Shown: piece by piece, positions 1-33,145 of the stretch
How the letters are laid out: each line of letters begins with the position of its first letter
Numbering within the stretch: position 1 is the stretch's first letter
From: a virus
Taxonomy: Duplodnaviria; Heunggongvirae; Uroviricota; Caudoviricetes
Length of the DNA stretch: 33,145 nt
Direction: 5' to 3' (one strand)
Virus record (IMG/VR): IMGVR_UViG_2534681702_000003
Location: 1-33,145 of that record
The notes under the pieces: generated by a model
The model's input: the letters and a program-made list of their open reading frames with translations, nothing else
Database searches by the model: none
Told to the model about the DNA's origin: nothing
Position numbers and translations under genes: made by a program

Positions 1-1119
1 TCAAATAACCAACTTAACCCATTCCTGACCTCGAGTATCGTTATAGCGGTCGGTGGTTGCTTGGACTTTATGTCCTAGTAATGTTTTTGTATCGATACCC
101 TGTGCACGGTACAGCCGTTCTGATAGAGAACGTTGTTCATGAAATGTTGGCGGAGTTTTTCCTGCTGGTGGAATTATCCCAGCCAGCTCCCGTGCTTTGG
201 CAAAGTAGTCGCTCAGGTTGTCTTTACTCATCGGCTTTGGTTGTTTCTGGTGCCGACTATGGATTAGATATGGACTTAATATTCTGTCTCGGCACCCATC
301 AATAACTTCTTTTAACGTTATCCCAATGGCATCACAGCGTAGTGTAAGCGGTAACGCCAGACGCATTCCGGTTTTTCCCTGGGTGATATGTAAGTGTTCG
401 TTCCACACATCCGAAAAACGCATGTGGCAAATGTCATCACGGCGCTGACCAGTGACAATCGCAAGAAGCATTGCGTTACGGATAAAGTGTTTTTCAGGTG
501 TTGCGTTGTATATTTTTTGCCAGTCTTCCAGGGTGAGCCTGGCTCTGGTTACTTTAGGGATCGGTTTACGGGTAGCCTCCGGAGGATTCCATCCAGGAGG
601 AACTTCCCCTGCATGCTGTGCTTCTTTATAAATATCAACCCATAATCCGCGATTTACTCTCGCTGTACTGACCATGTCTTTATCCAGCCACTCATCCAGT
701 ATTAATGCAAAGTCTCTTACTTCCAGTTCTTTCAATGGGTGGTTTCCCAGACGGGAAACCAGATATGCAGCCATTCGAGTTTTTTCTTTGTGAGTTGTAG
801 CTGCAATATCTCCATTTTTCAGTCGCGTGTCCTGTATTTTCAGATATCGATCAACCCATGCCTTTAATCTGATACCCCGACGTTTTGTTGCTGACGGACT
901 TTCATCAATTTTGCGCATGAAATATTCAGCTTCTGCTGCAGCTATTCGCTGATTGGCTGTGGAAGCGATTTTTTCTGCCTTACCTTTGTCTGTTCCGAGT
1001 CCGTGAAATTTTCCAGTCACAGGGTTTTTATACTGGTAGTAAACCTTGCCAGTTCTGCGATCAAACTTTTCGTAAAGACCGGCTACGTCAGTGCTGTTTT
1101 TTCGTGGCCTCGGTGACAT
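1..1119 (-). CDS. int: Phage integrase, tyrosine recombinase (lambda Int-like)
   Basis: 372-aa ORF; C-terminus HEQRSLSERLY...LLGHK...DRY resembles lambda Int catalytic region (HELRSLSARLY...LLGHK...YRDDRG); AAGGAG RBS 9 nt upstream of ATG at 1119; stop codon occupies bases 1-3. Confidence 0.92.
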   Translation of the reverse strand: MSPRPRKNSTDVAGLYEKFDRRTGKVYYQYKNPVTGKFHGLGTDKGKAEKIASTANQRIAAAEAEYFMRKIDESPSATKRRGIRLKAWVDRYLKIQDTRLKNGDIAATTHKEKTRMAAYLVSRLGNHPLKELEVRDFALILDEWLDKDMVSTARVNRGLWVDIYKEAQHAGEVPPGWNPPEATRKPIPKVTRARLTLEDWQKIYNATPEKHFIRNAMLLAIVTGQRRDDICHMRFSDVWNEHLHITQGKTGMRLALPLTLRCDAIGITLKEVIDGCRDRILSPYLIHSRHQKQPKPMSKDNLSDYFAKARELAGIIPPAGKTPPTFHEQRSLSERLYRAQGIDTKTLLGHKVQATTDRYNDTRGQEWVKLVI

Positions 1120-1357
1120 GAGTTAAAATCTCCTTCAGTGCATCATCATCGCCAGTATGAATTTCCGGCGCAATTCCCGTTTCACCAGGCCCAACAAATA
1201 CTGCTCGGCGATCTATCAGCCAACGCCCACGAATTTTTTGTGGTCTTGGAACGATGTATCCTAGTTTTCCGTATTTCACCAGGGTAGTGTTTGTTATTGG
1301 GAGACTGAACCGTTTTGGTTTCCATTCGTCGAGCGTTATCAGGTACTGTTCGCTCAT
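1088..1357 (-). CDS. Putative excisionase-like small protein upstream of int
   Basis: 89-aa ORF from ATG at 1357 (GGAGTG RBS upstream); overlaps int start by 32 nt; position equivalent to xis. Confidence 0.5.
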   Translation of the reverse strand: MSEQYLITLDEWKPKRFSLPITNTTLVKYGKLGYIVPRPQKIRGRWLIDRRAVFVGPGETGIAPEIHTGDDDALKEILTHVTEATKKQH

Positions 1358-1418
1358 GGCTATCACTCCGGAACGCGCCAGTTGCAGAATATCAACGATA
1401 ACTGGCGACGGTTGAACA

Positions 1419-2759
1419 TTAAAAATCAGCCTGATTCGGGATCAGTTTTTGCCAGATAGCTGAAACGTATTTTGCCTGGTGACGAGCGTCATCAAGTGCA
1501 TTATGGCGCTCACCTTCGAATGGAATAGCCGTTCTGGCATCGAAGTCTATGGCTTTCCCCAGCTCAACGATTGTGCGTACATCGCGATCGTTGTCGTAAC
1601 GCCACGGGCAGGGGATCCCCTGCCGTTCGTATGAACGGCGCAAAATCGTGTTGTCGAAGTTGGCTCCATTTCCCCAGACCTGAACAAAAAATTCACCGGA
1701 GTTTTCGTCGATAAATTCCCGCAATTGTAACAGTGCATCATCTAACGGGATTTCATCGGTCATAATGGCAGATTGCGCTTCGCGTGATTGCTTAAGCCAC
1801 CATTTAATGGTGTCCCGATCAATGACTCCGCCAGCAGTTTCCAGATCGACAGTCTTACTAAATTCCGGTCCCATATCTCCGGTTTGCGGATCGAAAAATA
1901 TTGCACCTATTGAGATAATCGGGGCATCGGGATTTTTTCCCATGGTTTCAAGGTCGATCATCAGATGAATCCCCGCTCTGCTGGTGGATGTGAGATTATG
2001 ATGACCGTTCGCCTTAATTAAGGGATCTGACGCCTCGCCAGTTTCACTATCGCTGGCATGATGCTGATTGCCGCCAGTGTTCTCCTTGTGCTGATGCGCA
2101 GTGCCTTCCATTTCCTCCGGATCATTTTCCTGAACTTCAGGCTGATTCTCTCCATCGAATATTTCCTGGTATGTTGCGTCCCCCATCACCGCACCACAAT
2201 CAGGGCAGTTGCCGCCACCGCTCTGACCGCAGGCGGTGCAGATTTTTTCCGGTTCCTGTTGCACTACTGGTTCAGGTTGTTTCGTTTCTGGCTCGTTTTG
2301 TTGCGTATTTGGGCTGTTTTGTTCCGCTTTCTGGTCGTTCTGTTCCGTTTCTTGCTGGTTCTGGTTCACAGTATCGCGGGTTTCAATCCCCTTCACCCAT
2401 TTCGGATCATTCGGGTCGCTAATCCCTTCAATAAATTCACCACGTGATGCAGCAAGCAACTTATCGGCGTCAGGCTGGCTGATATTGGCTGCCTGCATAA
2501 TTTTGTTTACTTCGTCAGCGGTAACTTTTACCGGTTCTGGCTGTGCGGTCGTGTCAGATGCACCAGTATTTTGTTGTGAACCTGAGCATGTACTGTTTTT
2601 GCGGGCGAAATATTCTTCTTTCGTGATTTCAGTAGCCCCGGCAGCCAGCGCCTTATCCAGACCAGAAAGTTTGTTTGCGCGACCGTATTTTTCGCCATCC
2701 TTGTCGGTGAAGAGGAAGTAGAACGGCCCCTCACGCTCTACAGATGGTTCGACTTCCAC
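1419..2759 (-). CDS. DEDDh-family 3'-5' exonuclease (DnaQ-like) with Q/E/N-rich N-terminal region and Cys4 zinc-ribbon
   Basis: 446-aa ORF; motifs MIDLETMG (Exo I), VWGNGANFDNTIL (Exo II), HNALDDARH (Exo III); CTACG...CPDCG; apparent GTG start overlapping upstream gene. Confidence 0.75.
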   Translation of the reverse strand: MEVEPSVEREGPFYFLFTDKDGEKYGRANKLSGLDKALAAGATEITKEEYFARKNSTCSGSQQNTGASDTTAQPEPVKVTADEVNKIMQAANISQPDADKLLAASRGEFIEGISDPNDPKWVKGIETRDTVNQNQQETEQNDQKAEQNSPNTQQNEPETKQPEPVVQQEPEKICTACGQSGGGNCPDCGAVMGDATYQEIFDGENQPEVQENDPEEMEGTAHQHKENTGGNQHHASDSETGEASDPLIKANGHHNLTSTSRAGIHLMIDLETMGKNPDAPIISIGAIFFDPQTGDMGPEFSKTVDLETAGGVIDRDTIKWWLKQSREAQSAIMTDEIPLDDALLQLREFIDENSGEFFVQVWGNGANFDNTILRRSYERQGIPCPWRYDNDRDVRTIVELGKAIDFDARTAIPFEGERHNALDDARHQAKYVSAIWQKLIPNQADF

Positions 2760-3889
2760 TTTGCATTCGGTTTTTCGTTGTCCGGAATTGCCGTTTCCAC
2801 TGCATCAGTTTCTGGTACTGGCGACGAGAGAGTATCAGTTGCGCTCTGATTTGTTCCTTCATCTTCAAACACGCCCTTTGTAGTCAGGTATTCAGTAATG
2901 TATTTGTTCAGTGCCACAGAGTCTTTGTGAATGTCGATCGGACGTTCACGAACAAGGCCAAAAATAGTCTGGCGGTCGTAGCGAAGGGCATCAGGCTGTT
3001 TGCGCATTGATGCCGAGATACGCTTCCAGTCTTCGCGGTCGTTGTCGATAACTTCATTTTTTGCCCAGCGATGGATGCTGCCGCCAATGTTTCCGGCATC
3101 CACATCACCAGGCCAGAGAGCGTAGGCCAGTTCATCATCCAGTGTTTTCCATGTCTGCTTGTATTCGCGACGAATGACTGCAGTGACAGGGTGGATTTTT
3201 TCTGCTGAGTTTTCAGTGTACTGTTGATTGGCTCTGGCGCGGGCGAGATCAACAACAGACGTGTATTTCCCGGTTTCCTTGCGTTCACCTTCGCGACGTT
3301 TTTTCCAGATGCGCATCTCTGCCTGAATTTCGGGCCATTTGGCACCAGGCTTACATTTATGCTTAACCCACCCGATGGCATGCAGCTTAAGCTCCGGATA
3401 CATGGCGTTAACTTCTGGCATTTTCATCAACGCTTCAACGATATGTCCGTCGAATGTTGCCATGTCTTCCTGCAACAATTCCTGCGCGCTAATCACCATA
3501 TCAACGGTGATGTTTTCACATGTGTCGAACTTAACCATGACAGCGTTCTGTACTTCAGGGGCCAGCTTGTCAAAAGTGACGTTCATCGGATCTGATTCAG
3601 TCTCAACCGGGACAAAGGAAGCAGACTCCTCATCCCAGCGGTTTTCCTGCATATATTCAGCATCCCAGGAATCGAGGGCAGGGCGGGGTATACCGGGCTT
3701 ATCCTCGCAGATAATAAATTTATAAGCGCAGTCCTGAGCAGCCGGATAATGTTCCAGGAATTGCCAGTGAAATTTTGCTCGAGCACGGCGTTCGTCGCCA
3801 GCTTCAATGGCTGTGGCTACAGCCACAGCGCCTTCTTCCCTTGTTGCCAGTTCGTCAGGAATAGCGGCGCAAATAAAGACTTTACTCAT
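2738..3889 (-). CDS. Hypothetical early-left operon protein (383 aa)
   Basis: Long ORF, GAGG RBS upstream of ATG at 3889, overlaps start of exonuclease gene; no family recognised. Confidence 0.6.
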   Translation of the reverse strand: MSKVFICAAIPDELATREEGAVAVATAIEAGDERRARAKFHWQFLEHYPAAQDCAYKFIICEDKPGIPRPALDSWDAEYMQENRWDEESASFVPVETESDPMNVTFDKLAPEVQNAVMVKFDTCENITVDMVISAQELLQEDMATFDGHIVEALMKMPEVNAMYPELKLHAIGWVKHKCKPGAKWPEIQAEMRIWKKRREGERKETGKYTSVVDLARARANQQYTENSAEKIHPVTAVIRREYKQTWKTLDDELAYALWPGDVDAGNIGGSIHRWAKNEVIDNDREDWKRISASMRKQPDALRYDRQTIFGLVRERPIDIHKDSVALNKYITEYLTTKGVFEDEGTNQSATDTLSSPVPETDAVETAIPDNEKPNAKWKSNHL

Positions 3890-3969
3890 TTTGTTTTAAC
3901 CTCATTACAGATTTAAGGGTGAACAAATCCCTGCCATTGCTGGCATATAAAAATGAAACCGGATATTAA

Positions 3970-4173
3970 TTACGGTGCTGTTTTAAGTCCTGCCGGGATT
4001 TCGTTATTATCCATGTGAATAACTTTATCGACCGGATAACAGTTACCGGGAATTTTCTGTTCCACTGCGGCAACCATGCATTCTTTCATTGAGCCGTATA
4101 CGCCAGTAACCATGTCAACCGGTTCACCGGAAACAAGAAAAACCGTCAGAACAAGTGCAAATGTAGTATTCAT
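3970..4173 (-). CDS. ydfD: YdfD-like small protein with N-terminal hydrophobic segment
   Basis: 67 aa from MNTTFALVLTVFLVSG...; start overlaps dicB stop (ATGA); same position as ydfD downstream of dicB in Qin. Confidence 0.55.
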   Translation of the reverse strand: MNTTFALVLTVFLVSGEPVDMVTGVYGSMKECMVAAVEQKIPGNCYPVDKVIHMDNNEIPAGLKTAP

Positions 4174-4358
4174 TGCCAGCATCCTTTTTGCATCAGGCGT
4201 AAACGGGCCAGCATTGAAACAATGCATATTTTATCCAATAGCTCCCGTTCTTGTTTCCTCTTGTTAATGGCATCTTCAGTAAATACTGGGTTACTGATAG
4301 TGACACCAATTTCAAAACAACCTTCAGACGTATTAACGTTTGGTAATAACGTTTTCAT
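4170..4358 (-). CDS. dicB: Cell-division inhibitor DicB
   Basis: 62 aa MKTLLPNVNTSEGCFEIGVTISNPVFTEDAINKRKQERELL... matches recalled DicB almost residue for residue; GAGGGTG RBS. Confidence 0.8.
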   Translation of the reverse strand: MKTLLPNVNTSEGCFEIGVTISNPVFTEDAINKRKQERELLDKICIVSMLARLRLMQKGCWQ

Positions 4359-4527
4359 TATCGCACCCTCAACAATGAATTTTGTGATGCGGTGCCTGGT
4401 GCCTCCAGGTGACGTTAACCAGTTAACAATTAACGCCGGATACAGAGAACCCATCCATAACACTGTTTTTGGTTTTAACTGTTCCGCGTGCGCTCAGCCG
4501 CATTCACCGCATCACAAAATTCACTTT

Positions 4528-4585
4528 AAAAAGGGCAGCAGAGCAGTCACGGAGTAAAACTGATACCACCAAACGTCACCAGAAA
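4528..4585 (-). ncRNA. dicF: DicF small RNA
   Basis: Minus-strand sequence UUUCUGGUGACGUUUGGUGGUAUCAGUUUUACUCCGUGACUGCUCUGCUGCCCUUUUU matches recalled DicF, ends in U-tract, lies immediately upstream of dicB. Confidence 0.8.
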
Positions 4586-4920
4586 ATTGATAACAGAGGG
4601 CGTTGCAGCGGGGTTGTCACTTAAGCGTATGGTCAACCTGGCAACCCGGTGTCTCAATGGGGGAGGAATAACCCCGCCATACTTACCGCCGCGCCATTTC
4701 GCGGAGTGCCACAACCGGAAGCGCACGGTCGAATTAAATTTAACGACACCGTACAGTGAGACGAACTTCGCCGTGCGCTTTCGCGTTATGCCCTGGCTTT
4801 TCAGGGATATATCCTTTCAGTAAACTGTCAGTACCGGATTCTTATCCGTGTCCGGCGCACGACCACACGTGGCAGCGTGTTGGTCTCCATTTTTAACCCA
4901 GAACCTCAATGGAGGATAAA

Positions 4921-5130
4921 ATGCCAAACAAAAAAAGAAATCCGCTTATTGAAAAACAGATTGAATGCCTGGTAAATCAACTCAGGCAATCAGGGTTATT
5001 AAAAACTCATTCAGAGTTGAGGCTCACAGAATCAGCATTCGACGATAAATTAAATAATGTCCTTTATAATGGCATTATTGATTTTAATCGTTCAGTTGGT
5101 CGCCTCGGCCCTGCTGGTGTTTCCTTATAA
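4921..5130 (+). CDS. Hypothetical small protein (69 aa), opposite orientation to early-left operon
   Basis: ATG at 4921 preceded by GGAGGAT; stop abuts stop of convergent 212-aa gene; no homology recognised. Confidence 0.35.
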   Translation: MPNKKRNPLIEKQIECLVNQLRQSGLLKTHSELRLTESAFDDKLNNVLYNGIIDFNRSVGRLGPAGVSL

Positions 5131-5769
5131 TTACCAGTCAATCCAGAGCGGACCGTGTTCAGCGTAAATATAACTGTACACATCCAGATTATATTTGTGG
5201 TCTGTTAAGAACAGGCCGCAAATACATGCCGAAGCTTCCAGGGCAGCGGCTCTGTTACTGAATAACCATGTGGCAACATTCCAGCGTTTTTCTGCATCCC
5301 AGTCTTTCTCAAGGCCTGATACCATGAAGAAACCGTTAGTGTTGCCATCAAATAATTCTGTTTCCAGATTTTTAAGCAATGCCTGATGGACTCTTGCCAG
5401 GTATTCCGCCGGAATTTCGCCACGAATTCTGATGAGATTGTCATAAACAAACATGTTCCCCGCATATGGCGATTTTTCTTTCTTGTTTTTTAAACCAGCA
5501 TCATGAGCAAACTGATCAATTTCTTCTTCCGTTGGTTTCGTATTGATGTTTTGCGCTGTCGTTTCTGCAATTTTATTTGCCACACTATCTGAGTCGTGTT
5601 TATTTACAGACGCACAGAAATACAATCCGGTAAACGCATCGCGCACATTACGAGCCATATTATCAGTGTCTTTTTTCGTTACCGATTCCAATGCAAGTTC
5701 GTTCAGACGATGACGAAGTGTGTGTGCTGCAATCTCCTGGATTGAAGTAGGTAAATCTTTAAATTCCAT
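5131..5769 (-). CDS. Hypothetical protein (212 aa)
   Basis: ORF with GAGG RBS before second ATG (MEFKDL...); start overlaps stop of upstream DUF1391-like gene. Confidence 0.6.
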   Translation of the reverse strand: MEFKDLPTSIQEIAAHTLRHRLNELALESVTKKDTDNMARNVRDAFTGLYFCASVNKHDSDSVANKIAETTAQNINTKPTEEEIDQFAHDAGLKNKKEKSPYAGNMFVYDNLIRIRGEIPAEYLARVHQALLKNLETELFDGNTNGFFMVSGLEKDWDAEKRWNVATWLFSNRAAALEASACICGLFLTDHKYNLDVYSYIYAEHGPLWIDW

Positions 5770-5780
5770 CGTCAACCTCA

Positions 5781-5933
5781 TCAGTCAGAGTTTCTTGCTA
5801 ACCAGCGATGCGCGCCAGCTTCGGTTTTAAACGTTTTGCTTTTGGTATACGTCATCGCGGTGAACGTGCCGTCCTGGTTGGGAAACACGCCGCACACCAG
5901 AGATTCGTTGTTGCCAAGATCGATAGTATCCAT
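5781..5933 (-). CDS. YdfA/YdaF-like small protein (DUF1391-like)
   Basis: 50 aa MDTIDLGNNESLVCGVFPNQDGTFTAMTYTKSKTFKTE... resembles recalled YdaF/YdfA; GAGG RBS. Confidence 0.55.
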   Translation of the reverse strand: MDTIDLGNNESLVCGVFPNQDGTFTAMTYTKSKTFKTEAGAHRWLARNSD

Positions 5934-6014
5934 GTTGACCTCATTTCCCCTTAACGCCGGGGTAGCGGAACAAAAACCTGCTGCATAGTTATTAAAGTTG
6001 AACCCTGCCGTCAT

Positions 6015-6225
6015 GTTCTTACGCCTCGGGCTGGCTACTTAACCCCTGACCACTGCCGGGTAACTCGAAGTATTGCCCTGCATTCTGTGGGGTGGAGTGA
6101 GGGAATGAATGAAGTTTAGAAAAATGAACTTTACAGGTCAATGTTTTTTTATCAAAACATTTTAAGCAGGCAGCTGTTAAGCCATCACCACGATGGCATA
6201 CAGTTAATCAAATAGATGAGGTTGG
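6015..6225. promoter_or_regulatory. Putative leftward early promoter/operator region (pL/OL-like)
   Basis: Non-coding gap downstream of cI; contains GTTTTTTTATCAAAAC (6143-6158) sharing the GTTTT-N6-AAAAC pattern of the cI-cro intergenic sites. Confidence 0.4.
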
Positions 6226-6864
6226 TTAAATATCTTGTTGAATTTTAAAGCATACGCCCAATATGCAAGATAGATCATCCAGCATAATTGAAGGGTAGCG
6301 AGGATTCGTGGGGACTAAAAGAATATCCGGCCCTTCTATCTCCAGTTTACGAATGACAGGTGTTGTGGTCCCTTTGGGTAAGGCAAGGACAATATTTCCT
6401 GGTTGTACGGTTCGATCGGGATCAACAAAAACTGTTGAACCATTTGGGATGGAAACTCCCCCACCAGATGTTGACATACTGTCACTCTCTAGAACAACTG
6501 CAAAGGTATTGGCCGGGATTTCTCCGACAAGCTGCACACAAGAGGTTATTGAGGAATTTTTCATATAATCACTCCAGCTTGCTGCCTGCTGAAGTGATAG
6601 TAGCGGAACCGTTTTTATCGGCGGTAAAGATAGATCAAGCGAATCACCTGTATTTAACTCTCCTCCATTAAGAAGCCAATTTTCGTTTACTTTCAATATC
6701 TTTGCCAGTGAACTTATGTAACGCGAGGACGGCGCTCCTCCACCGTTCATCCATTGACTTACGGAGCCTTTTGATGCGCCAGTGGCATTGACAAGGTCTT
6801 TGCCTTTCAGGTTTAGCGCATGCATACGTTGGGTTATGCGTTCAGATATTGTTTGCTTGCTCAT
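6226..6864 (-). CDS. CI-like prophage repressor (N-terminal HTH, C-terminal S24 LexA-like peptidase)
   Basis: 212 aa; HTH LKGKDLVNATGASKGSVSQW; C-terminal ...AVVLESDSM... (GDSM-like catalytic Ser motif); divergent from cro-like gene. Confidence 0.88.
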   Translation of the reverse strand: MSKQTISERITQRMHALNLKGKDLVNATGASKGSVSQWMNGGGAPSSRYISSLAKILKVNENWLLNGGELNTGDSLDLSLPPIKTVPLLSLQQAASWSDYMKNSSITSCVQLVGEIPANTFAVVLESDSMSTSGGGVSIPNGSTVFVDPDRTVQPGNIVLALPKGTTTPVIRKLEIEGPDILLVPTNPRYPSIMLDDLSCILGVCFKIQQDI

Positions 6865-6955
6865 GTTTTGATTTTAAAACACAGATGGTTTTGTTTCTTG
6901 ACTTTCTTTGGTTTTGATTATTAAACTTTTGGCGTTCAGTTTTATGGAGCGACTC
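6865..6955. promoter_or_regulatory. Divergent promoter/operator region between cI and cro-like gene
   Basis: Two 16-bp sites GTTTTGATTTTAAAAC (6865-6880) and GTTTTGATTATTAAAC (6911-6926), imperfect palindromes, about 46 bp apart. Confidence 0.55.
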
Positions 6956-7186
6956 ATGAAAAAATCAGAAGTATTAGGCTATTTTGGCGGAGTTGTTAAA
7001 ACAGCCGCAGCTCTAGGAACGTCAAAAACCACAGTCAGCATGTGGGGGGAAGAGGTTCCGTGGAAATGGGCGTTGCTAATTCAGGCAGTCACTGCCGGGG
7101 CGCTCAAATATGAGTTACACATACCGACGGTTGTCATTCCCGGTTCTGATCATAATCCGCCTTCTAACCAAGGGGGGGATTCATGA
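6956..7186 (+). CDS. Cro-like HTH regulator (YdaS-like)
   Basis: 76 aa from ATG 6956 (GGAG RBS); first gene of rightward operon opposite cI. Confidence 0.65.
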   Translation: MKKSEVLGYFGGVVKTAAALGTSKTTVSMWGEEVPWKWALLIQAVTAGALKYELHIPTVVIPGSDHNPPSNQGGDS

Positions 7187-7608
7187 AAATCAAGCATGAA
7201 CACATCCGCATGGCGATGAATGCCTGGGCGCGTCCTGATGGCGAAAAAGTTCCAGCAGCTGGAATAACCCAGGCTTATTTTGAGTTGGGTATGACGTTCC
7301 CAGAACTGTATGACGACAGCCATCCGGAAGCCCTGGCTCGCAATACCCAGAAAATTTTCCGCTGGATAGAGAAAGACACCCCTGATGCAGTTGAAAAAAT
7401 TCAGGCGTTGTTACCAGCGATCGAAAAGGCAATGCCACCTTTGCTGGTGGCCAGAATGCGCAGCCACAGTTCAGCTTATTTTCGGGAGCTGGTGGAGACG
7501 CGGGAGCGACTGGTGAGAGACGCTGATGATTTTGTCGCAGTGGCAATCGCCGGTTTCAATCAGATGAACCGTGGTGGCCCGGCAGGAAATGCTGTGGCAG
7601 TGCATTGA
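7183..7608 (+). CDS. YdaT-like protein (proposed CII functional analogue)
   Basis: 141 aa starting MKIKHEHI..., as recalled for YdaT; start overlaps cro-like stop. Confidence 0.55.
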   Translation: MKIKHEHIRMAMNAWARPDGEKVPAAGITQAYFELGMTFPELYDDSHPEALARNTQKIFRWIEKDTPDAVEKIQALLPAIEKAMPPLLVARMRSHSSAYFRELVETRERLVRDADDFVAVAIAGFNQMNRGGPAGNAVAVH

Positions 7609-7679
7609 GTGATAATAGCCATATCGAATCACTTCCGGCAACTCGTGAGTAAAAAGATTCGGTATCAGAAGAGGTGAGT

Positions 7680-8750
7680 ATGGCTAACGCCTGGCTCAGA
7701 TTATGGCATGACATGCCAAATGACCCTAAGTGGCGAACAATTGCCAGGGTGTCAGGGCAGTCAATTGCAACAGTGATGGCAGTGTATATCCACCTCCTGG
7801 TGAGCGCGTCACGAAATGTCACGCGAGGTCACATTGATGTCACGACAGAAGATTTGGCAAGTGCGCTCGACGTGACAGAAGAGGTAATTGATTCAATTTT
7901 GCAGACGATGCAGGGGCGGGTACTTGATGGTGATTTAATCACTGGATGGGAAAAACGCCAGGTGCTTAAAGAGGACAACGGCAATATTTCGCAAACCGCA
8001 AAATCTCCTGCAGAGCGCAAGAGGGCGCAGCGAGAGAGGGAAAGAAAGCGGGAACAAAATGGCGATTGTCACGGCGCGTCACGAAATGTCACGCACATGT
8101 CACGACGAGTCACGACAGATAAAGATACAGATAAAGATACAGATCAAGAAGATCAAAACACTATGGTCCATGGCGTAAAAAACGCCACGAACCAGGCAGG
8201 GGATGTTCAGACCGTCAATCTTGGTCAGCCAGCAGGCACGACACCGGAAGCCGATTCAGCGTATGCGCTGAAAGCCGATTCGGGCGCTGTGCAGCAGGTG
8301 ATGACCGCAAGGCCGGAGCAATCACACCAACTGCAGCAGCCTGAAGCCGATTCCGCCATTCAGCGGGAAGCCGATCGGGTAGTCACGGAAAACACCGGGC
8401 AGCCTGTGAGACGAGTGGATTATCCGGATGTGTTCGAACAGGTCTGGCGGGAATACCCGTTGCGTGCTGGGGCAAACCCGAAGAAATCCGCTTTCAGTGC
8501 CTGGAAGGCCAGATTACGCGAGGGGGTGTCACCAGAGGCCATGCTGGATGGCGTGAGGCGTTACGCAAGATACCTTGCGGCTACCGGGAAAACGGGAACG
8601 GAATTTGTTCAGCGAGCGACGACGTTTTTTGGACCGGACCGGAATTTTGAAAACCCCTGGCTGCTCCCGGTAAGCGGCACGAACAACCAGCGTTGTGTGA
8701 ATCATATTTCTGAACCGGATACCGAAATTCCACCGGGCTTCAGGGGGTAA
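7680..8750 (+). CDS. Replication initiation protein (O-like)
   Basis: 356 aa; position after cro/cII analogue; two iteron clusters embedded in the coding sequence as in lambda O. Confidence 0.65.
   Translation: MANAWLRLWHDMPNDPKWRTIARVSGQSIATVMAVYIHLLVSASRNVTRGHIDVTTEDLASALDVTEEVIDSILQTMQGRVLDGDLITGWEKRQVLKEDNGNISQTAKSPAERKRAQRERERKREQNGDCHGASRNVTHMSRRVTTDKDTDKDTDQEDQNTMVHGVKNATNQAGDVQTVNLGQPAGTTPEADSAYALKADSGAVQQVMTARPEQSHQLQQPEADSAIQREADRVVTENTGQPVRRVDYPDVFEQVWREYPLRAGANPKKSAFSAWKARLREGVSPEAMLDGVRRYARYLAATGKTGTEFVQRATTFFGPDRNFENPWLLPVSGTNNQRCVNHISEPDTEIPPGFRG
7804..7847. repeat. Iteron cluster I (4 x GTCACG at about 10-bp spacing)
   Basis: GTCACG at 7808, 7818, 7828(GTCAC), 7839; shares 19-bp GCGTCACGAAATGTCACGC with cluster II. 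Confidence 0.7.
8066..8160. repeat. Iteron cluster II plus AT-rich tandem repeat (putative ori)
   Basis: GTCACG at 8068, 8078, 8088, 8099, 8109 (10-11 bp periodicity), then GATAAAGATACA x2 and GATC-containing AT-rich stretch. Confidence 0.7.
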
Positions 8751-8790
8751 GTGTTGATTTCTGGTCATGAGGTAATTTTCAGGAGGACTT

Positions 8791-9213
8791 GTGGCAAAAG
8801 TTTTTACACAAGAAGAGCGGGAAAAAATTAAAGGGCAGGTTGTTGAACTCGTACGCCAGAGTGGGCGCGAGACGTTACGACAACTGGAAACTAAAACTGG
8901 GGCAACAAGATATCTGATGAGCGTTCTGGCCAGAGAGCTGGTTGCCAGTGGCGATGTATACAACTCTGGTTACGGGTTATTCCCGTCTGAACAGGCGCGT
9001 AAGGACTGGCAAAATGCCCGTAAAAAGCTCTCAAGGGCAAAGCTGAAGAAACCATCTGCGGTTGATCCGGACCTTATCTGGTCATTACCTGACGGAGAAA
9101 TACGTCGCTACGACAGGCGTCAGAACATAATCTGTCGCGAGTGCCGGAAGAGTGAGGTTATGCAGCGAGTGCTGGCGTTTTATCAGGGTAATTTTCAGGA
9201 GGTGATGGCGTGA
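8791..9213 (+). CDS. Hypothetical protein (140 aa), replication-module position
   Basis: GTG start with AGGAGG RBS; no family recognised. Confidence 0.55.
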   Translation: MAKVFTQEEREKIKGQVVELVRQSGRETLRQLETKTGATRYLMSVLARELVASGDVYNSGYGLFPSEQARKDWQNARKKLSRAKLKKPSAVDPDLIWSLPDGEIRRYDRRQNIICRECRKSEVMQRVLAFYQGNFQEVMA

Positions 9214-9505
9214 GAGTGAGAGTCTATATCGCCGGTCCAATGACCGGGTATAAAAATTTCAACCGTGAGGCGTTTCACAATGCGGAAGAGGAACTGAAAC
9301 GGGAAGGGCATACCGTTTTAAATCCGGCTGTGCTTCCGGATGGGCTGACACAGCCGCACTACATGGATATTGCATGGCAATGATTCGTTGTGTGGATGCG
9401 ATTTACATGCTGAAAGGCTGGCAGCGGTCAGCAGGTGCTAAGGCAGAACTGGCGCTGGCGGAGAAACTGGGGCATGCAGTTATTTTCCAGGAGGAGGTAC
9501 AGTGA
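9210..9505 (+). pseudogene. DUF4406-like (nucleoside 2-deoxyribosyltransferase-like) gene split by a frameshift
   Basis: N-part VRVYIAGPMTGYKNF...HYMDIAWQ stops at 9381-9383; C-part MIRCVDAIYMLKGWQRSAGAKAELALAEKLG... continues in another frame from 9380. Confidence 0.5.
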
Positions 9506-9777
9506 ATATCGACGCAACAATGACGATTGGTACGGCCCTCAATACGGGGCTGGCGCTTCTTGGTTGGTGCTACATCATGTTCTGCTCATGGCGGTGGCTG
9601 TCACTGATGTTACTGAAAGAATGGAATAAACGCTGTAAACAGACGCAGCGGCAGAAGGCAATGAATGCGTTTTTTGAGACCTTCGATATTGACAGTATAG
9701 AACCAGGAGAGCCAGCTCGCGTGATTAGCAGAGGTGACGTTGTAATTCTTGTATACCGGAGTGAAGAGAAAGCATAA
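9502..9777 (+). CDS. Hypothetical small membrane protein (91 aa)
   Basis: GTG start after AGGAGGAGG; one predicted hydrophobic helix. Confidence 0.45.
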   Translation: MNIDATMTIGTALNTGLALLGWCYIMFCSWRWLSLMLLKEWNKRCKQTQRQKAMNAFFETFDIDSIEPGEPARVISRGDVVILVYRSEEKA

Positions 9778-9891
9778 TCCAAATCTGAATAATTAAATCC
9801 AGCACTGTAAATAAAATTTAATCCTTAACCGGAGGGATTTCTGCACCCTCAGAACATCAGGAGGCCGCCCGAAAGGGCGGTGGAGATAATA

Positions 9892-10416
9892 ATGGAAATA
9901 ACTAAAGAACGATTATTGGAAATAGCAAATCTTAGTGAAAGGGCATTAAGTGATGGGAGGATTATTTCTCCTGATGCTTATGAATCAGTTACAAGTATAG
10001 AAATAATAACGATGGCCAGGATGCTTCTTGGTTGCCTCAAAAAAGAATATAAAAAAAAGGTGGATAGCAATGCTAATATATATGATATTTTGGACAGTTG
10101 GGGGGCTTGGGCTGCAGCTGGAAATAGTTCTATCAACTGGCAGCAAGTGGCTGATAAATATAAAGATGTAGTACCTCATGGTAAGAAATTACGCCGTCAG
10201 TGTGGCAACGATGAAGGTCGTATGATTGATACCTGCATGTTGAAGCTTAAACAATATAGAATAGATGACTATGAGTTAATTATCGCTCATTTTGTTATAG
10301 GTATATCTTTGCGTACAATAGCACGAAGGTACAAATGTTCAGATGGAACAATAAGAAAGAATATACAACTTACAATGGGAGTATTGTTAGGATTGTCTTT
10401 TTATGTGCAATTATAG
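9892..10416 (+). CDS. Antitermination protein Q-like (phage 82/QuuD family) with about 60-aa N-terminal extension
   Basis: Motifs LDSWGAWAAAG, RRQCGNDEGRMIDTCMLKLK, CSDGTIRKNIQ align with recalled QuuD (WGAWAA, CCDDDAMIICGCMARLKK, CSDGYIGKRLQ); GGTGGAG RBS; GNRA hairpin CCGCCCGAAAGGGCGG at 9864-9879. Confidence 0.65.
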   Translation: MEITKERLLEIANLSERALSDGRIISPDAYESVTSIEIITMARMLLGCLKKEYKKKVDSNANIYDILDSWGAWAAAGNSSINWQQVADKYKDVVPHGKKLRRQCGNDEGRMIDTCMLKLKQYRIDDYELIIAHFVIGISLRTIARRYKCSDGTIRKNIQLTMGVLLGLSFYVQL

Positions 10417-10421
10417 ATATA

Positions 10422-10901
10422 TCACATGAGCCTTGTTATGTCCTTTAGACGCGACCAGGTAGTATAAAATTTTTTAAATGTAATAAGCAGGAAAAAAATT
10501 CCCACTTGGAGTAATAGTTGGGCATATGTGTGCTCGTCGGCATCTTTTACTAGTGGGAATTTAAACTTTAGTGTATCAGGGAAAAATAATAAAATGATAA
10601 AAATAATACAAACTGATAGTAACCATCCCATAGTGGAGTGCATTTCTTCGGTCAGTTTTTTCAAATAACCAGTTTTTCCTATATTTCTAATTAGCGTATT
10701 ATCTCTAGCTGAAGCAATCAAGGTAAGCGAACCTAAAACAAAGCCAAATAATATCCCAGAAAATGTAGAAACGGCCGAAGCGATTGGCTGAATTTGTGCA
10801 AAATTTAGCTTTGCAGAAAGAGGCCATGCGATGATACAAAAAACAACAGAGGCTAAATTATAACCATAACTGTACAAAGTTATCAATTTCCCCTTTTTCA
10901 T
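10422..10901 (-). CDS. Four-helix membrane protein (159 aa), RexB-like architecture
   Basis: Four hydrophobic segments (about aa 16-30, 40-64, 90-107, 126-143); GGAG RBS; 15 bp downstream of the 304-aa gene. Confidence 0.75.
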   Translation of the reverse strand: MKKGKLITLYSYGYNLASVVFCIIAWPLSAKLNFAQIQPIASAVSTFSGILFGFVLGSLTLIASARDNTLIRNIGKTGYLKKLTEEMHSTMGWLLSVCIIFIILLFFPDTLKFKFPLVKDADEHTYAQLLLQVGIFFLLITFKKFYTTWSRLKDITRLM

Positions 10902-10916
10902 ACCATCGCTCCAAAA

Positions 10917-11831
10917 TTAATCAACTCTTTGATTGGCTACTCCAAAGTATGCCTTCAATTCATCATCTTTACTATCTTTTGCAAGAGTTAAGGCGCTCCA
11001 AATGCTGCCAACTAATGGATACCTACCTCCAAGTTCAACATCTGTGTAGTAGACTAATTTGTCTGCTACAAGATCGATAGGATGCTGTACACCGGTCTCA
11101 ATGTCTTGGGTTTCTAGTTTAAGTTTTTCAACCTCAAAAGTCTCTAGTGTTTCTTTAAAGGCTCTTTTTAGTTGAGAACCTAGATAGCGAGATTCAGGAT
11201 CTTCAGAACGACTATCCCCACGTAATGTAAGATTTACTTTGGCAGAATTAGTACCATTTAGAGTGGCTATCAATGCATTGTTGAAGTTATGTTCAATATC
11301 CTCATATAGTTGCACATTCTTTGGCCGAGCGATACCGATTTCTAGAGTTTTGATTCGAACTTCATTACGCATCAACCACTTTAAACTACTGGTCTGAATG
11401 ATGGGATTAACAGTTGTATTTTGTGAACTGTTGGAAAGATATTTACTTAATAGCAACCAGCCATAACAGAGTCTGTTTCGTTGAATTATTAAAACTGAGT
11501 CTTGGGTATAAAAATGAAAATAAGCTTTTTCTAATAAGTTTTCATTGATTTCAAGTTTAATTTCTCTTTCTTCACCTCCGGCTACAGCAACATGAGGGAG
11601 ATTATTGGTTCTGTGTTTTCCTATAACTCCCCTGAAACCATAGTCGGTTCTTTCCATGAAGCGCATTTCAACTAGTTTATTTCCTATTTTACGTACAGTT
11701 TTGTCTCGGCCTTCGCTGTATGACTCAAAAATTTTTGAAAAAACAGCTTCAGGTGAATTAACTCCTGCATTTGTATCAGTGCTTATAGTGTGACATTGAT
11801 AAAAATCGAAGAAAAAGCGCTTGCTAGCCAT
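10917..11831 (-). CDS. Hypothetical soluble protein (304 aa), first gene of two-gene operon
   Basis: Uninterrupted low-GC ORF; no recognised domain; upstream AT-rich 270-bp promoter region. Confidence 0.75.
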   Translation of the reverse strand: MASKRFFFDFYQCHTISTDTNAGVNSPEAVFSKIFESYSEGRDKTVRKIGNKLVEMRFMERTDYGFRGVIGKHRTNNLPHVAVAGGEEREIKLEINENLLEKAYFHFYTQDSVLIIQRNRLCYGWLLLSKYLSNSSQNTTVNPIIQTSSLKWLMRNEVRIKTLEIGIARPKNVQLYEDIEHNFNNALIATLNGTNSAKVNLTLRGDSRSEDPESRYLGSQLKRAFKETLETFEVEKLKLETQDIETGVQHPIDLVADKLVYYTDVELGGRYPLVGSIWSALTLAKDSKDDELKAYFGVANQRVD

Positions 11832-12154
11832 TGCAAAAATTTCCTGTAAAAAATAATTACATACTTAAGATACTACAAAGAATAATGCGTACGCAAAATT
11901 TTTTGTTGAGTAGAATATGTTCGCGGGGTATTTTTCGTTAAGATATAATTACCATGGTAACTTTTGCGTTGGTAATGCATTATGTGGTGGAGAAAAAGAG
12001 AGAGTCTTATCTTTAAATTATCGCCAGCCTATATGACTATATGAGTAGTATTTAGATGGGAAATTGTTGAGTTATTGAAAGGAACCATAACCTTTATGTA
12101 AAATTACTGCGGGTGCTTGAGGTTATCTGTCTCAGGCATGCCACCAAAAGGCAG

Positions 12155-12232
12155 ATAGAGAAAAGCCCCAGTTAACGTTACGCGTCCTGCAAGACGTTTA
12201 ACATTAATCTGAGGCTCAATCTATGAACGGCA
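12155..12232 (-). ncRNA. Predicted Sok-like antisense RNA
   Basis: Inferred from hok/sok organisation; candidate minus-strand promoter TTGCCT-17-TAACCT inside mok 5' end; boundaries approximate. Confidence 0.3.
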
Positions 12233-12435
12233 AATCTAGGTTAGCCTCTTACGTGCCGAAAGGCAAGGAGAAGCAGGCTATGAAGCAGCAAAAGGCGATG
12301 TTAATCGCCCTGATCGTCATCTGTTTAACCGTCATAGTGACGGCACTGGTAACGAGGAAAGACCTCTGCGAGGTACGAATCCGAACCGGCCAGAAGGAGG
12401 TCGCTGTCTTCACAGCTTACGAACCTGAGGAGTAA
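12223..12435 (+). CDS. Mok-like in-frame leader ORF overlapping hok
   Basis: 70-aa ORF whose last 51 codons are hok; same arrangement as mokC/hokC. Confidence 0.5.
   Translation: MNGKSRLASYVPKGKEKQAMKQQKAMLIALIVICLTVIVTALVTRKDLCEVRIRTGQKEVAVFTAYEPEE
12280..12435 (+). CDS. Hok/Gef-family type I toxin
   Basis: 51 aa MKQQKAMLIALIVICLTVIVTALVTRKDLCEVRIRTGQKEVAVFTAYEPEE, near-identical in pattern to recalled Gef/HokC; AAGGAG RBS. Confidence 0.85.
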   Translation: MKQQKAMLIALIVICLTVIVTALVTRKDLCEVRIRTGQKEVAVFTAYEPEE

Positions 12436-12503
12436 GAGACCAGGTGAGGGAGAAATCCCTCGCCACCTCTGATGAGTCAGGCATCCTCAACGCACCCGCA
12501 CTT

Positions 12504-12530
12504 AACCCGCTTCGGCGGGTTTTGTTTTTT
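12504..12530 (+). terminator. Rho-independent terminator of hok transcript
   Basis: AACCCGC-TTCG-GCGGGTT followed by TTTGTTTTTT. Confidence 0.7.
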
Positions 12531-12602
12531 CCTGGCATTCTGGTTTACAATTCGCACGCCAGCCTGAACAACTGGCACCTGCTGCGCCAGCAGAGACAAC
12601 CG

Positions 12603-12875
12603 ATGGCGCACAAAACCAAATTTCACAATTCTGATACCGCCCTTGCCATCCGGCATGGGCGGCGTTCACACGCATTTAAAACCGACTGGTACCAACACCC
12701 ACCATGTACTGAAGAACAGGCCGAATGGCTAATTCATAACTACCGCAGACGCGGATACGAGATTAAGAAAGCCCTCAGCCTCGATTATCGTCACTGGATA
12801 ATCTATGTCAGGCTCCCTTATTCCGAACGCCCACCGCGTCCGTCCCGCACATTCCAGCAACGCATCTGGAGGTAA
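12603..12875 (+). CDS. Hypothetical protein (90 aa), nin-like region
   Basis: ORF downstream of hok terminator, stop 1 nt before next gene's start; start codon uncertain. Confidence 0.4.
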   Translation: MAHKTKFHNSDTALAIRHGRRSHAFKTDWYQHPPCTEEQAEWLIHNYRRRGYEIKKALSLDYRHWIIYVRLPYSERPPRPSRTFQQRIWR

Positions 12876-12876
12876 C

Positions 12877-13932
12877 GTGCGGGTATTACTTCGACCTGTT
12901 CCGGTACCGGAACTTGGGCTGGTGGTGCTAAAACCGGGCCGTGAATCCATGCAGGTATTTCATAACCCTCGAGTTCTGGTGGAGCCGGAACCGAAAAGCA
13001 TGCGCGGTCTGCCGTCCGGAGTCGTTCCTGCTGTTCGCCAGCCGCTGGCGGAGGATAAATCATTACTGCCATTTTTCAGCGATGAGCGGGTGATTCGTGC
13101 TGCTGGTGGTGCTGGTGCATTGTCTGACTGGCTGTTACGCCACGTTAAATCCTGCCAGTGGCCTCATGGTGACTACCATCACAGTGAAACCGTCATACAT
13201 CGTTACGGTACCGGCGCGATGGTGTTGTGCTGGCACTGCGACAACCAGCTGCGTAACCAGACTTCCGAATCACTCGGGCAGCTTGCTCACCAAAACCTGT
13301 CAGCATGGATGATTGATGTCATCCGCCACGCAATGAATGGCACGCAGGAGCGGGAATTATCGCTGGCTGAATTATCCTGGTGGGCAACCATAAATAACGT
13401 AGCGGACGCACTACCGGAGACGGTGTTACGTCGTTCACTGGGATTACGCGCGGAAAAAATTCGCTCAGTATACCGCGAGAGCGACATCGTGCCGGGAGAG
13501 CAGACCGCCACCAGCATGCTGAAGCAGCGCACAAAAAATATTGCGCTACTGCCTCACGCCCACCAGCAAAACCCGCCACAGGAAAAGACGGTGGTAAGCA
13601 TTGCCGTTGATCCGGAGTCACCGGCTCAGTATCTCCAGCGCCAGAAACCACGACGGGAAGAGATGCCTGTATACACGCGTTGGGTAAAAACGCAGAAATG
13701 CATGACGTGTGGTAATCAGGCAGATGATCCGCATCACATCATTGGTCATGGACTGGGAGGGATGGGAACAAAGGCTGATGATTTGTTTGTTATTCCGCTG
13801 TGCCGTAAATGCCATAGCGAACTACACGCCGGGGTAAAAGATTTTGAAGAAAAACACGGCAGCCAGCTGTTGTTGCTGATTCGTTTTTTAATGCACGCGA
13901 GAAATTCGGGTGTCCTGAAGTGGAAAGCATGA
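12877..13932 (+). CDS. DUF968-like protein with C-terminal HNH-like Cys/His motif (YdfU-like)
   Basis: 351 aa from GTG with GGAGGT RBS; C-terminal CMTCGNQADDPHHIIGHG...CRKCHSELHAG. Confidence 0.65.
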   Translation: MRVLLRPVPVPELGLVVLKPGRESMQVFHNPRVLVEPEPKSMRGLPSGVVPAVRQPLAEDKSLLPFFSDERVIRAAGGAGALSDWLLRHVKSCQWPHGDYHHSETVIHRYGTGAMVLCWHCDNQLRNQTSESLGQLAHQNLSAWMIDVIRHAMNGTQERELSLAELSWWATINNVADALPETVLRRSLGLRAEKIRSVYRESDIVPGEQTATSMLKQRTKNIALLPHAHQQNPPQEKTVVSIAVDPESPAQYLQRQKPRREEMPVYTRWVKTQKCMTCGNQADDPHHIIGHGLGGMGTKADDLFVIPLCRKCHSELHAGVKDFEEKHGSQLLLLIRFLMHARNSGVLKWKA

Positions 13933-14298
13933 ATGACTGAACGCATAGAATTTGTTTTGCCTTACCCGCCAACGGTGAACACTTACTGGCGACGTCGTGG
14001 CAGCACATATTTTGTATCAAAAGCCGGTGAGCGTTATCGCCGTGATGTGGCGCTTATTGTTCGCCAGCAGCGGCTGAAATTAAACCTGTCCGGAAGGCTG
14101 GCGATAAAGATTATTGCAGAGCCACCGGATAAACGTCGTCGTGACCTGGACAATATCCTGAAAGCACCACTGGATGCGCTGACGCATGCCGGACTTCTCA
14201 TAGACGACGAGCAGTTTGATGAAATCAATATTGTGCGCGGTCAGCGCGTTCCTGGGGGGCGGCTGGGCGTGAAGATTTACAAAATTGAGAGTGAGTGA
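13933..14298 (+). CDS. rusA: Holliday junction resolvase RusA
   Basis: 121 aa; LPYPPTVNTYWRRRG...RRRDLDNILKAPLDALTHAGLLIDDEQ matches recalled RusA pattern. Confidence 0.85.
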   Translation: MTERIEFVLPYPPTVNTYWRRRGSTYFVSKAGERYRRDVALIVRQQRLKLNLSGRLAIKIIAEPPDKRRRDLDNILKAPLDALTHAGLLIDDEQFDEINIVRGQRVPGGRLGVKIYKIESE

Positions 14299-14849
14299 TC
14301 GTAAATATGATATACCCGGAAATTACAGGCAAAAGCGGCGAGCATTTACGTCTAAAAACGCTGGAAGCCGTCTGGATCCAGGGGAAATTACGGATGTGGG
14401 GGCGTTGGTCGTATATAGGTGGTGGCAAACCAGGAAATATGTTCAATCAGTTGCTGGCATCCAAAAAACTGACAAAAACCGCAATCAATGAAGCCCTGCG
14501 TAGAATCAGGGAGTCAGGGATTGATAAACCAGAGCTGGAAGCATTCTTGCGAGAGATGATCGCTGGCAGACAGAAGAGCTGGTTGTCTCACTGTACTGAT
14601 GCAGAGGCGTTACGCATTGATGGGGTGATAAGTAAAGCGCTTGCACGTTATCCTGGATTGATTGATATCCTGCGGCAAAGGTACGAAGGGCGGGGGATGA
14701 GTAAACGCAAAATGGCTGAATTGTTGAATGAGGTGCACCCGGAATGGTGTTTTAGTACATGCGAAAAGCGAATTGCTAATTGGTTAGCTGTTGCTGAATA
14801 TGCGCTATACATCCCTATGCGAGAATCGTTTGCTCAAAAAATGTCTTGA
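14295..14849 (+). CDS. Putative late-gene antiterminator (Q-like)
   Basis: 184 aa directly after rusA and before a terminator, tRNAs and lysis genes; MWGRWSY motif and HTH-like GMSKRKMAELL; family not confirmed. Confidence 0.5.
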   Translation: MIVNMIYPEITGKSGEHLRLKTLEAVWIQGKLRMWGRWSYIGGGKPGNMFNQLLASKKLTKTAINEALRRIRESGIDKPELEAFLREMIAGRQKSWLSHCTDAEALRIDGVISKALARYPGLIDILRQRYEGRGMSKRKMAELLNEVHPEWCFSTCEKRIANWLAVAEYALYIPMRESFAQKMS

Positions 14850-14928
14850 TTTTTTACGCATAAACTGTTTCAATCCAGCTACGCTTCGCAAAGCTATACC
14901 GCGAGGCGAATAGCAGACATGGACACCT

Positions 14929-14958
14929 GAAAGAACCCGCTTTATGCGGGTTTTTTTG
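14929..14958 (+). terminator. Rho-independent terminator (tR'-like, downstream of Q-like gene)
   Basis: AACCCGC-TTTA-TGCGGGTT followed by TTTTTTTG. Confidence 0.65.
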
Positions 14959-15098
14959 TGCCCGAAAAGCGGTACAGGACGTTAAATGCGCTGGTGGTTG
15001 CGAATGCCGGTCTTTCAGCTTGCTGGCTTTTTCGACAAGAGGTATTGGTATGTCACGTTAACCGGGAAAGGGAAAAAGGCATGCTAAAACAGTAGGAT

Positions 15099-15278
15099 AT
15101 GACCGAAACCGCCAGAGTGGTGTTTAATGAATTAAGCATCACCGAACCGGCGACCGTCGGGGAAATTGCGCAGAATACTTACCTTTCACGCGAACGCTGC
15201 CAGTTAATACTGACTCAGCTTGTTATGGCGGGTCTGGCAGATTATCAGTTCGGTTGTTACAGACGCCTTCCGCAGTGA
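15099..15278 (+). CDS. Small hypothetical protein (59 aa), possible HTH
   Basis: ATG preceded by AGGA; below the size cut-off of the supplied ORF track, found by manual translation. Confidence 0.35.
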   Translation: MTETARVVFNELSITEPATVGEIAQNTYLSRERCQLILTQLVMAGLADYQFGCYRRLPQ

Positions 15279-15428
15279 AGGCTTTTTAATTTGTGGTAAT
15301 GGGCGGCTGGGGGGTGTTAGCGGCACCTGCCAGCCATCTGCTCATGCGTTGGGGTCACAAGCAAACCTCAGGCCCATCTGCTTTGCGCAAAAGCGGTATG
15401 AGCCTATCAGAGAAGTGCTTATTGATCT

Positions 15429-26562: not shown

Positions 26563-29532
26563 ATGGCAGTAAAGATTTCAGGTGTACTGAAAGACGGCAC
26601 AGGAAAACCAGTACAGAACTGCACAATCCAGCTGAAAGCAAAACGTAACAGCACCACGGTGGTGGTGAACACGCTGGCCTCAGAAAATCCGGATGAAGCC
26701 GGGCGTTACAGCATGGACGTTGAGTACGGTCAGTACAGCGTTATTCTGTTGGTGGACGGATTCCCGCCGTCACATGCCGGGACCATCACCGTGTATGAAG
26801 ATTCCCGACCCGGTACGCTGAATGATTTTCTCGGTGCCATGACGGAGGATGATGCCCGTCCGGAGGCACTGCGCCGTTTTGAACTGATGGTGGAAGAGGT
26901 GGCGCGTAACGCGTCCGCAGTGGCACAGAACACGGCAGCCGCGAAGAAGTCAGCCAGTGATGCCAGCACATCAGCCCGTGAGGCGGCAACCCATGCGACT
27001 GATGCTGCAGGCTCAGCACGCGCAGCCAGCACGTCAGCCGGACAGGCCGCGTCGTCGGCTCAGTCAGCGTCTTCCAGCGCAGGAACGGCATCGACAAAGG
27101 CCAGTGAAGCAGCGAAAAGTGCTGCTGCTGCAGAGTCATCAAAAAGCGCGGCAGCTACCAGCGCCAGTGCCGCGAAAACGTCAGAAACGAATGCCGCAGC
27201 ATCACAAAAATCGGCAGCCACTTCTGCATCCACAGCGACCACGAAGGCGTCAGAAGCTGCCACCTCGGCACGGGGGGCGGCGGCCTCAAAAGAGGCAGCG
27301 AAATCATCAGAAACGAATGCATCATCAAGTGCCAGTAGTGCAGCTTCCTCGGCAACGGCGGCAGGAAATTCCGCGAAGGCGGCAAAGACGTCTGAGACAA
27401 ACGCTAAGTCTTCTGAAACGGCAGCAGCACAGAGTGCCTCAGCTGCGGCAGGTTCAAAAACAGCGGCTGCATCGTCGGCCAGTGCCGCGTCAACAAGTGC
27501 CGGGCAGGCCTCAGCCAGTGCCACCGCCGCCGGAAAATCGGCAGAAAGCGCCGCATCATCCGCTTCAACAGCCACAACGAAGGCTGGCGAAGCCACTAAG
27601 CAAGCCACTGCAGCAGCGAGGTCTGCTTCTGCAGCAAAAACCTCTGAAACAAATGCAAAGACTTCAGCAGACAATGCTGCTTCCTCTAAGGCGGCAGCCG
27701 CATCGTCCGCTGGTTCAGCGGCGTCATCGGCATCATCTGCGTCTGCTTCAAAAGATGAGGCGACCAGACAAGCGTCAGCAGCGAAAGGTAGTGCCACGAC
27801 AGCAACAACGAAAGCATCAGAGGCGGCAGGCAGTGCGACGGCTGCATCTCAGAGCAAAGTTGCTGCTGAATCCGCGGCAACGCGTGCCGAAACAGCAGCA
27901 AAACGGGCAGAGGATATTGCTGATGCCGTATCTCTGGAAGATGCGAGCACGACGAAAAAAGGTGTGGTTCAGCTCAGCAGTGCGACCAACAGCACTTCCG
28001 AGTCACTGGCGGCAACACCAAAGGCAGTAAAGGCAGCATATGACCTTGCTAACGCAAAATATACCGCTCAGGATGCAACGACGGCACGAAAAGGGATAGT
28101 TCAGCTCAGTAGCGCCACTAACAGCCCGTCTGAAACGCTGGCTGCGACACCAAAAGCGGTTAAGGCGGTAATGGATGAAACGAACAAGAAAGCGCCTTTA
28201 AACAGTCCTGCGCTGACCGGAACGCCAACAACGCCAACTGCGCCAAAAGGGACTAATAATACTCAGATCGCAAGCACGGCTTATGTGATGGCCGCGATTG
28301 CCGCACTTGTAGACTCGTCGCCTGACGCACTGAATACGCTGAACGAGCTGGCGGCGGCGCTGGGAAACGACCCGAATTTTGCGACCACCATGACTAACGC
28401 GCTTGCGGGTAAGCAACCGAAAGATGCCACCCTGACGGCGCTGGCCGGGCTTGCTACTGCGGCAGACAGGTTTCCGTATTTTACGGGGAATGATGTCGCC
28501 AGCCTGGCAACCCTGACAAAAGTCGGGCGGGATATTCTTGCGAAATCGACCGTTGCCGCTGTTATCGAATACCTCGGTTTACAGGAAACGGTAAGTCAGG
28601 CTTCTGGCGCATTACAGAAAAACCAGAACGGCGCAGATATTCCAGGAAAAGATACCTTCACCAAAAATATTGGTGCCTGCCGCGCATATAGCTCATGGCT
28701 GAATATTGGTGGCGATAGTCAGGTCTGGACAACCGCGCAATTTATTTCGTGGCTGGAGAGTCAGGGGGCATTTAACCATCCTTACTGGATGTGCAAAGGC
28801 TCATGGGCTTATGCAAATAATAAGGTCATTACAGATACAGGTTGCGGAAATATTTGTCTTGCAGGTGCTGTGGTGGAAGTTATTGGCACTCGCGGCGCAA
28901 TGACCATACGCGTTACTACGCCGAGCACGTCCAGCGGTGGCGGAATTACTAACGCTCAATTCACTTATATTAATCATGGTGATGCTTACGCTCCTGGCTG
29001 GCGACGAGACTACAACACGAAAAACCAGCAGCCTGCATTTGCTTTAGGGCAAACAGGACGCAGGGTCGCAAATGATAAAGCTGTTGGCTGGAACTGGAAT
29101 AGCGGTGTTTATGATGCAGATATCAGTGGTGCATCGACATTAATCCTCCACTTCAATATGAATGCGGGGAGTTGCCCTGCTGTACAGTTCCGCGTGAATT
29201 ACAGGAACGGCGGTATTTTTTATCGTTCAGCGCGTGATGGTTATGGCTTTGAAGCTAACTGGTCAGAGTTTTACACCACAACACGCAAACCCTCTGCGGG
29301 GGATGTTGGTGCATATACGCAGGCAGAATGTAACTCAAGGTTTATTACAGGTATTCGCCTTGGCGGTCTGTCATCTGTTCAGACATGGAAAGGCCCCGGC
29401 TGGTCTGACAGGTCAGGTTATGTCGTTACGGGTTCAGTTAACGGAAACCGTGATGAATTAATTGATACAACTCAGGCAAGGCCAATTCAGTATTGCATTA
29501 ATGGGACGTGGTATAACGCGGGGAGTATTTAA
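26563..29532 (+). CDS. stf: Side tail fibre protein Stf (constant part plus current variable C-terminal part)
   Basis: N-terminus MAVKISGVLKDGTGKPVQNCTIQLKA... as recalled for lambda Stf; long Ala/Ser/Thr-rich repeat region; C-terminus ends ...RPIQYCINGTWYNAGSI. Confidence 0.9.
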   Translation: MAVKISGVLKDGTGKPVQNCTIQLKAKRNSTTVVVNTLASENPDEAGRYSMDVEYGQYSVILLVDGFPPSHAGTITVYEDSRPGTLNDFLGAMTEDDARPEALRRFELMVEEVARNASAVAQNTAAAKKSASDASTSAREAATHATDAAGSARAASTSAGQAASSAQSASSSAGTASTKASEAAKSAAAAESSKSAAATSASAAKTSETNAAASQKSAATSASTATTKASEAATSARGAAASKEAAKSSETNASSSASSAASSATAAGNSAKAAKTSETNAKSSETAAAQSASAAAGSKTAAASSASAASTSAGQASASATAAGKSAESAASSASTATTKAGEATKQATAAARSASAAKTSETNAKTSADNAASSKAAAASSAGSAASSASSASASKDEATRQASAAKGSATTATTKASEAAGSATAASQSKVAAESAATRAETAAKRAEDIADAVSLEDASTTKKGVVQLSSATNSTSESLAATPKAVKAAYDLANAKYTAQDATTARKGIVQLSSATNSPSETLAATPKAVKAVMDETNKKAPLNSPALTGTPTTPTAPKGTNNTQIASTAYVMAAIAALVDSSPDALNTLNELAAALGNDPNFATTMTNALAGKQPKDATLTALAGLATAADRFPYFTGNDVASLATLTKVGRDILAKSTVAAVIEYLGLQETVSQASGALQKNQNGADIPGKDTFTKNIGACRAYSSWLNIGGDSQVWTTAQFISWLESQGAFNHPYWMCKGSWAYANNKVITDTGCGNICLAGAVVEVIGTRGAMTIRVTTPSTSSGGGITNAQFTYINHGDAYAPGWRRDYNTKNQQPAFALGQTGRRVANDKAVGWNWNSGVYDADISGASTLILHFNMNAGSCPAVQFRVNYRNGGIFYRSARDGYGFEANWSEFYTTTRKPSAGDVGAYTQAECNSRFITGIRLGGLSSVQTWKGPGWSDRSGYVVTGSVNGNRDELIDTTQARPIQYCINGTWYNAGSI
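28562..28593. repeat. Left inverted repeat / recombination site of invertible segment (gix/cix-like)
   Basis: TTATCGAATACCTCGGTTTACAGGAAACGGTA; reverse complement of 31687-31718 differs at 2 positions; lies inside stf. Confidence 0.7.
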
Positions 29533-29534
29533 CG

Positions 29535-30068
29535 ATGATGCACTTAAAAAACATTACTGCTGGCAACCCTAAAACAAAAGAGCAATACCAGCTAACAAAG
29601 CAATTTAACATCAAATGGCTTTATTCAGATGATGGAAAAAACTGGTATGAGGAACAAAAGAATTTCCAGCCAGACACTTTGAAAATGGTCTATGACCATA
29701 ACGGCGTTATTATTTGTATTGAAAAGGATGTTTCAGCAATTAATCCAGAGGGTGCAAGCGTCGTTGAATTACCTGATATTACAGCAAATCGCCGGGCTGA
29801 TATTTCGGGGAAATGGATGTTCAAAGATGGCGTAGTGATAAAGCGAACTTATACCGAGGAAGAGCAGAGGCAACAAGCGGAAAATGAAAAGCAAAGCCTG
29901 TTGCAACTTGTCAGGGATAAAACCCAGCTATGGGACTCACAGCTACGGCTGGGCATCATTTCCGACGAGAATAAACAAAAATTAACCGAGTGGATGCTCT
30001 ATGCGCAGAAAGTCGAATCTACAGACACTTCCGGCCTGCCAGTAACGTTTCCCGAACAACCAGAATGA
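29535..30068 (+). CDS. tfa: Tail fibre assembly protein Tfa
   Basis: 177 aa; conserved Tfa N-terminus [22 protein letters not shown]... Confidence 0.85.
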   Translation: MMHLKNITAGNPKTKEQYQLTKQFNIKWLYSDDGKNWYEEQKNFQPDTLKMVYDHNGVIICIEKDVSAINPEGASVVELPDITANRRADISGKWMFKDGVVIKRTYTEEEQRQQAENEKQSLLQLVRDKTQLWDSQLRLGIISDENKQKLTEWMLYAQKVESTDTSGLPVTFPEQPE

Positions 30069-30096
30069 GAGAAGGCCCGCTATCGGGCCTTAATTT

Positions 30097-30624
30097 TTAC
30101 TCTGGTTTTTGTGGCCATTCAGGATTTGCCGTATCCACACGGCTGACCAGAACACTGTAGCGTTCCCATGCTTCCAGTCGTGTGCGTTCCTCGTCTGTTG
30201 CCATATTCAGCCTGACAGCGCGTTCCAGCGGTTGGATGACTGATTCAGCTTCGGAAAGCAATGCGGCCTTTTGTGATTCGGCCTGTTGTTGTTGCTCGTC
30301 TGCCGTATAAATCCGTTTAACCACAGCTCCGTCCCTAAACATCCACTTACCGGAATCATCAGCGCGGCGGTTGGCTGTAATATCTGGAACCTCAACGACG
30401 CTATAACCTTCAGGGTTAAGCGTGGAGGCATCTTTGGTGATGGCGACAATAATATTATTTGCATCGTAAACAATCTTTATTGTGTCTGGCTGAAAGTTTT
30501 TCACTTCCTCATACCAGTTTTTACCGTCTTCTGTATATAACCAGATAACATCAAAATTCTTTGTTAGCTGATATTGTTCTTTTGTTTTTGGATTTCCAGA
30601 CTTAATATTTTTTAAATGCTGCAT
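30097..30624 (-). CDS. Alternative tail fibre assembly protein (inverted orientation)
   Basis: 175 aa; [22 protein letters not shown]... paralogous to the plus-strand tfa. Confidence 0.8.
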
Positions 30625-30627
30625 AAA

Positions 30628-31686
30628 TTACACCTGTACGACGTTATACCATGTGCCATTGATGTATTTTTGTATTGGCCTGAAGATGGCTTCATCATCG
30701 CCATCTACTTCACCAATGATTCTTAATCCGGTAATTGCGTGTCCGGCTTTTTCATAACGACCACCACGCGCCATCAATTGAACAACACGCGTACCCAGGC
30801 GAACATCTTTCACATAGCGGGAATCAAAATTCCCCCAGTTGCTGGGCTGTATCTGACCGTTAACAGCAAATGTTACTGAGTTATCTGTATTTCGCTGACT
30901 ATAGAAATGCCAGCCTGAATCATCACCAAGCTCTGCAACAGTTGGTCTTGATGAAGTGCCCCATAAATTAAACCCTACGTTCTTCGTGGAGTTGTTGGAG
31001 CTGGATAGCGAGAATTTTTTACTATCACCTGCCTGAATGTTTTTAAAAGCAATAGCCACTCCATTCTGAAAGCGGAATACTCGCTGACTATTAGCGTAAA
31101 CATCAAGAATACCATCACCATTCTGTTTAAATCCGGTATCATTATCACCAAGAACAATTGAGTTCCCACCCAACGCGTTATTCGTGCCAAGTGCCAGCCC
31201 GCCATCAATCCTGGCACCATTACCAACAGACACAACTCCTGTTCTTAAGTTGATGTTGAATGGCCTTAATGGCCCAATATCTCCATTTTCACCCTCATTT
31301 TCTCGTGTAGGGATGATATGCAGGTGTTCTTCAGAACGGCGAAAAATAGCACCAAAGGATGAATTAAAAATCCTCAGTGCATTGACTGTCGATATTTTTA
31401 CTTCACTGCCGAAAAGGGCTTTAACAAGAACATACAAAGCACCCCATTTAAGATTCATCAGGTCTTTTGTTGTGGTGCCATGGCGGCTTCTCCATTTGAA
31501 ATATTCATTGCCGTTGTCGCCTGTTTCAAACCACATGTATGAATCAGTATCGCTGTCGGCATCATTTTTAAATCCAATCTTCGCCCAGTCAGTATTTCTA
31601 ATCCAGGCAAGGATTGAGTCGTTTGCAAAAGTAAGCCCACCGGACAAGGTATCGCCATTCTTTTGCACGGCGTTCCTGGCCCTGTT
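30628..31686 (-). CDS. Alternative Stf variable C-terminal segment (no own start; expressed only after inversion)
   Basis: Minus-strand frame opens inside right inverted repeat as ...LGLQETVNRARNAVQKNGDTLSGG..., sharing LGLQET with the stf junction; ends ...RPIQKYINGTWYNVVQV. Confidence 0.7.
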   Translation of the reverse strand, partial: NRARNAVQKNGDTLSGGLTFANDSILAWIRNTDWAKIGFKNDADSDTDSYMWFETGDNGNEYFKWRSRHGTTTKDLMNLKWGALYVLVKALFGSEVKISTVNALRIFNSSFGAIFRRSEEHLHIIPTRENEGENGDIGPLRPFNINLRTGVVSVGNGARIDGGLALGTNNALGGNSIVLGDNDTGFKQNGDGILDVYANSQRVFRFQNGVAIAFKNIQAGDSKKFSLSSSNNSTKNVGFNLWGTSSRPTVAELGDDSGWHFYSQRNTDNSVTFAVNGQIQPSNWGNFDSRYVKDVRLGTRVVQLMARGGRYEKAGHAITGLRIIGEVDGDDEAIFRPIQKYINGTWYNVVQV

Positions 31687-31718
31687 TACCGTTTCCTGTA
31701 AACCGAGGTTTTAGATAA
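31687..31718. repeat. Right inverted repeat / recombination site of invertible segment
   Basis: Reverse complement TTATCTAAAACCTCGGTTTACAGGAAACGGTA. Confidence 0.7.
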
Positions 31719-31772
31719 TGGCCGTTTCTGGCCTGCATGGCATGATTTGTGCTTTTGGACGGGAGATTCAGC

Positions 31773-32006
31773 GTGCTGATTGGCTATGTAAGGGTATCAA
31801 CAAATGACCAGAATACAGACCTGCAACGAAACGCTCTTGTTTGTGCAGGATGTGAACAAATATTTGAAGATAAATTAAGCGGAACAAGGACAGGCCGACC
31901 TGGATTAAAACGTGCTTTAAAGCGCCTTCAAAAAGGTGACGCACTAGTTGTCTGGAAACTGGACTGACTGGGTCACTGTATGCGGCATCTTGTCGTGCTG
32001 GTGGTG
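31773..32006 (+). pseudogene. pin: Decayed DNA invertase gene (Pin/Gin/Hin serine recombinase), premature stop and 3' truncation
   Basis: VLIGYVRVSTNDQNTDLQRNALVCAGCEQIFEDKLSGTRTGRPGLKRALKRLQKGDALVVWKLD then TGA at 31965-31967; pin-like codons continue to about 32006 then switch to tfa 3' sequence. Confidence 0.75.
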
Positions 32007-32099
32007 GAAGCCTGGAAAAAGTATCGGGTGTTGCTGAACCGTGTTGATACATCAACTGCACCTGATATTGAGTGGCCTACGAACCCTGTCAGGGAGTAA
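32007..32099 (+). pseudogene. tfa 3' end fragment fused to truncated pin
   Basis: Encodes [30 protein letters not shown]; about 73 bp near-identical to 33056-33128. Confidence 0.6.
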
Positions 32100-32113
32100 T
32101 CATTGGGATTATG

Positions 32114-32160
32114 CCGCAGCACGTCTTAAGCAAGAACGTGCTGCGGTTGGATGCTATTTT
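32114..32160. terminator. Hairpin, likely bidirectional terminator
   Basis: 10-bp stem CCGCAGCACG / CGTGCTGCGG with 13-nt loop, followed by TGGATGCTATTTTTT; lies between convergent genes. Confidence 0.5.
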
Positions 32161-32822
32161 TTCCCTGAAGCGGAAAACATTACTACAGTACCTTGAACCT
32201 TGGTTTTAACATTCTCGAAATGCTCTGAGAGTATATGTGTTAAGCCTTCTTCGGAATCTTTTGTGTTTGAAAAGATGCCTTTCTGATTGTAAATGCGCAT
32301 CAGTTTTTGACCGAAGCTATTGTGCACAACTCCATCGCCAAGAATTGTGGCTCCGTATAGAGTTCCATCGTCAGTTAAGGCCTGCGCAGCATTGCGTATT
32401 ACACAGCTTTTTGTAGATATATTTCCAGGCAGGCAGTGAAGAAGGTAAAACATGGAAATGGAATCAAATTGACCATGTAACGCCGCGGGATAAGGTTCAA
32501 AAACATCATGGCTAATTTTATGTTTAATTTTTGATTCCCCAGCCCTTGTAGATGCCGCGTTCAGGCTAGCTTCGTTCAAATCCATTAAAGATATCAGACT
32601 ACTCTCAGGTACGTGAGTAAGGTAAAACCCAGTTCCAACACCAATATCCAGATGGTTGTTACCTAAATGTTCCAGAAAGTGTGGAAGAAGGTGTTCCTTT
32701 GTAGGACATCCCCATGCAAGACGATTTGATACTCCCAAAACCCACCAGTCATAAAGCTTTAGGGTAAGTGGTGTGTAAATTTTAGCCCCATCATGTGTGT
32801 TTTTTTTCATTAATTTCACCAT
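32154..32822 (-). CDS. Class I SAM-dependent methyltransferase (222 aa), substrate unknown
   Basis: Motif I LDIGVGTGFY, acidic residue in LMDLNE, motif FDSISMFYLLHCLP; low-GC codon usage. Confidence 0.7.
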   Translation of the reverse strand: MVKLMKKNTHDGAKIYTPLTLKLYDWWVLGVSNRLAWGCPTKEHLLPHFLEHLGNNHLDIGVGTGFYLTHVPESSLISLMDLNEASLNAASTRAGESKIKHKISHDVFEPYPAALHGQFDSISMFYLLHCLPGNISTKSCVIRNAAQALTDDGTLYGATILGDGVVHNSFGQKLMRIYNQKGIFSNTKDSEEGLTHILSEHFENVKTKVQGTVVMFSASGKK

Positions 32823-32878
32823 GTTATAGTTTTGTTTATGAATTAAATCAATTATGGCGATGAATTACAAGGGGTTAA

Positions 32879-33145
32879 ATGCTGCCGCAGCATAGCGATA
32901 TTGAAATAGCCTGGTATGCTTCGATACAGCAGGAGCCGAATGGCTGGAAGACCGTCACCACACAGTTCTACATCCAGGAATTCAGTGAGCATATTGCGCC
33001 ACTTCAGGATGCTGTAGATCTGGAGATCGCAACGGAGGAAGAAAACTCGTTGCTGGAAGCCTGGAAGAAGTATCGGGTGTTGCTGAACCGTGTTGATACA
33101 TCAACCGCACCTGATATTGAGTGGCCGACTTCACCTGCAGAGTAA
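32879..33145 (+). pseudogene. Tail fibre assembly (tfa) 3' fragment
   Basis: 88-aa ORF ending ...[53 protein letters not shown], matching recalled lambda Tfa C-terminus; too short for a complete tfa. Confidence 0.6.

Follow-up and report, generated by a model that had tools for sequence, protein, structure and literature searches.

Genes and features at the locus

The window analyzed here, a stretch of 33,145 nt of viral DNA, carries two overlapping open reading frames on its minus strand: a 446-aa ORF at positions 1419-2759, which begins with GTG, and a 383-aa ORF at positions 2738-3889, which begins with ATG, with an overlap of 22 nt. Both ORFs had been noticed in the initial annotation, where they were described as a translationally coupled pair, and both are indeed present. 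Nevertheless, comparison with relatives shows that positions 1419..3889 (minus strand) hold one exonuclease gene of the intact ydfE type, which encodes 823 aa in those relatives and is split here by a one-base deletion.

The genes around it belong to the early-left region of a prophage. Downstream, at positions 1..1357 of the minus strand, lie the excisionase (1088-1357) and integrase (1-1119) genes, as given by the RefSeq annotation of a sequence identical to the window bar the one-base gap; in that annotation xis follows directly after the exonuclease gene, with no annealing-protein gene between them. Upstream, on the same strand, a dicBF-type early-left operon (3970..4584, from annotation and Rfam) comprises a DUF1482 gene (3970-4173), dicB (4170-4358) and the DicF sRNA (4533-4584; Rfam DicF, 66.9 bits against a gathering score of 48). 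The upstream gene order is the dicF-dicB-ydfD-ydfE order of K-12 Qin. Moreover, the place between dicB/DicF and xis-int is the slot occupied by recE-recT in Rac, which bears out the earlier assignment of the locus to the recE-recT or exo-bet position. We rejected a promoter of the gene's own, which would have allowed expression in lysogens, since no promoter-like site was found on its coding strand, where counts were lower than the shuffled expectation. Given this, and the location of the gene in a repressed leftward operon, it should be off in the lysogen.

A single gene is interrupted by one missing base

E. coli chromosomes that are identical to positions 1-5200 of the window bar one base carry a single 2472-nt CDS of 823 aa at 1419-3890; its intact product, WP_001763154.1, is annotated there as one CDS and is the identical protein without the frameshift. 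The base in question, the sole difference in these 5.2 kb, belongs to a homopolymer at 2771..2775, for which direct comparison and translations gave T5 on the plus strand (A5 on the coding strand) in the window and T6/A6 in relatives. Because one A of the A6 run is missing, the gene is read in the window as a 383-aa fragment and a 446-aa ORF. The reading frame shifts after Lys373 (..DNEK/TECK..); the in-frame part of the 383-aa ORF corresponds to the N-terminal 373 residues of the 823-aa polypeptide, and its tail consists of 10 out-of-frame residues (PNAKWKSNHL) before the stop. The GTG "start" of the 446-aa ORF is the in-frame codon for Val378 of the 823-aa protein, with no Shine-Dalgarno sequence upstream of it. 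On the 823-aa profile of PHROG 2082, the two ORFs occupy positions 1-379 (383-aa ORF) and 379-823 (446-aa ORF).

The missing base is also the sole gap in a 24.8-kb alignment to the CP025856 prophage, and all 60 of the 60 matches listed in complete E. coli genomes, the best one included, exceed the query by one base. Among the IMG/VR contigs, 1 carried the A5 allele and at least 120 carried A6; the exact split products were found on one contig each (E. coli MP021566.1), the intact protein on 27 contigs, and the 90% cluster of the latter has 18,012 members. A match to the junction region was obtained in 3,588 of 5,426 complete genomes of E. coli. At 182 of 200 further DEDDh loci one ORF encodes both the middle module and the DEDDh domain described below, the isolated phages mEp460_ev081 and vB_EcoS-640R1 have one annotated CDS, and the two-ORF arrangement is not conserved among relatives. 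The gene is carried by the isolated phages HannyBb and Tritos as well. The split allele is rare and the intact allele very common. Hence, positions 1419-3889 represent one gene of the early-left prophage region, which corresponds to an intact K-12 ydfE minus one A of the A6 run; the "pair" is an artefact of this gap and no new two-gene recombination module, and the supposed 383-aa partner is the N-terminal part of the same polypeptide, severed by the deletion. The gene itself is a common E. coli prophage gene, already known and annotated. Its K-12 counterpart, the Qin pseudogene ydfE (b1577), shares the gene order dicF-dicB-(ydfD/DUF1482)-ydfE-int and, over its first 255 aa, 97% identity with the 383-aa ORF, but it is truncated by IS2, whereas the window copy is complete bar the one-base deletion.

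The A5 allele may reflect a sequencing or assembly error in a draft genome of 2013, with the gene intact in the organism. We give this possibility, which is compatible with the single-gene explanation, a little less than an even chance. In its favor, the base falls in a homopolymer, no other indel is seen in 24.8 kb of alignment to a near-identical complete genome, and only a single assembly contains the exact split products. However, A5 is also found in a second, 94%-identical copy with insertions carrying IS-like ORFs, a genuinely decaying gene; a 446-aa product with the same start is encoded in another genome, and about 5 of 200 other loci appear disrupted. From these three observations it follows that real inactivation of the gene happens, K-12 ydfE included. 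The window's allele would probably produce the nuclease poorly or not at all. It might still be made if ribosomes reinitiated at the GTG, or if tRNA-Lys slipped by -1 on GAA-AAA-C, a shift that would restore exactly the wild-type reading.

The N-terminal and middle modules belong to the YdfE family

The 823-aa product begins with an N-terminal module (residues 1-230; 3200..3889, minus strand; Pfam YdfE_N, PF27430), followed by a middle module (residues ~235-375; 2766..3187, minus strand; Pfam YdfE_C, PF27432) that alignments show to be shared with RecE-type proteins and that is marked by the motif ..LD.E.A.ALWPGDV....RWAK...REDWKR.S...R....L.YDR.TIF.LVRE.P... The presence of both domains in the 383-aa product places it in the YdfE family, these being precomputed Pfam hits on the exact product. 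In a Pfam search of the 383-aa ORF no hit was obtained at E<=1, including PF06630, which K-12 RecE matches with E=6e-98. An annealing-protein profile or fold (RecT/Redbeta, ERF or Rad52-like) was not found for this ORF either, in agreement with the earlier view that it is not RecT, Redbeta or ERF. A match to a non-recombination family had been proposed as a point against a role in recombination; this came true only in the sense that the ORF matches YdfE_N/YdfE_C and the middle of RecE, two regions with no assigned function.

The N-terminal module is acidic (pI ~4.95) and is predicted by AF2 to consist of an alpha/beta subdomain and a helical domain. Over residues 1-200 most block-mean pLDDT values are 80-90, falling to 67-73 at residues 91-110, and the N-terminal model is of moderate confidence only (pLDDT 71.7, pTM 0.35). 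It gave no informative fold match; thus, the idea that the protein targets DNA ends rests on association and not on a recognised DNA-binding fold.

The central region is homologous to RecE

Residues 262-625 (2016..3106, minus strand) are homologous to residues 278-591 of Rac RecE (BLASTP E=2e-59). The NCBIfam model for exodeoxyribonuclease VIII (NF007259) matches with E=6.8e-80, over profile positions 271-603 only and with 269 bits, far below its cutoff of 1269. The most RecE-like part comprises residues 476-625, in which 25-residue blocks are 36-92% identical to K-12 RecE, the highest values (88-92%) being reached at residues 476-500 and 551-575.

This part also contains a low-complexity acidic linker with a 21-nt tandem repeat of 4 copies (2277..2360, no strand assigned; TRF), which encodes Q/N/E-rich heptads at residues ~510-538 and faces a 14-residue gap of RecE in the alignment; repetitive DNA had been reported near 2280-2370. 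The compositional bias is limited to residues ~500-625 (Q+E+N+P = 0.62 at 501-550), and the description of the first 250 aa of the 446-aa ORF as low-complexity holds for that part, the rest being compositionally unbiased. A putative zinc ribbon (C551-x2-C554-x7-C562-x2-C565; 2196..2240, minus strand), read from the sequence, is conserved in K-12 RecE (CNACGQTGGDNCPDCG). The four-Cys motif had been recognised before, although its spacing is x6 (CTACG-x6-CPDCG) rather than x9. As 30 other representatives of the family lack the ribbon, we rejected it as a defining feature. The "Q/E/N-rich zinc-ribbon N-terminus" corresponds to the region homologous to RecE residues ~455-591.

The C-terminal domain is of the DEDDh exonuclease type

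Residues 642-813 (1452..1967, minus strand) form an Rv2179c-like/DexA-type DEDDh 3'-5' exonuclease domain (PF16473). The match (E=2.3e-67, 226.5 bits against a cutoff of 27; residues 265-436 of the 446-aa ORF) covers profile positions 2-177 of 177. The catalytic residues D646 and E648 (motif I, DxE), D746 (motif II) and H796 and D801 (motif III, Hx4D) align with D7, E9, D119, H186 and D191 of DexA, and the five positions are invariant in all five aligned sequences, among them T4-type DexA and three phage homologues. No PF12684 (PD-(D/E)XK) hit was obtained. The nuclease had been called DEDDh and not RecB-fold, subject to a DEDDh profile search, and the profile match together with the full catalytic set confirms this.

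The PDB sequence match is to 8kel/8ken, "Exodeoxyribonuclease" of the T4 DexA type (E=5.6e-6); the 182-aa exonuclease that phage mEpX2 encodes as a stand-alone protein shares 59% identity with residues 642-816. Many phages have the domain, which occurs in 820 of 50,697 phage records. T4 DexA (exonuclease A) and its stand-alone homologues, which include the mEpX2 exonuclease, the "3'-5' exoribonuclease" of the P2-like phage 899 and E. coli EcD, belong to the same DEDDh fold family and have all five catalytic residues. DexA-type proteins are, however, stand-alone proteins of 180-230 aa, whereas here the domain is fused behind a RecE-like scaffold of ~630 aa; it is 25% identical to T4-type DexA and, by alignment, lacks the equivalent of Trp152. 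The names given to the gene vary: Pfam describes PF16473 as "3'-5' exoribonuclease Rv2179c-like domain", its founding member Rv2179c being described as an exoribonuclease, RefSeq calls copies "exonuclease", "3'-5' exonuclease" or, in some cases, "3'-5' exoribonuclease", and the gene is routinely mislabelled "exodeoxyribonuclease VIII".

The protein is a mosaic with an exchangeable nuclease

The 823-aa product is a mosaic in which a YdfE_N and YdfE_C front is joined through a linker homologous to the RecE middle to a C-terminal DEDDh domain that replaces the PD-(D/E)XK domain of RecE. Breakpoint analysis showed 85% identity to a protein with a PD-(D/E)XK nuclease over residues 1-499, a RecE match over residues 476-625 and the match to the stand-alone phage exonuclease over residues 642-816. 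All four combinations of N-terminal module (YdfE_N or RecE_N) and nuclease (DEDDh or PD-(D/E)XK) exist, and a third nuclease type (PHROG 7838) occurs on the same scaffold, followed by a Gp157/"Mu Gam-like end protection" gene.

The closest known system is Rac RecE (exodeoxyribonuclease VIII, 866 aa) with RecT, which occupies the same early-left slot next to xis-int. Both exonucleases have a similarly large acidic non-catalytic region (net charge about -45 here and -49 in RecE), a homologous middle that includes the DKLLAASRGEF..GISDPNDPKWVKGI block and the CxxC..CxxC ribbon, and a C-terminal nuclease. They differ in the N-terminal ~260 aa, which are YdfE_N here and not PF06630, in the catalytic domain, which is DEDDh (3'-5' type) here and PD-(D/E)XK (PF12684, 5'-3') in RecE, and in the lack of a downstream recT here. 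Lambda Exo-Bet (Red) lies at a comparable position in the leftward early operon, but is unrelated in sequence; the present gene lacks an accompanying annealing protein, and its nuclease differs in fold and in expected polarity.

DEDDh versions are not accompanied by a RecT/Bet/Erf-like gene

Among 80 IMG/VR loci with a RecE-type scaffold, sampled by searches with two representatives, 45 carried PD-(D/E)XK versions and 33 DEDDh versions. The recT gene lay immediately downstream in 43 of the 45 PD-(D/E)XK loci, the other 2 being cut by the contig end (43/43 complete loci), whereas a RecT/Bet/Erf-like gene was found in 0 of the 33 DEDDh loci and in 0 of 200 further ones; in many DEDDh loci the prophage edge is reached 1-2 kb beyond the gene. 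Nuclease type thus predicts recT almost perfectly (43/43 versus 0/233). The annealing-protein search covered RecT (three seeds), Bet, Erf and one other recombinase; divergent RecT genes that phmmer missed with K-12 RecT alone were recognised by Pfam and added as seeds. A narrower alignment of the middle module against GTDB genomes gave 11 loci.

In two DEDDh loci, Pfam scans of the neighbours identified only repressor, Rrf2-like, xis and int genes, and an M90 metallopeptidase ORF beyond the integrase. No RecT/Bet/Erf gene is annotated or PHROG-detectable in the whole prophage of the window. The stand-alone mEpX2 homologue lies inside an erf-ssb-exonuclease-abc2 module, which by analogy fits a role at DNA ends. 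The consistent absence of a RecT/Bet/Erf-like gene beside DEDDh versions argues against the proposed alternative two-component recombinase, and hints that their task differs from recombination of the RecET type.

Possible function of the exonuclease

In the literature searched, we found no experimental characterisation of the gene, which about two thirds of complete E. coli genomes carry, and none of the papers listed for ydfE has the term in its title or abstract. In our opinion the best explanation, and one that we regard as rather probable, is a single gene whose product is an early-left DNA-end 3'-5' exonuclease acting without a dedicated annealing protein; as far as function is concerned, this is the most likely role. 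We infer the substrate (DNA or RNA), polarity and timing of the 823-aa protein. Its synthesis would follow induction or infection, from the leftward operon that is under repressor control; the ~630 residues outside the catalytic domain would serve as a scaffold bringing the nuclease to DNA ends, and the DEDDh domain would release 3'-terminal nucleotides through two-metal-ion hydrolysis. In contrast to RecE, the protein would need no dedicated single-strand annealing protein. It would trim or process ends during phage replication, recombination or repair, as T4 DexA does at breaks, instead of forming one component of a two-component recombinase.

Exclusion genes are frequent in the early regions of prophages, and dicB of the dicBF-type operon is an example. 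It is conceivable, though improbable, that the exonuclease is likewise an inter-phage competition or defence nuclease ("HREX"-like), whose DEDDh domain would degrade modified (e.g., 5hmC-containing) T-even DNA and whose scaffold would modulate or target it. The catalytic residues and, by the alignment, the D169 equivalent are conserved, DEDDh versions occur without a recombination partner, DexA homologues are reported to be most frequent in Escherichia, and one of them, E. coli EcD (HAK9828821.1), is reported to cut T4 DNA and to protect cells (PMC12153337). The equivalents of D169 and of the tetramer residue D90 both read as Asp in that alignment, which has only 25% identity and leaves the positions uncertain. 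However, the equivalent of DexA W152, which 5hmC recognition requires, reads as Asp there too; EcD is apparently a short stand-alone protein (with A78 for DexA D90) and not an 823-aa fusion, and the gene lies in a repressed leftward operon without a promoter-like site of its own. A PADLOC search for membership of a defence system gave only a generic Cas-associated DEDDh model (E=2e-5).

An RNA-directed 3'-5' exoribonuclease like Rv2179c, which would trim dicBF operon transcripts or degrade host RNA, appears very improbable. The family name and description in Pfam, the exoribonuclease name of some RefSeq copies and the operon shared with DicF, a processed sRNA, are in its favor, but T4 DexA, the nearest relative to have been characterised in phages, is an exonuclease of DNA (PMC12153337). 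Moreover, the scaffold is common to the DNA exonuclease RecE and to the version paired with a Gam-like DNA-end protein, and a stand-alone homologue lies between ssb and abc2 in a DNA recombination module. Finally, two separate coupled genes, a 383-aa annealing-type or accessory protein and a DEDDh exonuclease forming an alternative two-component module, are effectively refuted: the 22-nt overlap in this one sequence, the recE-recT slot of Rac and the mechanical conceivability of termination-reinitiation at the GTG face one ORF in relatives, a near-singleton split allele, an internal Val codon without a ribosome-binding site, an out-of-frame tail and a 383-aa ORF without an annealing-protein profile or fold.

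A broader reading, unlikely but with a sizeable chance, is that the YdfE/RecE-type non-catalytic region serves temperate phages in general as a "nuclease-delivery" scaffold. At least three unrelated exonuclease domains would then have been exchanged on it, and each would follow a partner rule of its own. These rules may be RecT for PD-(D/E)XK, a Gam-like end protein for the PHROG-7838 nuclease and none for DEDDh. If so, the DEDDh version would be a self-sufficient effector, a role undescribed for lambdoid phages, with SSAP-independent end processing into host recombination, or an inter-phage or anti-defence nuclease, as candidates. The relation between nuclease type and recT suggests that the long N-terminal region of RecE is such a reusable scaffold. 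This idea and the different task suggested for the DEDDh version both have a bearing on recombineering, where full-length RecE behaves differently from its nuclease domain, and on the biology of prophages in pathogenic E. coli.

One gene split by a missing base

Two overlapping ORFs on the minus strand, of 383 aa (ATG start, 2738-3889) and 446 aa (GTG start, 1419-2759; overlap 22 nt), had been taken in the initial annotation for a translationally coupled pair and a possible alternative recombination or anti-defence module containing a DEDDh (DnaQ-like 3'-5') exonuclease. The ORFs, the DEDDh domain, a DNA repeat and a cysteine motif are all present, but the pair is a single gene with one base missing. 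The 'exonuclease' profile PHROG 2082 (823 positions) matches the 383-aa ORF with its positions 1-379 and the 446-aa ORF with 379-823, and the isolated phages mEp460_ev081 and vB_EcoS-640R1 have a single CDS annotated at the locus (2472 and 2442 nt, respectively). Moreover, several complete E. coli chromosomes, whose 5201-base match to window 1-5200 is given as '100.0%', annotate one CDS, WP_001763154.1, as 'exonuclease' or '3'-5' exonuclease'. Base-by-base comparison revealed a sole difference, five T at 2771-2775 in the window versus six elsewhere (coding strand, A5 versus A6). At this site the wild-type protein of 823 aa, whose numbering we use throughout, reads ..PDNEK-TECKVEVEPSVE..., while in the window the frame changes after Lys373 and ten foreign residues (PNAKWKSNHL) precede a stop. 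In the intact protein, the supposed GTG start corresponds to Val378; upstream, its frame continues as ..KTECK.., and no Shine-Dalgarno sequence precedes it. Since the profile spans both ORFs, relatives carry one CDS and the GTG is internal, we reject separate coupled genes, and a new recombination module is unsupported as well. Apart from the frameshift the RefSeq protein is identical, and the gene is already known, annotated and very widespread.

The 24.8-kb alignment with the prophage of CP025856, a near-identical complete genome, has 72 substitutions but no gap other than this base. When window 2600-2950 was compared with 5,426 complete E. coli genomes, 60 of 60 among the matches listed exceeded the query length by one base. 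Exact copies of the 383-aa and the 446-aa product are each confined to one contig, from E. coli MP021566.1 (GCA_000354855.1; EMX25702.1, EMX25701.1), and 27 contigs carry the identical intact protein, whose 90% cluster has 18,012 members; IMG/VR contains one occurrence of the A5 sequence and at least 120 of the A6 sequence. The missing base may reflect either a true mutation or a fault in the assembly. Inactivation seems to recur at the A-run, because the only other A5 copy lies in a different, 94%-identical gene (L027, a related locus; IMGVR_UViG_2526164619_000006, 1525-6474), further broken by two ~1.25-kb insertions with IS-like ORFs, and because another E. coli genome encodes a 446-aa '3'-5' exoribonuclease' (NZC69888.1) that likewise starts at GTG/Val378 and differs by three substitutions, pointing to a second disruption of this gene upstream. 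Purely speculatively, if tRNA-Lys slipped by -1 on GAA-AAA-C, the exact wild-type reading would be restored, so the A5 allele could be leaky.

Domain anatomy of the intact protein

Precomputed Pfam matches assign residues 1-230 to YdfE_N and ~235-375 to YdfE_C. The K-12 Qin pseudogene ydfE, which is cut short by IS2 and lies in the likewise ordered dicF-dicB-ydfD-ydfE, is 97% identical to the first 255 aa. A role of the front part as an annealing protein is unsupported: a Pfam search gave no match at E<=1, and a Foldseek search of its AF2 model (residues 1-371, pLDDT 71.7; block means mostly 80-90 over residues 1-200, falling to 67-73 at 91-110) against viral models gave none at E<=1e-3. The family is narrow: in a set of 1.84 billion representatives, only 168 clusters match at E<=1e-3.

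Rac RecE 278-591 aligns with residues 262-625 (E=2e-59), identity peaking from ~476 to 625, putative zinc ribbon included; the NCBIfam exodeoxyribonuclease VIII model is matched at its positions 271-603 only, with a score far under the cutoff. By composition, residues ~500-625 form an acidic, Q/E/N/P-rich linker, whose heptads are encoded by a tandem repeat of four 21-nt units (2277-2360), in line with the repetitive DNA of the initial annotation, and face a 14-residue alignment gap in RecE. The four cysteines noted earlier are likewise present, although spaced CTACG-x6-CPDCG instead of x9; this zinc ribbon was found only in the present E. coli type and K-12 RecE and is missing from 30 other family representatives.

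Residues 642-813 constitute the DEDDh nuclease (Rv2179c-like domain, PF16473, E=2.3e-67), which bears out the earlier assignment. The catalytic residues of T4-type DexA correspond in the alignment to D646, E648, D746, H796 and D801, which do not vary among five phage homologues; the only PDB sequence match is the 227-residue 'Exodeoxyribonuclease' of 8kel/8ken, a T4 DexA-type sequence. The domain is 59% identical to a stand-alone 182-aa exonuclease of phage mEpX2. The protein is mosaic, residues 1-499 being 85% identical to a 987-aa protein (locus L015) with a C-terminal PD-(D/E)XK domain, followed by recT.

Exchangeable nucleases on a common scaffold

When the modules of family representatives were mapped, the N-terminus proved to be either YdfE_N or the RecE N-domain PF06630, the middle module was common, linker modules were optional, and the C-terminal nuclease was either DEDDh or RecE-type PD-(D/E)XK; each N-module occurs with each nuclease. 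A third class, found in Pectobacterium phage ZF40 (gp07), Erwinia and Pantoea, comprises ~710-760-aa proteins on the YdfE_N/YdfE_C scaffold with a PHROG 7838/2489 'exonuclease' C-terminus (related loci L009:3950-6627, L018:6338-9117, L019:6338-9165 and L008:3974-6672). Their PHROG 7838-type nuclease has no Pfam or PDB sequence match, and downstream of each gene comes a Sipho_Gp157 (PF05565) gene, labelled 'Mu Gam-like end protection' in PHROGs.

Of the proteins at 80 IMG/VR loci that are related to a representative of the RecE_N type, 45 have a PD-(D/E)XK C-terminus, and in 43 of these loci a RecT-family gene begins at or overlaps the stop codon, the remaining two ending with the contig. Using three RecT proteins, Bet, Erf and one other recombinase as seeds, and with many loci ending at the prophage edge, we found a RecT/Bet/Erf-like ORF in the locus of none of the 33 DEDDh proteins of this sample and in none of 200 further DEDDh loci, mostly of the E. 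coli YdfE type (middle module and DEDDh domain within one ORF in 182). Pfam scans of neighbours in two non-E. coli DEDDh loci gave only a repressor, an Rrf2-like protein, xis, int and, past the integrase, one M90 metallopeptidase ORF. The window's own prophage encodes RusA and a DUF968/HNH protein; no annealing protein is annotated or PHROG-detectable in it. Wider interest attaches only to the exchange of the nuclease compared with RecE and to the strict recT rule, and our literature search found no paper on either.

Operon context and proposed function

Immediately upstream, and in the same orientation, are DicF sRNA (Rfam, 66.9 bits), dicB and a DUF1482 gene that occupies the place of ydfD in K-12 (together 3970-4584); thus, the exonuclease is the distal gene of a dicBF-type early-left operon, in a lambdoid prophage inserted beside potC. 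Excisionase (1088-1357) and integrase (1-1119) genes lie downstream.

The locus comprises one gene of defined domain composition and operon position, with intact catalytic residues and no RecT/Bet/Erf-type partner. We infer an early-left 3'-5' exonuclease that depends on Mg; by analogy, the RecE-like scaffold would bring it to DNA ends, and it would act without an annealing protein of its own. A DNA-end role is suggested indirectly, in that other nuclease versions of the scaffold pair with RecT or a Gam-like end protein, and in that the stand-alone mEpX2 homologue sits in an erf-ssb-exonuclease-abc2 module. Alternatively, it could be an HREX-type nuclease acting on modified phage DNA, given that an E. 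coli DexA homologue protects against T4 (PMC12153337); however, the equivalent of Trp152 is Asp here, by weak alignment, and the gene has no promoter-like site of its own. An RNA exonuclease, the remaining alternative, is suggested by the Pfam family name.

Other features of the prophage

The CP025856 prophage matches the window at 99.7% up to 24791 and diverges over 24792-33145, the tail-gene region, which is lambdoid mosaicism. Its cro-like and DUF4406 genes (window ~6956-7199 and ~9210-9505) are annotated as frameshifted and align with the window without gaps; hence, the prophage may already be partly defective. A low-GC island (10000-12000; 0.35 versus ~0.50 around) looks like an inserted moron. 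Its two leftward ORFs encode, at 10917-11831, a DUF6731 family protein and, at 10422-10901, a protein of 159 aa; both belong to PHROGs of unknown function, gave no PADLOC match and are possibly an uncharacterised defence or exclusion pair. A sok antitoxin RNA (12111-12285; Rfam, 108.7 bits) lies beside the gene that is annotated as toxin hokD in the near-identical prophage used as reference. The segment 15429-16774 holds a DNA methyltransferase (PADLOC type II MTase, E=1.7e-159) and then two tRNA genes (16528-16600 and 16701-16774), tRNA-Ile and tRNA-Arg in the reference genome annotation. Near the right end, 32902-33105 matches the Rfam IS009 RNA (129 bits).

Follow-up and report, generated by a model that had tools for sequence, protein, structure and literature searches.

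The locus at positions 3970 to 4585 of the DNA analysed here (the window, 33,145 nucleotides of the IMG/VR record IMGVR_UViG_2534681702_000003) raises the question whether a dicF-dicB-ydfD module with two nucleotide changes in its small RNA is still the module known from the Qin prophage of E. coli K-12, and how it fits into the operon of its own phage. A preliminary description, made without database searches, had recognised dicF, dicB and a gene for a small protein with a hydrophobic N-terminal segment inside an early-left operon, with coordinates that proved accurate. Our analysis leaves little doubt that the locus is a dicBF-type module of the canonical kind, placed in the early-left operon of a potC-adjoining lambdoid prophage from an ETEC-type E. 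coli, for which sequence identity, family membership, preserved pairing and leader homology are established below. It is an ordinary dicF-dicB-ydfD module in another lambdoid backbone, a situation already known as common (PMC5069750, PMC7873438).

The prophage and the upstream part of the operon

The window is about 100% identical to annotated ETEC chromosomes, with 99.97% identity over positions 1-9700 to a potC-adjoining prophage in ETEC strain 504838 and related human isolates. The immunity region and the promoter-proximal part of the operon contain the following features.

6908-7186, plus strand: P22-Cro-like gene, divergent from the repressor gene
6226-6864, minus strand: CI-like repressor, 212-aa ORF with an HTH and a peptidase S24 domain (Pfam Peptidase_S24 50.5 bits; HTH_3 22 bits, below the cut-off of 23)
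6113-6155, minus strand: two overlapping sigma-70-like sites between the repressor and ydfA-like genes, candidate early-left promoter (consensus scan only)
5781-5933, minus strand: ydfA homologue, DUF1391, 50 aa, first gene of the operon (Pfam PF07151, 103 bits, above the curated cut-off)
5131-5769, minus strand: gene for a 212-aa protein with function-less annotation (phrog_2151, PHROGs E 5e-145), in the position of K-12 ydfB/ydfC
4921-5130, plus strand: opposite-strand gene for a 69-aa protein (phrog_4274, PHROGs E 9e-51), WP_001133036.1 in RefSeq

On the minus strand, the order runs from the repressor gene through the promoter-like sites, the ydfA-like gene, the 212-aa gene, the 69-aa gene (on the plus strand), the leader, dicF, the spacer, dicB, the ydfD-like gene and an exonuclease gene to xis and int, an arrangement that makes "early-left operon" a fair label. 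The placement first proposed for the module is borne out by the CI-like repressor, the P22-Cro-like gene and the position of xis and int far to the left.

The preliminary description had found no ydfABC-like ORFs upstream of dicF, which is incorrect for ydfA. A tblastn search with K-12 YdfA aligned to 5933-5787 with 92% identity, and only ydfB and ydfC are missing; with K-12 YdfB and YdfC as queries, the best E value in the entire window was 0.9. The 69-aa gene on the opposite strand had also been overlooked. It lies tail-to-tail with the 212-aa gene with no spacer between them and is convergent with the dicF operon, such that its transcription could limit transcription of the operon. Neither the 212-aa nor the 69-aa protein gave a match in Pfam, NCBIfam or PADLOC, DicB being the sole match when the cassette proteins, DicB and the YdfD-like protein were scanned with PADLOC and NCBIfam, and tblastn of the 69-aa protein against the phage collection gave none.

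K-12 DicA matches only the N-terminal (HTH) part of the repressor (37% identity). The repressor carries SDSM and RK motifs, which we take to be the Ser/Lys dyad of S24 peptidases, and this dyad suggests RecA-stimulated self-cleavage and not the Rem antirepressor route of DicA. The region above position 5971 is unrelated to K-12 dicA/dicBp. Regulation therefore differs from that of Qin, as the promoter/operator region has no homology to dicBp. In the identical prophage of RefSeq, only the C-terminal 113 aa of the repressor are annotated, as a "LexA family protein", and the cro-like gene and another gene are marked as frameshifted; the 212-aa repressor ORF is open in the window. Other RNAs in the window are a sok antitoxin RNA (hok/sok-type) at 12111-12285 (plus strand, 108.7 bits), tRNA-Met(CAT) at 16528-16603 and tRNA-Arg(TCT) at 16701-16777 (both plus strand) in the late-regulatory region, and, near the right end at 32902-33105 (plus strand), a match to IS009 RNA with 129 bits.

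DicF and its two substitutions

The sRNA and its 3' hairpin occupy the following positions.

4533-4585, minus strand: DicF sRNA, 53 nt, with the U-tail continuing to 4528; C18U (4568) and C49U (4537) relative to K-12 (Rfam, K-12 alignment, allele comparison)
4534-4570, minus strand: DicF terminator/Hfq-type hairpin, DicF nt 16-52 (Rfam structure line, ViennaRNA)

A whole-window scan with the Rfam covariance model of DicF (RF00039) gave a match at 4533-4584 on the minus strand with 66.9 bits (E 8e-13; model positions 1-52 of 52), compared to a gathering score of 48 bits, so that recognition of dicF at 4528-4585 from the sequence alone was correct. No non-canonical pairs are flagged in the RF00039 structure line. 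The K-12 sequence scores 76.7 bits under the same model; the window DicF is thus about 10 bits lower and still far above the threshold. Alignment of the window with K-12 Qin places DicF at 4585-4533 and gives exactly two mismatches, C18U and C49U. These are the changes GGCGG to GGTGG and GCCGCC to GCTGCC that had been noted in the preliminary description.

Both substitutions fall in the terminator stem. In the Rfam and ViennaRNA structures of K-12 DicF, C18 pairs with G50 and G19 with C49, and in the window these become adjacent U-G and G-U wobbles. The changes are not mutually compensatory; each keeps its own base pair. Since two adjacent G-C pairs have become G-U wobbles, the predicted hairpin loses 4.8 kcal/mol in stability (ViennaRNA, −11.1 vs −15.9 kcal/mol in K-12), with a 3' stem-loop whose dot-bracket structure equals that of K-12, followed by UUUUU. 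The lower hairpin energy and the drop of 10 bits in the Rfam score imply that reduced termination or stability may apply. A simple terminator scan did not report the DicF hairpin, because its stem is interrupted and its loop large, which is a limit of the scan and not counter-evidence. Around the DicF 5' end, which RNase E generates in K-12, the window and K-12 have the same sequence.

Pairing was computed against the leader of K-12 ftsZ, as the host's own ftsZ lies outside the window. RNAduplex paired DicF nt 26-36 with positions −12 to −2 of ftsZ, the Shine-Dalgarno region, and this stretch of DicF is unchanged from K-12. Of the two altered residues, U18 acquires a new partner in A+13 of ftsZ, and U49 still pairs with G-25, now in a wobble. 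Duplex energies are −39.5 kcal/mol for the window allele and −38.5 kcal/mol for K-12, and the net cofold gain, with self-structure counted, is −19.7 vs −13.9 kcal/mol. Published work on DicF describes pairing of its 3' region with the ftsZ ribosome-binding site and of its 5' end with xylR and pykA (PMC5069750); the 5' end in the window has the K-12 sequence. In answer to the question whether the substitutions reach the ftsZ-pairing seed, neither falls within the loop that pairs with the Shine-Dalgarno sequence, and on the pairing map predicted here the ftsZ pairing of the window DicF is not weakened. C18U and C49U are, on the evidence of sequence, wobble-preserving changes of the terminator stem that do not touch the targeting sequences. 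Their effect would at most be a weaker hairpin, possibly with more read-through and easier opening for ftsZ pairing.

Leader and dicF-dicB spacer

The non-coding regions on either side of dicF are divided as follows.

4862-4908, minus strand: cassette-specific sequence with no K-12 homology, upstream of the 69-aa gene on the plus strand and including its GGAGGA ribosome-binding site (alignment breakpoint)
4586-4861, minus strand: conserved leader of the DicF precursor, homologous to the spacer between ydfC and dicF in K-12 (pairwise alignment, dicB loci)
4710-4790, minus strand: long imperfect leader stem of about 22 bp, with arms at 4790-4767 and 4733-4710 and an exchangeable apex (RNAalifold, local fold)
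4359-4532, minus strand: dicF-dicB spacer, i.e. the dicB 5' UTR, closed by a 28-bp stem (4532-4505 with 4394-4366) in which the dicB Shine-Dalgarno sequence lies; fold −68.2 kcal/mol

A long precursor leader upstream of dicF had been proposed, and it had been presented as a contrast to Qin. The first part of this proposal is supported, as the homologous K-12 spacer is the published precursor for RNase III/RNase E processing; the contrast is wrong. Window positions 4861-4586 (about 275 nt) align, with long runs of identity, to the 340-nt non-coding ydfC-dicF spacer of K-12, and the leader is common to most of 86 dicB loci that were collected from GTDB representatives and IMG/VR. In most of these loci the conserved block starts at 4861 or 4801 and continues through dicF, dicB and ydfD. 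Given this recurrence, the leader belongs to the module and only 4862-4908 is specific to the local cassette. The leader (4861-4586) and the spacer share more than 90% identity with K-12 and are better conserved than the ydfD coding sequence. Leader and dicF-dicB spacer thus travel with dicF as one conserved processing unit, and the upstream genes and the immunity region are swapped.

RNAalifold analysis of 30 distinct leaders gave a stem of about 22 bp with conserved arms and an apical part in two interchangeable versions. Locally, this stem has a z score of about −2.6 against mononucleotide shuffles; the whole leader did not fold better than shuffled sequence (z = −1.5). Nearly all pairs are invariant in the 30 leaders, with one covarying pair, and because the stems are almost invariant, covariation speaks neither for nor against them. 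Searching Rfam over 4586-4950 at E values up to 10 returned only noise. The stem apex at 4735-4766 (minus strand) is a mosaic, being either of the K-12 type or of an unrelated type shared by the window and locus L005; the two are swapped between otherwise similar leaders with constant arms.

For K-12, RNase III has been described to yield a 190-nt DicF species and RNase E to make the 5' end of the 53-nt form (PMC10448788). A 190-nt RNA that ends at 4533 would begin at about 4721-4722, within the 3' arm of the leader stem, and on account of this length the stem at 4710-4790 is probably the RNase III substrate that gives the "190-nt" DicF of PMC10448788. A 72-nt form of DicF has likewise been described as an RNase III product, with the 3' end of the 53-nt form arising from termination (PMC5069750), and its 3' end would land at about 4514, inside the 28-bp closing stem of the spacer. 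The predicted long stems therefore coincide with the expected ends of the published 190-nt and 72-nt RNase III products (PMC10448788, PMC5069750). Within the 28-bp stem, the window has G-C and C-G where K-12 (L002) has G-U and U-G, the reverse of the change in the DicF terminator, and all four C/U combinations occur at these analogous positions among the 86 loci.

The spacer also resembles the Rfam family STnc100 (RF02076), to which 4381-4521 (minus strand) matches with 39.2 bits and the K-12 spacer with 34.4 bits, fitting the closing stem of the model and a CACC-GGAGGCACC-GG hairpin. With 39.2 bits the spacer falls short of the gathering score, 47 bits, and is a relative of STnc100 at best and no member by the Rfam criterion; STnc100 and the dicB 5' UTR of related prophages may be one element.

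dicB, the ydfD-like gene and the downstream region

Downstream of the spacer lie three further features.

4170-4358, minus strand: dicB, cell-division inhibitor, 62 aa (Pfam PF05358, 132.1 bits, cut-off 27; NCBIfam NF049927, 132.4 bits, cut-off 100)
3970-4173, minus strand: ydfD-like gene, DUF1482, 67 aa (Pfam PF07358, 81.5 bits, cut-off 25)
3932-3945, minus strand: predicted terminator-like hairpin between the ydfD-like and exonuclease genes, conserved with K-12 (consensus scan, alignment)

The two proteins read off the sequence in the preliminary description are both secured by these family matches. DicB is identical to the K-12 protein at 59 of 62 residues (95%), with the changes N42D, P57Q and A61W, and by this similarity it would block division through disruption of the FtsZ ring. 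The small protein with a hydrophobic N-terminus, MNTTFALVLTVFLVSG, belongs to the DUF1482/YdfD family and shares 48 of 63 residues (76%) with K-12 YdfD; its start codon overlaps the dicB stop codon in ATGA, and it is 4 aa longer as a result of a 1-nt deletion that precedes the K-12 stop. RefSeq names it "DUF1482 family protein" and not YdfD, and a scan of the protein against NCBIfam gave no match. YdfD of K-12 acts in lysis through inhibition of IspG (PMC8835842), and by homology the ydfD-like gene is likely to encode a lysis protein of this kind.

The RefSeq records identical to the window annotate dicB and leave out dicF, so that dicF can be added to them, a point of little weight beyond annotation. 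The neighbouring 823-aa exonuclease gene (phrog_2082) encodes an Rv2179c-like 3'-5' exoribonuclease domain at its C-terminus. A 1-nt deletion in a T/A homopolymer near 2775, compared to the otherwise identical RefSeq prophage, breaks it into ORFs at 2738-3889 and 1419-2759 (minus strand), which reflects either a genuine pseudogene or a sequencing error in the homopolymer.

Distribution and significance of the double-U allele

The allele with both substitutions is rare. Its exact 58-nt dicF sequence was found in 24 of 3,923 dicF-bearing E. coli records, the K-12 form being two mismatches away, and among the 86 dicB loci it is confined to the window-type prophage, with no single-substitution intermediate. 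It is also present in module copies 97.3% and 96.5% identical to the window, which implies that it is inherited, and C stands at positions 18 and 49 in a module copy of 94.5% identity that shares the upstream cassette. A sequencing artefact was ruled out, the same allele being present in 24 independent records that include diverged copies. Up to five dicF places are found per genome, with two in strains that carry the double-U allele.

Such an allele offers a natural test of terminator strength in the balance of DicF and DicB, and it could itself represent a functional retuning, in which less termination would give more read-through into dicB and the ydfD-like gene, shift the DicF:DicB ratio and let the 3' arm open more easily for ftsZ. 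The predicted energies point in this direction, both for the hairpin (−11.1 vs −15.9 kcal/mol) and for net ftsZ binding (−19.7 vs −13.9 kcal/mol), and so do the constant pairing of the two changes with no single-change intermediates in the 86 loci, their persistence in module copies diverged by 3-4%, and the opposite, strengthening change (G-U/U-G to G-C/C-G) in the downstream RNase III stem of the same phage. If so, an SOS-inducible ETEC prophage would make relatively more DicB and YdfD-like protein than Qin, and a DicF that anneals faster to ftsZ. We nevertheless consider this unlikely, as no near-neutral change is commoner in RNA stems than C-to-U opposite G, a −11 kcal/mol hairpin with five U behind it remains a normal intrinsic terminator, the four C/U combinations at the analogous positions of the downstream stem imply free G-C/G-U drift, and the allele is rare with its 24 records. 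It also appears quite unlikely that the dicF of the window has no role of its own and drifts as a redundant copy. Both substitutions retain their base pairs, the targeting sequence, the flank of the RNase E site, the U-tail, dicB and the ydfD-like gene are all intact, leader and spacer are conserved beyond the ydfD coding sequence, and the allele has been kept across diverged copies; against this stand the other dicF copies of the hosts (up to five places, two in double-U strains), the partial decay of the prophage, with its exonuclease gene split by the 1-nt homopolymer deletion and the frameshifts that RefSeq marks in the cro-like and another gene, and the Rfam score 10 bits under that of K-12.

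A source of DicF other than the early-left transcript, i.e. a promoter inside the leader, or silencing of dicF by convergent transcription from the 69-aa gene, is highly improbable. The cassette with the opposite-strand gene does lie between promoter and dicF, and an earlier description of a promoter ahead of dicB is cited in PMC10448788. However, the experiments described in the same work (primer extension, RT-PCR and Northern) derive K-12 DicF from the polycistronic dicBp transcript and detected no internal promoter, and in the window a consensus scan found no minus-strand promoter-like site in 4586-4908. The canonical module thus remains the preferred reading.

Beside these readings stand the loci in which the position of dicF is filled otherwise. 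In many dicB loci (L013-L020, L031, L044 and L046), leader and dicB 5' UTR are retained and another hairpin, e.g. CCTTTTGGCGGGTATTCGTTTTGTTTTTCCCGTGATACCCGCCCCTTTT, takes the place of dicF about 230 nt upstream of dicB, and L008, L021 and L080 also carry a differing hairpin at this position. When six of them were scored with RF00039, L008, L021 and L080 reached 38-44 bits, below the threshold, and L013, L019 and L044 gave no match. Nine further loci have dicB with neither dicF nor leader, with homology ending at window position 4442. As unrelated hairpins occur there in other loci, the dicF position can be viewed as an exchangeable sRNA slot; a wider speculation, in which C18U/C49U are a selected retuning of the terminator and the "dicF slot" between leader and dicB 5' UTR is an exchangeable sRNA cassette, seems doubtful to us.

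Proposed expression of the module

For the canonical module, a course of events can be proposed in which expression, processing and protein functions are carried over from K-12. Inactivation of the CI-like repressor would allow early-left transcription through the ydfA-like gene, the 212-aa gene and the structured leader of about 320 nt. RNase III cleavage of the long stem in the leader would release an RNA of about 190 nt, which RNase E would trim to the 53-nt DicF, as in K-12 Qin, and the 3' end would be set by the intrinsic terminator of DicF itself or, for the 72-nt form, by RNase III cleavage of the 28-bp stem downstream. Together with Hfq, the loop and 3' region of DicF would pair with the ftsZ ribosome-binding site and the 5' end with metabolic mRNAs. 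Read-through transcripts would provide DicB, which is expected to inhibit FtsZ-ring formation, and the translationally coupled YdfD-like lysis protein.

Comparison with known dicBF systems

Compared to Qin (ydfABC-dicF-dicB-ydfDE in K-12), the window keeps the order ydfA, leader, dicF, spacer, dicB, ydfD and exonuclease-like gene, with more than 90% nucleotide identity from 4861 to 3890, a DicF that differs by 2 nt, and DicB, YdfA and YdfD proteins with 95%, 90% and 76% identity, respectively. The predicted RNase III stems, the sequence at the DicF 5' end and the ATGA overlap of dicB and ydfD are shared as well. Unlike Qin, the window has the 212-aa gene and the opposite-strand 69-aa gene instead of ydfB and ydfC, a repressor with an S24 self-cleavage domain where DicA of Qin is relieved by the antirepressor Rem, two wobbles in the DicF terminator and a YdfD that is 4 aa longer, and its prophage retains int, xis and late genes.

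Multiple dicF copies have been described in prophages of EHEC O157:H7 (PMC5069750, PMC7873438), and in the prophages surveyed in PMC5069750 dicBF occurs in several contexts, with ydfABC confined to Qin-like ones. The window-type ETEC prophage was the only one in which the double-U allele turned up, and the phage records listed among our matches, unlike the window, do not have the upstream cassette, their matches starting at window position 4861 or below (query position of at least 340). Such records, for example those of phages Tritos and mEp460, share about 90-92% identity with 4861-3900, and like the window, the O157:H7 prophages and phages such as Tritos and mEp460 carry dicF-dicB(-ydfD) in the early-left region of differing lambdoid backbones.

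Follow-up and report, generated by a model that had tools for sequence, protein, structure and literature searches.

Polymorphic toxins of the CdiA-CT/CdiI and Rhs-CT/immunity kinds share an N-terminal part and vary at their C-termini, each of which comes with a cognate small gene downstream. The toxins are large secreted proteins with delivery domains, and the immunity genes are co-directional with them. Type II toxin-antitoxin systems pair two small cytoplasmic proteins, one acidic and one basic, that are co-inherited on mobile elements, co-transcribed and autoregulated. In phage lambda, cII and OOP are transcribed convergently and overlap at the 3' end of a gene in the early regulatory region, OOP being a non-coding RNA of 77 nucleotides with a defined promoter and terminator. 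Exclusion genes of the SieB and Rex type, which encode membrane proteins, lie in or near the early-left region, in an orientation independent of the lytic operon. Finally, in pore-forming colicin operons the immunity gene is reversed, has its own promoter, and is flanked by the induced toxin gene on one side and the lysis gene on the other (PMC9517006).

We compare these systems with a pair of phage genes found in an operon of the dicBF type. In the Qin prophage of Escherichia coli K-12, this operon reads ydfA-ydfB-ydfC-dicF-dicB-ydfD; the small RNA DicF is processed from a transcript begun at the operon promoter, and RNase III takes part in the processing (PMC10448788). The window, that is, the whole stretch of DNA that was analysed, is 33,145 nucleotides long and comes from a Caudoviricetes virus (IMG/VR record IMGVR_UViG_2534681702_000003). 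It contains the same frame, in the order cI-like repressor, PL-like promoter, DUF1391/ydfA, a gene for a protein of 212 amino acids, a reversed gene for a protein of 69 amino acids, DicF, DicB and DUF1482.

The repressor gene, on the minus strand at 6226-6864, combines an HTH and an S24 peptidase (Pfam Peptidase_S24, 2e-13, and HTH_3; PHROG 4). Promoter scans find the PL-like promoter TTGACC-17-TAAACT on the minus strand at 6113-6141 (PWM 14.2); an inverted repeat that resembles an operator, ATGTTTTGAT..AAAACAT, overlaps or adjoins its -35 box, promoter and repeat together covering 6113-6160, and two further copies of the repeat lie in the PR region, at 6863-6881 and 6911-6929. The operon opens with the gene for the YdfA-like DUF1391 protein (5781-5933, minus strand; PF07151, E = 1.9e-29; also in the PGAP annotation). 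Beyond the gene pair, and still on the minus strand, come DicF (4533-4584; Rfam RF00039, 66.9 bits for a gathering score of 48), the cell-division inhibitor DicB (4170-4358; PF05358, E = 2.3e-38; PGAP) and DUF1482, or ydfD (7.7e-23).

From these genes and signals, we identify the locus as the variable slot in an early-left operon of the dicBF/Qin type, at the position of ydfB and ydfC. Neither of these two genes lies between ydfA and dicF here: the pair fills the slot, and inspection reveals no evident likeness of its products to YdfB or YdfC of K-12. Conversely, the K-12 slot carries ydfB and ydfC, with no reversed gene annotated, and shares a homologous leader upstream of dicF. Some relatives retain ydfB or ydfC besides the pair, and the pair also occurs in loci that lack DicF. 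An earlier note, made on this DNA from its letters and its open reading frames, had placed the 212-aa gene where lambdoid phages carry host-takeover or exclusion genes; its position does prove to be a variable accessory slot under repressor control, and the dicBF setting itself was overlooked.

The two genes are arranged tail to tail. The small gene occupies 4921-5130 on the plus strand, the 212-aa gene 5131-5769 on the minus strand, as second gene of the operon, and their stops touch: TAA at 5128-5130 for the former, TAA (reverse complement) at 5131-5133 for the latter. A re-reading of the sequence gives the same coordinates and abutting stops as the earlier note, along with the strong ribosome binding site it had proposed, a GGAGGA read at 4911-4916 on the plus strand; the string CAATGGAGGATAAAATG does not vary in either of the two allele classes of the small gene. 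The 212-aa gene has a Shine-Dalgarno GAGG at 5775-5778, and its ATG follows the DUF1391 stop codon by 11 nucleotides. Its start is taken at MEFKD, as in the homologues and in PGAP; an in-frame ATG upstream, at 5781, would make 216 amino acids. At an identical locus, PGAP labels both products as hypothetical proteins (WP_001133036.1 and WP_000394554.1), and some records name the larger one Ybl81. The GC content is 37-42% in the pair versus about 50% in its flanks, as in a moron. No terminator was found between the two genes, and of 84 related loci about 76 keep the abutting stops.

The small open reading frame is a genuine protein-coding gene under purifying selection. At this composition, 69 open codons after a fixed ATG arise by chance with P of about 0.007. 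Between allele classes, its own frame has a dN/dS of 0.19-0.30, lower than any of the other five; most of these give about 1-2, and the low values of antisense frame r2 (0.34-0.62) are attributed to wobble-position coupling. The central residues 8-54 show 6-9 synonymous and 2-4 non-synonymous differences, and the segregating sites within the two classes are 6 and 20 synonymous versus 6 and 13 non-synonymous, non-synonymous sites being about 3.5 times as numerous as synonymous ones. About 76 of the 84 loci keep the frame intact. A random pattern of substitution and a lack of conservation in relatives, proposed beforehand as grounds for giving the gene up, are thus not what is found. Broken frames beside an intact large gene comprise two nonsense mutations and eight deletions of one nucleotide in a run of seven A, some of which may reflect sequencing errors.

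The small protein matches PHROG 4274 over its full length (E = 9.1e-51, positions 1-69 of 69). It is basic (pI 9.4-9.9) and predicted to be soluble: its maximum Kyte-Doolittle mean in windows of 19 residues is 0.46, with no transmembrane segment by this measure. A low-confidence AF2 model (pLDDT 58) places helices at residues 8-24 and 37-60. Neither the large protein's N-terminal module (0.1% probability in hhalign) nor the Qin antirepressor Rem is related to it.

The large protein is modular: a helical N-terminal module, a linker and an acidic alpha/beta C-terminal domain. The module, amino acids 1-60 (5590-5769, minus strand; MEFKDLP..IQEIAA..IDNMxRNVRDAFTGLY), with 58 conserved amino acids, is common to many early-operon proteins. 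Four families, PHROGs 1363, 9419, 6937 and 33007, cover only residues 5-55 to 5-79, and about 45 short proteins, in a search of 1.84 billion representatives, align only with positions 1 to about 60. It is the C-terminal domain, amino acids 100-212 and stop (5131-5472, minus strand; pI 4.9), that is inherited together with the small gene. The protein as a whole appears soluble (maximum hydropathy 1.16 on the same scale) and its AF2 model is of low confidence (pLDDT 64.8).

An absence of any recognisable family had been noted for this product, and it holds in Pfam, NCBIfam, PADLOC and PDB; only the uncharacterised PHROG 2151 answers, over the full length (E = 5.2e-145, positions 1-212 of 212). 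Extending the profile searches to both products, as had been suggested, returns only the uncharacterised PHROGs 2151 and 4274 and no structural or housekeeping family. Neither protein has a characterised family in Pfam, NCBIfam, PADLOC or PDB sequences, the last compared with single-sequence and profile queries, and the defence models of PADLOC-DB v2 include none at E <= 1 for either. Among INPHARED phage genomes, neither protein is found in full, the only relatives being N-module ones in Stx phages; a profile search of genome contigs with the family alignment gave no match. Homologues of the large protein come solely from Escherichia and Salmonella, at 64-100% identity, and a literature search on Ybl81, DUF1391 and transcription starts for dicF, O157 or antisense RNA turned up no study of these genes.

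An alignment with Salmonella relatives contains no conserved His, Cys, Lys or Arg in the C-terminal domain, which suggests binding, not catalysis. The top BFVD match of the model, a Prp/YsxB-like cysteine protease fold, was rejected: Foldseek gives it no better than E = 3e-3, with a model of low confidence as query, and the His-Cys dyad at the junction of strand 2 and helix 1 is lacking, with no conserved His or Cys.

Do the two genes belong together? In IMG/VR, all 73 loci that have the small gene also have the large one, with abutting stops, and the small gene is never found without it. The pairing extends to Salmonella, where a homologue of the small protein, 64 amino acids long (BLASTP E = 5e-13, 44-47% identity; pN/pS of about 0.26-0.37), is encoded in 9 of 9 loci convergently with a protein of 203-307 amino acids, with an overlap of 11 nucleotides. 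Among the 1.84 billion representatives, the C-terminal domain of this protein is the sole remote relative found for that of the 212-aa protein. It has another N-terminus, often with an HTH_3 insert, and the pair sits in a P2/186-like int-C|cox switch, the gene of the HTH protein following cox at the position of 186 cII. Its weak match to a CII-like PHROG and its matches to the RmrA models of PADLOC are due to the HTH. The C-terminal domain and the small protein stay paired in Salmonella though N-terminus, linker and flanking genes differ. The two genes are a co-inherited cassette, paired across distant lineages, and not independent neighbours, a point that the earlier note had missed.

The cassette has alternatives. 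At least six unrelated C-termini follow the N-terminal module, and five of them have their own unrelated convergent frame of 63-80 amino acids. In E. coli, the large and small products measure 212/69, 112-119/64, 135/77, 201/63 and 186/80 amino acids; Salmonella has a second type, of 200/70. The small frames would be open by chance with P = 0.003-0.02 each, PGAP annotates several of the alternative ones, those of types 2-5 are of low sequence diversity, and the stops abut or overlap by 11-43 nucleotides. In 111 distinct regions, C-termini (C) and small frames (S) pair by type: C1-S1 in 53, C2-S2 in 10, C3-S3 in 26, C4-S4 in 6 and C5-S5 in 4, with no mixed combination. For a sixth C-terminal type, of 129 amino acids, no convincing convergent frame was found. 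Among 5,426 complete E. coli genomes, 566 carry type 1, the type of the window, O157:H7 included; 650 carry type 3, and 152 type 2. The pair is one of at least six interchangeable cassettes made of a C-terminal domain and a small gene on the opposite strand.

It is tempting to conjecture that each cassette is an effector with its cognate antidote. We infer that the two proteins interact physically, the small one most likely acting as inhibitor, and that their expression is reciprocal; to the reading in which both genes form one functional cassette, the 69-aa protein being a cognate, most likely an inhibitor, of the C-terminal domain, we assign a probability of roughly 0.4. In this model, the 212-aa protein would be made only once the cI-type repressor frees the PL-like promoter, and the small, basic, helical protein would be a specific inhibitor, antidote or immunity-like, of the acidic domain. 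With genes tail to tail, and neither intergenic space nor terminator between them, transcription of either one runs antisense into the other, and expression of the pair should consequently be reciprocal: the small gene would be on while the operon is silent, and the large gene, then DicF and DicB, would be on after derepression. The charges of the two soluble partners are complementary (pI 4.9 versus 9.4-9.9); this complementarity and the lack of conserved residues of catalytic type are indirect hints of direct cognate binding.

Some observations count against this model. No promoter was found for the small gene, some loci keep the large gene alone or beside an inactivated small gene, and the co-occurrence could come from adjacency between two conserved recombination anchors. 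To these are added the low confidence of both structures (pLDDT 65 and 58) and the 129-aa type, without a clear convergent frame. In one lineage (L012, L079, L089 and L091), an intact large gene lacks the small one and has a 170-aa gene instead, so that the small protein is no obligatory antidote.

The search for a promoter was extended to E. coli and Salmonella lineages, and no convincing sigma-70 promoter upstream of the small gene stands above background. The best candidate, TTTTCA-17-TAAACT at 4798-4826 on the plus strand, is weak: its PWM score of 9.6 is met about once per kilobase by chance. It is also unconvincing because K-12 has it too, whereas loci with a different gene ahead of the small frame lack it. 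A promoter-like site at 4893-4922 was discarded, as it overlaps the start codon of the small gene. Between the dicF precursor region and the Shine-Dalgarno sequence of the small gene, an alignment reveals a leader, conserved and containing two hairpins (at 4834-4855 and at 4865-4880), that is found also in the Salmonella locus L172 and in K-12, which has no cassette. The idea that the small gene's transcript is an establishment transcript running into the repressor gene fits the P2-like layout of Salmonella; it was dropped here, as the window has cI on the strand opposite to the small gene.

Another reading is that two uncoupled accessory genes are inherited together only through their flanks, the coding sequence of the N-terminal module and the dicF leader serving as recombination anchors. 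Breakpoints do coincide with these conserved flanks, either gene of the pair can decay while its partner stays intact, and association tables of C-terminal types and small frames cannot tell linkage from function. We nevertheless regard this explanation as doubtful: six or more unrelated cassettes have convergent small frames, two different prophage switch architectures are involved, and the Salmonella pair persists in surroundings that share none of the N-terminus, linker or flanking genes.

A different proposal is that the pair works mainly at the level of RNA, convergent interference or antisense pairing limiting leaky read-through into the toxic dicF-dicB genes, much as OOP acts against cII in lambda, with a secondary role for the small protein. 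Since DicF in K-12 comes from a transcript that starts at the operon promoter, operon RNA here must cross the small gene antisense, and transcription of DicF and DicB has to pass through the region; the abutting or overlapping stops, the missing terminator and the part of RNase III in K-12 dicBF processing (PMC10448788) suit this proposal. So would a possible hairpin across the stop-stop junction, but its z scores, from -1.6 to +0.4, fall short of significance. Selection at the level of amino acids, together with 46% identity between genera, argues that the protein itself matters, the cassette is also present in loci without DicF, and the promoter such a device needs was not found. We consider the proposal improbable.

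The earlier note suggested that the 69-aa gene could be expressed in the lysogen, as superinfection-exclusion genes are; on this view it would be an autonomous gene for exclusion or defence that happens to lie beside an unrelated early gene. Its orientation, against a repressed operon, is also that of sieB in Rac, a reversed gene that adjoins the DUF1391 gene ydaF on the K-12 map. The low GC of a moron-like insert speaks for the same view, as do other occupants of the antisense slot: the 170-aa gene, which has a perfect -10 box, and, elsewhere, a frame of 155 amino acids with two hydrophobic segments, as judged by eye. Against it, the 69-aa protein is soluble, without transmembrane segment, it matches nothing in PADLOC, Pfam or NCBIfam, and its promoter was not found. 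Moreover, the small gene never occurs without the large C-terminal domain, even where N-terminus and switch are different ones, which is unexpected of an autonomous gene; such a role thus seems unlikely. As for a chance frame, its shortness, the lack of a family of known function and the missing promoter weigh little against the probability of 0.007, a dN/dS of 0.2-0.3, some 76 intact loci of 84 and a Salmonella homologue at 46% identity, and this last reading is already refuted.

Returning to the effector and its cognate inhibitor, we can now compare the cassette with the described systems. It resembles the colicin A and E1 operons in that a small gene of opposite orientation comes after a repressor-controlled one, that both specificities are swapped together (PMC9517006), and that the operon continues to a host-damaging function, a lysis gene there, DicF and DicB here. 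However, colicins are exported and their immunity proteins are membrane proteins, whereas the pair described here is soluble and has no export signal; there is no similarity of sequence or fold, and toxicity of the 212-aa protein and a promoter for the small gene are conjectural. Like polymorphic toxins, the cassettes have six C-terminal types on one MEFKDLP module, with type-specific small genes; in contrast to them, the large proteins measure 112-212 amino acids, are predicted to be cytoplasmic and belong to an early operon of a phage, with a small gene that runs convergently. Searches of the cassette proteins revealed no known domain of a toxin or an immunity protein.

With type II toxin-antitoxin systems, the pair shares two small cytoplasmic proteins, one acidic and one basic, co-inherited on a mobile element. 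But its genes are convergent, with abutting stops, instead of co-transcribed, there is no homology to toxin-antitoxin families in Pfam, NCBIfam or PADLOC, and the large protein is kept without the small one in the lineage mentioned above. The likeness to cII and OOP is one of convergent transcription; here, the opposite strand encodes a protein under selection, with neither promoter nor terminator identified. Finally, the pair lies in the early-left region, as SieB and Rex genes may, in an orientation equally independent of the lytic operon, but the small protein has no similarity to theirs, and neither product has the membrane span of the SieB, RexB and Imm type, the highest 19-residue means being 0.46 in the 69-aa product and 1.16 in the 212-aa product.

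Could the conjecture apply beyond this locus? Temperate phages of Enterobacteriaceae, with lambdoid/Qin as well as P2/186 switches, might carry an unrecognised class of polymorphic cassettes immediately after the first gene of the early operon under repressor control, each with a variable effector domain on a conserved carrier module, made upon induction or infection, and a type-specific tail-to-tail antidote, made in the lysogen by virtue of the convergent layout; we offer this as a tentative extension. If it is true, a resident prophage would neutralise the effector of an incoming phage of the same type, a type-specific exclusion, or the lysogen would be shielded from leaky expression, and such a conflict would drive the diversification of the cassettes.

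These cassettes are common in E. coli, and annotation calls all their products hypothetical proteins. Cell division, metabolism and phage resistance are under the control of DicF and DicB, as is the expression of virulence genes in EHEC (PMC5069750, PMC6832061, PMC7873438), and a convergent gene in the path of their transcript could act as a gate for both toxic products. Should the pairs indeed be sets of effectors and antidotes, they would form a new class of modules for conflict between phages, or between phage and host, with five or more natural specificity types.

The prophage in the window is lambdoid, of the Qin/dicBF type, and the two genes lie in its early-left arm, which is read on the minus strand. 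Both ORFs were read from the sequence: the large one (212 amino acids, MEFKD...) occupies positions 5131-5769 on the minus strand, and the small one (69 amino acids, MPNKKRNP...) positions 4921-5130 on the plus strand. The abutting, oppositely oriented pair with a strong ribosome-binding site described in the earlier note is there as described: a GGAGGA box stands at 4911-4916 (+), and the TAA stops of the small (5128-5130) and large (5131-5133) ORFs touch. An in-frame ATG at 5781 would make the large gene 4 residues longer. Since the MEFKD start is used by all homologues and by PGAP, has its own GAGG box and follows the stop of the preceding gene by 11 nt, the coordinates first proposed are correct.

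In minus-strand order, the region runs from a full-length, 212-aa cI-like HTH/S24 repressor (6226-6864) and a strong PL-like promoter (TTGACC-17-TAAACT, 6113-6141) through a DUF1391 (YdfA-like) gene (5781-5933), the large gene, the reversed small gene, the DicF sRNA (4533-4584, Rfam 66.9 bits) and the DicB gene (4170-4358) to a DUF1482 (YdfD-like) gene and a RecE-like exonuclease. The promoter adjoins an operator-like inverted repeat, of which two further copies lie on the PR side, and the gene pair has a GC content of 37-42%, lower than that of the flanking DNA (about 50%). At the repressor position, the annotation of O157:H7 SS17 and of E. coli strain 504838, which carries a nearly identical prophage, shows no more than a 339-nt "LexA family" remnant, so the present copy may have the more intact switch. 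The RecE-like gene is here two overlapping ORFs (1419-2759 and 2738-3889, minus strand), probably a frameshift or pseudogene; strain 504838 has a single 823-aa CDS. Elsewhere in the window, Rfam places a sok antitoxin RNA (hok/sok type I TA) at 12111-12285 (+), tRNA genes at 16528-16600 (+) and 16701-16774 (+), and an IS009 RNA at 32902-33105 (+).

The small ORF is a real gene. Related loci, 94 in all, were drawn from E. coli genomes, IMG/VR and metagenomes; nearly all have the ORF with its abutting stop, and about 76 have it intact. Its synonymous and non-synonymous changes do not form the random pattern that the earlier note held would count against it: compared between the two allele classes, the annotated frame has a Nei-Gojobori dN/dS of 0.19-0.30, most other frames have about 1-2, and antisense frame r2 lies in between at 0.34-0.62. 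Residues 8-54 carry 6-9 synonymous versus 2-4 non-synonymous changes, and the sites segregating within the classes are 6 and 20 synonymous versus 6 and 13 non-synonymous. PGAP calls the ORF (WP_001133036.1), and PHROG 4274 matches its product end to end. The damage seen is a nonsense codon in two loci and, in eight, the loss of one nucleotide from an A7 run near the 5' end (window 4927-4939, codons 3-6), a run that the second allele class lacks. With one A fewer, the start codon is no longer in frame; all eight loci come from older draft genomes in IMG/VR, and the deletions could be sequencing artefacts or slippage.

Neither protein has a match in Pfam, NCBIfam, PADLOC or the PDB sequences, which bears out the view that the 212-aa product belongs to no characterised family. 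Both are found only in Escherichia and Salmonella, and neither is present in deposited phage genomes. The large protein has three parts: a 58-aa helical N-module, a polar linker, and an acidic alpha/beta C-domain (pI 4.9) with predicted order strand-strand-helix-strand-strand-helix-strand, in which no His, Cys, Lys or Arg is invariant across genera. For the small protein two helices are predicted; it is soluble and basic (pI 9.4). When 1.84 billion representatives were searched by profile, about 45 short proteins shared the N-module alone and only two proved to be remote C-domain relatives; fold searches with low-confidence models gave generic matches only.

Those two relatives are Salmonella prophage proteins, and the small protein too has a homologue in these prophages, 64 aa long (44-47% identity, BLASTP E = 5e-13, PHROG 4274). 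Its gene is convergent with the C-domain gene and overlaps it by 11 nt in 9 of 9 loci examined; its pN/pS is about 0.26-0.37. The Salmonella large protein has a different N-terminus, usually with an HTH_3 insert, and its gene belongs to a P2/186-like int-C|cox switch, where it comes after a Cox-like gene. Beyond the C-domain, the small protein and the tail-to-tail geometry, the two settings share nothing. This is more telling evidence for pairing than the finding that, in IMG/VR, the large protein is encoded wherever the small one is (73 of 73 loci). Two Salmonella loci have a further gene upstream of the 64-aa gene and in the same orientation, a 155-aa ORF with, by eye, two hydrophobic segments (L172, 1877-2344, minus) and a gene for a 144-aa protein (L174, 3975-4409, plus); the antisense slot can thus carry a two-gene unit.

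Alternative cassettes were sought in loci encoding other N-module proteins. Five C-terminal types each have their own unrelated convergent ORF, which starts after the same kind of leader and Shine-Dalgarno sequence and ends within, or at the 3' end of, its large gene: 212 with 69 aa (stops abutting), 112-119 with 64 aa (11-32 nt overlap), 135 with 77 aa (22 nt), 201 with 63 aa (22 nt) and 186 with 80 aa (43 nt). For a sixth, with a 129-aa large protein, no clear convergent partner was found. A Salmonella variant with the same N-terminus and HTH has another C-terminus and a different, 70-aa convergent ORF. No mixed combination of C-terminus and small ORF occurs in 111 distinct regions. Each small ORF had a chance of 0.003-0.02 of being open; PGAP annotates the 77-aa and 64-aa ORFs at least, none of the alternatives has a Pfam family, and their diversity is too low to show selection. 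Among 5,426 complete E. coli genomes, type 1 (the present pair) occurs in 566, type 3 in 650 and type 2 in 152. In the same operon frame, K-12 Qin has ydfB and ydfC, whose products, by inspection, show no evident similarity to the cassette proteins; the K-12 annotation has no reversed gene in that slot. Some genomes, such as E. coli EC12 (L318, 1081-1940), have ydfC before the type 3 N-module gene (135 aa) and retain its 77-aa partner, so a cassette can join ydfC instead of displacing it.

The evidence best supports a functional cassette, in which a variable C-domain on a conserved carrier module goes with a cognate small protein. That the genes are unrelated hitch-hikers is unlikely; the perfect association may in part reflect linkage between two recombination anchors, and some prophages have a broken small gene. 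In one lineage the large gene is kept and a 170-aa PHROG 1244 gene stands in for the small one. This gene, for a coiled-coil / CxxC...CxxC protein, lies in the same antisense slot, where it replaces the small gene or stands upstream of it (L091, 4802-5317, minus; L002, 3432-3944, plus; L086, 4979-5488, minus). A promoter-like TTCCCC-16-TATAAT site 27-33 nt before its start is conserved even between copies 35% identical.

The earlier note's interpretation is borne out in part: the gene is real, its slot is an accessory one and there is no match to a characterised family. Its more specific proposal, an exclusion gene that is autonomous and expressed in the lysogen, is improbable and finds no support in the features examined: the small protein has no transmembrane segment and no defence-family match, and no promoter for its gene was found in any lineage examined, the best candidate (4798-4826) having a background-level score and being present in K-12 too. 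The proposal also overlooks the tie of the small gene to its neighbour's C-domain.

We give no better odds to a pair acting mainly at the RNA level, as an antisense or interference device gating dicF and dicB. In K-12, DicF is cut from a transcript starting at the operon promoter (PMC10448788), and no terminator-like site was found between the two genes in the window, so the RNA giving DicF and DicB must cross the small gene antisense. Stop-junction folding energies are no better than those of shuffles (z = -1.6 to +0.4). DicF is moreover an inconstant neighbour: five loci (L014, L076, L083, L089, L091) have DicB and DUF1482 and no DicF match at the Rfam gathering score. A possible stem, CUGGUG..UACCAG (5105-5145), would hold both stop codons in its loop; its Salmonella counterpart is a longer-range pairing of small-gene PAGV codons with large-gene W-V codons. 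Between the small gene and the dicF precursor region, the leader (4834-4880) has two small hairpins, CCGGA..TCCGG and ACACG..CGTGT, found also where the cassette is absent; the second keeps its place with other self-complementary stems (CTCCAC..GTGGAG in K-12, CCCAAC..GTTGGG in Salmonella L172), which suggests a conserved RNA structure. Finally, a chance ORF, with P of about 0.007 for 69 codons staying open after a fixed ATG at this composition, is effectively refuted.

Within the cassette reading, the small protein is most likely a specific inhibitor or antidote, still putative, of its cognate C-domain. By analogy, the nearest precedent for the geometry would be the operon of pore-forming colicins, with an immunity gene on the opposite strand, under its own promoter, between inducible toxin and lysis genes (PMC9517006), and for the modularity, polymorphic toxin systems. 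The likeness is one of design; membership by sequence, fold or function could not be demonstrated, and the proteins of this pair are both cytoplasmic. The small protein would be made while the operon is silent, and derepression of the repressor-controlled promoter would give the large one; from the tail-to-tail layout without a terminator, expression of the two genes should be reciprocal.

Follow-up and report, generated by a model that had tools for sequence, protein, structure and literature searches.

A likely replication origin inside the initiator gene of a Rac-like Escherichia coli prophage: two phased GTCACG arrays followed by an A-rich tract

The window analyzed here, a 33,145-nucleotide stretch of Caudoviricetes DNA, contains a gene with two clusters of a short phased repeat inside its coding sequence, and the question raised by this locus is whether these clusters represent a replication origin, sites of control, or a by-product of the encoded protein. 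An earlier note on this DNA had read them as an origin embedded in an O-like gene, with iterons followed by an AT-rich unwinding region. Comparative evidence supports that reading; it consists of frozen repeat cores, a family-wide two-array layout, an invariant AGATAAAGAT junction, a homology breakpoint, and helicase or loader genes as neighbors. Positions 7806–8162 are thus likely to be the replication origin of a lambdoid (Rac-like) E. coli prophage, located within the prophage's own initiator gene.

The gene resides in a lambdoid early region (Table 1), in DNA that shares 99% identity with Escherichia phage Tritos. Of 5426 complete E. coli genomes, 1647 carry the initiator gene at full length. 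Neither a helicase gene nor a helicase loader gene comes after the initiator, whether in the window, in Tritos, or among the E. coli matches listed. The family defined by the N-terminal domain has at least 882 members and reaches Pseudomonas, Bordetella, Aeromonas, and Acidobacteria; 57 genomic loci were obtained, from gamma-, beta-, and alpha-proteobacteria and Acidobacteria. Ten distant family loci were sampled and nine of their next genes scanned with Pfam, which identified P-like, DnaC/IstB-like, DnaB-type helicase, primase-helicase, weakly G39P-like, or DUF6475 products, with two genes having no Pfam match. A P-like gene also adjoins the initiator in two relatives, L006 and the 84%-identical E. 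coli allele L002. The presence of helicase and loader neighbors in relatives therefore supports a role in replication initiation. Members of the family are rare in the plasmid collection, where the 11 records are mostly large plasmids or mislabelled chromosomes, and thus there is no sign of use as a plasmid replicon.

Table 1. Features of the initiator locus and of the surrounding early region, in window positions.
Feature	Position	Strand	Remarks
cI-like repressor	6226–6864	−	lambdoid early region
P22-Cro-like	6908–7186	+	lambdoid early region
YdaT / cII-like	7183–7608	+	lambdoid early region
Replication initiator gene	7680–8750	+	356 aa; PHROG 3729 'replication initiation protein', E 1.5e-255
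Iteron array 1	7806–7845	+	four GTCAC(G/A) units at 7808, 7818, 7828, 7839; spacing 10, 10, 11 bp
Inverted iteron copy	7871–7876	−	CGTGAC on + strand; 27 bp past array 1
Basic helix AKSPAERKRAQRERERKRE	7998–8057	+	about aa 107–126; low-confidence in AlphaFold model
Iteron array 2	8066–8114	+	five exact GTCACG at 8068, 8078, 8088, 8099, 8109; spacing 10, 10, 11, 10 bp
A-rich, A/T-rich tract, putative DNA-unwinding element	8115–8162	+	ACAGATAAAGAT x2 (8115–8138), then ACAGATCAAGAAGATCAAAAC
Imperfect palindrome TGGTCCATGGCGT-AAAAA-ACGCCACGAACCA	8164–8194	.	directly 3' of A/T tract; repeat finder, folding
C-terminal tail SGTNNQRCVNHISEPDTEIPPGFRG	8673–8747	+	closely copies the tail at the C terminus of DnaT, a primosomal protein of the host
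DUF977 / Ren-like	8791–9213	+	next gene after initiator (Pfam, PHROGs)
Q antiterminator	9880–10416	+	lambdoid early region

The ATG assigned as the start of the initiator gene agrees with the conserved MAN.WLRLWHDMP start of its homologues. RefSeq often labels the gene 'hypothetical protein', and NCBI names for close homologues read 'phage replisome organizer'. An AlphaFold model predicts with confidence a winged-helix N-terminal domain (aa 1–97, 7680–7970) and a helical C-terminal domain (aa 244–332, 8409–8675), connected through the basic helix, which the model places at aa 110–126 with low confidence, and a disordered linker (aa 130–243). At E ≤ 0.01 the whole protein has no Pfam match, and Phage_rep_O is absent even at E ≤ 1 with the two protein halves searched separately. 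The N-terminal domain aligns with PF09681 (Phage_rep_org_N) across profile positions 1–119 of 121 at E 0.012 and 16.0 bits, below the cut-off of 23.3, and gives a weak match to TIGR01714 (E 0.009, 16.2 bits, cut-off 49.8). Foldseek searches against the PDB returned weak generic winged-helix matches (E > 0.6), with no specific relative and no plasmid Rep fold. By sequence comparison, the gene is not a lambda O homologue; the designation 'O-like' suits its position and role alone, as no Phage_rep_O match is present and the replisome-organizer match is weak.

Direct reading, a repeat finder, and a pattern search agree on the two arrays. The repeat-finder run was the check that the earlier note had called for, and most of the note's description stood: the five GTCACG copies of array 2, the 10–11 bp spacing, a 19-bp block common to both arrays (GCGTCACGAAATGTCACGC, 7806–7824 and 8076–8094), and the peptides NVTRGHIDVTT (aa 46–56) and NVTHMSRRVTT (aa 136–146) read in frame are all present. 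Array 1 does have the four units described, but three of them are exact GTCACG and the one at 7828 is GTCACA. The inverted copy was missing from the note's list; most homologues with GTCACG repeats have it at the same gene position, nt 193. The two arrays are 260 bp apart. GTCACG occurs 17 times in the whole window against 13.6 expected, and nine times within the ~310 bp of 7808–8114 against about 0.1 expected. No second GTCACG cluster, and no comparable A/T tract with repeats, is found elsewhere in the 33 kb. Array 1 codes for aa 44–56, the end of helix 3 and a loop, while array 2 and the A/T tract map to the linker in the AlphaFold model. Because the arrays thus occupy a surface loop and a disordered linker, a DNA element can be accommodated within the coding sequence without much harm to the protein.

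The repeats are under selection as DNA, as indicated by three observations taken together. GTCACG is translated in each of the three frames, as CH, SR, or VT, and the five units of array 2 fall in frames 1, 2, 0, 2, and 0. Comparison with L002 reveals no change in any core, whereas the spacers, along with the residues encoded there, do differ; L002 is also among the alleles in which array 1 has exactly two extra units (21 nt). Synonymous third positions within the cores are frozen: across 18 GTCACG-class homologues from hosts of 34–69% GC, those of array 1 have a mean entropy of 0.11 bit and 6 of 8 are invariant, versus 1.35 bit, near saturation, with 0 of 32 invariant, at the third positions of other codons for invariant amino acids (Fisher p = 7e-6). 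The cores of array 2 are invariant across 20 taxa and the spacers between them variable.

Immediately following array 2 is the A-rich tract, a probable DNA-unwinding element. The two copies of ACAGATAAAGAT and the GATC-containing AT-rich stretch described previously are both present, with GATC at 8142 and 8151; ACAGATCAAGA follows the two copies. The 40-mer at 8119–8158 is 75% A+T and 75% purine on the + strand, and represents the least stable duplex in 7000–9300 and the 99.4th percentile of the whole window. As an A/T tract it is modest, at 75% A+T over 40 bp. Both GATC sites lie beyond the homology breakpoint described below and are absent from the related allele, and for this reason GATC is not treated as a defining feature of the origin. 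The imperfect palindrome next to the tract (dG −8.7, z −2.8) is also found in the initiator gene of Stx phage 75/02, with the innermost pair altered on both sides. Across the family, hairpins past the A/T tract are in slight excess, with a mean best stem of 7.1 versus 6.6 in controls, and it is uncertain whether the palindrome belongs to the origin. An Rfam scan of 7000–9300 at E ≤ 1 returned a single chance-level match, and thus no known RNA element in this interval. There are no DnaA boxes within 7600–8600 and their count in the whole window is at chance level, so a DnaA-dependent design is not indicated.

The two-array layout extends across the family. Two zones of the gene, nt 110–240 and nt 320–520, were scored in 53 loci, with control placements consisting of the same geometry set elsewhere in the loci. 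In 44 of the 53 loci, each zone contains two or more copies of one and the same hexamer, compared with 24 of 1095 control placements (2%), and in 29 of 53 each zone contains three or more, compared with none of the 1095; in nine loci no repeat is shared by both zones. Hexamer spacing across the family loci is nearly always 10–11 nt. The repeats fall into four classes that follow the initiator subfamilies, GTCACG, GTAACG, CGAACG(C), and GTGACG(C). Alignment of 20 GTCACG-class genes places AGATAAAGAT 2–3 nt past the last iteron in every one of them, with A-rich hexamer repeats after it, and the same GATAAA-type tract follows the repeats of the other classes. The layout is kept while the recognition sequence changes with the initiator, as expected for sites that belong to the initiator itself. 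The existence of these elements, their constraint as DNA, their co-variation with the initiator subfamily, and the low stability of the tract are all results of computation.

Similarity of the winged-helix core between iteron classes is about the same as within them. The basic helix differs by class, with the motif AERKRxQRERE accompanying GTCACG, RV..[YF]RE accompanying GTAACG, RAKxWRE accompanying CGAACGC, and RTRAYRERRR accompanying GTGACGC. Because this helix differs by class and the winged-helix core does not, the helix (aa 107–126) is proposed as a candidate reader of the repeat.

Comparison with other E. coli initiator genes shows that the locus is mosaic. Homology splits at 8143–8155, inside the A/T tract, and therefore the N-terminal domain and the repeats move as one module. 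The N-terminal half with its repeats is also found fused to a C-terminal half containing a DnaT domain, followed by a P gene, as in L002. The C-terminal half is also found behind unrelated N-terminal domains; one such case is Stx phage 75/02, in which the next gene is DnaC-like.

The tail of the C-terminal half resembles that of host DnaT. BLASTP aligns it with MG1655 DnaT at 15 of 25 identical residues (E 8e-8), and positions 156–179 of the NCBIfam DnaT model match it. The DnaT match is confined to these last 25 aa; the ssDNA-binding domain of DnaT, PF17948, is not found in the window protein and is present in the L002 allele. A profile search of solved structures also matches DnaT, mainly through the C-terminal domains of other family members and the shared tail. 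The tail may serve as a docking motif for host replication proteins, and its likeness to DnaT suggests direct use of host factors. Neither a function nor a binding partner of the DnaT tail was found in a preprimosome paper or in a review.

These features are consistent with the following model, in which binding, melting, and helicase recruitment are proposed by analogy with ori-lambda (PMC7466680) and SPP1 oriL (PMC6316719). The early rightward operon, comprising the cro-like, YdaT/cII-like, and initiator genes, would be transcribed from the cro-side promoter through the site, and the initiator produced. Initiator monomers would bind the GTCACG units and, because the units recur every 10–11 bp, the bound proteins would lie on one face of the helix. 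An oligomer would be built on the five units of array 2, probably together with the four units and one inverted unit located 260 bp upstream. The complex would then melt the adjoining A-rich tract AGATAAAGATACAGATAAAGATACAGATCAAGAAGATCAAAA, and the C-terminal domain with its DnaT-like tail would bring in host helicase machinery. Recruitment through the tail is proposed because the phage has no loader gene of its own.

Other explanations of the repeats must be weighed against this model. The repeats may lack a DNA-level function and instead reflect selection for a repetitive peptide in the protein, or slippage where the coding sequence is of low complexity. The linker is indeed of low complexity (DKDTDKDTD), and the protein alignment shows no variation in NVT, RGH, DVT, SR, or VT. 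However, the three frames yield different peptides, synonymous positions in the cores are frozen while their neighbors are saturated across the full range of host GC, and the spacer bases vary freely together with the amino acids they encode. These data contradict an explanation at the level of the protein alone, which we regard as extremely unlikely. It is very unlikely that the repeats are bound by a different protein, such as a host factor or the YdaT/cII-like or DUF977 protein of the neighboring phage genes. The equal similarity of the winged-helix core within and between iteron classes means that a reader within the initiator is not certain, but the basic helix beside that domain co-varies with the repeat class. 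The class also follows the initiator subfamily across alpha-, beta-, and gamma-proteobacteria and Acidobacteria, in which the neighbor genes differ, and the repeats always stay with the N-terminal domain across mosaic junctions. Binding by another protein is improbable because the repeats follow this domain through very different gene neighborhoods; the region also has no DnaA boxes.

A further explanation accepts the initiator as the binding protein and assigns the arrays mainly to control, with unwinding elsewhere or with array 2 alone as the origin. Control might take the form of autoregulation, of a roadblock to transcription inside the gene that encodes the initiator, or of 'handcuffing', which would pair array 1 with array 2 or one copy with another. 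Such a role would fit two separate arrays 260 bp apart with an inverted unit, and would also fit the lack of an adjoining A/T-rich tract at array 1, which may serve regulation instead of forming part of the origin. Iterons of iteron plasmids serve both initiation and negative control. Arguing against control as the main function, array 2 adjoins a conserved low-stability tract in every GTCACG-class gene aligned, the window contains no other GTCACG cluster or repeat-associated A/T tract, and the module junction falls at the A/T tract, as it does at lambdoid origins. We therefore consider this explanation unlikely, and a control role is in any case compatible with function as an origin.

The proposed origin can be compared with several known systems. 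Ori-lambda sits inside O in lambda and lambdoid Stx phages, and the number of its repeats varies among these phages, four versus six (PMC7466680). The locus in the window has a similar placement, within an initiator gene of the early rightward operon, downstream of analogues of cro and cII, and between the DNA-binding N-terminal domain and what would be a helicase-recruiting C-terminal domain. In both cases direct repeats precede an A/T-rich tract, and binding of the initiator to the repeats, known for lambda, is presumed here. Variable repeat number is a further likeness, with four versus six units in array 1 here, as is recombination of N- and C-terminal modules at the origin. Among the differences, no sequence relation between the window protein and lambda O can be detected. 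Lambda iterons are ~19 bp with dyad symmetry, whereas the units here are 10–11 bp with an asymmetric 6–7-bp core. Array 1, located 260 bp upstream in the part coding for the folded domain, has no lambda counterpart, and directly downstream in the window is the DUF977/Ren-like gene instead of a P-type loader gene. The earlier description, lambda ori architecture with a different iteron sequence, thus holds for iterons inside the gene followed by an A/T tract; it does not hold for the type of unit, and array 1 goes beyond the lambda plan.

SPP1 oriL lies inside gene 38, which codes for the replisome organizer gp38 (PMC6316719). Both loci have direct repeats and an A/T-rich element inside the gene for the known or presumed origin-binding protein, after its N-terminal domain. 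The window protein is a possible member of the PF09681/TIGR01714 family, with which its N-terminal domain aligns end to end but weakly, at scores below the thresholds. The low-complexity part of TIGR01714 proteins reflects DNA direct repeats able to act as a phage origin. Unlike SPP1, which has a second origin elsewhere, the window has no second origin-like array; and SPP1 has its own loader and helicase (gp39, gp40), whereas neither follows the initiator here.

Closer in genomic setting are Rac ydaU (the oriJ region) and the initiator gene of Stx phage 75/02, which occupy the same genome position after ydaS/ydaT-like genes. The ydaU gene contains two clusters of its own short repeat, ATGTTCAA, followed by a low-complexity tract; the 75/02 gene contains two copies of AAGGGGCTTC and two inverted copies, followed by (AACAGG)n, and has the C-terminal module and the palindrome in common with the window gene. 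However, the N-terminal domains are unrelated (DUF1376 in YdaU), the repeat sequences differ, and a DnaC-like gene follows both ydaU and the 75/02 gene but not the window gene. Because these two genes, with their unrelated N-terminal domains, also have two repeat clusters, the bipartite design may be common among Rac-like replication modules. No sequence-level definition of oriJ was found in the open-access literature searched.

Plasmid iteron origins of the RepA, pi, and TrfA type also have phased direct repeats by an A/T-rich element, and replicon-specific binding of the initiator, as at those origins, would apply here by analogy. They differ from the present locus, which has no DnaA boxes and no match to a plasmid Rep fold, lies inside the gene rather than beside it, and has much shorter units; moreover, the initiator family is rare on plasmids.

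By analogy, the window origin would be functionally like ori-lambda and SPP1 oriL. The layout known from lambda and SPP1 is found here in a widespread protein family for which no origin was found to be published: the open-access literature searched gave no description of a GTCACG-family origin, and no binding, unwinding, or origin-activity evidence for this initiator family.

A more ambitious combination of three proposals is possible, and as a whole we consider it doubtful. It holds that these loci constitute a distinct and widespread bipartite class of phage origin, in which two phased arrays ~25 helical turns apart would cooperate by means of a looped or wrapped initiator filament. It further holds that specificity switched several times, among GTCACG, GTAACG, CGAACGC, and GTGACGC, through changes in a single basic helix; since a loop of the initiator is itself encoded by array 1, each switch would rewrite part of the protein. 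Finally, it holds that the E. coli initiator would manage without a loader from the phage: its C-terminal tail, a copy of the DnaT tail, would let it exploit host replication-restart machinery for loading DnaB.

These findings do not alter the broad view of phage replication. Once the origin and its recognition unit are known, origins may be annotated in many prophages; the locus also suggests a specific way in which a phage that lacks a loader might recruit the helicase of its host. The family may also provide candidate orthogonal replicons for engineering, and its four specificity classes form a natural set for studying the co-evolution of an initiator and its site while that site is also coding sequence.

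The initiator ends in a 25-residue stretch (SGTNNQRCVNHISEPDTEIPPGFRG; window 8673–8747) that almost duplicates the C-terminus of E. coli DnaT, with 15/25 residues identical (E 8e-8). A tail of this form, PD..IP.GFRG, is also the C-terminus of many members of the initiator's N-domain family whose C-domains are otherwise unrelated; the literature searched does not state a binding partner for it. In window 8750–9900 and in phage Tritos (L061 7071–7600), the initiator is not followed by any gene for a helicase or a helicase loader, and the next gene in both is a DUF977/Ren-like gene. Relatives sharing the N- or C-module carry P-like, DnaC-like, DnaB-like or primase-helicase genes in the same slot.

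Intragenic repeats are also present in initiator genes with different N-domains. Rac ydaU (L003 2760–3080) and the Stx phage 75/02 gene (L001 2579–2890) code for N-domains unrelated to that of the window initiator, and each likewise contains two intragenic clusters of its own short repeat followed by a low-complexity tract. The ydaU repeat is ATGTTCAA; the 75/02 gene contains two copies of AAGGGGCTTC and two inverted copies, and then (AACAGG)n. Array 1, the first GTCACG-type iteron cluster, differs in length among close alleles of the window initiator: it has four units in the window and six in both E. coli JNE131328 and E. albertii, and the longer array adds seven residues to an N-domain loop.

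An imperfect palindrome immediately follows the A/T tract that lies beyond array 2, the second iteron cluster, and has a terminator-like score on the minus strand. It is also found in the 75/02 gene (L001 about 2911–2941), where the innermost pair differs on both sides; other family loci exhibit only a weak tendency toward a hairpin at this position.

Features of the initiator alleles and of the window
Feature	Location	Strand	Description
Palindrome	window 8164–8194		13-nt arms, 5-nt loop; DNA fold z -2.8
Six-unit array 1, E. coli JNE131328	L002 3174–3233
Six-unit array 1, E. albertii	L005 gene nt 129–186
DUF4406 gene	window 9210–9505
DUF4406 first ORF	window 9210–9383		profile positions 2–53
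DUF4406 second ORF	window 9374–9505		profile positions 54–91
Q-type antiterminator gene	window 9880–10416
Gene pair between Q-type genes	window 10422–11831	-	159-aa hydrophobic protein and DUF6731 protein
Q-type antiterminator gene	window 14295–14849
N6/N4 DNA methylase	window 15429–16478

Elsewhere in the window, the DUF4406 gene consists of two overlapping ORFs, which suggests a frameshift; the gene is unbroken in JNE131328. Two Q-type antiterminator genes lie about 4 kb apart, and the gene pair between them, whose 159-aa product has no Pfam match, may have been inserted as a cargo or defence module, or may indicate that the late-control region is mosaic. GATC is strongly depleted across the whole window (62 sites versus 115.6 ± 11.6 in shuffled sequences), and an N6/N4 DNA methylase is encoded there.

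Two Serratia/Pantoea family members (L046 2820–3050; L056 2820–3000) contain another segment in place of the array-2 region. This segment has a sub-threshold match to MUG113/T5orf172, a GIY-YIG-like domain (E 0.0036), and is flanked by ACTACG/GTAGTA repeats. It may represent the insertion of a nuclease domain at the position of the origin.

Follow-up and report, generated by a model that had tools for sequence, protein, structure and literature searches.

The RexA/RexB system of phage lambda excludes other phages, and lambda RexA also acts on the transition from lysogeny to lytic growth independently of RexB. To our knowledge, how RexA senses infection is still unknown. The pairs Sbash gp30/gp31, CarolAnn gp44/gp43, and Butters gp30/gp31 each consist of a soluble protein and a protein with four transmembrane (TM) helices, are expressed from the prophage, and provide heterotypic defense; in Sbash gp31, the central cytoplasmic TM2-TM3 loop is both conserved and essential (PMC6426596). 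A paper of January 2026 puts the number of Rex-like systems described at only five (PMC12894663).

The stretch of DNA analyzed here (the window, 33,145 nucleotides) contains a minus-strand gene pair that looks like a distant, so far unrecognized relative of lambda RexA/RexB. This pair lies in a cargo slot, a low-GC stretch that was acquired horizontally by a defective lambda-like prophage of E. coli. On balance, we consider it probable that the interval from a hairpin-ended linker to hok/sok is a hypervariable cargo slot of Rac/Qin-like lambdoid E. coli prophages and that it holds two foreign low-GC modules here, the second being a remote relative of rexA-rexB. In order along the window, the features are as follows.

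9502-9777, plus strand: DUF4752 gene, the last conserved gene of the replication-side backbone
9778-9881, plus strand: conserved intergenic linker of 104 nt, ending in a GAAA-loop hairpin; left mosaic joint
9892-10416, plus strand: Q-family antiterminator-like gene (174 aa, 35% GC); cargo module 1
10422-10901, minus strand: RexB-like membrane protein (159 aa), second gene of the cassette (module 2); proposed effector
10917-11831, minus strand: RexA-like cytosolic protein (304 aa, DUF6731), first gene of the cassette; proposed sensor or DNA-binding component
11832-12093, minus strand: AT-rich leader and putative promoter region of the cassette (262 bp, 31% GC), from upstream-sequence comparison
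12094-12440, plus strand: hok/sok (hokD-type) type I toxin-antitoxin locus, with GC back at the backbone level; right mosaic joint

The initial annotation had proposed a sharp fall in GC over about 2.3 kb, a return to host-like GC at hok, and AT-biased codons in all three island genes, and both its GC and its codon statistics prove to be strongly unlike the flanks. The island (9778-12093) has 35.6% GC compared with 50.2% for the remainder of the window, and the profile passes from 0.50-0.57 (7000-9750) to 0.32-0.39 (9751-12250) and then to 0.47-0.55 (after 12000). Among 526 intervals of equal size (2316 bp), it has the lowest GC; the other 525 have a minimum of 42.4%, a mean of 50.5, and a standard deviation of 4.3, which places the island about 3.4 standard deviations under that mean. 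Similarly, the GC content at third codon positions (GC3) is 0.274 in the Q-like gene, 0.312 in the membrane protein gene, and 0.269 in the DUF6731 gene, against 0.47-0.68 in flanking genes. As GC3 is just as low in both soluble proteins, the possibility that low GC is a by-product of membrane-protein composition was rejected. A low-GC island is by itself an ordinary feature of lambdoid prophages.

Both edges of the slot can be placed by comparison with other prophages. On the left, the DUF4752 gene (Pfam PF15944, E 3.8e-43; RefSeq DUF4752 family) has 47.5% GC and a GC3 of 0.52. The linker behind it matches in about 3000 of 5426 complete E. coli genomes at 90-96% identity, with differing genes following it, and the GNRA hairpin that had been taken as the left border is real, with a 7-bp stem (9864-9870/9875-9881) closed by a GAAA loop (9864-9881 in all). 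The conserved left flank ends at this hairpin, and the first cargo gene begins about 10 nt past it. The interval first outlined as the island needs one adjustment: the low-GC cargo within it stands, and the first 104 nt (9778-9881, 43% GC) are conserved backbone. The 24-nt hairpin alone reappears between cargo genes in locus L019. Its interpretation as an intrinsic terminator was discarded because no T-run follows it. On the right, the edge is sharp at 12094/12095 in every allele compared, and homology to all other alleles resumes there, in agreement with the proposal that the hok locus forms the border. The Rfam sok model (RF01794) matches at 12111-12285 with 108.7 bits, the hok gene product matches Pfam HOK_GEF (E 1.8e-23), and a promoter scan found a promoter-like site at 12075-12104 on the hok side. 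An Rfam scan returned nothing within the island and, to its right, only sok and a sub-threshold isrK-like match. The left joint can be set at 9881, or alternatively at 9929 or 10368-10386; these last positions are breakpoints inside the 3' end of the Q gene (approximately 10368-10386), which divide the cargo into two separately exchangeable modules.

When the cargo is compared across genomes, its accessory nature becomes apparent. The three genes recognized initially are present as described (9892(9880)-10416 on the plus strand, 10422-10901 and 10917-11831 on the minus strand), and the complete three-gene island occurs in 19 of 5426 complete E. coli genomes. In this region, the present strain is identical to ETEC-type strains such as ATCC 43896. 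Some part of a 3.1-kb query, mostly the hok-side flank, matches 4738 genomes, and about half of all complete E. coli genomes possess the linker-hok slot. The three genes are therefore not the usual occupants of the site, and together with the deviant GC and codon usage, the occurrence of the island in so few genomes beside a linker found in about 3000 bears out the earlier assignment as foreign cargo (a moron) and not core prophage. In the sampled related prophages, at least six alternative cargos lie between the same two joints. L002 and L018 carry a Q of the same family together with another two-gene cassette, L019 a 70-aa gene with a third cassette, L003 a single 138-aa gene, L021 an HNH endonuclease gene between two hypothetical genes, and L022 eight small open reading frames. 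At least two sequence-unrelated pairs (about 310 aa plus about 183 aa) fill the slot in the same antisense orientation, and an NA37 DNA-binding protein with a partner bearing C-terminal membrane helices is also found there, again antisense. A variable accessory slot of this kind is exemplified by stx, located between Q and the lysis genes. Our literature search found no description of the slot between the linker hairpin and hok in Rac/Qin-like prophages as a hotspot.

The second module is a compact operon. The DUF6731 gene and the membrane protein gene are 15 nt apart, with the latter always directly downstream, and the operon is convergent with the Q-like gene and antisense to the prophage early operon. 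The order of the soluble protein (A) followed by the membrane protein (B) is seen in all 8 distant bacterial genomes and in all 20 IMG/VR viral contigs, with identities as low as 25% among the latter, as well as in phage loci of Klebsiella, Rahnella, Vibrio, and Pseudomonas; the pair is kept in every locus examined, approximately 34 in all. The DUF6731 family comprises about 800 clusters at 50% identity, spread over Gammaproteobacteria, a Geomonas genome, and a Saprospiraceae metagenome bin. A tblastn search gave no match among plasmids and only Pseudomonas phage AUS531phi among deposited phage genomes, and a full-text literature search for DUF6731 found no papers. One database names a Photobacterium member of the family as DUF4747 containing.

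The upstream sequence of the operon suggests how it may be expressed. A promoter-like footprint with a -35 element TTGCGT (11896-11891), an 18-nt spacer, and a -10 element TATCTT (11872-11867) is conserved between representatives of three genera, namely E. coli, Klebsiella, and Rahnella, albeit with weak consensus, and an AGGA ribosome-binding site precedes the DUF6731 ATG. The leader region also contains the palindrome TTACCATGGTAA (11949-11960). Since a stricter promoter scan found nothing on the cassette strand in 11832-12093 and no excess over shuffled sequences, the cassette promoter is treated here as a candidate. As such, the AT-rich promoter region of 270 bp put forward initially holds for its composition, at 262 bp, and its promoter is represented by a conserved footprint that the consensus scan did not detect. 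A terminator scan found none after the operon.

The strength of the link to lambda differs between the two proteins. For the DUF6731 protein, the top Foldseek match in the PDB is lambda RexA (8twq_A; E 2.2e-5, probability 1.0), aligned over the full length. [quoted passage not shown] Sequence searches gave a different picture. Alignment of the DUF6731 family with lambda RexA by hhalign gave E values of 0.76 (34 sequences) and 0.022 (111 sequences), neither of them significant, phmmer of the protein against PDB sequences gave a chance match only, and a profile of the 111 members searched against the same sequences gave weak eIF2-alpha matches and did not find 8TWQ/RexA. Pfam scans of the 34 and 111 family members detected DUF6731 only, with no RexA or DUF4747; PADLOC (PADLOC-DB v2) had no match for the protein at E <= 0.1; and its PHROG family is phrog_7651, not the phrog_12654 of RexA. 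As the sequence searches for RexA were negative, the RexA link is a structural one, and the DUF6731 protein as modeled has a RexA fold without sequence membership of the RexA family.

The RexB link of the membrane protein is weak, and here it comes from sequence profiles. The PADLOC RexB HMM matches the protein at a sub-threshold E of 0.0015, alongside a sub-threshold PDC-M18B match, and is matched by 24 of the 27 members of the membrane family, with a best E of 5e-6. By hhalign, the comparisons with 14 RexB homologues (E 0.007, probability 5%) and with lambda RexB as a single sequence (E 0.04) are both supportive in register only. A Pfam scan (E <= 0.01) assigned no family to the protein, and hence no RexB match; its PHROG family is phrog_8552. 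The AF2 model (pLDDT 79) shows four long helices (residues 3-30, 34-64, 79-106, and 126-158), and as the termini and the conserved TM2-TM3 loop are rich in lysine and arginine, these parts are likely to be cytoplasmic. TM2 and the TM2-TM3 loop form the most conserved block of the family. A Foldseek search of the model against viral models (BFVD) gave no match below 1e-3 and did not place lambda RexB in its top 50, with a 165-aa Sbash protein at rank 7.

It is conceivable that the two proteins resemble RexA and RexB through convergence, or through a relationship too old to be telling, and that the pair performs some other membrane-associated role, for example, lysogenic conversion, a toxin-antitoxin function, or superinfection exclusion as DNA enters the cell. 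The missing sequence-level tie to RexA would allow this, as would the general use of the RexA/RdgC/IML3 fold as a DNA-binding scaffold (PMC11077077) the structural nonspecificity of small four-helix membrane proteins, and the viral fold search with the membrane protein model, which gave no match below 1e-3. We nevertheless regard it as unlikely, as two independent signals, ranging from weak to strong, point to both partners of one known system, and the two systems agree in gene order, protein size, and number of membrane helices and, in one phage, in the position by cI.

We continue with a relationship to RexAB, for which exclusion of other phages would be the most likely function. Lambda RexAB, Sbash gp30/31, CarolAnn gp44/43, and P. 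putida RexABpp serve as models for a possible mechanism. Both proteins would be made in the lysogen, under control of the promoter belonging to the cassette and in the antisense direction relative to the early operon. When another phage infects, the RexA-like protein, a putative DNA-binding protein, might sense a phage product or a DNA-protein intermediate and then activate the RexB-like membrane protein, whereupon membrane potential or integrity would be lost. In a system of the RexAB type, DNA binding by the A protein would be non-specific, and exclusion would require A and B together. The infected cell would stop growing and the infection would abort, giving the exclusion phenotype that we infer for the lysogen.

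The genomic context of the cassette bears on whether such a role is plausible. In AUS531phi, the order is cI, the DUF6731 homologue, and then the TM partner, and in L047 and L048, the cassette likewise lies just downstream of the repressor gene. Taken with the adjoining hok/sok addiction locus and the observation that lambda RexA binds DNA and biases a bistable switch (PMC11077077), this placement could be read to mean that the pair has RexAB architecture with no anti-phage role, tuning the lysogeny-to-lytic transition of its own prophage or serving as a maintenance or stress module beside hok/sok. We consider this improbable. In this window, the pair is not adjacent to the repressor, and here, as in the Klebsiella, Mu-like, and Vibrio elements, it is far from the immunity region in accessory positions. 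Outside this window, the pair has been placed between Q and the holin gene (Klebsiella), ahead of the lysis genes (a Mu-like prophage), or beside an integrase. The cassette also moves among unrelated phage types and is present on one plasmid-like contig. Its accessory positions and its mobility fit a self-contained host-benefit module better than a switch-bound regulator, and the experimentally studied Rex-like pairs reviewed in the P. putida paper all confer exclusion (PMC12894663).

Module 1 requires a separate interpretation. The Q-like protein combines an N-terminal extension of about 60 aa with a Q domain (Pfam Phage_antitermQ, PF06530, E 2.8e-30, residues 66-172), is assigned to phrog_79 and phrog_3323, and is encoded at full length in 68 of 5426 genomes. 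It shares 74-83% identity with Q of L018 and L002, whose downstream cassettes differ, and 57% identity with a 122-aa Q in Klebsiella prophages, where that Q is convergent with the same cassette, is the sole Q, and precedes the lysis genes. The homology with the Klebsiella phage extends no further than the DUF6731 start codon, and therefore no cognate late promoter region came along; no late promoter or qut site was identified for the Q-like gene. A second Q-related gene, DUF1133 (14295-14849), occupies the canonical place, which lies behind rusA and ahead of the lysis genes. That the low-GC block is core prophage, with the Q-like gene as a functional late regulator and AT-richness as a regulatory constraint, would suit the intact Q-family domain and the position of the homologous Klebsiella Q, and yet it is very improbable and already largely refuted by the presence/absence data, as the block is missing from more than 99% of the genomes that share its flanks, the canonical place is taken by the DUF1133 gene, GC3 is shifted in all three coding sequences, and the Klebsiella homology ends where module 2 begins to be translated.

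A cargo slot with two foreign modules remains our preferred reading, and wider consequences may follow from it. More tentatively, it could be speculated that the DUF6731 family and its always-adjacent membrane partner form a widespread, unrecognized branch of RexAB-type abortive infection spread by many temperate phages, and that the linker-to-hok slot is a dedicated hotspot for such cassettes. Nearly all occupants of the slot lack annotation and escape detection by PADLOC. PADLOC gave no matches for the alternative cargos of L002, L003, L018, and L019, and the slot is therefore not established as a defense hotspot; hhalign of their approximately 310-aa proteins against the DUF6731 profile also returned nothing. 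If the DUF6731 pair works like RexAB, several hundred diverse sequences would join the type, including one pair in an easily manipulated E. coli prophage that could be tested against standard coliphage panels. This would help to find which features of sensing, and of the way the two proteins are coupled, have been conserved, for example, the invariant TM2-TM3 loop of the membrane partner.

Compared with known systems, the slot itself resembles prophage moron slots and defense hotspots such as those of P2/P4, which likewise have fixed flanks, many cargos, and deviant composition (PMC9122126). As in those slots, the cassettes appear to be transcribed independently of the phage operons, judging here from sequence.

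The cassette differs from lambda RexAB in several respects. It lacks detectable RexA sequence homology, is located outside the immunity region in a slot between replication genes and hok, is low in GC, runs antisense to the early operon, and has what looks like a promoter of its own. Its proteins fall into PHROG families other than those of lambda (phrog_12654 and phrog_14878), with function unannotated, and it matches no full listed or candidate defense system in PADLOC-DB v2. The proteins of P. putida prophage P1 RexABpp (PP_5643/PP_5644) are larger than those of the cassette, with RexApp-His at 37.5 kDa and RexBpp at 181 residues or more (PMC12894663). The A proteins of the actinophage pairs share a DUF4747 motif with RexA, whereas the DUF6731 family has no Pfam DUF4747 match.

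The similarities concern the architecture of the pair. In lambda, as in the cassette, the gene for the soluble protein precedes that for a small four-helix membrane protein; the respective lengths are 279 and 144 aa in lambda and 304 and 159 aa in the cassette. Lambda RexA (PDB 8TWQ) is the best structural match of the DUF6731 protein, and the RexB HMM is matched by the family of the membrane protein. Both systems are carried by temperate phages, and AUS531phi keeps the lambda order of cI, A, and B. The actinophage Rex-like pairs have a conserved central loop, in the same way that the membrane family of the cassette is most conserved at TM2 and the TM2-TM3 loop, and the 165-aa Sbash protein is among the structural neighbors of the cassette membrane model.

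The low-GC island at 9778-12093 carries a Q-family antiterminator-like gene and, convergent with it, a two-gene operon whose first product is predicted to adopt the fold of lambda RexA. The island was taken to begin at the stop codon of the preceding DUF4752 gene and to end where other prophages become homologous again. GC content is 0.50-0.57 at 7000-9750, 0.32-0.39 at 9751-12250, and 0.47-0.55 after 12000. The sharp drop noticed in the initial annotation is thus borne out: the island has 35.6% GC versus 50.2% in the remaining window, and the lowest of the other 2316-bp windows has 42.4% (mean 50.5, sd 4.3, n=525). The AT-biased codon usage proposed for all three genes is likewise found, with GC3 of 0.27, 0.31, and 0.27 against 0.47-0.68 for seven flanking genes. 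The three open reading frames lie where they had been placed, together with an AT-rich spacer of 262 bp (31% GC):

9892-10416, plus strand: Q-family antiterminator-like gene (PF06530, E 2.8e-30)
10422-10901, minus strand: second gene of the operon, encoding a hydrophobic 159-aa membrane protein (RefSeq "hypothetical protein")
10917-11831, minus strand: first gene of the operon, encoding the 304-aa DUF6731 protein (RefSeq "DUF6731 family protein")

The two operon genes are separated by 15 nt containing GGAG. A low-GC island is in itself ordinary for lambdoid prophages. In E. coli, H-NS typically targets AT-rich islands like this one for silencing.

A prophage adjoining potCD in ATCC 43896 and several further E. 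coli strains isolated from humans matches the region at 100% identity. This prophage is lambdoid and Rac/Qin-like, with integrase, exonuclease, dicB, LexA-family repressor, cro, ydaT, replication-organiser, DUF977, DUF4406, and DUF4752 genes before the island and hokD, DUF968, rusA, DUF1133, methyltransferase, tRNA, lysis, and terminase genes after it. It is defective, with frameshifts in cro and DUF4406 (the latter split into ORFs at 9210-9383 and 9374-9505) and an IS66-family element interrupting the large terminase gene of the ATCC 43896 prophage. Despite this, the two-gene cassette is intact and 99.8-100% identical across 12 genomes. Elsewhere in the prophage, GC dips again to 0.38-0.40 at 18500-19250, between the lysis genes and the small terminase gene, where small ORFs of 69 aa (18581-18790) and 71 aa (18914-19129) are located; this may be another cargo insertion.

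The boundaries of the island were mapped by pairwise blastn of the window against ten related loci. On the left, the 104 nt following DUF4752 (9778-9881) form a linker that about 3000 of 5426 E. coli genomes share at 90-96% identity; the genes 3' of it vary, and it always lies directly before the first gene of the variable block. The linker ends in the GNRA hairpin previously proposed as the left boundary, here identified as a GAAA hairpin at 9864-9881. The 24-nt hairpin alone recurs with 100% identity between two cargo genes of another locus (L019:3702-3725). A canonical terminator is ruled out by the lack of a T-run, and the hairpin may mark a recombination joint or act in RNA processing or stability. 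On the right, the assignment of hok as the boundary is confirmed by Pfam HOK_GEF and by Rfam sok at 12111-12285. A sub-threshold Rfam match to the Hfq-binding sRNA isrK (24 bits, gathering score 50; E 0.025) lies directly 3' of hok at 12444-12525.

The right joint falls at 12094/12095 in every hok-bearing allele compared; the left joint lies at 9881 in L022-L024, at 9929 in L003 and L021, and at 10368-10386, within the 3' end of the Q gene, in L018 and L002. The slot therefore extends from linker to hok, with the island made up of two modules that can each be exchanged. At its start, the Q-like gene shares 12-14 codons (MEITKERLLEIANL..., 9892-9929) with the otherwise unrelated first cargo genes of L003 and L021, and one mosaic joint consequently falls within coding sequence. 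Between the same joints, the related E. coli loci carry other cargos:

L002 (E. coli 602354): Q (83% aa identity), then on the minus strand (6018-8373) a 380-aa NA37 protein and a 406-aa protein with C-terminal hydrophobic helices
L018 (E. coli E7-1N7): Q (74% aa identity), then on the minus strand (3612-5076) a 309-aa protein and a 182-aa multi-TM protein
L019 (E. coli F9792): a 70-aa gene, then on the minus strand (3738-5221) a 310-aa protein and a 184-aa multi-TM protein
L003: a single 138-aa gene
L021: a hypothetical gene, an HNH endonuclease gene, and a second hypothetical gene
L022: eight small ORFs

These alternatives agree with the earlier reading of the island as cargo and not core, and the same three genes, far from being shared by most relatives, occur as a whole island in only 19 of 5426 complete E. 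coli genomes. In L002, the gene for the NA37 (YejK/NdpA-like) nucleoid-associated DNA-binding protein overlaps the 406-aa gene and is convergent with the Q-like gene, as in the window, so that the cargo is again a DNA-binding protein with a membrane-anchored partner. The L018 and L019 cassettes lack sequence kinship to each other or to the DUF6731 pair and share sizes, order, and orientation; they gave nothing convincing in PADLOC or Pfam, and their PHROGs families are of unknown function. They could nevertheless be further RexAB-like pairs. No PADLOC model matched the cargos of L002, L003, L018, or L019. Judging the other cassettes by gene sizes and hydropathy, it is conceivable that the slot is a hotspot for sensor and membrane-effector pairs. 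In L018, type I restriction-modification genes hsdM and hsdS replace the DUF968-rusA block to the right of hok (6412-8627), and the far side of hok is therefore a variable, defense-carrying site too.

The Q-like protein has an additional domain of some 60 N-terminal residues, which matches phrog_3323, and its C-terminal domain is 57% identical to a 122-aa Q of Klebsiella prophages, which is also convergent with the cassette. The window and the Klebsiella locus are homologous at the DNA level (73%) over 10069-11832, from mid-Q to exactly the DUF6731 start codon, and the combination of Q and convergent cassette is therefore an old linkage. It probably arose in a cargo site between Q and the lysis genes and later moved into the early-region slot. 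The late promoter region did not accompany the Q-like gene, and another Q-related gene (DUF1133) occupies the canonical place in the prophage. Cassette swapping in E. coli uses the 3' end of Q as its left homology arm (L002, L018).

The assignment of the DUF6731 protein rests on structure. Its AlphaFold2 model, built with 34 homologues, is of moderate quality (pLDDT 70, pTM 0.64), with both ends confident and the middle (residues 150-260) weak. The sole significant Foldseek match in the PDB is lambda RexA (8TWQ; E 2.2e-5, probability 1.0), extending end-to-end, which points to a RexA fold. RdgC, IML3, CHL4, and an epimerase are also among the structural relatives published for RexA, providing an independent consistency check on the match (PMC11077077). 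In RexA, the globular domain is split by a dimerisation domain inserted mid-way, and the weak middle of the monomer model would suit such an insertion. The kinship was undetectable by sequence comparison (phmmer and profile searches of PDB sequences, hhalign, and Pfam scans of the family). PADLOC has no model for the DUF6731 protein, a full-text literature search for DUF6731 returned no paper, and PHROGs places both proteins in families of unknown function; the pair is without Rex-like annotation in Pfam, PHROGs, PADLOC, and RefSeq.

The link of the membrane protein to RexB is weak. Its model has four long helices (pLDDT 79), and the PADLOC RexB HMM is matched by 24 of 27 family members, with a best E of 5e-6 and 0.0015 for the protein in the window. 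An hhalign comparison with a RexB family alignment is weak, at E 0.007, though in register over TM1-TM3. A fold search of viral models gave no hit below 1e-3; lambda RexB was not in the top 50, and a 165-aa Sbash protein ranked seventh. Lysine/arginine-rich parts occur at the N terminus, in the TM2-TM3 loop, and at the C terminus, and the positive-inside rule would predict an N-in, C-in protein with a central cytoplasmic loop, the topology also predicted for Sbash gp31.

The pairing itself is strongly conserved. The DUF6731 gene precedes an adjacent or overlapping membrane-protein gene in all eight distant genomes (Photobacterium, Aeromonas, two Pseudoalteromonas, a Saprospiraceae MAG, Endozoicomonas, Marinobacterium, and Geomonas), and the order is kept in 20/20 IMG/VR viral contigs, down to 25-30% identity, and in Klebsiella, Rahnella, and Vibrio loci. 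The DUF6731 family comprises 801 representatives at 50% identity (E <= 1e-3). The settings are mostly temperate phages of unrelated types, in accessory positions:

Klebsiella lambdoid prophages: between Q and the holin gene
Marinobacterium Mu-like prophage: directly before lysis genes
Vibrio: adjoining an integrase gene
Photobacterium: next to resolvase genes
Rahnella: on a plasmid-like contig

As the GC content of the cassette is below that of its flanks in most hosts, it appears to have a low-GC source and to move as a unit.

Upstream of DUF6731, the E. coli, Klebsiella, and Rahnella sequences diverge except for TTGCGT, 18 nt, and TATCTT or TATATT, 35-65 nt before the ATG. This block suggests a putative promoter (-35 at 11896-11891, -10 at 11872-11867), which a consensus promoter scan of the window missed because its -35 is weak. 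A scan found no terminator after the operon, whose transcript would then continue into Q in the antisense direction; in turn, antiterminated transcription of the early genes on induction would cross the cassette antisense. The AT-rich region 5' of the cassette also contains a perfect 12-bp palindrome, TTACCATGGTAA (11949-11960), an extra TGGTAA (11970-11975), and inverted copies of TTTTGCGT (ACGCAAAATTT at 11891-11901 and AACTTTTGCGT at 11959-11969). The palindrome and inverted copies may be an operator for some regulator.

Taken with the fold, the pairing, and the carriage by phages observed here, analogy with lambda RexAB, Sbash gp30/31, CarolAnn gp44/43, and P. putida RexABpp allows a mechanism to be proposed. 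The RexA-like protein might sense phage infection, via either a phage protein or a DNA-protein intermediate, and then activate its four-helix partner, which could collapse membrane potential or integrity, so that growth would stop and the infection abort. Two viral contigs carry an HTH-containing (XRE-like) ORF upstream of the pair in the same orientation (L047, L048). In Pseudomonas phage AUS531phi, cI (285 aa), the DUF6731 homologue (E 1e-59), and the TM partner (E 4e-14) follow in one orientation, which is the cI-rexA-rexB arrangement of lambda.

Follow-up and report, generated by a model that had tools for sequence, protein, structure and literature searches.

Q-ext, a relocated and N-terminally extended Q21/QuuD-family paralog facing a Rex-like operon and a candidate Q-binding palindrome in a lambdoid prophage

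In this study, we examined a viral DNA stretch of 33,145 nucleotides (IMG/VR record IMGVR_UViG_2534681702_000003; the window, i.e., the whole stretch that was analysed), and we identify in it a gene, Q-ext, as a relocated, N-terminally extended paralog of the Q21/QuuD family of antiterminators. We do not call Q-ext a standard late antiterminator, because the late position and an intact partner promoter are both missing. The gene heads a 2.3-kb module of low GC content, which is composed of Q-ext itself, a reversed pair of RexB-like and RexA-like genes (hereafter the cargo), and a 10-bp palindrome. We estimate at about 0.5 the probability that Q-ext is made with the early rightward operon, binds the palindrome, and thereby lowers transcription of the Rex-like cargo during lytic growth.

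The Q-ext protein, its N-terminal extension, and its leader

The Q-ext ORF extends on the + strand from an ATG at 9892 to a stop codon at 10414-10416 and encodes a protein of 174 aa; an alternative GTG start is found at 9880. The original prediction had placed the start at 9864, a position that turned out to be the base preceding a hairpin and not a start codon. In E. coli ATCC 43896, which has an identical locus, the identical 174-aa CDS is labeled "antiterminator Q family protein" in RefSeq. Residues 62-168 match Pfam PF06530 (Phage_antitermQ; E=2.6e-30) over positions 3-109 of the 118 of the profile, with a score of 105.2 bits against a cutoff of 26, and Q-ext also matches PHROG 79, "Q-like" (E=2.5e-32). 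The profile search that had been suggested as a check for Phage_antitermQ thus gave a match well above cutoff, and the view of a Q-type protein preceded by an extension of roughly 60 aa agrees with the PF06530 domain that we find behind a conserved extension of 59 aa. The motifs WGAWAA, QCGNDE, and CSDG, which had been given as a signature, are present on family-invariant columns, and all the family-invariant residues are kept in Q-ext. The family label, given as Q82/QuuD, holds for QuuD, since QuuD of the cryptic prophage DLP12 falls in the same family as Q-ext, but not for Q82. Indeed, PF06530 corresponds to the Q21/Q933W family and Q82 to PF06323 (PMC9388147), and membership of Q-ext in the latter was rejected for lack of any PF06323 match at E≤0.1. 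The lambda Q family (PF03589) also gave no match at E≤0.1, and none of the 50,697 sequenced phage records contains Q-ext.

The Q21/QuuD-family Q domain is complete (10069..10416, + strand; codons 60-174 plus the stop codon). In alignments, Met1 of the canonical short Qs falls on codon 60, where Q-ext has lost the start codon. The AF2 model of the domain has a pLDDT of 85-94, and its 12 best Foldseek matches in the PDB are all Q21 (prob 1.0, E from 3e-4 to 3e-2), the next-ranked ones being sigma region 4 domains. Q21 is also the only match of Q-ext by sequence in the PDB (E=9e-4). Q-ext is therefore a member of the Q21/QuuD family by sequence and fold. The residues conserved in the Q domain also include ones in its N-terminal half, the part that forms the RNA-exit nozzle in Q21.

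Q-ext is under purifying selection, which is relaxed relative to that acting on late Qs. Within the Q-ext clade, the Q domain evolves with a dN/dS of 0.09-0.25 at a dS of 0.5-1.4, values 3-5 times higher than those of late Qs (dN/dS 0.02-0.06), and the ORF is intact at 22 distinct loci of E. coli and Salmonella. For the extension, dN/dS reaches about 0.15-0.4 in the more diverged pairs, the close pairs holding too few changes for a measurement, and dS is low (0.03-0.58), which points to a recently shared flank.

The N-terminal extension (9892..10068, + strand; codons 1-59) is a separate helical module, modeled by AF2 with low confidence (pLDDT 38-51). Residues 1-63 of Q-ext match a family of their own, phrog_3323 (E=8e-16), and a search of the sequenced phages with the extension alone (tblastn) returned nothing. 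Because the same segment also heads unrelated proteins of 193 and 206 aa, with 61% and 55% identity, respectively, we take the extension, on sequence comparison, to be an independent module.

Upstream of the ORF, a conserved leader (9820..9891, + strand) makes up the left border of the hotspot, with a mean column identity of ~87% over 10 loci, two of which are prophages without Q-ext. The leader carries the hairpin CCGCCC-GAAA-GGGCGG (9865-9880, + strand) followed by the Shine-Dalgarno sequence GGAG at 9882-9885. This hairpin had been noted in the original prediction, and it is real, but it is not specific to Q-ext, as the leader also occurs in prophages that lack the gene. The changes seen in the stem are wobble changes only, with no compensatory covariation, and the folding z-score of the leader is -1.64. 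We rejected the hairpin as a Q-ext-specific regulatory element, given its location in a left flank shared by loci with and without Q-ext and the lack of compensatory changes, and we rejected it as an intrinsic terminator since no U-tract follows the stem. The segment at about 9850-9930 (the first 60-80 nt of a query covering 9850-10420) is found in many E. coli genomes, and in prophages without Q-ext the similarity is limited to the leader with its hairpin and to the first 6-12 codons.

The cargo operon, the hotspot, and the late-position relatives

The module resides in an island of low GC content (about 9780-12200; 33-40% GC versus about 50% in the flanks). The island is flanked by DUF4752 and hokD, and the prophage, which is lambdoid and Rac/Qin-like, carries pseudogenes according to RefSeq. 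The conserved right border of the hotspot is a hok/sok locus (12094..12435, + strand; hokD in RefSeq), in which Rfam recognizes sok at 12111-12285 with 108.7 bits. The loci are homologous from 9816 up to a point within the 3' end of Q-ext (about 10352-10386) and again from 12094-12101 onward, in hok/sok. Among 5,426 complete E. coli genomes, the whole island occurs in 19 and the Q-ext gene alone in 68. In the same slot of other prophages, related Q-ext genes with 82-88% DNA identity are always accompanied by a convergent operon within 0-20 bp, and this operon may instead consist of a 406-aa protein with an NA37 protein, of a 182-aa and 309-aa pair, of three genes, one of them encoding a PD-(D/E)xK-like protein, or of others.

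Q-ext thus occupies a hotspot between the replication/nin genes and hokD and not the late slot, which is the positional criterion of the family. As stated in the original prediction, the late slot is held by another Q-like gene (14295..14849, + strand), which belongs to DUF1133 (PF06576, E=6e-103; PF06530, 28 bits). This gene is a different type of Q with a different late-promoter region, and the palindrome of the module is absent downstream of it. Among prophages with Q-ext, the true late Q is either of the DUF1133 or of the lambda-Q type (the latter at loci L008-L014), so that the presence of Q-ext does not depend on the kind of late regulator.

In the window, the cargo is encoded on the - strand and comprises gene 1, a DUF6731 protein of 304 aa with a RexA-like fold (10917..11831; PF20505, E=2e-12), and gene 2, a RexB-like membrane protein of 159 aa (10422..10901; phrog_8552, E=2e-68). 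The stop codon of Q-ext lies 5 bp from that of gene 2, and the terminator scan detected no terminator between the two convergent genes, both points being as first described; over 9400-12500, the scan gave a single, weak match, at 10507 on the - strand. The AF2 model of the gene 1 product has a mean pLDDT of 74, and its best Foldseek match in the PDB is lambda RexA (8twq; E=4e-7, prob 1.0, TM about 0.4), with RdgC at the third rank among the next fold matches; PADLOC yielded no sequence match at the level of RexA. The product of gene 2 is hydrophobic by sequence, matches the PADLOC RexB profile weakly (E=0.0015, 16.9 bits), and is always paired with DUF6731 across Gammaproteobacteria. DUF6731 matched no known system in PADLOC 2.0, a PADLOC scan of five cargo types returned no known defence family, and our literature searches retrieved nothing relevant on DUF6731, on a hokD-adjacent hotspot, or on Q-like defence proteins. 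The pair formed by DUF6731 and the membrane protein is a self-contained module, found with no accompanying Q in Rahnella, Photobacterium, and Endozoicomonas, in settings that resemble defence islands; the Endozoicomonas copy adjoins defence-type genes (AAA_15/HNH, Mrr, NERD). On the basis of these Q-free occurrences, we rejected the idea that the DUF6731 system requires Q as a third component.

The suggestion that the locus was a captured fragment of the Q-moron region of another phage is supported by the colinearity of positions 10069-11832 of the window, at 73% identity, with the late region of a Klebsiella variicola prophage. In that prophage, the late position is occupied by a canonical PF06530 Q of 122 aa, on which the same two genes converge and whose 3' end they overlap. 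The match begins at the codon equal to Met1 of the canonical Q (10069) and ends at the start codon of DUF6731. From these sequence comparisons, Q-ext is an intact chimera, in which a resident 59-aa N-terminal module has been fused in frame to a captured block made of a complete Q and its moron. The transplanted copy has kept the Q gene, the cargo, the predicted cargo promoter, and the palindrome, and has lost, in the window, the rightward late promoter, the pause region, and the terminator. The Q-ext clade has a single origin, as the canonical Met1 is missing from all its members.

This organization is shared by the late-position relatives. In E. coli, convergent cargo of the same families as in the Q-ext slot abuts the 3' end of short late Qs in four out of four sampled cases, and a scan of IMG/VR showed Q followed by reverse cargo at every locus with enough sequence, with at least 15 cargo types. 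The combination of Q, reverse cargo, and palindromic site was found at all of the 65-67 distinct loci with enough sequence (45 late and 22 Q-ext), the distance from the Q stop to the site being 980-3758 nt, and at late loci the late promoter comes after the site. Late Qs are 85-90% identical to each other, whereas Q-ext domains are 65-81% identical mutually and 55-64% identical to late Qs. These levels define two Q clades, late and Q-ext, that draw on one cargo pool. Covariation of the Q type with the cargo type was rejected, since the high mutual identity of late Qs holds whatever their cargo and the Q-ext domains constitute a separate clade.

A palindrome common to two back-to-back promoters

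The far end of the cargo harbors a 10-bp perfect palindrome, TGCGTACGCA (11886-11895), which we propose on the basis of covariation as the Q-binding element (QBE) of Q-ext. The palindrome, which overlaps the predicted cargo promoter, had been missed in the original prediction. BLAST found no conserved region upstream of the cargo, and the short motif surfaced only by manual comparison. The 12-mer GCGTACGCAAAA, which has one exact occurrence in the window (11887-11898), is found in the intergenic DNA beyond the cargo at every locus compared, late and Q-ext. The perfect palindrome TGCGTACGCA is present at 22 of 22 distinct Q-ext loci, and the 45 distinct late loci with enough sequence and a CSDGTIRK Q contain CGCGTACGCA in 43 cases and TGCGTACGCA in 2. 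In the Q-ext loci, the palindrome is kept perfectly although the DNA on both sides is otherwise unalignable, and Q-ext retains the CSDGTIRK recognition helix together with the matching site. At late loci, a conserved rightward promoter has this motif in its -35/spacer region, followed by TGTTAAGAGTGGTTACTTCG and then by an intrinsic terminator.

Viral contigs were scanned for the constant backbone of this late promoter, and the element located 17 nt upstream was compared according to the recognition helix of Q. The element, always an inverted repeat, varies with the helix and defines six classes: helix KCSDGTIRKELQ is associated with site CGCGTACGCA, CCSDGYIGKRLQ (QuuD) with TTACGTACGTAA, GRSDCWVGRLLQ with TTACAATCGTAA, KKDEKLIRIEIQ with CGCGGTCCGCA, KSDEKRVRIVIQ with CGCGGGCCGCA, and GISLNQVVIRLQ with TGTTATAACA. 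One of the six Q classes includes loci at which the site directly follows Q, without cargo. Because the site changes with the recognition helix across the six classes, the palindromic site is very probably the Q-binding element, an assignment made by covariation, and we infer that Q-ext binds DNA. Counting against a palindromic QBE, Q21 binds a direct repeat and not a palindrome (bioRxiv 10.1101/651190). Furthermore, the site may have been kept solely because it supplies the -35 of the cargo promoter.

The predicted cargo promoter (11867..11896, - strand) is composed of a -35 hexamer, TTGCGT (11896..11891), an 18-nt spacer, and a -10 hexamer, TATCTT (11872..11867), upstream of the cargo start codon at 11831. 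When read on the cargo strand, the palindrome contains the -35 TTGCGT. A TAnnnT sequence after 17-18 nt on this strand (offset of 22-23 from the palindrome) occurs in 29 of 31 distinct cargo flanks, and five of the six Q-ext cargo types have TAnnnT at this spacing; at the type-2 Q-ext loci, the -10 is missing at the canonical offset. From these sequence features, the cargo promoter is a candidate that lies back to back with the late promoter, the putative QBE being common to both and centered on similar positions (about -32..-23 of the late promoter and -34..-25 of the cargo promoter).

The window retains a remnant of PR', the partner late promoter (11896..12093, + strand), and this remnant lacks the -10, the initial transcribed region, and the terminator found at late loci. 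Compared with the late loci (AAAAAGTATTGTATCGTGTTAAGAGTGG...terminator), a deletion of about 7 nt removes the -10 in the window, and no terminator is present. Loci L002 and L051 are also devoid of the rightward -10, initial transcribed region, and terminator, and the Q-ext cargo types L003/L015/L023, L004, and L005 keep a -10-like hexamer at the position of the late promoter. The promoter scan found no promoter-like site on the + strand in 11281-12075, and none on this strand upstream of Q-ext.

Possible functions of Q-ext and comparison with known systems

Our preferred mechanism, that of a cargo regulator, would operate as follows. Since no promoter-like site was found upstream of the gene, Q-ext would lack a promoter of its own and be produced only when the early rightward operon of the prophage is active. 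The protein would then bind TGCGTACGCA and occlude the cargo promoter, because the site contains the -35 of that promoter. Unterminated antisense read-through from Q-ext into the cargo, already envisaged in the original prediction, would add to the repression; such read-through is plausible, but it would be common to the whole clade and not special to Q-ext. The net effect would be a Rex-like cargo expressed in the lysogen and turned off in lytic growth. The direction of regulation by Q-ext is thus probably repression, as judged from the arrangement of the site and promoter, and it would make biological sense for the prophage to silence an abortive-infection module while it is itself growing lytically.

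Classical late-gene antitermination from the TGCGTACGCA site in the window is unlikely. Q-ext may nevertheless still work as an antiterminator, either at the late promoters of other lambdoid phages, resident or incoming, that contain CGCGTACGCA or at a residual rightward promoter beside its own QBE. Terminator-resistant transcription would then extend into hok, the nin genes, and the late-slot Q. The conservation of the nozzle half of the Q domain fits retained engagement of RNA polymerase better than a pure repressor role. The proposal also agrees with a recognition helix identical to that of the late clade, with the Q21-like fold, with the conservation of the whole Q domain, including the "PHGKK.R.QC.DDEG" segment, and with the -10-like hexamer kept in three groups of Q-ext loci. 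We nonetheless consider it improbable, given that the -10, the initial transcribed region, and the terminator of the late promoter are gone in the window, that no promoter-like site was found on the + strand in 11281-12075, that the late region of the window has no QBE, and that the 59-aa extension replaces the free N-terminus beside the nozzle-forming part. In a related proposal, the polymerase that Q-ext joins is the one starting at the cargo promoter, so that leftward transcription would become terminator resistant, cross the cargo, and enter the early operon in antisense. A perfect palindrome would present the site in the leftward direction too, the QBE is placed nearly as in the late promoter, and perfection of the palindrome is a trait of Q-ext loci (22 of 22, versus 2 of 45 late loci). 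Yet, the 31 flanks contain no positionally conserved -10-like pause element after the cargo -10, and no terminator that would need to be overcome is predicted inside the operon, so that we view this scheme as very unlikely.

Alternatively, the protein might have no role, Q-ext being a passenger acquired along with the cargo and kept as a left-hand homology arm through which cassettes are exchanged, with passive antisense read-through as its only effect. The constraint relaxed relative to late Qs, the restriction of the gene to prophages, some of them decaying, the low dS of the N-terminal part, as expected for a recombination flank, and a frameshifted variant (P0163), whose 92-aa product leaves the Q-ext frame after codon 55, would all be compatible with a passenger. 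However, the ORF is intact at the 22 distinct E. coli and Salmonella loci, the low dN/dS of the Q domain was accrued, at dS values up to 1.4, inside a clade of single origin, and the cognate palindrome has been perfectly kept amid otherwise unalignable DNA, all of which makes a roleless protein an unlikely proposition in our opinion.

Regulation of the cargo by Q-ext could also be part of a broader scheme, which we put forward tentatively and consider possible rather than probable. In this scheme, short Qs would have a dual role across the clade, with one palindrome serving both for loading at the late promoter and for shutting the divergent cargo promoter, and Q-ext would be a derivative that lost the late-promoter job, gained a new N-terminal module, and became a dedicated cargo regulator, brought together with the cargo to a second hotspot. 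If true, the short Q would be a built-in switch under which exchangeable cargo, for defence or for lysogenic conversion, is expressed in the lysogen and shut down late in the lytic cycle.

Should the regulator model be correct, it would provide a rule for the defence cargo of prophages, namely, expression in the lysogen and silencing in the lytic phase of the prophage through a -35 placed inside a Q-binding site, and it would illustrate how an antiterminator can be repurposed after the loss of its promoter partner. In addition, the at least 15 distinct reverse gene sets found beside short Q genes are candidate systems, none of those scanned matching a known defence system, and our analysis supplies candidate Q-binding elements for six classes of short Qs. 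Our literature searches retrieved nothing on a relocated, N-terminally extended Q paralog, on palindromic, class-specific Q sites, on a cargo promoter embedded in Q sites, or on the breadth of the cargo pool.

Q21 of phage 21 (PDB 6P18, 6P1A, and 6JNX) resembles Q-ext by its PF06530 domain, its fold as predicted for Q-ext, and its sigma-region-4-like helix-turn-helix, and it acts through a Q-binding element beside a promoter, as we propose for Q-ext. The two proteins share only about 16-20% sequence identity in the fold matches, and Q-ext differs from Q21 by a shorter Q domain (about 115 versus 162 aa), by the 59-aa N-terminal extension, by a putative site that is an inverted instead of a direct repeat, and by its location outside the late position, with no partner late promoter, pause site, or terminator left. 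Lambda Q belongs to an unrelated protein family (PF03589), but its QBE, located between the -35 and the -10 of PR', also lies, like the proposed site of Q-ext, in the -35/spacer region of the promoter acted on. To our knowledge, no divergent cargo promoter uses the lambda QBE jointly. With lambda RexA/RexB, the cargo has in common a pair of genes with matching order and comparable sizes, a prophage-borne location, a predicted RexA/RdgC-like fold, and a small multi-pass membrane protein with a weak match to RexB. It differs from them in genomic position and promoter.

The closest known arrangement is that of QuuD and the reverse nmpC porin gene in DLP12, which has the architecture of the same subfamily, with a short Q, a convergent moron, a palindromic site, and the same late-promoter backbone and terminator. 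Unlike Q-ext, QuuD occupies the late position, has no extension, and combines the helix CSDGYIGKRLQ with the site TTACGTACGTAA. Also close to the Q-ext domain are the CSDGTIRK late Qs of E. coli and Klebsiella prophages, such as WP_001205460 and the 122-aa Q of Klebsiella variicola (55-64% identity), which have in common with Q-ext the recognition helix, the QBE core GCGTACGC, and the pool of reverse cargo, including DUF6731 with its membrane protein. In contrast to Q-ext, these proteins start at the equivalent of codon 60 and are encoded upstream of an intact late promoter and lysis genes.

Reverse-oriented cargo of the hotspot

The slot that extends from a short Q gene to the Q-binding site holds at least 15 different sets of reverse-oriented genes, as counted over the short Qs in late position (L038-L041 and L063-L121) and the loci of Q-ext, the Q with an N-terminal extension (L002-L005 and L045-L061). 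Several of these sets encode one soluble protein and one membrane protein, as illustrated by NA37 and its 406-aa partner, whose C-terminus is hydrophobic. None of the five cargo sets that we scanned gave a significant PADLOC match. The reverse-oriented cargo thus seems to be a source of candidate defence systems that is so far unexplored.

In the window, the cargo consists of two genes on the minus strand (10422-11831), and the predicted fold of one product together with a profile match of the other makes the pair look Rex-like. Indeed, the top PDB match of the DUF6731 model was lambda RexA (8twq, E=4e-7), followed by RdgC, and the 159-aa membrane partner of DUF6731 weakly matched RexB in PADLOC (E=0.0015). 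Furthermore, pairs composed of DUF6731 and a membrane protein occur in Endozoicomonas in settings that resemble defence islands, with no Q present.

Borders of the hotspot and state of the prophage

In many E. coli prophages, the hotspot is delimited on its left side by a hairpin-bearing leader (window 9820-9891), irrespective of the gene that comes after it. Its GCCC/GGGC stem, capped by a GAAA loop, presumably resembles the boxB stem of lambda. The conserved right border is a hok/sok type I toxin-antitoxin locus (window 12094-12435), in which sok scored 108.7 bits in Rfam (window 12111-12285) and the hokD ORF ends at 12435. Just 3' of hokD, and 5' of the DUF968, RusA and DUF1133-Q genes, a stretch on the plus strand (window 12444-12525) matched isrK below threshold (E=0.023; 24 bits, where the gathering score is 50). 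The IsrK RNA of Salmonella Gifsy-1 is tied to the control of a Q-like antiterminator; the match found here may be due to chance.

Two Q-ext loci with different cargo types, L051 and L002, carry GGAGGGATTTGCTG or CCTCAGGAGG directly past the palindrome of the Q-binding site. Both are similar to the left-flank leader, GGAGGGATTTCTGCACCCTCAG...CAGGAGG, and may represent a junction duplicated during the original insertion.

The prophage of the window is in decay. DUF4406 is broken into two ORFs (window 9210-9383 and 9374-9505), and in the identical locus of ATCC 43896 (L001), RefSeq reports frameshifts in DUF4406 and in a Cro-like gene, as well as an incomplete gene for the terminase large subunit. 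The signs of decay lie at window 9210-9505 and at about 7000-7190.

N-terminal module and candidate Q-binding elements

Two large proteins, P0165 (1813 aa) and P0168 (581 aa), each contain six distinct segments that matched the 50-aa N-terminal module of Q-ext, suggesting that this module may also exist as a tandem repeat unit elsewhere.

Across E. coli K-12 DLP12 (L122) and L123-L242, the late-promoter backbone TGTTAAGAGTGGTTACTTCG and the terminator are constant, and an inverted repeat lies 17 nt upstream. The sequence of this repeat, TTACGTACGTAA in the QuuD class, follows the Q recognition helix across six classes. We propose, from these sequence comparisons, that the class-specific inverted repeats are candidate Q-binding elements of the short Qs, whereas a direct repeat has been reported for Q21.

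Follow-up and report, generated by a model that had tools for sequence, protein, structure and literature searches.

Genomic context of the gene pair

The window (the whole stretch of DNA that was analysed, 33,145 nucleotides) is a lambdoid prophage of E. coli with a GC content of ~50%, whose insertion adjoins potC. Two genes, here named A and B (Table 1), lie within it as a stand-alone cassette, in antisense orientation relative to the genes around them, with a Q-like gene on one side and a hok/sok locus on the other. Their structure is the one that a sequence-only reading of this DNA had described, namely two minus-strand open reading frames (ORFs) set apart by a short gap and each provided with its own ribosome-binding site (RBS): as read from the sequence, GGAG precedes the gene B ATG by 7 nt, and AGGA(A), at 11845-11841, precedes the gene A ATG by 9-10 nt. 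The same reading had located the genes in an AT-rich block beside hok/sok, and both observations hold. Specifically, the GC content is 0.34-0.37 over positions 10001-12000 versus about 0.47-0.55 in the flanks, and the hok/sok neighbour is real, as indicated by the Rfam sok match at 12111-12285 and by the annotation of hokD.

Table 1. Features of the A-B locus in the window
Feature	Position	Strand	Description
Gene A	10917..11831	(-)	304-aa ORF; soluble DUF6731 protein, putative cytoplasmic sensor/activator
Gene B	10422..10901	(-)	159-aa ORF; four-helix inner-membrane protein, putative channel/pore effector
A-B spacer	10902..10916	(-)	15 bp; holds the gene B RBS GGAG (10912-10909)
AT-rich region upstream of gene A	11832..12110	(-)	presumed site of the module's own promoter

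The region upstream of gene A includes a 32-bp palindrome at 11875-11906. A promoter scan of the minus strand of this region (11832-12110) found no strong sigma-70 consensus, so that we infer a promoter of the module without assigning it to a located site. A strong-looking promoter site at 10886-10857 was discarded, as its position falls within gene B and it probably reflects noise of the AT-rich sequence (11 sites found, 8.5 expected).

Both genes occur at an identity of at least 99% in 19 of the 5,426 complete E. coli genomes, in every case as a single, chromosomal copy per genome, and they are annotated in this species as "DUF6731 family protein" and "hypothetical protein", respectively. 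In the comparison with the Klebsiella homologue (amino-acid identity of 80% for A and 75% for B), gene B has a dN/dS of 0.06, and gene A has a dN of 0.13 with a saturated dS; this substitution pattern indicates that the two genes are real and under purifying selection. In related lambdoid phages, the slot of the pair is occupied by unrelated small genes.

The product of gene A: family and predicted fold

The protein coded by gene A had been considered devoid of a recognisable domain, a statement that does not stand, as A matches Pfam DUF6731 (PF20505) over residues 1-268 with a score of 47.5 bits (E 2.3e-12), above the curated gathering threshold of 27 bits. The RefSeq label of A is likewise DUF6731 family protein, A matches phrog_7651 (E 9e-142), and DUF6731 is common to all 42 homologues of A that were found and to all 38 that were aligned. 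No match to A is present among the PADLOC models (v2) or in NCBIfam, hydropathy detects no hydrophobic segment, and profile and structure comparisons reveal no recognisable catalytic or toxin domain. The UniRef label "DUF4747" is attached to one homologue (P0013) and was not reproduced by hmmscan; A and its aligned homologues (38 members) have no match to DUF4747 (PF15931) at E up to 1. In the literature searched, no mention was found of DUF6731, of PF20505, or of the RefSeq accessions of the two proteins, nor were experiments on any DUF6731 protein.

The AlphaFold2 model of A, built on 38 homologues, has a pLDDT of 74, with residues 1-143 and 260-296 modelled at high confidence and residues 147-253 at low confidence. 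The domain boundaries of the model fall at 1-143, 147-253, and 260-296, and its elements follow one another as a beta-sheet-rich domain, an inserted four-strand/four-helix domain, a return strand, and C-terminal helices. RexA is made up of a globular domain that is split (residues 1-139 plus 248-279) and a dimerisation domain (residues 143-234) (PMC11077077), and both the boundaries and the order of the elements in the model of A parallel this published layout. Moreover, the top structural match of A, among 48,164 chains, is uniquely RexA. On the basis of the model, A is predicted to carry a RexA/RdgC-type fold, that is, a split globular domain with an insert. The most conserved stretch of the family, residues 71-102, contains many invariant positions and corresponds to a low-confidence surface loop of the model.

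At the sequence level, neither the Pfam RexA (PF15969) nor the PADLOC RexA model matches A at E up to 1. The alignment of the A family by hhalign, with RexA represented either by a single sequence or by a three-sequence profile derived from the neighbours of RexB homologues, yields E values of 0.4-0.8 and hence no signal. Direct BLASTP of A with lambda RexA and of B with lambda RexB gives no match, PDB sequences searched with the A profile give none either, and the PDB sequence searches with the single proteins and the profiles of A and B returned nothing useful. In the structural comparison of both proteins with viral models by Foldseek, B matches a Sbash protein of 165 aa (TM 0.54), and RexA and RexB of lambda are not named among the matches listed. 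In the same search, a single metagenomic phage, ctylc9, supplies both the top match of A and the second-ranked match of B.

The product of gene B: a membrane protein and its weak likeness to RexB

The AlphaFold2 model of B (pLDDT 79) consists of four long helices, at residues 3-30, 34-64, 79-106, and 126-158, with a short extra helix inside the central loop. The sequence-only reading had counted four hydrophobic helices; all four are present in the model, and with a Kyte-Doolittle cut-off of 1.6 hydropathy supports three of them. Residues 64-92, the central loop, are conserved and carry a net positive charge, and the positive-inside rule predicts that this loop faces the cytoplasm together with the N-terminus and the C-terminus. 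The most conserved stretch of the protein, QIQPIASAxSTFxGILFGF...ASAxDNTLIxNxxKTGYL, spans helix 2 and the central loop. B matches phrog_8552, and its length and its four predicted helices fit a RexB-type membrane component (four TM, about 140-165 aa).

The PADLOC RexB HMM matches B with an E of 0.0015, aligning residues 14-83 of the protein to positions 15-82 of the profile, and hhalign pairs columns 21-84 of the B family with columns 21-85 of lambda RexB (E 0.02, probability 2%); the Pfam RexB model (PF15968) has no match to B. The aligned region coincides with the most conserved stretch of B, across helix 2 and the central loop. The peptide LIASARDNTLIRNIGKTGYL of B, which had been likened to the RexB loop, belongs to the same region, the one aligned by both the PADLOC RexB HMM and hhalign. 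Taken directly, the likeness between B and RexB is weak (E 0.0015-0.02) and resides in hydrophobic helices, a kind of sequence in which spurious matches arise easily.

The relatives of B widen this comparison. The B-family profile found 153 clusters (at 50% identity) among 1.84 billion representative proteins, and the proteins of these clusters are mostly 135-165 aa long; the distant relatives that were looked up by cluster are unnamed proteins from metagenomes. The PADLOC RexB HMM is matched by 81 of the 139 relatives that were scanned (best E 6e-8) and the Pfam RexB model by 4 of them, and no defence family other than RexB recurs among these 139 relatives over the 5,027 PADLOC models. The alignment of the B superfamily to a true-RexB profile by hhalign reaches an E of 7e-5 and a probability of 63% (columns 27-90 to 21-85), and HMM searches connect the two families in both directions, from the B superfamily to lambda RexB (E 2e-7) and from the RexB HMM to B (E 7.5e-4). 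Each of these scores is modest and concerns hydrophobic helices, yet the matches run in both directions, keep the same register, and single out RexB; at the level of profiles, they suggest that B is a distant relative of RexB.

The pair as a conserved unit

A homologue of B directly follows the homologue of A, on the same strand, in 39/39 loci examined, a set of genomes, metagenomes, IMG/VR contigs, and two deposited phages, each of which encodes an A homologue. The identities of the two proteins to A and B drop in parallel across loci (80/75, 55/52, 50/46, 42/36, and 32/31%), and the genes that flank the pair are conserved in none of them. Among Gammaproteobacteria, the hosts include Escherichia, Klebsiella, Rahnella, Photobacterium, Vibrio, Aeromonas, Pseudoalteromonas, Endozoicomonas, Marinobacterium, and Pseudomonas; the pair is also found in Geomonas (Desulfobacterota) and in a Saprospiraceae MAG (Bacteroidota), and the family thereby spans Gammaproteobacteria, Desulfobacterota, and Bacteroidota.

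The pair is carried by prophages and by other mobile elements, in varied positions. In Klebsiella prophages, it sits between Q and the holin/lysis genes, and in the E. coli phage cdtI a more distant DUF6731 pair (orf54/orf53) is found between the same genes; in a Mu-like prophage, the pair is located before the holin, and in one locus it adjoins an integrase. In the Pseudomonas phage AUS531phi, a cI-like repressor gene is followed by A and then by B, which reproduces the cI-rexA-rexB arrangement of lambda, and the B protein of this phage matches the PADLOC RexB HMM with an E of 3.7e-5. Outside prophages, islands inserted in comM, including those of Vibrio, carry the pair, once beside an MmeI-type restriction-modification enzyme, and an Endozoicomonas island combines it with AAA_15+HNH, Mrr, and NERD genes. 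The GC content of the module is below that of its flanks in 10/11 loci.

Comparison with known two-gene systems

Rex of phage lambda is the classic system that aborts infection by other phages and the oldest abortive-infection system known. The pair of the window shares with lambda RexA/RexB (PF15969/PF15968; PDB 8TWQ) the soluble-then-membrane gene order, the carriage by a prophage, and comparable sizes (304/159 aa versus 279/144 aa); the rexA-rexB spacer of lambda also measures 15 bp, which may be a coincidence. The likeness extends to the predicted fold and domain layout of A, as modelled, and to the four-helix build of B, whose second helix and central loop show a weak similarity at the profile level. 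Conversely, no similarity of A to lambda RexA is detectable in sequence, A belongs to a separate Pfam family, DUF6731, and the pair is not in an immunity operon behind cI but in a stand-alone antisense cassette. Moreover, in contrast to lambda, a putative function is assigned to the pair by analogy, within a family that spans Gammaproteobacteria, Desulfobacterota, and Bacteroidota.

Sucellos (SclA/SclB), from the V. cholerae superintegron, is a two-gene system with a RexAB-like predicted structure and no Pfam Rex match, in which both genes are required and SclB is a predicted membrane pore; its homologues are found mostly in enterobacterial prophages (bioRxiv 10.1101/2024.07.02.601686). This description fits the pair of the window, the comparison being one of descriptions only. 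Neither V. cholerae nor Salmonella contributes a protein to the 42 homologues of A or to the 8 genome loci, an absence suggesting that any relationship to Sucellos is distant at most, and the Vibrio homologues of the pair reside in comM-inserted islands, whereas Sucellos resides in integron cassettes. In P. putida, PP_5643 of the RexABpp pair (PP_5643/PP_5644) matches RexA by HHpred with 98% probability (PMC12894663), whereas A gives no RexA match, with shallow profiles only; RexABpp, like Sucellos, is set beside the pair by its published description.

Rex-like pairs are also known in actinobacteriophages, namely Sbash gp30/31, CarolAnn gp44/43, and Butters gp30/31 (DUF4747), which code for a soluble protein and a downstream four-helix membrane protein and for which heterotypic defence was shown experimentally (PMC6426596, PMC6426606, PMC7542560). 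The pair of the window shares this succession of a soluble and a four-helix membrane protein and differs in the lack of a DUF4747 match in A, in the host phylum, and in the size of the soluble protein, which is larger in the Sbash type (337-372 aa) than the 304-aa A.

Kiwa (KwaA/KwaB) and PDC-M18 likewise consist of two genes, including one for a small multi-helix membrane protein, and were both set aside. The pair has no KwaA/KwaB match in PADLOC, and its gene order is the opposite of that of Kiwa; the RexA-RexB order recognised from the sequence, and its contrast with Kiwa, are borne out by the soluble-first arrangement of all the loci examined. B matches PDC-M18B marginally (E 0.007), and A matches no PADLOC model, PDC-M18A included. 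PDC-M18 corresponds to system 4 of the P4 hotspot of Rousset, and the wording "distant analog of RexAB" of the 2021 preprint is absent from the published paper (PMC11754643).

A probable RexAB-type module and its alternatives

The predicted fold of A, the B-RexB profiles, the strict pairing, and the context, taken together, indicate that the pair is probably a two-gene RexAB-type phage-exclusion (abortive-infection) module, carried by the lambdoid prophage as accessory cargo. The sensor and small membrane effector proposed from the sequence are in keeping with the RexA-like predicted fold, the reciprocal B-RexB profiles, and the pairing. By analogy with lambda RexAB (PMC11077077), Sbash gp30/31 (PMC6426596), and P. 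putida RexABpp (PMC12894663), A would be a cytoplasmic protein, probably dimeric and DNA-binding, and the domain that corresponds to its four-strand/four-helix insert mediates dimerisation in RexA. A may sense an infecting phage by way of one of its proteins or of an intermediate of phage DNA and protein, and would then activate B; oligomers of B, in turn, would compromise the inner membrane, with depolarisation and loss of ATP, and the membrane damage would stop growth and abort the infection, providing the putative anti-phage phenotype.

The roles of the two proteins could instead be reversed, as in Butters: in a pair of Rex-like ancestry, the toxic or antiviral action would come from the soluble A, with B serving to sequester A until infection releases it. 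Butters gp30/gp31 are a precedent within the Rex-like group (PMC12894663), and the conserved loop 71-102 of A, a low-confidence surface loop, might serve in interaction or as an effector site; against this, the membrane protein is the effector in 4/5 Rex-like systems counted in that source, SclB of Sucellos is a predicted pore-former, the lack of a recognisable catalytic or toxin domain speaks against A as the effector, and the helices and central loop of B are conserved as strongly as A, which suits an active effector over a passive anchor. Such a reversal is therefore improbable. A similarly low probability is given to a housekeeping role, in which the RexA/RdgC-like A, with B, would tune the lysogeny-lysis switch, the recombination, or the lysis timing of its own prophage and leave other phages unaffected. 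Against this role, the pair is also carried by elements that are not prophages, namely comM-inserted islands and a chromosomal island where restriction and Septu-like genes lie next to it, and related lambdoid phages hold unrelated genes in the same slot; moreover, the phages that have the pair are of four unrelated types, and its neighbours and orientation differ in each, which is not what a core regulatory gene would show.

The vicinity of hok/sok, another membrane-toxin locus, and the carriage by many mobile elements would suit an addiction module of the toxin-antitoxin kind, with B as a small membrane toxin and A as its protein antidote, retaining the mobile element. This explanation is very unlikely, as neither protein has a significant profile match to toxin-antitoxin families, a 304-aa two-domain protein of RexA fold would be atypical as an antitoxin, and the homology points to Rex. 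Equally slight is the probability of a chance resemblance, in which no homology to Rex exists on either side and the two proteins are an unrelated alpha/beta protein (A) and a four-helix membrane protein of a generic kind (B): the missing sequence signal between A and RexA and the marginal B-RexB scores, when taken singly, would allow it, but two independent searches lead to the two halves of a single system (RexA as the unique top structural match of A, RexB as the only recurrent match of the relatives of B), gene order and size match Rex, and one relative sits behind cI as the lambda genes do. A generic transporter was considered and rejected.

Implications for Rex-type systems

The probable RexAB-type module adds to a known concept, since RexAB-like systems recognised by structure alone exist already (Sucellos and P. 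putida RexABpp). The claim that the system is undescribed holds as far as DUF6731 is without mention in the literature searched and PADLOC makes no call, and falls short in that structure-only Rex-like pairs have been published. For the specialist, the pair is thus no surprise; its use lies in annotating DUF6731 and in charting how broad the range of Rex-type systems is, as a testable function is offered for DUF6731 and for an unannotated membrane-protein family, both linked to Rex. Rex-type pairs also exist away from the lambda immunity region and appear to travel as two-gene cassettes in lambdoid, Mu-like, and other prophages and in chromosomal islands, over several phyla. As the PADLOC v2 and Pfam Rex models miss the pair, Rex-type systems are likely under-counted in inventories of E. 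coli and Klebsiella prophages.

More tentatively, DUF6731 proteins and their four-helix partners may form a distinct, unrecognised branch of a larger Rex superfamily, separate from Sucellos and RexABpp and with its own trigger specificity, read by the loop of A at residues ~71-102; we regard this as possible, at odds clearly lower than those of the RexAB-type module itself. If so, current defence finders would systematically miss DUF6731 pairs, and Rex-type abortive infection would be far commoner than the handful of described cases. What RexA responds to, and how it brings about the opening of RexB, is a 70-year-old question that a diverse set of RexA- and RexB-like pairs could help to settle, and the conserved loop of A and the central loop of B would be obvious targets for this purpose.

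Gene neighbourhood of the A-B module

The low-GC Q-antiterminator-family gene converges on gene B, the 159-aa four-helix membrane protein gene, with 5 bp between the stop codons. At the DNA level, the match to a Klebsiella prophage (73%) extends from window position 10069 to 11832; gene A, which codes for the 304-aa DUF6731 protein, gene B and the 3' portion of the Q gene were therefore inherited together as a single block. The Q equivalent precedes the lysis genes in Klebsiella and in phage cdtI. A second Q-like gene (DUF1133) is located in the same prophage, downstream of rusA, so the low-GC Q may be a remnant of recombination.

On the other side of the module, a 32-bp palindrome lies upstream of gene A and could be an operator at which a regulator acts on the module; the search for sigma-70 promoters gave no clear one in this region. 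The upstream region is directly adjoined by a complete hok/sok-type type I toxin-antitoxin locus that includes a mok ORF (window 12223-12435), the hokD annotation being derived from RefSeq.

Features of the window and of the compared loci (L001, RefSeq locus matching the window; L018, Pseudomonas phage AUS531phi; L026, phage cdtI)
Feature	Position	Strand	Evidence or remark
DicF antisense RNA	window 4533-4584	-	Rfam; near dicB
cro/cI-family gene	window about 6956-7199; L001 8535-8778		frameshifted pseudogene per RefSeq
DUF4406 gene	window about 9210-9505; L001 10789-11084		frameshifted pseudogene per RefSeq
Low-GC Q-antiterminator-family gene	window 9880-10416 (RefSeq start 9892)	+	Pfam Phage_antitermQ, E 3e-30
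Conserved stretch of protein A	residues about 71-102; window about 11526-11621
32-bp palindrome ACAAAGAATAATGCGTACGCAAAATTTTTTGT, centre GCGTACGC	window 11875-11906		44-75 bp upstream of gene A start codon
hok/sok-type locus	window 12111-12435	+	Rfam sok, 108.7 bits
Two phage-borne tRNAs	window 16528-16600 and 16701-16774	+	Rfam
IS009 RNA element	window 32902-33105	+	Rfam; near window end
Distant DUF6731 + four-helix membrane pair, orf54/orf53	L026 2983-4371		NC_009514.1
Distant DUF6731 + four-helix membrane pair	L018 3860-5144

Conserved loop of protein A

Conservation within the DUF6731 family is highest in the stretch GKHRxNDLPHAAVxGGxEREIxLxxNENLLEK, in which many positions are invariant. 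In the AlphaFold model of protein A, this stretch coincides with that part of the N-terminal domain where model confidence is lowest (pLDDT 51-66, falling below 50 at residues 82-84). This conserved, flexible loop is a candidate contact site for B, DNA or a phage trigger.

Related pairs in deposited phages

The distant pairs of cdtI and AUS531phi carry hypothetical-protein annotation only; the former is flanked by Q on one side and by methyltransferase and lysis genes on the other, and the latter is placed directly 3' of a cI-like repressor. In vB_EcoS-733R5 and 716R3, which are related phages of E. coli, the homologue is labelled “portal (connector) protein”, a suspected misannotation.

State of the prophage and RNA elements

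RefSeq marks two genes of the prophage as frameshifted, and DUF4406 is split in the window into two ORFs (9210-9383 and 9374-9505). This may be a defective prophage whose accessory cassette remains intact. Among the RNA elements, the two tRNAs are annotated as Ile and Arg in the RefSeq genome that matches the window.

What the first reader, a model, noticed from the sequence alone, without database searches (positions are those of the whole stretch)
12105..12530. Complete hok/sok-type type I toxin-antitoxin locus with 5'-3' end complementarity
A Hok/Gef toxin ORF (51 aa) with an in-frame mok-like leader is followed by a terminator. The 5' element GCGGGTGCTTGAGG (12109-12122) is complementary to the 3' element CCTCAACGCACCCGC (12485-12499), the classic tac/fbi long-range pairing that keeps full-length hok mRNA inactive. 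A candidate Sok promoter lies on the opposite strand inside the mok 5' end. The locus looks intact and sits directly beside the low-GC island.
Basis: partly seen in the sequence, partly recalled or inferred. Interest (0 to 1): 0.5.

Follow-up and report, generated by a model that had tools for sequence, protein, structure and literature searches.

The report
Intact prophage hok/mok/sok toxin-antitoxin locus

Summary
Confirmed, and already known. Window 12075-12530 holds a full hok/mok/sok type I toxin-antitoxin cassette in a Qin-like lambdoid prophage next to potC. RefSeq annotates the identical sequence as hokD.

- Rfam RF01794 scores 108.7 bits and Pfam HOK_GEF gives E=1.8e-23.
- The locus is 91% identical in DNA to hokW-sokW of phage 933W/Sp5, which has been validated experimentally.
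- The claimed 5'-3' complementarity is real: 12111-12122 pairs with 12485-12497, with C12491 bulged.
- That pairing appears in the MFE and centroid folds. Only 6 of 2000 shuffled 3'UTRs match it.
- It is kept in 94% of cells across 84 homologues from five named genera, against 33-52% for slid controls. There is U-A to C-G covariation.
- The other family elements are all present: metastable 5' hairpin, ucb anti-SD, mok SD, dcb, 3' protective hairpin, and a Sok promoter, tail and terminator hairpin.
The hok promoter lies just upstream at 12075-12104. A conserved TadA-editing motif sits at Tyr47. The Sok region is a diversity hot spot.
- K-12 hokD is a 5'-truncated derivative of this type of locus.
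- Toxicity and Sok expression are inferred here, not shown.

Interest is low.

The parts
12075..12104 (+). hok mRNA promoter: -35 TTGAAA (12075-80), 18-nt spacer, -10 TAAAAT (12099-104)
   Evidence: Consensus scan gives 10 of 12 matches and it is the only promoter-like hit in 11850-12700. The -10 lies inside the block conserved across genera, which starts at 12092-12099. The -35 lies in window-specific sequence on the island side.
12111..12530 (+). Full-length hok mRNA (predicted, about 420 nt)
   Evidence: G12111 is 7 nt after the -10, and the Rfam model starts there. The 3' end is set by the terminator. The fold is -166.8 kcal/mol with z = -6.6.
12111..12122 (+). tac (translational activator element), GGGUGCUUGAGG
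   Evidence: It has three mutually exclusive partners. fbi: 94.3% of cells paired. Metastable partner 12130-39: 97.9% paired. ucb: 98.8% paired. Nucleotide 4 (U/C) covaries with both fbi and the metastable partner.
12130..12139 (+). 3' arm of the metastable 5' hairpin that sequesters tac in the nascent transcript
   Evidence: The fold of the 112-nt nascent RNA pairs 12113-22 with 12130-39. Across 84 homologues, 4 pairs change on both sides.
12163..12169 (+). ucb / anti-SD (AAGCCCC)
   Evidence: It pairs with the mok SD in the full-length fold and with tac in the isolated 5' 65 nt and in the Rfam consensus. It is nearly invariant.
12161..12231 (-). Sok antisense RNA (predicted, about 67-71 nt): 14-nt single-stranded 5' tail, long hairpin, U-tail
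   Evidence: It maps onto the annotated sokW of 933W. The fold is -29.0 kcal/mol with z = -5.45. sokW RNA was detected by Northern blot in Sp5 (PMC8621323). Sok covers the mok SD and mok AUG.
12211..12214 (+). mok Shine-Dalgarno (GAGG)
   Evidence: It lies 8 nt upstream of AUG 12223. It is paired to ucb in every full-length and truncated MFE fold. The GAGGC/GCCUC pairing with dcb is invariant.
12223..12435 (+). mok leader ORF (70 aa, in frame with hok, same stop codon)
   Evidence: ORF list. The ATG is nearly invariant. The frame relative to hok varies in the family, so translation rather than the peptide sequence is what is conserved.
12238..12266 (-). Sok promoter: -35 TTGCCT (12266->12261), 17-nt spacer, -10 TAACCT (12243->12238); +1 at about G12231
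   Evidence: Read from the sequence. It is identical in 933W. The A2 and T6 positions of the -10 are invariant in 84 homologues. An R1-like plasmid has the same architecture, TTGCGC-17-TATCCT. The generic scan did not call it.
12243..12248 (+). dcb (AGCCUC), pairs with the mok SD region in the processed mRNA
   Evidence: When tac/ucb is enforced on the truncated RNA, the SD/dcb stem forms spontaneously. The core pairs are 99-100% conserved.
12265..12270 (+). hok Shine-Dalgarno (AAGGAG)
   Evidence: Read from the sequence, 9 nt upstream of AUG 12280. Conserved.
12280..12435 (+). hok toxin ORF (51 aa)
   Evidence: Pfam HOK_GEF, E=1.8e-23. It is 98% identical to K-12 HokD, 90% to HokW and 43% to R1 Hok. 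Diversity among close relatives is pi 0-0.02.
12418..12423 (+). UACGAA at Tyr47-Glu48: TadA A-to-I editing motif (Tyr to Cys recoding, edited base A12419)
   Evidence: TACGAA is invariant in all 84 homologues. The role is taken from the literature on hokB/C/D/E (bioRxiv 10.1101/2025.08.07.668861). Editing was not tested here.
12443..12464 (+). 3' UTR hairpin (9 bp, GAAA loop), the expected protective end of the processed mRNA
   Evidence: Present in the MFE. It is 98.2% paired, with 4 pairs changed on both sides (helix 15). The analogous R1 stem-loop protects the truncated hok mRNA (PMC9841398).
12485..12499 (+). fbi (fold-back inhibitory element), CCUCAACGCACCC(GC)
   Evidence: Homology of distant genera ends right after it, at about 12499-12504.
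12504..12530 (+). Intrinsic terminator (stem 12504-21, U-run)
   Evidence: Terminator scan. Shared by close relatives and by K-12 hokD.

Best explanation
Window 12075-12530 is a complete hok/mok/sok type I toxin-antitoxin cassette carried in the early-right region of a Qin-like lambdoid prophage of E. coli. I propose it works as described for R1 hok/sok and for hokW-sokW.

What the sequence and folds show:
1. A promoter at 12075-12104 would make a stable mRNA of about 420 nt.
2. While the RNA is nascent, its 5' tac element is held in a local metastable hairpin (12113-22 with 12130-39).
3. When the RNA is complete, tac pairs with fbi at the 3' end (12485-97). The anti-SD box ucb (12163-69) then occludes the mok ribosome-binding site, so the full-length RNA is neither translated nor bound by Sok.

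What is inferred from the family:
4. Slow 3' exonucleolytic trimming back to the 12443-64 hairpin removes fbi.
5. tac then takes ucb, the mok SD pairs with dcb, and the RNA becomes translatable. It also becomes a target for Sok.
6. Sok is an unstable antisense RNA of about 70 nt, made from a promoter inside mok. Its 5' tail and hairpin cover the mok SD and AUG. The duplex is cut by RNase III.
7. If Sok synthesis stops, mok and then hok are translated. This could follow prophage loss, prophage induction, or transcription shut-off by an infecting phage. The 51-aa Hok then depolarises the inner membrane.
8. Full toxicity probably also needs TadA editing of the Tyr47 codon to Cys.

The likely benefit to the prophage is faster lysis and release on induction, as shown for hokW-sokW, and/or stabilisation of the prophage.

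The confidence given (0.85) is for 'a functional hok/mok/sok cassette working by this mechanism'. Family identity alone is about 0.97.
For: Family models and annotation.

Closest validated relative: 91% DNA identity to the annotated mokW/hokW/sokW. Its toxicity, Sok-dependent neutralisation, RNase III/Hfq dependence, Northern detection of both RNAs and role in Sp5 release are published (PMC8621323).

The tac-fbi pairing:
- It is in the MFE and centroid.
- It is statistically unusual.
- It is conserved in 94.3% of cells across 84 homologues from Escherichia, Kluyvera, Photorhabdus, Erwinia, Pantoea and relatives, against 33-52% when the partner is slid. There are 11 C-G for U-A exchanges.

Other RNA elements:
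- The same tac nucleotide covaries with its metastable-hairpin partner.
- tac/ucb and SD/dcb complementarities are present and conserved.
- Once fbi is removed, the open form is within 1.1-1.8 kcal/mol of the MFE. This is closer than in an R1-like positive control, where the gap is 2.0-4.4 kcal/mol.
- The Sok candidate folds into a 5' tail plus terminator hairpin.
- The conserved cassette boundaries, 12092 to about 12500/12538, coincide with the promoter -10 and with fbi/terminator.

The element definitions come from PMC9841398.
Against: Nothing here is experimental for this allele.

- The Sok -10 (TAACCT) is weak by consensus and was not called by the scan.
- MFE folding of 3'-truncated RNAs never gives the open tac/ucb form. 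The same failure occurs for the R1-like positive control, so this test is uninformative rather than negative.
- Hok carries an uncommon T39K change, and tac is followed by a unique C12123U.
- Chromosomal hok loci in K-12 are known to be inactivated, so intactness by eye is not proof of function.
- Which biological role applies in this prophage (lysis helper, stabiliser or abortive infection) is extrapolated.
Confidence: 0.85

Rival explanations
1. The locus is a decayed, non-functional relic, like most chromosomal hok loci of E. coli K-12. Its conserved appearance would then reflect recent descent, not function.
For: K-12 hokD lacks the whole 5' regulatory half; homology starts only at window 12263. 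A whole class of loci shares that truncation. The window allele has a rare T39K change, a unique C12123U and a weak Sok -10. The toxin has only one hard-coded Cys of the disulfide pair.
Against: There is no stop, frameshift, IS element or deletion. Every regulatory box is present and pairs correctly. C12123U keeps a U-G pair, and K39 aligns with Arg in the active R1 Hok. The hok CDS is under strong conservation among phage copies (pi 0-0.02). The same Sok promoter drives a functional sokW. The Tyr codon in UACGAA context is the majority state in the family.
Confidence: 0.1
2. The cassette is a working hok/sok, but its main role here is anti-phage abortive infection. It would form a small defence island with the adjacent low-GC two-gene module, rather than aiding lysis or stabilising the prophage.
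For: It sits directly beside a low-GC moron island. That island encodes DUF6731 and a multi-TM protein with a weak RexB-like PADLOC hit (E=0.0015). hok/sok has a reported role in phage defence (cited).
Against: A survey found hok not enriched near defence systems: 12% against 9.4% expected by chance. The neighbour's defence assignment is weak and below any curated threshold. The only direct experiment on a close prophage homologue points to lysis and release.
Confidence: 0.2
3. The 5'-3' complementarity is a coincidence and has no regulatory meaning.
For: It is only 12-14 bp with a bulge, and 6 of 2000 shuffles reach the same energy.
Against: The pairing is retained with compensatory changes across genera. 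It is the closing helix of the MFE and the centroid. Homology of distant relatives ends exactly after it. The equivalent pairing is established experimentally in R1.
Confidence: 0.02

Closest known systems
hokW-mokW-sokW of Stx2 phage 933W / Sakai prophage Sp5
   Same: About 91% DNA identity over 12094-12507. Hok is 90% identical. Same mok frame, identical Sok promoter, identical tac, ucb, dcb and fbi. Also resides on a lambdoid prophage. Experimentally a type I TA system that speeds lysis and phage release.
   Different: The Sok 5' tail and its target differ: mok codons 2-6 read ATGAACGGCAAATCT here and ATGCTGAACACATGT there. There are five Hok residue differences. 933W lacks the terminator hairpin right after fbi. 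The position in the phage genome differs (near attR in 933W; next to a Q-like gene and a DUF968 gene here). The -35 and upstream sequences are unrelated.
E. coli K-12 hokD (relF) in cryptic prophage Qin
   Same: The toxin is 98% identical, with the single difference T39K. The hok SD, CDS, 3' hairpin, fbi and terminator are shared. The downstream YdfU/DUF968 neighbour is 78% identical, and DicF lies in the same prophage in both; dicB was seen only in the window's prophage. RefSeq uses this name for the window gene.
   Different: K-12 hokD has lost everything upstream of window 12263: promoter, tac, ucb, the mok start and Sok. It sits behind relBE instead. The window shows the complete form. The small gene between hok and the DUF968 gene is unrelated to rem.
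hok/sok (parB) of plasmid R1 and IncF relatives
   Same: The architecture is the same element by element: tac/fbi, metastable hairpin, ucb, mok SD, dcb, in-frame mok of about 70 codons, a Sok promoter with a 17-nt spacer inside mok, and a terminator after fbi.
   Different: Hok is only 43% identical. Nucleotide similarity is limited to short conserved boxes. R1 is plasmid-borne, with an established post-segregational killing role. R1 Hok also has Tyr at the second Cys position, followed by Glu.

Membership tests
[quoted passage not shown] | Hok-family toxin ORF of about 50 aa with an N-terminal transmembrane helix and a conserved C-terminal part | tested here: met
   PF01848, E=1.8e-23, 82.3 bits against a cut-off of 22. 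98% identical to K-12 HokD. NCBIfam Hok models match but below their curated cut-offs.
[quoted passage not shown] | Conserved structured 5' leader of the hok mRNA (the Rfam covariance model) | tested here: met
   RF01794, 108.7 bits against a gathering score of 59, full-length match 12111-12285. The match is on the mRNA (+) strand. It therefore identifies the locus, not the orientation of Sok.
[quoted passage not shown] | mok leader ORF with its own SD, overlapping hok, on whose translation hok depends | tested here: met
   ATG 12223, SD GAGG 12211-14, in frame with hok. The start codon is nearly invariant in 84 homologues. Translational coupling itself is not testable here.
[quoted passage not shown] | tac-fbi pairing of the 5' and 3' ends in the full-length mRNA | tested here: met
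   In the MFE and centroid. 6 of 2000 shuffles do as well. 94.3% paired with covariation, against 33-52% for slid controls.
[quoted passage not shown] | ucb (anti-SD) sequesters the mok SD in the closed form; tac/ucb and SD/dcb stems are possible in the processed form | tested here: met
   SD-ucb pairs appear in all folds. tac/ucb is 98.8% paired and the SD/dcb core about 100% paired across homologues. The open form is 1.1-1.8 kcal/mol above the MFE after fbi removal. These pairs are invariant, so there is no covariation evidence for them.
[quoted passage not shown] | The actual closed-to-open refolding occurs on 3' processing | tested here: inconclusive
   MFE prediction keeps the closed form at every truncation point. 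It does the same for an R1-like positive control, so the method cannot decide.
[quoted passage not shown] | Metastable 5' hairpin sequestering tac during transcription | tested here: met
   Predicted in the 112-nt nascent RNA. 97.9% paired, with 4 pairs changed on both sides.
[quoted passage not shown] | cis-encoded antisense Sok RNA with its own promoter, covering the mok translation-initiation region | tested here: met
   TTGCCT-17-TAACCT on the - strand, then a 14-nt tail, a hairpin and a U-tail. Identical promoter and equivalent coordinates to the annotated, Northern-detected sokW. This is met by sequence and homology only; the generic promoter scan did not call it.
[quoted passage not shown] | Hok is toxic and Sok neutralises it | not testable with these tools
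   Shown for the 90%/91% identical hokW-sokW, not for this allele.

The most novel reading that the evidence does not exclude
The antitoxin part of prophage hok/sok cassettes may be evolving as discrete specificity types, analogous to phage immunity types. Poly-lysogens could then carry several hok loci whose Sok RNAs do not cross-protect.

Among 45 close E. coli phage copies, diversity peaks in the Sok region: pi is 0.19-0.41 at 12171-12240 (peaking at 0.33-0.41), against 0-0.02 in the hok CDS. There are 14 variants of the Sok 5'-tail target. No two co-resident complete loci in 12 genomes share a tail.

The window's tail differs from every other sampled tail by at least 6 of 20 nt. It would therefore be a rare or new specificity type.
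Probability: 0.35. Interest if true: 0.35.

Novelty: already known. Interest (0 to 1): 0.15.

Why it matters
The practical value is for annotation. RefSeq marks only a 'hokD' CDS here. The mok leader, the Sok RNA and the mRNA switch elements can now be placed to the base.

The window also shows the complete form of the locus whose 5' half has been replaced by relBE in E. coli K-12 Qin. That explains why K-12 hokD carries an orphan fbi and terminator.

For prophage biology, it adds one more intact cassette of the type shown to accelerate lysis in Sp5. It opens no new question and changes no current model.

Tried and rejected
1. Thermodynamic folding of 3'-truncated transcripts, to see the open tac/ucb form. 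It never appeared as the MFE at 13 truncation points short of fbi. I rejected this as evidence against the switch because an R1-like positive control fails in the same way. Constrained folds put the open form within 1-2 kcal/mol.

2. Generic sigma-70 scan for the Sok promoter. It was not called. I relied on identity with the sokW promoter and on invariance of the key -10 positions instead.

3. My first nhmmer run appeared to show that homology starts exactly at 12111. That was an artefact of where the query started. Rerunning with 80 nt more upstream puts the boundary at 12092-12099.

4. I considered the 90-aa ORF 12603-12875 as a Rem homologue, to complete synteny with Qin. There was no similarity.

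5. I considered the minus-strand ORFs 12249-12413 and 12477-12656; the latter is a RefSeq 'hypothetical protein'. The latter has no Pfam family match (the former was not searched) and it overlaps fbi and the terminator. I judge both probably spurious.

6. PADLOC on the island proteins gave only weak sub-threshold hits. I made no defence-system claim.

7. I looked for a tRNA-Arg-like hairpin presenting the UACGAA motif. By inspection only a 3-bp stem is possible, so I make no structural claim about the editing site.

Full report
**Observation**

- GCGGGTGCTTGAGG lies at 12109-12122 and CCTCAACGCACCCGC at 12485-12499. They are complementary as 8 + 6 bp around a single bulged C (12491).
- The 51-aa ORF is 12280-12435. 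An in-frame ATG at 12223 extends it to 70 aa.
- A terminator-like hairpin (12504-21) is followed by a T-run reaching about 12530.
- GC content falls to 0.32-0.40 between about 9700 and 12100 and is 0.49-0.55 to the right, so the locus does abut a low-GC island.

**Is the pairing more than chance?**

- The 420-nt RNA 12111-12530 folds to -166.8 kcal/mol (z = -6.6). Nucleotides 1-12 pair with 12485-12497 in both the MFE and the centroid.
- The isolated tac-fbi duplex is -21.1 kcal/mol. Six of 2000 dinucleotide shuffles of the 3'UTR reach this value.
- In the whole 33-kb window, on both strands, the only other equally good site is the trivial antisense of tac.

**Identity**

- Rfam RF01794 ('sok') matches 12111-12285 over its full length at 108.7 bits, against a gathering score of 59. 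The match is on the plus strand. The model therefore describes the hok mRNA leader, not Sok's own strand.
- Pfam HOK_GEF matches at E = 1.8e-23. PHROG 251 'MokW-like host killing' matches at 7.7e-32.
- The 511-bp region is 100% identical in at least nine complete E. coli genomes, where RefSeq annotates only a 'hokD' CDS.
- 4733 of 5426 E. coli genomes have a related sequence, with a median of two places per genome.
- In strain 504838 the surrounding prophage sits next to potC. It runs from int and xis through dicB, a cI/cro-like region, replication genes and a Q-like gene to the low-GC island. It then continues through hok, a DUF968 gene, rusA, a second Q-like gene, two tRNAs, lysis genes and terminase.
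- In phages, the best-annotated relative is 933W. There, mokW, hokW and a 71-nt sokW antisense RNA are annotated.
- The window aligns to that locus at about 91% identity. sokW maps to window 12161-12231 on the minus strand.

**Anatomy**

Element definitions follow PMC9841398.
- hok promoter: TTGAAA-18-TAAAAT at 12075-12104.
- tac: 12111-22.
- Partner of the metastable hairpin: 12130-39.
- ucb / anti-SD: AAGCCCC at 12163-69.
- mok SD: GAGG at 12211-14.
- mok AUG: 12223.
- dcb: AGCCUC at 12243-48.
- hok SD: AAGGAG at 12265-70.
- hok: 12280-12435.
- 3' hairpin: 12443-64, a 9-bp stem with a GAAA loop.
- fbi: 12485-97.
- Terminator: 12504-30.

On the minus strand, TTGCCT (12266->12261), a 17-nt spacer and TAACCT (12243->12238) precede G12231. 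The RNA from 12231 to about 12161 folds at -29.0 kcal/mol (z = -5.45). It has a 14-nt single-stranded 5' tail, one long hairpin and a U-tail. It is complementary to the mok SD and AUG. The generic promoter scan did not call this promoter, because its -10 matches only 3 of 6 positions. However, it is identical in 933W. An R1-like plasmid copy has the same layout, TTGCGC-17-TATCCT. The two key -10 positions (A2, T6) are invariant in 84 homologues.

**Comparative test**

- Scans of genome and viral contigs with the Hok peptide gave 135 loci.
- With a query extended upstream, nhmmer homology begins at 12092-12099, the -10 box. This holds in Escherichia, Kluyvera, Photorhabdus, Erwinia and Pantoea.
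- Homology ends at about 12499-12504 in distant genera and about 12530-12540 in close ones. The cassette boundaries therefore coincide with the promoter and with fbi/terminator.

On an 84-sequence alignment (A2):

| Helix | Cells paired | Control or note |
|---|---|---|
| tac-fbi | 94.3% | 33-52% when the 3' partner is slid by 1-3 columns; tac nt 4 is U-A in 69 and C-G in 11 sequences |
| tac with metastable-hairpin partner | 97.9% | the same tac nucleotide covaries: U-A 70, C-G 12 |
| tac/ucb | 98.8% | invariant, so no covariation evidence |
| SD/dcb core | about 100% | invariant, so no covariation evidence |
| 3' hairpin (helix 15) | 98.2% | four pairs changed on both sides |

The window's projected full-length fold as a whole is 87.9% paired, against 36-44% for slid controls.

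**The switch**

MFE folding of 3'-truncated RNAs keeps the SD-ucb closed form at every end-point. This is not informative, because an R1-like positive control (L138) behaves identically. With tac/ucb enforced, the SD/dcb stem forms spontaneously. The structure then lies only 1.1-1.8 kcal/mol above the MFE, compared with 2.0-4.4 kcal/mol in the R1-like control. The locus is therefore at least as competent for the switch as a validated one, but the switch itself is inferred.

**Intactness**

- There is no stop, frameshift, IS element or deletion.
- Two changes are specific to this allele.
  - C12123U is unique among the 84 sequences and converts a C-G pair to U-G.
  - Hok T39K is at a position where R1 Hok has Arg.
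- By contrast, K-12 hokD shares only window 12263 onward. relE replaces the promoter, tac, ucb, the mok start and Sok, leaving an orphan fbi and terminator.
- A whole class of phage loci shows the same truncation.
- The downstream DUF968 protein is 78% identical to K-12 YdfU. The window therefore shows the complete form of the Qin hokD region.

**Function**

For the close homologue hokW-sokW, PMC8621323 shows:
- HokW is toxic.
- Neutralisation depends on the sokW promoter.
- Neutralisation depends partly on RNase III and Hfq.
- Both RNAs are present in the lysogen.
- sokW is lost and HokW appears, in a RecA-dependent way, after mitomycin C.
- Growth retardation starts about 40 minutes later, and half as many phage are released, when the locus is deleted.

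A survey reports that hok is enriched in prophages (23% against 5% expected). It is not enriched near defence systems (12% against 9.4%). I therefore favour a lysis-helper and/or prophage-stabilising role here, with abortive infection as a less likely main role.

1. UACGAA at Tyr47-Glu48 (12418-23) is invariant in all 84 homologues. It is the TadA A-to-I editing context reported to recode Tyr to Cys in hokC/D/E. That change would supply the second Cys of the disulfide.
2. The frame of mok relative to hok is not conserved.
   - It is in frame in 44 of 84, including the window, the R1-like copy and 933W.
   - It is a 19-codon ORF ending in a UGA that overlaps the hok AUG in 25 of 84.
   - It is in the +1 frame, as a long ORF overlapping hok, in 10 of 84.
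3. Among 45 close E. coli phage copies, diversity is concentrated in the Sok region. pi is 0.19-0.41 at 12171-12240 (peaking at 0.33-0.41), against 0-0.02 in the hok CDS. There are 14 variants of the Sok-tail target.
4. In 12 genomes with several complete loci, none of 19 pairs shares a tail. The window's tail is at least 6 of 20 nt from all sampled tails.

**Verdict**

The observation and the interpretation are both correct. The object is a textbook hok/mok/sok cassette that is already annotated and has a closely related, experimentally characterised homologue. Novelty: already known. Interest: low.

Noticed in passing
window 9700-12100 (genes 9880-10416 +, 10422-10901 -, 10917-11831 -): The low-GC island (GC 0.32-0.40) holds a Q-family antiterminator (PF06530, 2.8e-30) and two genes convergent on it. 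One encodes a 304-aa DUF6731 protein. The other encodes a 159-aa multi-TM protein with weak PADLOC hits to RexB (E=0.0015) and PDC-M18B. The soluble-plus-membrane gene pair is in RexA/RexB-like order and could be an abortive-infection moron. All hits are sub-threshold.
   Followed up: partly
window 12418-12423: UACGAA at hok codons Tyr47-Glu48 is invariant in 84 homologues. The literature describes this context as a TadA A-to-I editing site that recodes Tyr to Cys in hokC/D/E. A second TACGAA spans Val32/Arg33 (12374-12379). There it would be synonymous, and it is not conserved.
   Followed up: partly
window 12171-12240: The Sok-encoding segment is the diversity hot spot among 45 close phage copies. 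pi is 0.19-0.41 there (peaking at 0.33-0.41), against 0-0.02 in the hok CDS. The variation includes an alternative apical Sok hairpin (an indel variant) and 14 variants of the Sok 5'-tail target. Co-resident loci in 12 genomes never share a tail.
   Followed up: partly
alignment A2 (mok region, window 12223-12279): The mok reading frame relative to hok differs among homologues. It is in frame in 44 of 84. It is a 19-codon ORF stopping at a UGA that overlaps the hok AUG in 25 of 84. It is in the +1 frame, as a long ORF overlapping hok, in 10 of 84. Only the translation of mok, not its peptide, appears to be conserved.
   Followed up: yes
L139 (E. coli K-12 Qin, relBE-hokD) compared with window 12263-12530: K-12 hokD keeps the hok SD, CDS, 3' hairpin, fbi and terminator. 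It has relE in place of everything upstream of window 12263. The fbi there is an orphan with no tac partner.
   Followed up: yes
window 12477-12656 (-) and 12603-12875 (+): RefSeq annotates a 59-aa minus-strand 'hypothetical protein' that overlaps fbi and the hok terminator. It has no family match and is probably spurious. The 90-aa plus-strand ORF matches phrog_1212 (unknown function) and is unrelated to K-12 Rem.
   Followed up: partly
window 4533-4584 (-), 16528-16600 (+), 16701-16774 (+), 32902-33105 (+): Other Rfam hits in the window are DicF sRNA (66.9 bits), two tRNAs (annotated Ile and Arg in the identical genome) and the IS009 RNA family (129.2 bits).
   Followed up: no
window 12111-12285: The Rfam family named 'sok antitoxin' (RF01794) matches the plus strand. 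It therefore models the hok mRNA leader in its open tac/ucb + SD/dcb structure, not the strand from which Sok is transcribed. This is worth remembering when Rfam hits are used to assign strand.
   Followed up: yes

Follow-up and report, generated by a model that had tools for sequence, protein, structure and literature searches.

Cryptic prophages can keep DNA rearrangement sites after losing the enzyme that acts on them, and the locus analysed here raises the question of whether such a segment still inverts and by which enzyme. It lies in a window of 33,145 nt, the whole stretch of DNA that was analysed, inside the side tail fiber gene stf. We consider it probable, with good confidence, that a Mu-type G segment in stf, whose own invertase is dead, is inverted by a trans-acting enzyme, of which PinE is the likeliest.

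A G segment grafted onto stf

Judged by its sequence, the 3.1-kb stretch from 28562 to 31718 is a G segment of the phage Mu type that has become joined to stf in a decayed lambdoid prophage. The constant part of the gene and the two cassettes are arranged as follows.

26557-28575, + strand: constant part of stf, codons 1-673 (ORF 26557-29532; RefSeq CDS WP_074526254.1)
28576-29532, + strand: expressed variable fibre end, 318 aa, Mu S' (G(-)) type; 305/318 aa identical to the Mu S' variable part
29535-30068, + strand: tfa, chaperone of the expressed cassette, Mu U' type, 177 aa; Caudo_TAP 2.2e-36; 172/177 aa identical to Mu U'
30072-30091, no strand assigned: GC-rich hairpin between the convergent chaperone genes, terminator-like on the + strand by consensus scan only
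30097-30624, - strand: tfa', chaperone of the silent cassette, Mu U type, 175 aa; Caudo_TAP 1e-37; 163/175 aa identical to Mu U
30628-31704, - strand: silent, start-less variable fibre end, 358 aa; Gp34_trimer 6.3e-14; 47% identity overall to Mu S

The constant part consists of a prophage tail-fibre N-terminal domain, Ala-rich repeats and two Phage_fiber_2 repeats (Pfam: phage_tail_N 2e-72, Phage_fiber_2 1.5e-35), and is joined in fusion to whichever variable cassette faces it. The architecture is that of the Mu G region, with a constant N-terminus in frame and two opposed C-termini with their chaperones. The match to the G region of Mu and D108 spans exactly 28562-31718 and ends at the repeats; 62-68% of the query aligns, at about 94%, and this fraction leaves out the divergent silent tip, which does not align to Mu/D108. 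The proteins are 96% (S'), 97% (U') and 93% (U) identical to those of Mu. The first ~100 aa of the silent fibre end are nearly identical to Mu Sv and its distal tip is divergent; its best phage matches, at 85-91% over 80-85% of its length, are in P2-like and Mu-like phages.

Inversion in silico swaps the 318-aa fibre end for the 358-aa one and tfa (177 aa) for tfa' (175 aa). Stf is 991 aa now and 1031 aa after inversion, each cassette end being accompanied by its own chaperone gene. The original prediction had described this swap of the Stf C-terminus and Tfa correctly, apart from the length of the C-terminus, which is 318 aa rather than 310 aa. The opposed alternative cassettes that it proposed are seen as two convergent fibre-end and chaperone pairs in the open reading frames and Pfam matches, and both of its related but different tips are present in the translations. 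Its Pin/Gin-type label is right as to family and can be made more specific: the segment is of the Mu G type and the adjoining stub is gin, not an e14-type pin.

Two gix-like crossover sites

The segment is bounded by the two sites listed here.

28562-28594, + strand: left crossover site; gix-like 26-mer 28562-28587, TTATCGAATACC TC GGTTTACAGGAA; the arm runs to 28594
31686-31718, - strand: right crossover site; gix-like 26-mer 31693-31718, TTATCTAAAACC TC GGTTTACAGGAA

A repeat search of the window gives an inverted repeat of 33 nt with 2 mismatches (28562-28594 / 31686-31718, 94% complementary) and a perfect core of 24 nt, ACCTCGGTTTACAGGAAACGGTAA, at 28571-28594. The predicted repeats were therefore present and correctly placed, with a length of 33 nt in place of 32; the predicted 23-nt perfect core has to be replaced by one of 24 nt. 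Within the repeats lie two inverted 26-bp crossover sites that have imperfect dyad symmetry about the same central dinucleotide, TC, at 28574-28575 (+) and 31705-31706 (minus strand).

In the Mu genome record, each of the two annotated boundaries of the G segment contains the gix 26-mer TTATCCAAAACCTCGGTTTACAGGAA with 0 mismatches, and the consensus used for the search is therefore correct. The window has just two matches to this 26-mer, one at 28562-28587 (+, 2 mismatches) and one at 31693-31718 (-, 1 mismatch), and shuffled sequence gave 0 matches in 100/100 shuffles. Identity to phage Mu gix is 24/26 for the left site and 25/26 for the right one, which bears out the predicted likeness to gix or cix by the very search that had been proposed for it. 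Together with the ~94% match to the Mu/D108 G segment, this disposes of the possibility that the repeats are unlike known invertase sites.

The repeats also lie in frame in stf, as anticipated, both arms being open in the current and the flipped readings. The current reading across the left arm is ...VIEYLGLQETVSQASG..., and the flipped reading in silico is ...VIEYLGLQETVNRARN..., which belongs to a single open Stf of 1031 aa. A TAA in the right arm, outside the crossover point, leaves the silent cassette without its own start.

In the proposed mechanism, a serine invertase of the Gin/Pin/Cin/Hin family would bind the two 26-bp gix-like sites, cut at the central TC, rotate and religate. We infer that TC is the point of exchange. 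Inversion would replace the receptor-binding C-terminus of Stf together with its chaperone, alternating between the Mu S'/U'-type pair and the silent S-type/U-type pair.

The adjoining gin is a stub

Three features follow to the right of the segment.

31773-31967, + strand: gin stub, 64 codons then TGA (RefSeq WP_001421134.1); 186/192 nt identical to Mu gin
31791-31858, no strand assigned: Cin-enhancer-homologous stretch; matches cin nt 19-86, an "enhancer" feature in the P7 record
31968-32099, + strand: invertase-like residue (to ~32001) fused to a tfa 3' end (32002-32099); RefSeq partial tfa

Alignment to full-length invertases indicates that the stub ends by a CGA to TGA change at a codon that reads CGN (Arg) in intact genes. 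The catalytic-Ser motif YVRVSTNDQ is retained, while roughly two thirds of the protein is missing, and the HTH with it; the Pfam match covers only positions 2-73 of 145 of the Resolvase domain. The invertase beside the segment is thus as non-functional as had been predicted, and no serine invertase with a Resolvase and a C-terminal HTH domain adjoins the segment. Inversion would consequently depend on an invertase supplied in trans.

The fusion at 31968-32099 is, to judge from its make-up, the deletion junction by which the rest of the invertase was lost. Positions 32002-32080 also form a direct repeat (D3) with 33051-33129. Over its first 121 nt the stub has 100% identity to Mu gin, and this part includes the stretch that is annotated as the Cin enhancer in P7, an annotation itself marked "putative". 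We regard 31791-31858 as a putative Fis-bound enhancer that may still be usable in cis, so that the stub would contribute DNA, rather than protein, to inversion. The native Hin system has hixL ~100 bp away from its proximal Fis site (PMC3798978).

Both orientations occur in public genomes

A 5801-nt query from the window and its in-silico flipped version were compared with public genomes, with counts taken at a coverage of at least 80%. In the window orientation, the query has 100.0% matches in E8 and E1739 and one of 99.8% in E925. The flipped version aligns as a single piece to E1433 and E1620 at 100.0%, and ATCC 43896, LR882997 and 504838 match it at 99.9%. The tally is 13 flipped vs 14 unflipped genomes, for assemblies that report the majority orientation only. 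The segment is therefore found in both orientations among near-identical ETEC genomes, and the exchange point can be placed within the 24-nt identical core, no finer.

The same stub is carried by E8, E1739, E1433 and E1620; in the annotation of the flipped E1433, stf measures 3090 nt, the chaperones are swapped and the stub protein is identical. In E1316, which has the window orientation, and in E54, which is flipped, the match is cut short on the left at the same place, which corresponds to a common stf deletion boundary. With 545-nt right-junction queries, the stub arrangement was found with either cassette adjoining, in 167 and 59 genomes. Counts from 701-nt right-junction queries (137 vs 127 genomes) were discarded as not stub-specific, since a locus with a complete gin could just attain the 80% threshold.

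PinE is a candidate enzyme in trans

E8 carries pinE (WP_000905042.1, 184 aa, complete Resolvase and HTH_7 domains) in a thrW/proA island, ~0.9 Mb from the segment on the same chromosome. The gene sits beside avs2 in a defence island; the thrW/proA island has two pinE copies, at 345511-346065 and 347945-348463 of E8. The island's own invertible segment has opposite orientations in E8 and E925, and the exchange maps to 7 nt, TTGGTTT, which include the central TT, despite repeat arms of 671 nt. This is the signature of site-specific, not homologous, recombination. Inversion in trans is the likeliest explanation for the present segment because both of its orientations carry the stub and E8 has a PinE whose own segment has exchanged at its site.

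The natural sites of E8 PinE are of the e14 pix type, with a central TT/AA, and are 18/26 identical to the present gix-like site; the gix 26-mer was not found in the E8 PinE island at up to 3 mismatches. Because its own sites are of the pix type, activity of PinE on the present sites rests on the published cross-reactivity of the K-12 enzyme, which inverts the G segment of Mu (van de Putte 1984, as cited in PMC12529663). PinQ likewise inverts the e14 P segment in trans (PMC12529663). PinE is most likely the enzyme that flips the present segment and would supply the invertase in trans, although another invertase could be responsible.

Two other sources were considered and rejected. An e14 with pinE at icd is absent from E8, where icd is directly followed by iraM. 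In E925, the P2-like (P88-type) prophage that von Mentzer 2021 lists has a fibre that is not invertible and contains no invertase.

A switch in a decayed prophage

The prophage is located between potC and potB in ETEC strain E8. Its portal, tape measure, L and J genes are all partial, and the terminase, head and lysis genes are gone, so that it probably makes no virions. For that reason the switch most likely has no role for its own phage; it persists, most likely, as a still-mobile relic.

Some sister strains carry deletions within stf. E1648 and E1654 have a large stf deletion that leaves a Stf of 383 aa and ends 5 nt from the central TC (junction GACGGATT/ACAGG). An invertase product was considered for this deletion and rejected: the junction is off the crossover dinucleotide and the left partner contains no convincing pseudo-site. 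We treat it as a presumptive microhomology deletion. The lambda-att remnant of E925 contains a second stub copy and one solitary site only. A different allele of the same 64-codon stub occurs in prophages elsewhere, near prfC in CT30 and near bioA in E925, and the truncation of the stub therefore predates the present lineage.

It is conceivable, if improbable, that the switch benefits the host, with a phase-variable Stf masking receptors against phages or supplying fibres to co-resident phages. This reading is compatible with inversion of the segment in trans. In its favour, the prophage has kept an intact stf (991 aa), with its two chaperones and two cassettes likewise intact, while its portal, tape measure, L and J have been truncated; the stub arrangement occurs with either cassette in the 167 and 59 genomes; the candidate PinE lies beside avs2; and receptor masking by StfE2 has been reported for e14 (PMC12529663). 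However, the large deletions in E1648/E1654 and in E1316/E54 argue against a strong constraint on full-length stf, and the intactness may merely reflect recent decay. We would give similarly little weight to the broader proposal that host selection keeps the orphaned G segment in many E. coli lineages, with a surface or periplasmic Stf flipped by the PinE of the defence island.

Very unlikely is a frozen fossil, in which inversion ended with the loss of the invertase and both orientations had been fixed earlier and inherited. The cis invertase is clearly dead, the prophage is decayed, and one-site remnants unable to invert do exist, such as that of E925. Yet the two orientations are 100.0% identical over 5.8 kb, including the stub and the fusion junction, within one ETEC series, the truncation is older than the lineage, and E1316 and E54 have opposite orientations despite their common stf deletion boundary.

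Homologous recombination by RecA across the 33-nt repeats, without an invertase, is hardly credible. It would agree with an exchange placeable only within the 24-nt identical core, but a run of 24 identical bases is at the lower limit of what RecA can recombine in E. coli, so such events should be very rare, and yet the two orientations are about equally frequent in close relatives (13 vs 14). Moreover, the second switch in the lineage recombined within 7 nt at its crossover site rather than across its 671-nt arms, and the present sites are near-perfect gix. Inversion of the segment by an enzyme acting in trans remains our preferred reading.

Implications

The system is of a textbook kind, to which the present segment is a newly added member, and because the mechanism is textbook, the chief value of the finding is correct annotation. 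What the pipeline calls an "incomplete phage tail fiber protein" and a "recombinase family protein" both belong to a single switch, and either of the two proteins encoded by stf is a legitimate product. Sister-strain assemblies may accordingly differ in their prophage tail-fibre genes without any mutation. A switch of this kind can outlive its own invertase and stay mobile by means of an enzyme from another locus of the genome, and larger rearrangements could arise from solitary gix sites in other remnants. The PinQ/e14 defence idea gains a second, different segment as a test case. If the switch were indeed kept by the host, the single e14/PinQ case would widen to a class of "invertase-less" cryptic-prophage switches with a shared invertase.

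Comparison with known systems

The Salmonella Hin/H segment and Fin of Fels-2 share with the present system the recombinase family and the layout of two sites and a Fis enhancer, the latter putative here (PMC3798978), and PMC12529663 describes a second, prophage-encoded invertase that flips the H segment in trans. In contrast, Hin flips a flagellin promoter, not a coding-sequence cassette.

The P1/P7 C segment (Cin) and the B segment of Shigella boydii (PinB) have homologous S/U cassettes: roughly two thirds of the segment aligns at 90-96% DNA identity. The enhancer, putative in the present system, is located inside the 5' part of the invertase gene. In P1/P7, however, cin is on the other side, with its 3' end beside cixL, the segment is 4.2 kb and the cix sites differ.

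The e14 P segment with PinE is also an invertible stf/tfa segment in a defective lambdoid E. coli prophage (PMC12529663), which is flipped by an invertase from a different cryptic element, PinQ, and is found in both orientations in public genomes (Kirigo et al. 2025, PMC12529663). Its pix sites, TTGGTTTGGGAGAAGG, have a central TT/AA, its segment is 1.8 kb and its own PinE is kept, whereas the present locus has gix-type sites, a 3.1-kb segment and no cis enzyme, and is not known to have a defence phenotype.

A close relative is the G segment of Mu and D108 with Gin. The sites match gix at 24/26 and 25/26 positions with a central TC in both, the layout is the same (a constant fibre part, then [Sv-U / U'-S'v], then an invertase gene with its 5' end beside the segment), the S', U' and U proteins are 93-97% identical, and the stub DNA is 97% identical to gin codons 1-64. 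The present system differs in its constant part, a 673-aa lambdoid Stf instead of the 170-aa Sc of Mu, in its host element, a siphovirus-type cryptic prophage, and in its divergent S-type tip (47% to Mu S). Here gin is reduced to a stub, so the enzyme is needed in trans.

Organization of the segment

The segment at 28562-31718 lies in the following context:

24524-25831, + strand, truncated J (ORF, annotation)
25899-26498, + strand, lom (ORF, Pfam)
26557-29532, + strand, stf, with phage_tail_N and Phage_fiber_2 domains (ORF, Pfam)
29535-30068, + strand, tfa, Caudo_TAP (ORF, Pfam)
30072-30091, no strand given, hairpin
30097-30624, - strand, tfa', Caudo_TAP (ORF, Pfam)
30628-31704, - strand, silent fibre end with a Gp34_trimer domain (ORF, Pfam)
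31693-31718, - strand, right crossover site, a gix-like 26-mer (gix 26-mer match)
31773-31967, + strand, 64-codon invertase stub (Pfam, translation)
32002-32099, + strand, tfa 3' fragment (direct repeat, annotation)
32154-32822, - strand, class I SAM-dependent methyltransferase (ORF, Pfam)
32879-33145, + strand, second tfa 3' fragment (ORF, Pfam)

In a search of phage genomes, the Mu and D108 matches cover 28562-31718 from repeat to repeat, at ~94% identity over the aligned 62-68% of the query; the remainder does not align because the silent tip is divergent. The C segments of P1 and P7 are 90-96% identical across about two thirds. The expressed fibre end shares 305/318 aa with the Mu S' variable part, tfa 172/177 aa with U', and tfa' 163/175 aa with U. 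The silent fibre end (358 aa) is 47% identical to Mu S overall; its first ~100 aa are common to Mu Sv, and its closest phage relatives (85-91%) are found in P2-like and Mu-like phages. By the repeat-to-repeat match and the cassette identities, the segment is a Mu-type G segment joined to a lambdoid Stf. Its present state is G(-)-like.

Crossover sites and reading frame

A repeat finder run on the window places the inverted arms at 28562-28594 and 31686-31718. The inverted repeats of the original prediction are thus present, but they measure 33 nt (94% complementary) with a perfect core of 24 nt, instead of 32 and 23 bp. Two positions, each in the outer half, differ between the arms. The gix consensus given in that prediction was validated against phage Mu AF083977, in which both annotated G-segment boundaries coincide with a 0-mismatch copy of the 26-mer. 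In the window it matches only at the two arms, with 2 and 1 mismatches, and it has zero matches across 100 shuffles. The central dinucleotide is TC at both sites.

The left site lies within the 991-aa stf ORF, in frame as proposed. In-silico reverse complementation of 28576-31704 yields a single open 1031-aa Stf that reads ...VIEYLGLQETVNRARN.... The silent cassette is untranslatable where it stands, owing to a TAA in the right arm immediately outside the crossover point.

The invertase stub

The stub translates as MLIGYVRVSTNDQ...VVWKLD, followed by TGA, while intact relatives continue with RLGRSM. It covers only positions 2-73 of 145 of the Pfam Resolvase domain and has no HTH; the cis invertase is therefore dead. 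About 35 nt more invertase-like sequence follow, then a tfa 3' end. Another allele of the 64-codon stub with the identical tfa fusion (WP_001378636.1) occurs at two other places: near prfC in strain CT30, in a prophage whose J is intact, and near bioA in E925, in a second lambda remnant. This makes the truncation old and widespread.

The stub DNA is identical to Mu gin at 186/192 positions, including all of the first 121 nt, and the P7 record annotates a putative Cin enhancer at cin nt 19-86, corresponding to window 31791-31858. Enhancer-homologous DNA is thus kept in the stub, and it is predicted to function as an enhancer. The distance from hixL to the proximal Fis site is ~100 bp in the native Hin system (PMC3798978).

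Past the TGA, window 31965-32001 is identical at 28/37 positions to E8 pinE, 25/37 to P7 cin and only 18/37 to Mu gin. This switch of closest relatives means that the ancestral invertase was already mosaic before truncation.

The host prophage

ETEC strain E8 of E. coli (NZ_CM180514.1) matches the window at 100% identity and has the element between potC and potB. The element corresponds to E925_Pph_2, listed as 'cryptic lambda' by von Mentzer et al. 2021 (PMC8085198, Table S4), a paper that makes no mention of inversion. Integrase, early region and Q gene are present; terminase, head and lysis genes are absent from the annotation of the element in E8, and only parts of portal, tape measure, L and J remain. 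The region ~1-24500 still holds dicB, hokD, a YdaT-family toxin, a DNA methyltransferase, the Q antiterminator, and tRNA-Ile and tRNA-Arg genes, with virion genes as fragments. The methyltransferase gene at 32154-32822 sits between 95%-identical direct repeats of the tfa 3' end (32002-32080 and 33051-33129) and is missing from related stub-bearing prophages such as that of CT30. It resembles cargo that was inserted at the end of the prophage.

Both orientations in public genomes

A flipped query (27300-28575, the reverse complement of 28576-31704, and 31705-33100) and its native counterpart were searched against 5,426 complete E. coli genomes. Since both include the stub, the fusion junction and the methyltransferase, none of the matched loci has a cis invertase.

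Matches to the flipped and native queries
E1433, E1620: flipped, 100.0% over 5801 nt, in one piece
ATCC 43896, LR882997, 504838: flipped, 99.9% over 5801 nt
E8, E1739: window orientation, 100.0% over 5801 nt
E925: window orientation, 99.8% over 5801 nt

At a coverage of at least 80%, 13 genomes are flipped and 14 native. The RefSeq annotation of E1433 shows an stf of 3090 nt, chaperone proteins swapped in position and an identical stub protein. With stub-specific right-junction queries, an S'-type cassette adjoins the stub in 59 genomes and an S-type cassette in 167, a count that takes in one-site remnants incapable of inversion.

E1316 (native) and E54 (flipped) share a left match boundary at 28190, which suggests a common stf deletion, yet their orientations are opposite. 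Long imperfect tandem repeats rich in Ala and Ser (33-nt family D1) occur in the Stf constant part (26900-28200), which also has two 95-nt repeats, at 27940-28034 and 28072-28166. This tract appears prone to deletion, since E1316 and E54 have no match left of 28190.

E1648 and E1654 carry an in-frame stf deletion joining window 26750 to 28581 (locus L002, 3990-4010). The 383-aa product combines ~65 N-terminal aa with the expressed cassette. On its right side the deletion ends only 5 nt from the left-site central TC (junction GACGGATT|ACAGG); it could reflect microhomology or an aberrant invertase event.

The E925 lambda-att remnant near bioA (L009 4682-6396; NZ_LR883050.1 ~3228681-3230395), ~0.4 Mb from the window locus, holds a second stub copy, a truncated cassette and a solitary gix-type site (L009 5063-5088) identical to the window right site. 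Paired with a site at the window locus, it might in principle give rise to a large inversion or deletion in the chromosome.

Probable inversion in trans

The best-supported reading is Gin-type site-specific inversion in trans, in which an enzyme provided from elsewhere would act on the orphaned G segment. Neither e14 at icd in E8 nor an invertase in the P2-like prophage of E925 was found. In the E925 thrW/proA island, next to avs2, a small fibre/chaperone segment has a pinE gene on either side (172 and 184 aa). The Resolvase and HTH_7 domains are both complete in the 184-aa PinE, and the end of the HTH is missing from the 172-aa copy. The E8 island (342986-349385) is 100% identical except that its middle ~27% is inverted; the segment (positions 2357-5405 of L011, E8 NZ_CM180514.1 341486-350885) has a GIY-YIG gene on one side and avs2 on the other. 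Its arms, inverted pinE copies, are 671 nt long and 95% identical, yet polymorphisms map the E8/E925 exchange to the 7-nt TTGGTTT with the central TT of an e14-type pix site. This site-specific signature shows that an active Pin has operated in the E8/E925 lineage. For K-12 PinE, inversion of the Mu G segment is reported (van de Putte 1984, as cited in PMC12529663), and PinQ acts in trans to invert the e14 P segment (PMC12529663). An additional invertase elsewhere in the E8 genome or on its plasmids may contribute.

A host-beneficial role of the switch is conceivable, although large stf deletions are tolerated in sister strains. In the segment, the exchange point is placeable only within the 24-nt identical core. 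RecA exchange on these bases is nevertheless unlikely, given the balanced orientations among genomes and the mapping of the sister switch in the thrW/proA island to 7 nt. A frozen fossil that no longer inverts is unlikely, as identical sequence occurs in both orientations and the stub is older than the lineage. The sites, the frame, the Mu G identity and the two orientations at 100.0% bear out the proposed invertible Gin-type tail-fibre segment.

Comparison with known systems

The segment is homologous to the Mu G segment of the G/Gin system and works alike. While Mu has a functional adjacent invertase, the window segment has none in cis; the other testable features of such switches were all found. 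Invertases are already known to act in trans: PinE on Mu G, Fin on the Salmonella H segment and PinQ on e14. This kind of switch is already textbook, and the window segment is a further case.

Follow-up and report, generated by a model that had tools for sequence, protein, structure and literature searches.

A truncated gin/pinE/tfa mosaic beside an invertible tail-fibre segment found in both orientations in Escherichia coli prophages

The window analysed here is a whole stretch of 33,145 nt (IMGVR_UViG_2534681702_000003, positions 1 to 33,145), and its positions 31773-32099 hold the stump of a serine invertase gene. Analysis of this region indicates that the stump is very probably a dead gin/pinE/tfa chimera lying beside a grafted fibre-switch cassette whose cis-acting parts are intact, and that the adjoining segment is probably flipped by a foreign invertase of the Gin family. 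The allele and its flipping have been known since 2014, and the stump is an ordinary, common pseudogene. What is new here is its mosaic anatomy, the boundaries of the graft, the retention of an enhancer homologue and the frequency of the allele in the population.

The stump is made of the following parts:

31773-31964, plus strand: gin-type invertase codons 1-64, with a GTG start and the catalytic Ser9 kept
31965-31967, plus strand: in-frame TGA at codon 65, replacing the first Arg of D-R-L-G-R-S
31968-32001, plus strand: pinE-type invertase piece, part of a 45-nt block (31965-32009) that includes the TGA
32002-32099, plus strand: 3' tail of the resident lambdoid tfa (last ~30 codons and stop), fused in frame

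The frame 31773-32102 opens with the translation VLIGYVRVSTNDQ, which contains the Y-V-R-V-S-T motif with the nucleophilic serine, equivalent to Ser9 of Gin, whose role as nucleophile is established (PMC3575834). Codons 1-64 match the Pfam Resolvase profile PF00239 (E=1.1e-18) over profile positions 2-73 of 145 only, align to residues 2-64 of Gin in the structures 4M6F and 3UJ3 (E about 1e-42) and differ from the Gin protein by two substitutions only, D41G and T57A. The Pfam match, the Gin alignment and the Ser9 motif all bear out an earlier, preliminary description of this DNA, which had reported the catalytic serine region as intact. The same description placed a TGA at 31965-31967 where an Arg is expected, and this was confirmed by translation and by the Gin alignment. 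Indeed, in the remnant of the D-R-L-G-R-S motif the first Arg is the TGA, the second Arg is a His and the Ser is a Cys. The invertase-like codons that continue beyond the stop, earlier counted as about 13, are present and number 14 (31968-32009). The last 27-30 residues, derived from tfa, then match positions 104-130 of the 131 positions of the Pfam Caudo_TAP profile (E=6.6e-13), so that 32002-32099 is a 3' fragment and not a gene. All these matches lie well outside the range of chance.

Of a serine invertase, the stump therefore retains the beginning of the catalytic domain and lacks the full catalytic domain, the E helix and the helix-turn-helix (HTH) domain. Neither of the latter two is encoded in the stump frame, for which Pfam gives no HTH match, and the loss of the remaining recombination domain and of the HTH that had been noted earlier is explained by a frame that ends in the tfa tail, at 32099. 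The E helix of invertases mediates subunit contacts and forms the oligomerisation/exchange interface (PMC3575834). A product without both arginines of D-R-L-G-R-S, without the E helix and without the HTH would therefore be incapable of DNA recombination and, judged from its sequence, the stump is a non-functional invertase remnant. No other serine recombinase was detected within the 33-kb window by tblastn with Gin, PinE and PinQ.

The comparison at the nucleotide level resolved the stump into a three-part mosaic, namely a gin-type part, a 45-nt piece of the e14 pinE type and a tfa tail. Codons 1-64 share 186/192 nt (96.9%) with Mu gin, to which nt 1-100 are identical, and 183/192 nt with the invertase genes of P2-like and Xuanwu-type prophages, against 135/192 (70%) with e14 pinE and 131/192 (68%) with P1 cin. 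In the 45-nt block the relationship changes: 37/45 nt, including a run of 25/25, are shared with K-12 pinE, compared with 30/45 for cin, 25/45 for the P2-type genes and 24/45 for gin. The name pin that had been given to the gene thus suits the 45 nt that begin at the TGA but not the 5' part, which is of the gin type. A relationship of the peptide encoded after the stop with PinR/PinQ was considered and rejected, since only 13/45 nt agree and the piece is of the pinE type. The last gin-specific site is at 31958 and the first pinE-specific site at 31970, and the TGA falls inside the 11-nt interval in which the type switches. Seven substitutions that resemble neither parent are clustered at 31964-31977. 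The premature TGA is consequently a real stop, as first described, but not a simple point mutation.

The third part was traced to the resident prophage. The bases from 32002 onwards agree at 98.2% with codons 165/166 to 194, the 3' end, of a tfa gene in the O26 strain RM10386, where a full-length tfa of 194 codons has the same end position and lies directly upstream of the same methyltransferase gene. Because the full-length tfa of RM10386 ends at this point, the tail of the stump is regarded as the leftover 3' end of the resident tfa. This identity, together with the Caudo_TAP match, agrees with the earlier reading of the 3' end as having been exchanged for the last 30 codons of a tfa gene. 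The tail (32002-32099) is also a direct repeat of 33051-33129. Homology to the ordinary stf-tfa-methyltransferase arrangement extends up to 28166, is lost beyond that point and resumes at 32002. The join between the pinE-type piece and tfa is in frame and shows at most 2-3 nt of microhomology. Judged from these boundaries, an invertible cassette of the Mu-G/P1-C type was very probably inserted between stf and tfa sequences of a lambdoid prophage. Its invertase gene was already incomplete, and it replaced the C-terminal part of the fibre gene and most of tfa, with an illegitimate junction joining the pinE-type block to the ~30 terminal codons of the tfa gene already in place.

The truncated allele is old and widespread, and not private to the prophage of the window. 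A junction probe of 220 nt, with which a coverage of at least 80% can be reached only by spanning all three parts of the mosaic, detected the stump junction in 536 of 5,426 complete E. coli genomes (~10%), at no fewer than four chromosomal sites. Nine copies from four sites (potB, attLambda, prfC and ompW/trpA) were inspected. Copies are located between potB and potC in the window, E54, 504838, TW10573 and H10407, at ybhB/bioA (attLambda) in E54 and MSI001, at prfC in Survcare253, and at ompW/trpA in M24, plus EC958. The inspected copies differ by up to 3-5%, the TGA is present in 9/9 of them and the 45-nt piece is essentially the same across them. Further damage is found in the ST131 copies (W61* and a second nonsense codon), and individual copies carry D16G, C27Y, G37E or T38I. 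The left crossover site has been lost from the attLambda copy of E54 and the prfC copy of Survcare253, and these two copies are truly locked. Taken together, the stump is a pseudogene that arose once, has been passed from one lambdoid prophage to another and is drifting.

There is next to no chance that the TGA arose in sequencing or assembly, or that readthrough or recoding yields a working enzyme. In E. coli, a TGA followed by C, as here, allows readthrough comparatively often. However, the stop is no sequencing error, because nine copies from independent assemblies and four chromosomal sites share it; a CGA in its place is seen in none of them. Readthrough, for its part, would yield only a 108-aa chimera with R68H, S69C and a tfa tail, lacking the E helix and the HTH. 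It is also extremely improbable that the 64 codons encode a small protein with a function that explains their conservation, for instance in regulation or as a dominant-negative partner of invertases. Such a role would fit the retention of the GTG start, of a Shine-Dalgarno-like GGGAG and of Ser9, the occurrence in about 10% of genomes, and the many RefSeq genomes in which the ORF is annotated as an ordinary 'recombinase family protein' CDS without a pseudogene flag. These RefSeq calls also speak, though only superficially, for the possibility raised in the preliminary description that the short ORF is a normal gene in relatives, but the ST131 copies, which carry nonsense codons (W61* among them) and are flagged as pseudogenes, speak against both proposals. 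The small-protein proposal is further opposed by the scattered non-conservative changes in other copies (D16G, C27Y, G37E, T38I and D41G) and by an end halfway through the catalytic domain, at position 73 of the 145 in the profile, before the E helix. Finally, the adjacent 45-nt piece is untranslated and no less conserved, and the conservation is therefore put down to youth or recombination and not to selection at the protein level.

The dead gene adjoins a fibre switch with the following organisation:

26557-29532, plus strand: side tail fibre gene stf in its currently joined form, 991 aa, with a constant N-terminal part of 679 aa and a variable Sv part
28562-28594, no strand: left inverted-repeat arm, inside stf, with a 26-bp gix-type crossover site at 28562-28587
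28595-31685, no strand: interior of the invertible segment, 3,091 bp, with Sv-U on one strand and U'-Sv' on the other
29535-30068, plus strand: U-type tail fibre assembly gene of the currently expressed fibre (Caudo_TAP, E=2e-36; WP_000972143.1 in E8)
30097-30624, minus strand: alternative, U'-type assembly gene (Caudo_TAP, E=1e-37; WP_001393491.1)
30628-31707, minus strand: alternative fibre C-terminus Sv', open to the right repeat (Pfam Gp34_trimer; a partial CDS in the PGAP annotation of E8)
31686-31718, no strand: right inverted-repeat arm, with a 26-bp crossover site at 31693-31718 and its central dinucleotide at 31705-31706
32154-32822, minus strand: class I SAM-dependent methyltransferase (Pfam Methyltransf_12/23/25), a cargo gene and not part of the switch
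32879-33145, plus strand: second tfa C-terminal fragment, at the right end of the prophage (Caudo_TAP positions 75-131; pseudogene 'missing N-terminus' according to PGAP)

The two repeat arms are 33 nt long, 94% complementary and bound 3,091 bp, and the left 26-bp crossover site reads TTATCGAATACC-TC-GGTTTACAGGAA. The stump thus adjoins a pair of crossover sites in inverted orientation, each of 26 bp around a central dinucleotide. The G/C segments of P88, P7, Mu, D108, P1 and SfMu share 90-96% identity with the segment. Inversion in silico gave a fibre of 1,031 aa that has its first 679 aa in common with the 991-aa form and is directly followed by the other assembly gene. As in cassettes of the Mu G/P1 C type, the repeats lie in a fibre gene and two alternative C-termini each have their own assembly gene; in the place of a functional, adjacent cognate invertase gene stands the 64-codon stump. 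From its sequence organisation the switch is structurally complete except for the enzyme.

The prophage itself is lambdoid and defective. It encodes a terminase, a portal protein and a truncated S49 protease, followed by only the C-terminal 435 aa of J, and no capsid, tail-tube or tape-measure genes were found in the window. Given this defective state, flipping has no evident effect on virions of the prophage. Strain E8, in which the element sits between potC and potB, is identical to the window over the last 7.5 kb and differs from it in the left two-thirds; its stf is annotated as a prophage tail fiber N-terminal domain protein. The methyltransferase gene was found in 3,834/5,426 genomes.

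The view that the segment is probably locked, put forward when the truncation was first described, is contradicted by comparisons between strains. The orientation of the window is shared by E8, and the opposite one is found in E54, 504838 and TW10573. In E54, whose stump protein is identical to that of the window, the two assembly genes lie in the opposite order, and the 3,091 bp between the repeats match those of the window and E8 at every base but are inverted, between flanks that are 100% identical, over 7,460 bp on the right. A second, independent case is provided by the ST131 strains EC958 and M24, which differ by an exact inversion between flanks that are 100% identical. In a census made with junction-specific probes of 1,065 nt, which require this segment allele and this stump side by side, 10 genomes had the orientation of the window and 16 the opposite one, so that both orientations occur, as they do in Mu G/P1 C-type cassettes. 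Such differences between assemblies are evidence that inversion took place after the stump was formed, and not for its rate or for the enzyme. In addition, both orientations of the corresponding segment of EC958 (prophage Phi4) were assembled from PacBio reads of one culture (PMC4134206).

It is very unlikely that the segment is frozen, that is, that the death of its own invertase locked the fibre switch and that the differences in orientation predate the truncation. The stump enzyme is clearly dead, the copies of E54 (attLambda) and Survcare253 (prfC) lack the left crossover site, and no chromosomal invertase 3' half was seen at megablast sensitivity in 504838 and LR882997, all of which would suit a frozen switch. 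Against this, the truncation is common to copies at four loci that have diverged by up to 3-5%, whereas inversion separates strains with 0 differences across the locus (3,091 + 7,460 bp), and inversion is therefore the younger event; the second case in ST131 and the mixed EC958 culture point the same way. The other cis requirements, namely both 26-bp sites, both Sv-U sets in open frames and the enhancer-homologous stretch described below, survive, and the segment therefore still inverts.

The position of the exchange could be narrowed down by two mismatches between the repeat arms, located in the outer half-sites. Both markers stay with the flanks in E8 and E54, and the exchange is thus confined to 24 bp, ACCTCGGTTTACAGGAAACGGTAA, including the central TC. 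This interval is compatible with site-specific exchange at the dinucleotide or with a rare RecA-dependent crossover. Inversion without any invertase, either by RecA recombination between the 33-bp repeats or by replacement of the cassette from another prophage, is accordingly an explanation to be weighed, and it appears improbable. The 24 identical bp fit a homologous crossover, related cassettes are present in many prophages of these genomes, and strains of the 504838 type have no detectable chromosomal invertase 3' half. However, efficient RecA-dependent recombination needs a minimal length of identity that 24 bp at best just reach, and the repeats exactly match canonical gix-type crossover sites. 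Replacement of the segment, in turn, would not leave a 100% identical interior and unchanged flank markers. A high rate, typical of site-specific inversion, is also implied by the EC958 reads, in which a prophage with an intact invertase had roughly half of the reads in each orientation and alternative contigs were obtained for Phi4 too (PMC4134206).

The favoured explanation is hence that an intact invertase of the Gin/Cin/Pin family, from another prophage or a phage, would catalyse the inversion, since the segment is found in both orientations despite the dead stump. The reservation attached to the earlier view of a locked segment, that another invertase might act in trans, agrees with this inversion beside a dead gene and with the trans action proposed for Phi4 of EC958 (PMC4134206). 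There is also an experimental precedent, as PinQ of prophage Qin inverts the P segment of e14 (PMC12529663), and prophage invertons have been found to flip constantly in culture (PMC4272514). The pinE gene of e14 was ruled out as the trans enzyme in strain E8, in which no e14 is present at icd. Candidate enzymes were sought at megablast sensitivity with composite probes, in which the methyltransferase served as an anchor that ranks this lineage first and was combined with invertase 3' halves that have no counterpart in the stump:

Anchor with gin/P2-type 3' halves: 3 places per listed E8-group chromosome, in both orientations
Anchor with cin/pinE-type 3' halves: 3 places per listed E8-group chromosome, in both orientations
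Anchor alone: 1 place per listed E8-group chromosome, in both orientations

The equal counts obtained with the two composite probes could have been an artefact of the anchor, but this was rejected; with the anchor alone, used as a control, there was 1 place, and the additional ones are therefore genuine. At least two further chromosomal loci with invertase 3' halves, which are candidate enzymes, are thus present in the strains whose locus is near-identical to that of the window. In EC958 and M24, an annotated and fully covered recombinase gene is present in a Xuanwu-type prophage. For 504838 and LR882997, which have the opposite orientation, the search covered the chromosomes and, at megablast sensitivity, relatives close to the gin/P2-type and cin/pinE-type probes, and no invertase 3' half was found.

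A further element of the switch may be preserved in the 5' end of the stump itself:

31791-31862, no strand: stretch homologous to the Cin recombinational enhancer (cin nt 19-90), a candidate Fis-bound enhancer

The RefSeq record of P1 has an enhancer feature inside cin at nt 19-90, and the Mu enhancer was located within gin by Kahmann et al. (1985). The stretch 31791-31862 is 100% identical to Mu gin, and candidate Fis-type 15-mers have their centres at distances of 95.5 and 144.5 bp from that of the crossover site. The stump probably still supplies a cis enhancer for wild-type enzymes of the Gin family, because of this complete identity and because the spacing of ~95 bp is near that of the native Hin enhancer, about 100 bp. 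Matches to a Fis-consensus regular expression with a spacing of 37 bp were rejected, being unlike known enhancers; two 15-mers of the form G-N13-C, 49 bp apart, fit enhancers better than the 37-bp set and are suggestive only. The conservation of nt 1-100 was likewise rejected as a sign of selection for an enhancer, since the presumably functionless 45-nt piece shows no less conservation and intact genes of the gin type behave alike. A bolder proposal is that the stump is maintained because its first ~100 nt are the Fis enhancer, as part of an orphan switch that is worked by foreign invertases and kept in dead prophages because flipping serves the cell; this is considered unlikely. One host benefit imagined for such an orphan switch is the blocking of a phage receptor, as reported for StfE2 of e14 with PinQ.

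The closest known relative of the present system is prophage Phi4 of EC958, in which Forde et al. (2014) described a 'severely truncated' invertase without an HTH beside a 3,106-bp invertible tail-fibre segment (PMC4134206). Its stump (EC958_1582) is identical to the one described here at 323/330 nt and shares the TGA at codon 65, the pinE-type piece and the tfa junction. The methyltransferase gene and the second tfa fragment follow downstream, with 98.0% identity over 31698-33126, and the left crossover site is identical at 26/26 positions (the published 5' site) and the right one at 24/26. The two differ in the integration site (ompW/trpA in Phi4, potB/potC here), in the Sv/U allele set, which is another one in Phi4 (70-80% identity), and in the two additional nonsense codons of the ST131 copy. 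The gin/pinE/tfa mosaic, the enhancer homologue and the population frequency of the allele are absent from that report (PMC4134206). The G segment of Mu has the same type of crossover site, the same Sv-U / U'-Sv' layout and 94% identity, but the gin gene of Mu encodes a complete enzyme of 193 aa, which inverts its own segment, whereas here the gene stops after codon 64 and the fibre gene is a lambdoid stf and not an S of the Mu type. The P1/P7 Cin/C system has a segment that is 90-96% identical and an enhancer within the 5' coding region of cin, the homologous stretch of which is kept here; by contrast, cin is only 68% identical to the 5' part of the stump and the invertase gene of P1 is intact. 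The P segment of e14 is similar in that a tail-fibre segment keeps flipping in a defective prophage (PMC4272514) and in that the invertase of one prophage, PinQ of Qin, acts on the segment of another (PMC12529663). Unlike the present prophage, e14 has kept a functional pinE, and its P segment is of 1.8 kb with different repeats.

In summary, a dead invertase gene beside an invertible segment does not imply a frozen segment. Invertases of the Gin family from other prophages can service such segments, so both orientations should be expected by annotators and in comparative studies, and caution is called for with the 64-codon stump, which RefSeq broadly lists as a normal 'recombinase family protein'. 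The mosaic documents the grafting of a fibre switch of the Mu/P2 type into lambdoid prophages and its subsequent spread to several integration sites. If it is true that fibre flipping in dead prophages helps their hosts, as has been claimed for e14, the common stump allele would be a convenient test case.

The remnant of the DNA-invertase gene (31773-32099), in which a gin-type start is joined to a pinE-type piece and the 3' tail of a tail fibre assembly (tfa) gene, contains a stretch of 14 nt (31964-31977) holding seven substitutions that are unlike gin, the P2-type genes, pinE and, mostly, cin. This cluster falls exactly where the catalytic D-R-L-G-R-S motif is encoded, and the 25 nt directly following it are those of pinE, with no differences. 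It may be the scar of the recombination junction, the contribution of a further parent outside these types, or of some other origin.

In the chromosomes NZ_CP025856.1 (Escherichia coli 504838) and NZ_LR882997.1, the invertible tail-fibre segment lies in the orientation opposite to that of the window, and no 3' half of a gin/P2-, cin- or pinE-type invertase was detected by megablast on either chromosome. This orientation may be due to an invertase copy on a plasmid or phage, to a divergent enzyme (PinQ/PinR type) or to simple inheritance.

In the window, the tfa 3' tail occurs twice in direct orientation, once on each side of a methyltransferase gene (32002-33145), the features of this region being as follows:
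32154-32822, minus strand, SAM-dependent methyltransferase gene
32002-32080 and 33051-33129, the two copies of the tfa tail, direct repeats with 95% identity to each other
32072-32209, 45-codon ORF reaching into the tfa tail on one side and into the methyltransferase gene (3' end) on the other

The methyltransferase stretch is contained in 3,834 of the 5,426 E. coli genomes, where its usual position is immediately 3' of a full-length tfa. The gene appears to be cargo, inserted via recombination between tfa ends. The 45-codon ORF, annotated as hypothetical protein WP_001309429.1 in all genomes inspected, is probably a spurious call propagated between annotations.

Two tRNA genes are also carried by the prophage, predicted by ARAGORN as:
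16528-16603, tRNA-Met(CAT)
16701-16777, tRNA-Arg(TCT)

The first is named tRNA-Ile, rather than tRNA-Met(CAT), in the RefSeq annotation of E. coli E8, presumably reflecting a lysidine-modified CAT anticodon.

In strain E8, the related prophage (chromosome 1229795-1263050; L017 / L001) lies between potC and potB and thus splits the potABCD operon, with potA and potB on one side, potC and potD on the other, and 31 kb between them. The flanking genes potB and potC are full length by annotation. The deletions of the E8 prophage form a different set from those of the window, whose region 17319-22148 is missing in E8. The window itself carries, within 23731-25831:
~24791, internal deletion junction

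There, the match to fuller relatives (e.g. 504838) ends within the S49 head protease gene and is followed by the C-terminal part of the tail-tip gene J; this exact junction was found in no genome of the collection.

The side tail fibre gene (stf) includes:
26938-28166, repeat families in the constant part, which is Ala/Ser/Thr-rich

These comprise a 33-nt unit present six times and two copies of a 95-nt repeat (27940-28166), at the second of which homology to ordinary lambdoid stf genes stops. In the sister strain E54 (L003, 3505-3528), a deletion joins a tape-measure fragment to the C-terminal half of the fibre, and in another, 504838 (L004, 4632-4967), the fibre ORF is split by a 1-nt indel. 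Since the two genes are damaged differently, the fibre gene is kept inconsistently, and this speaks against its being under strong selection at the level of the host.
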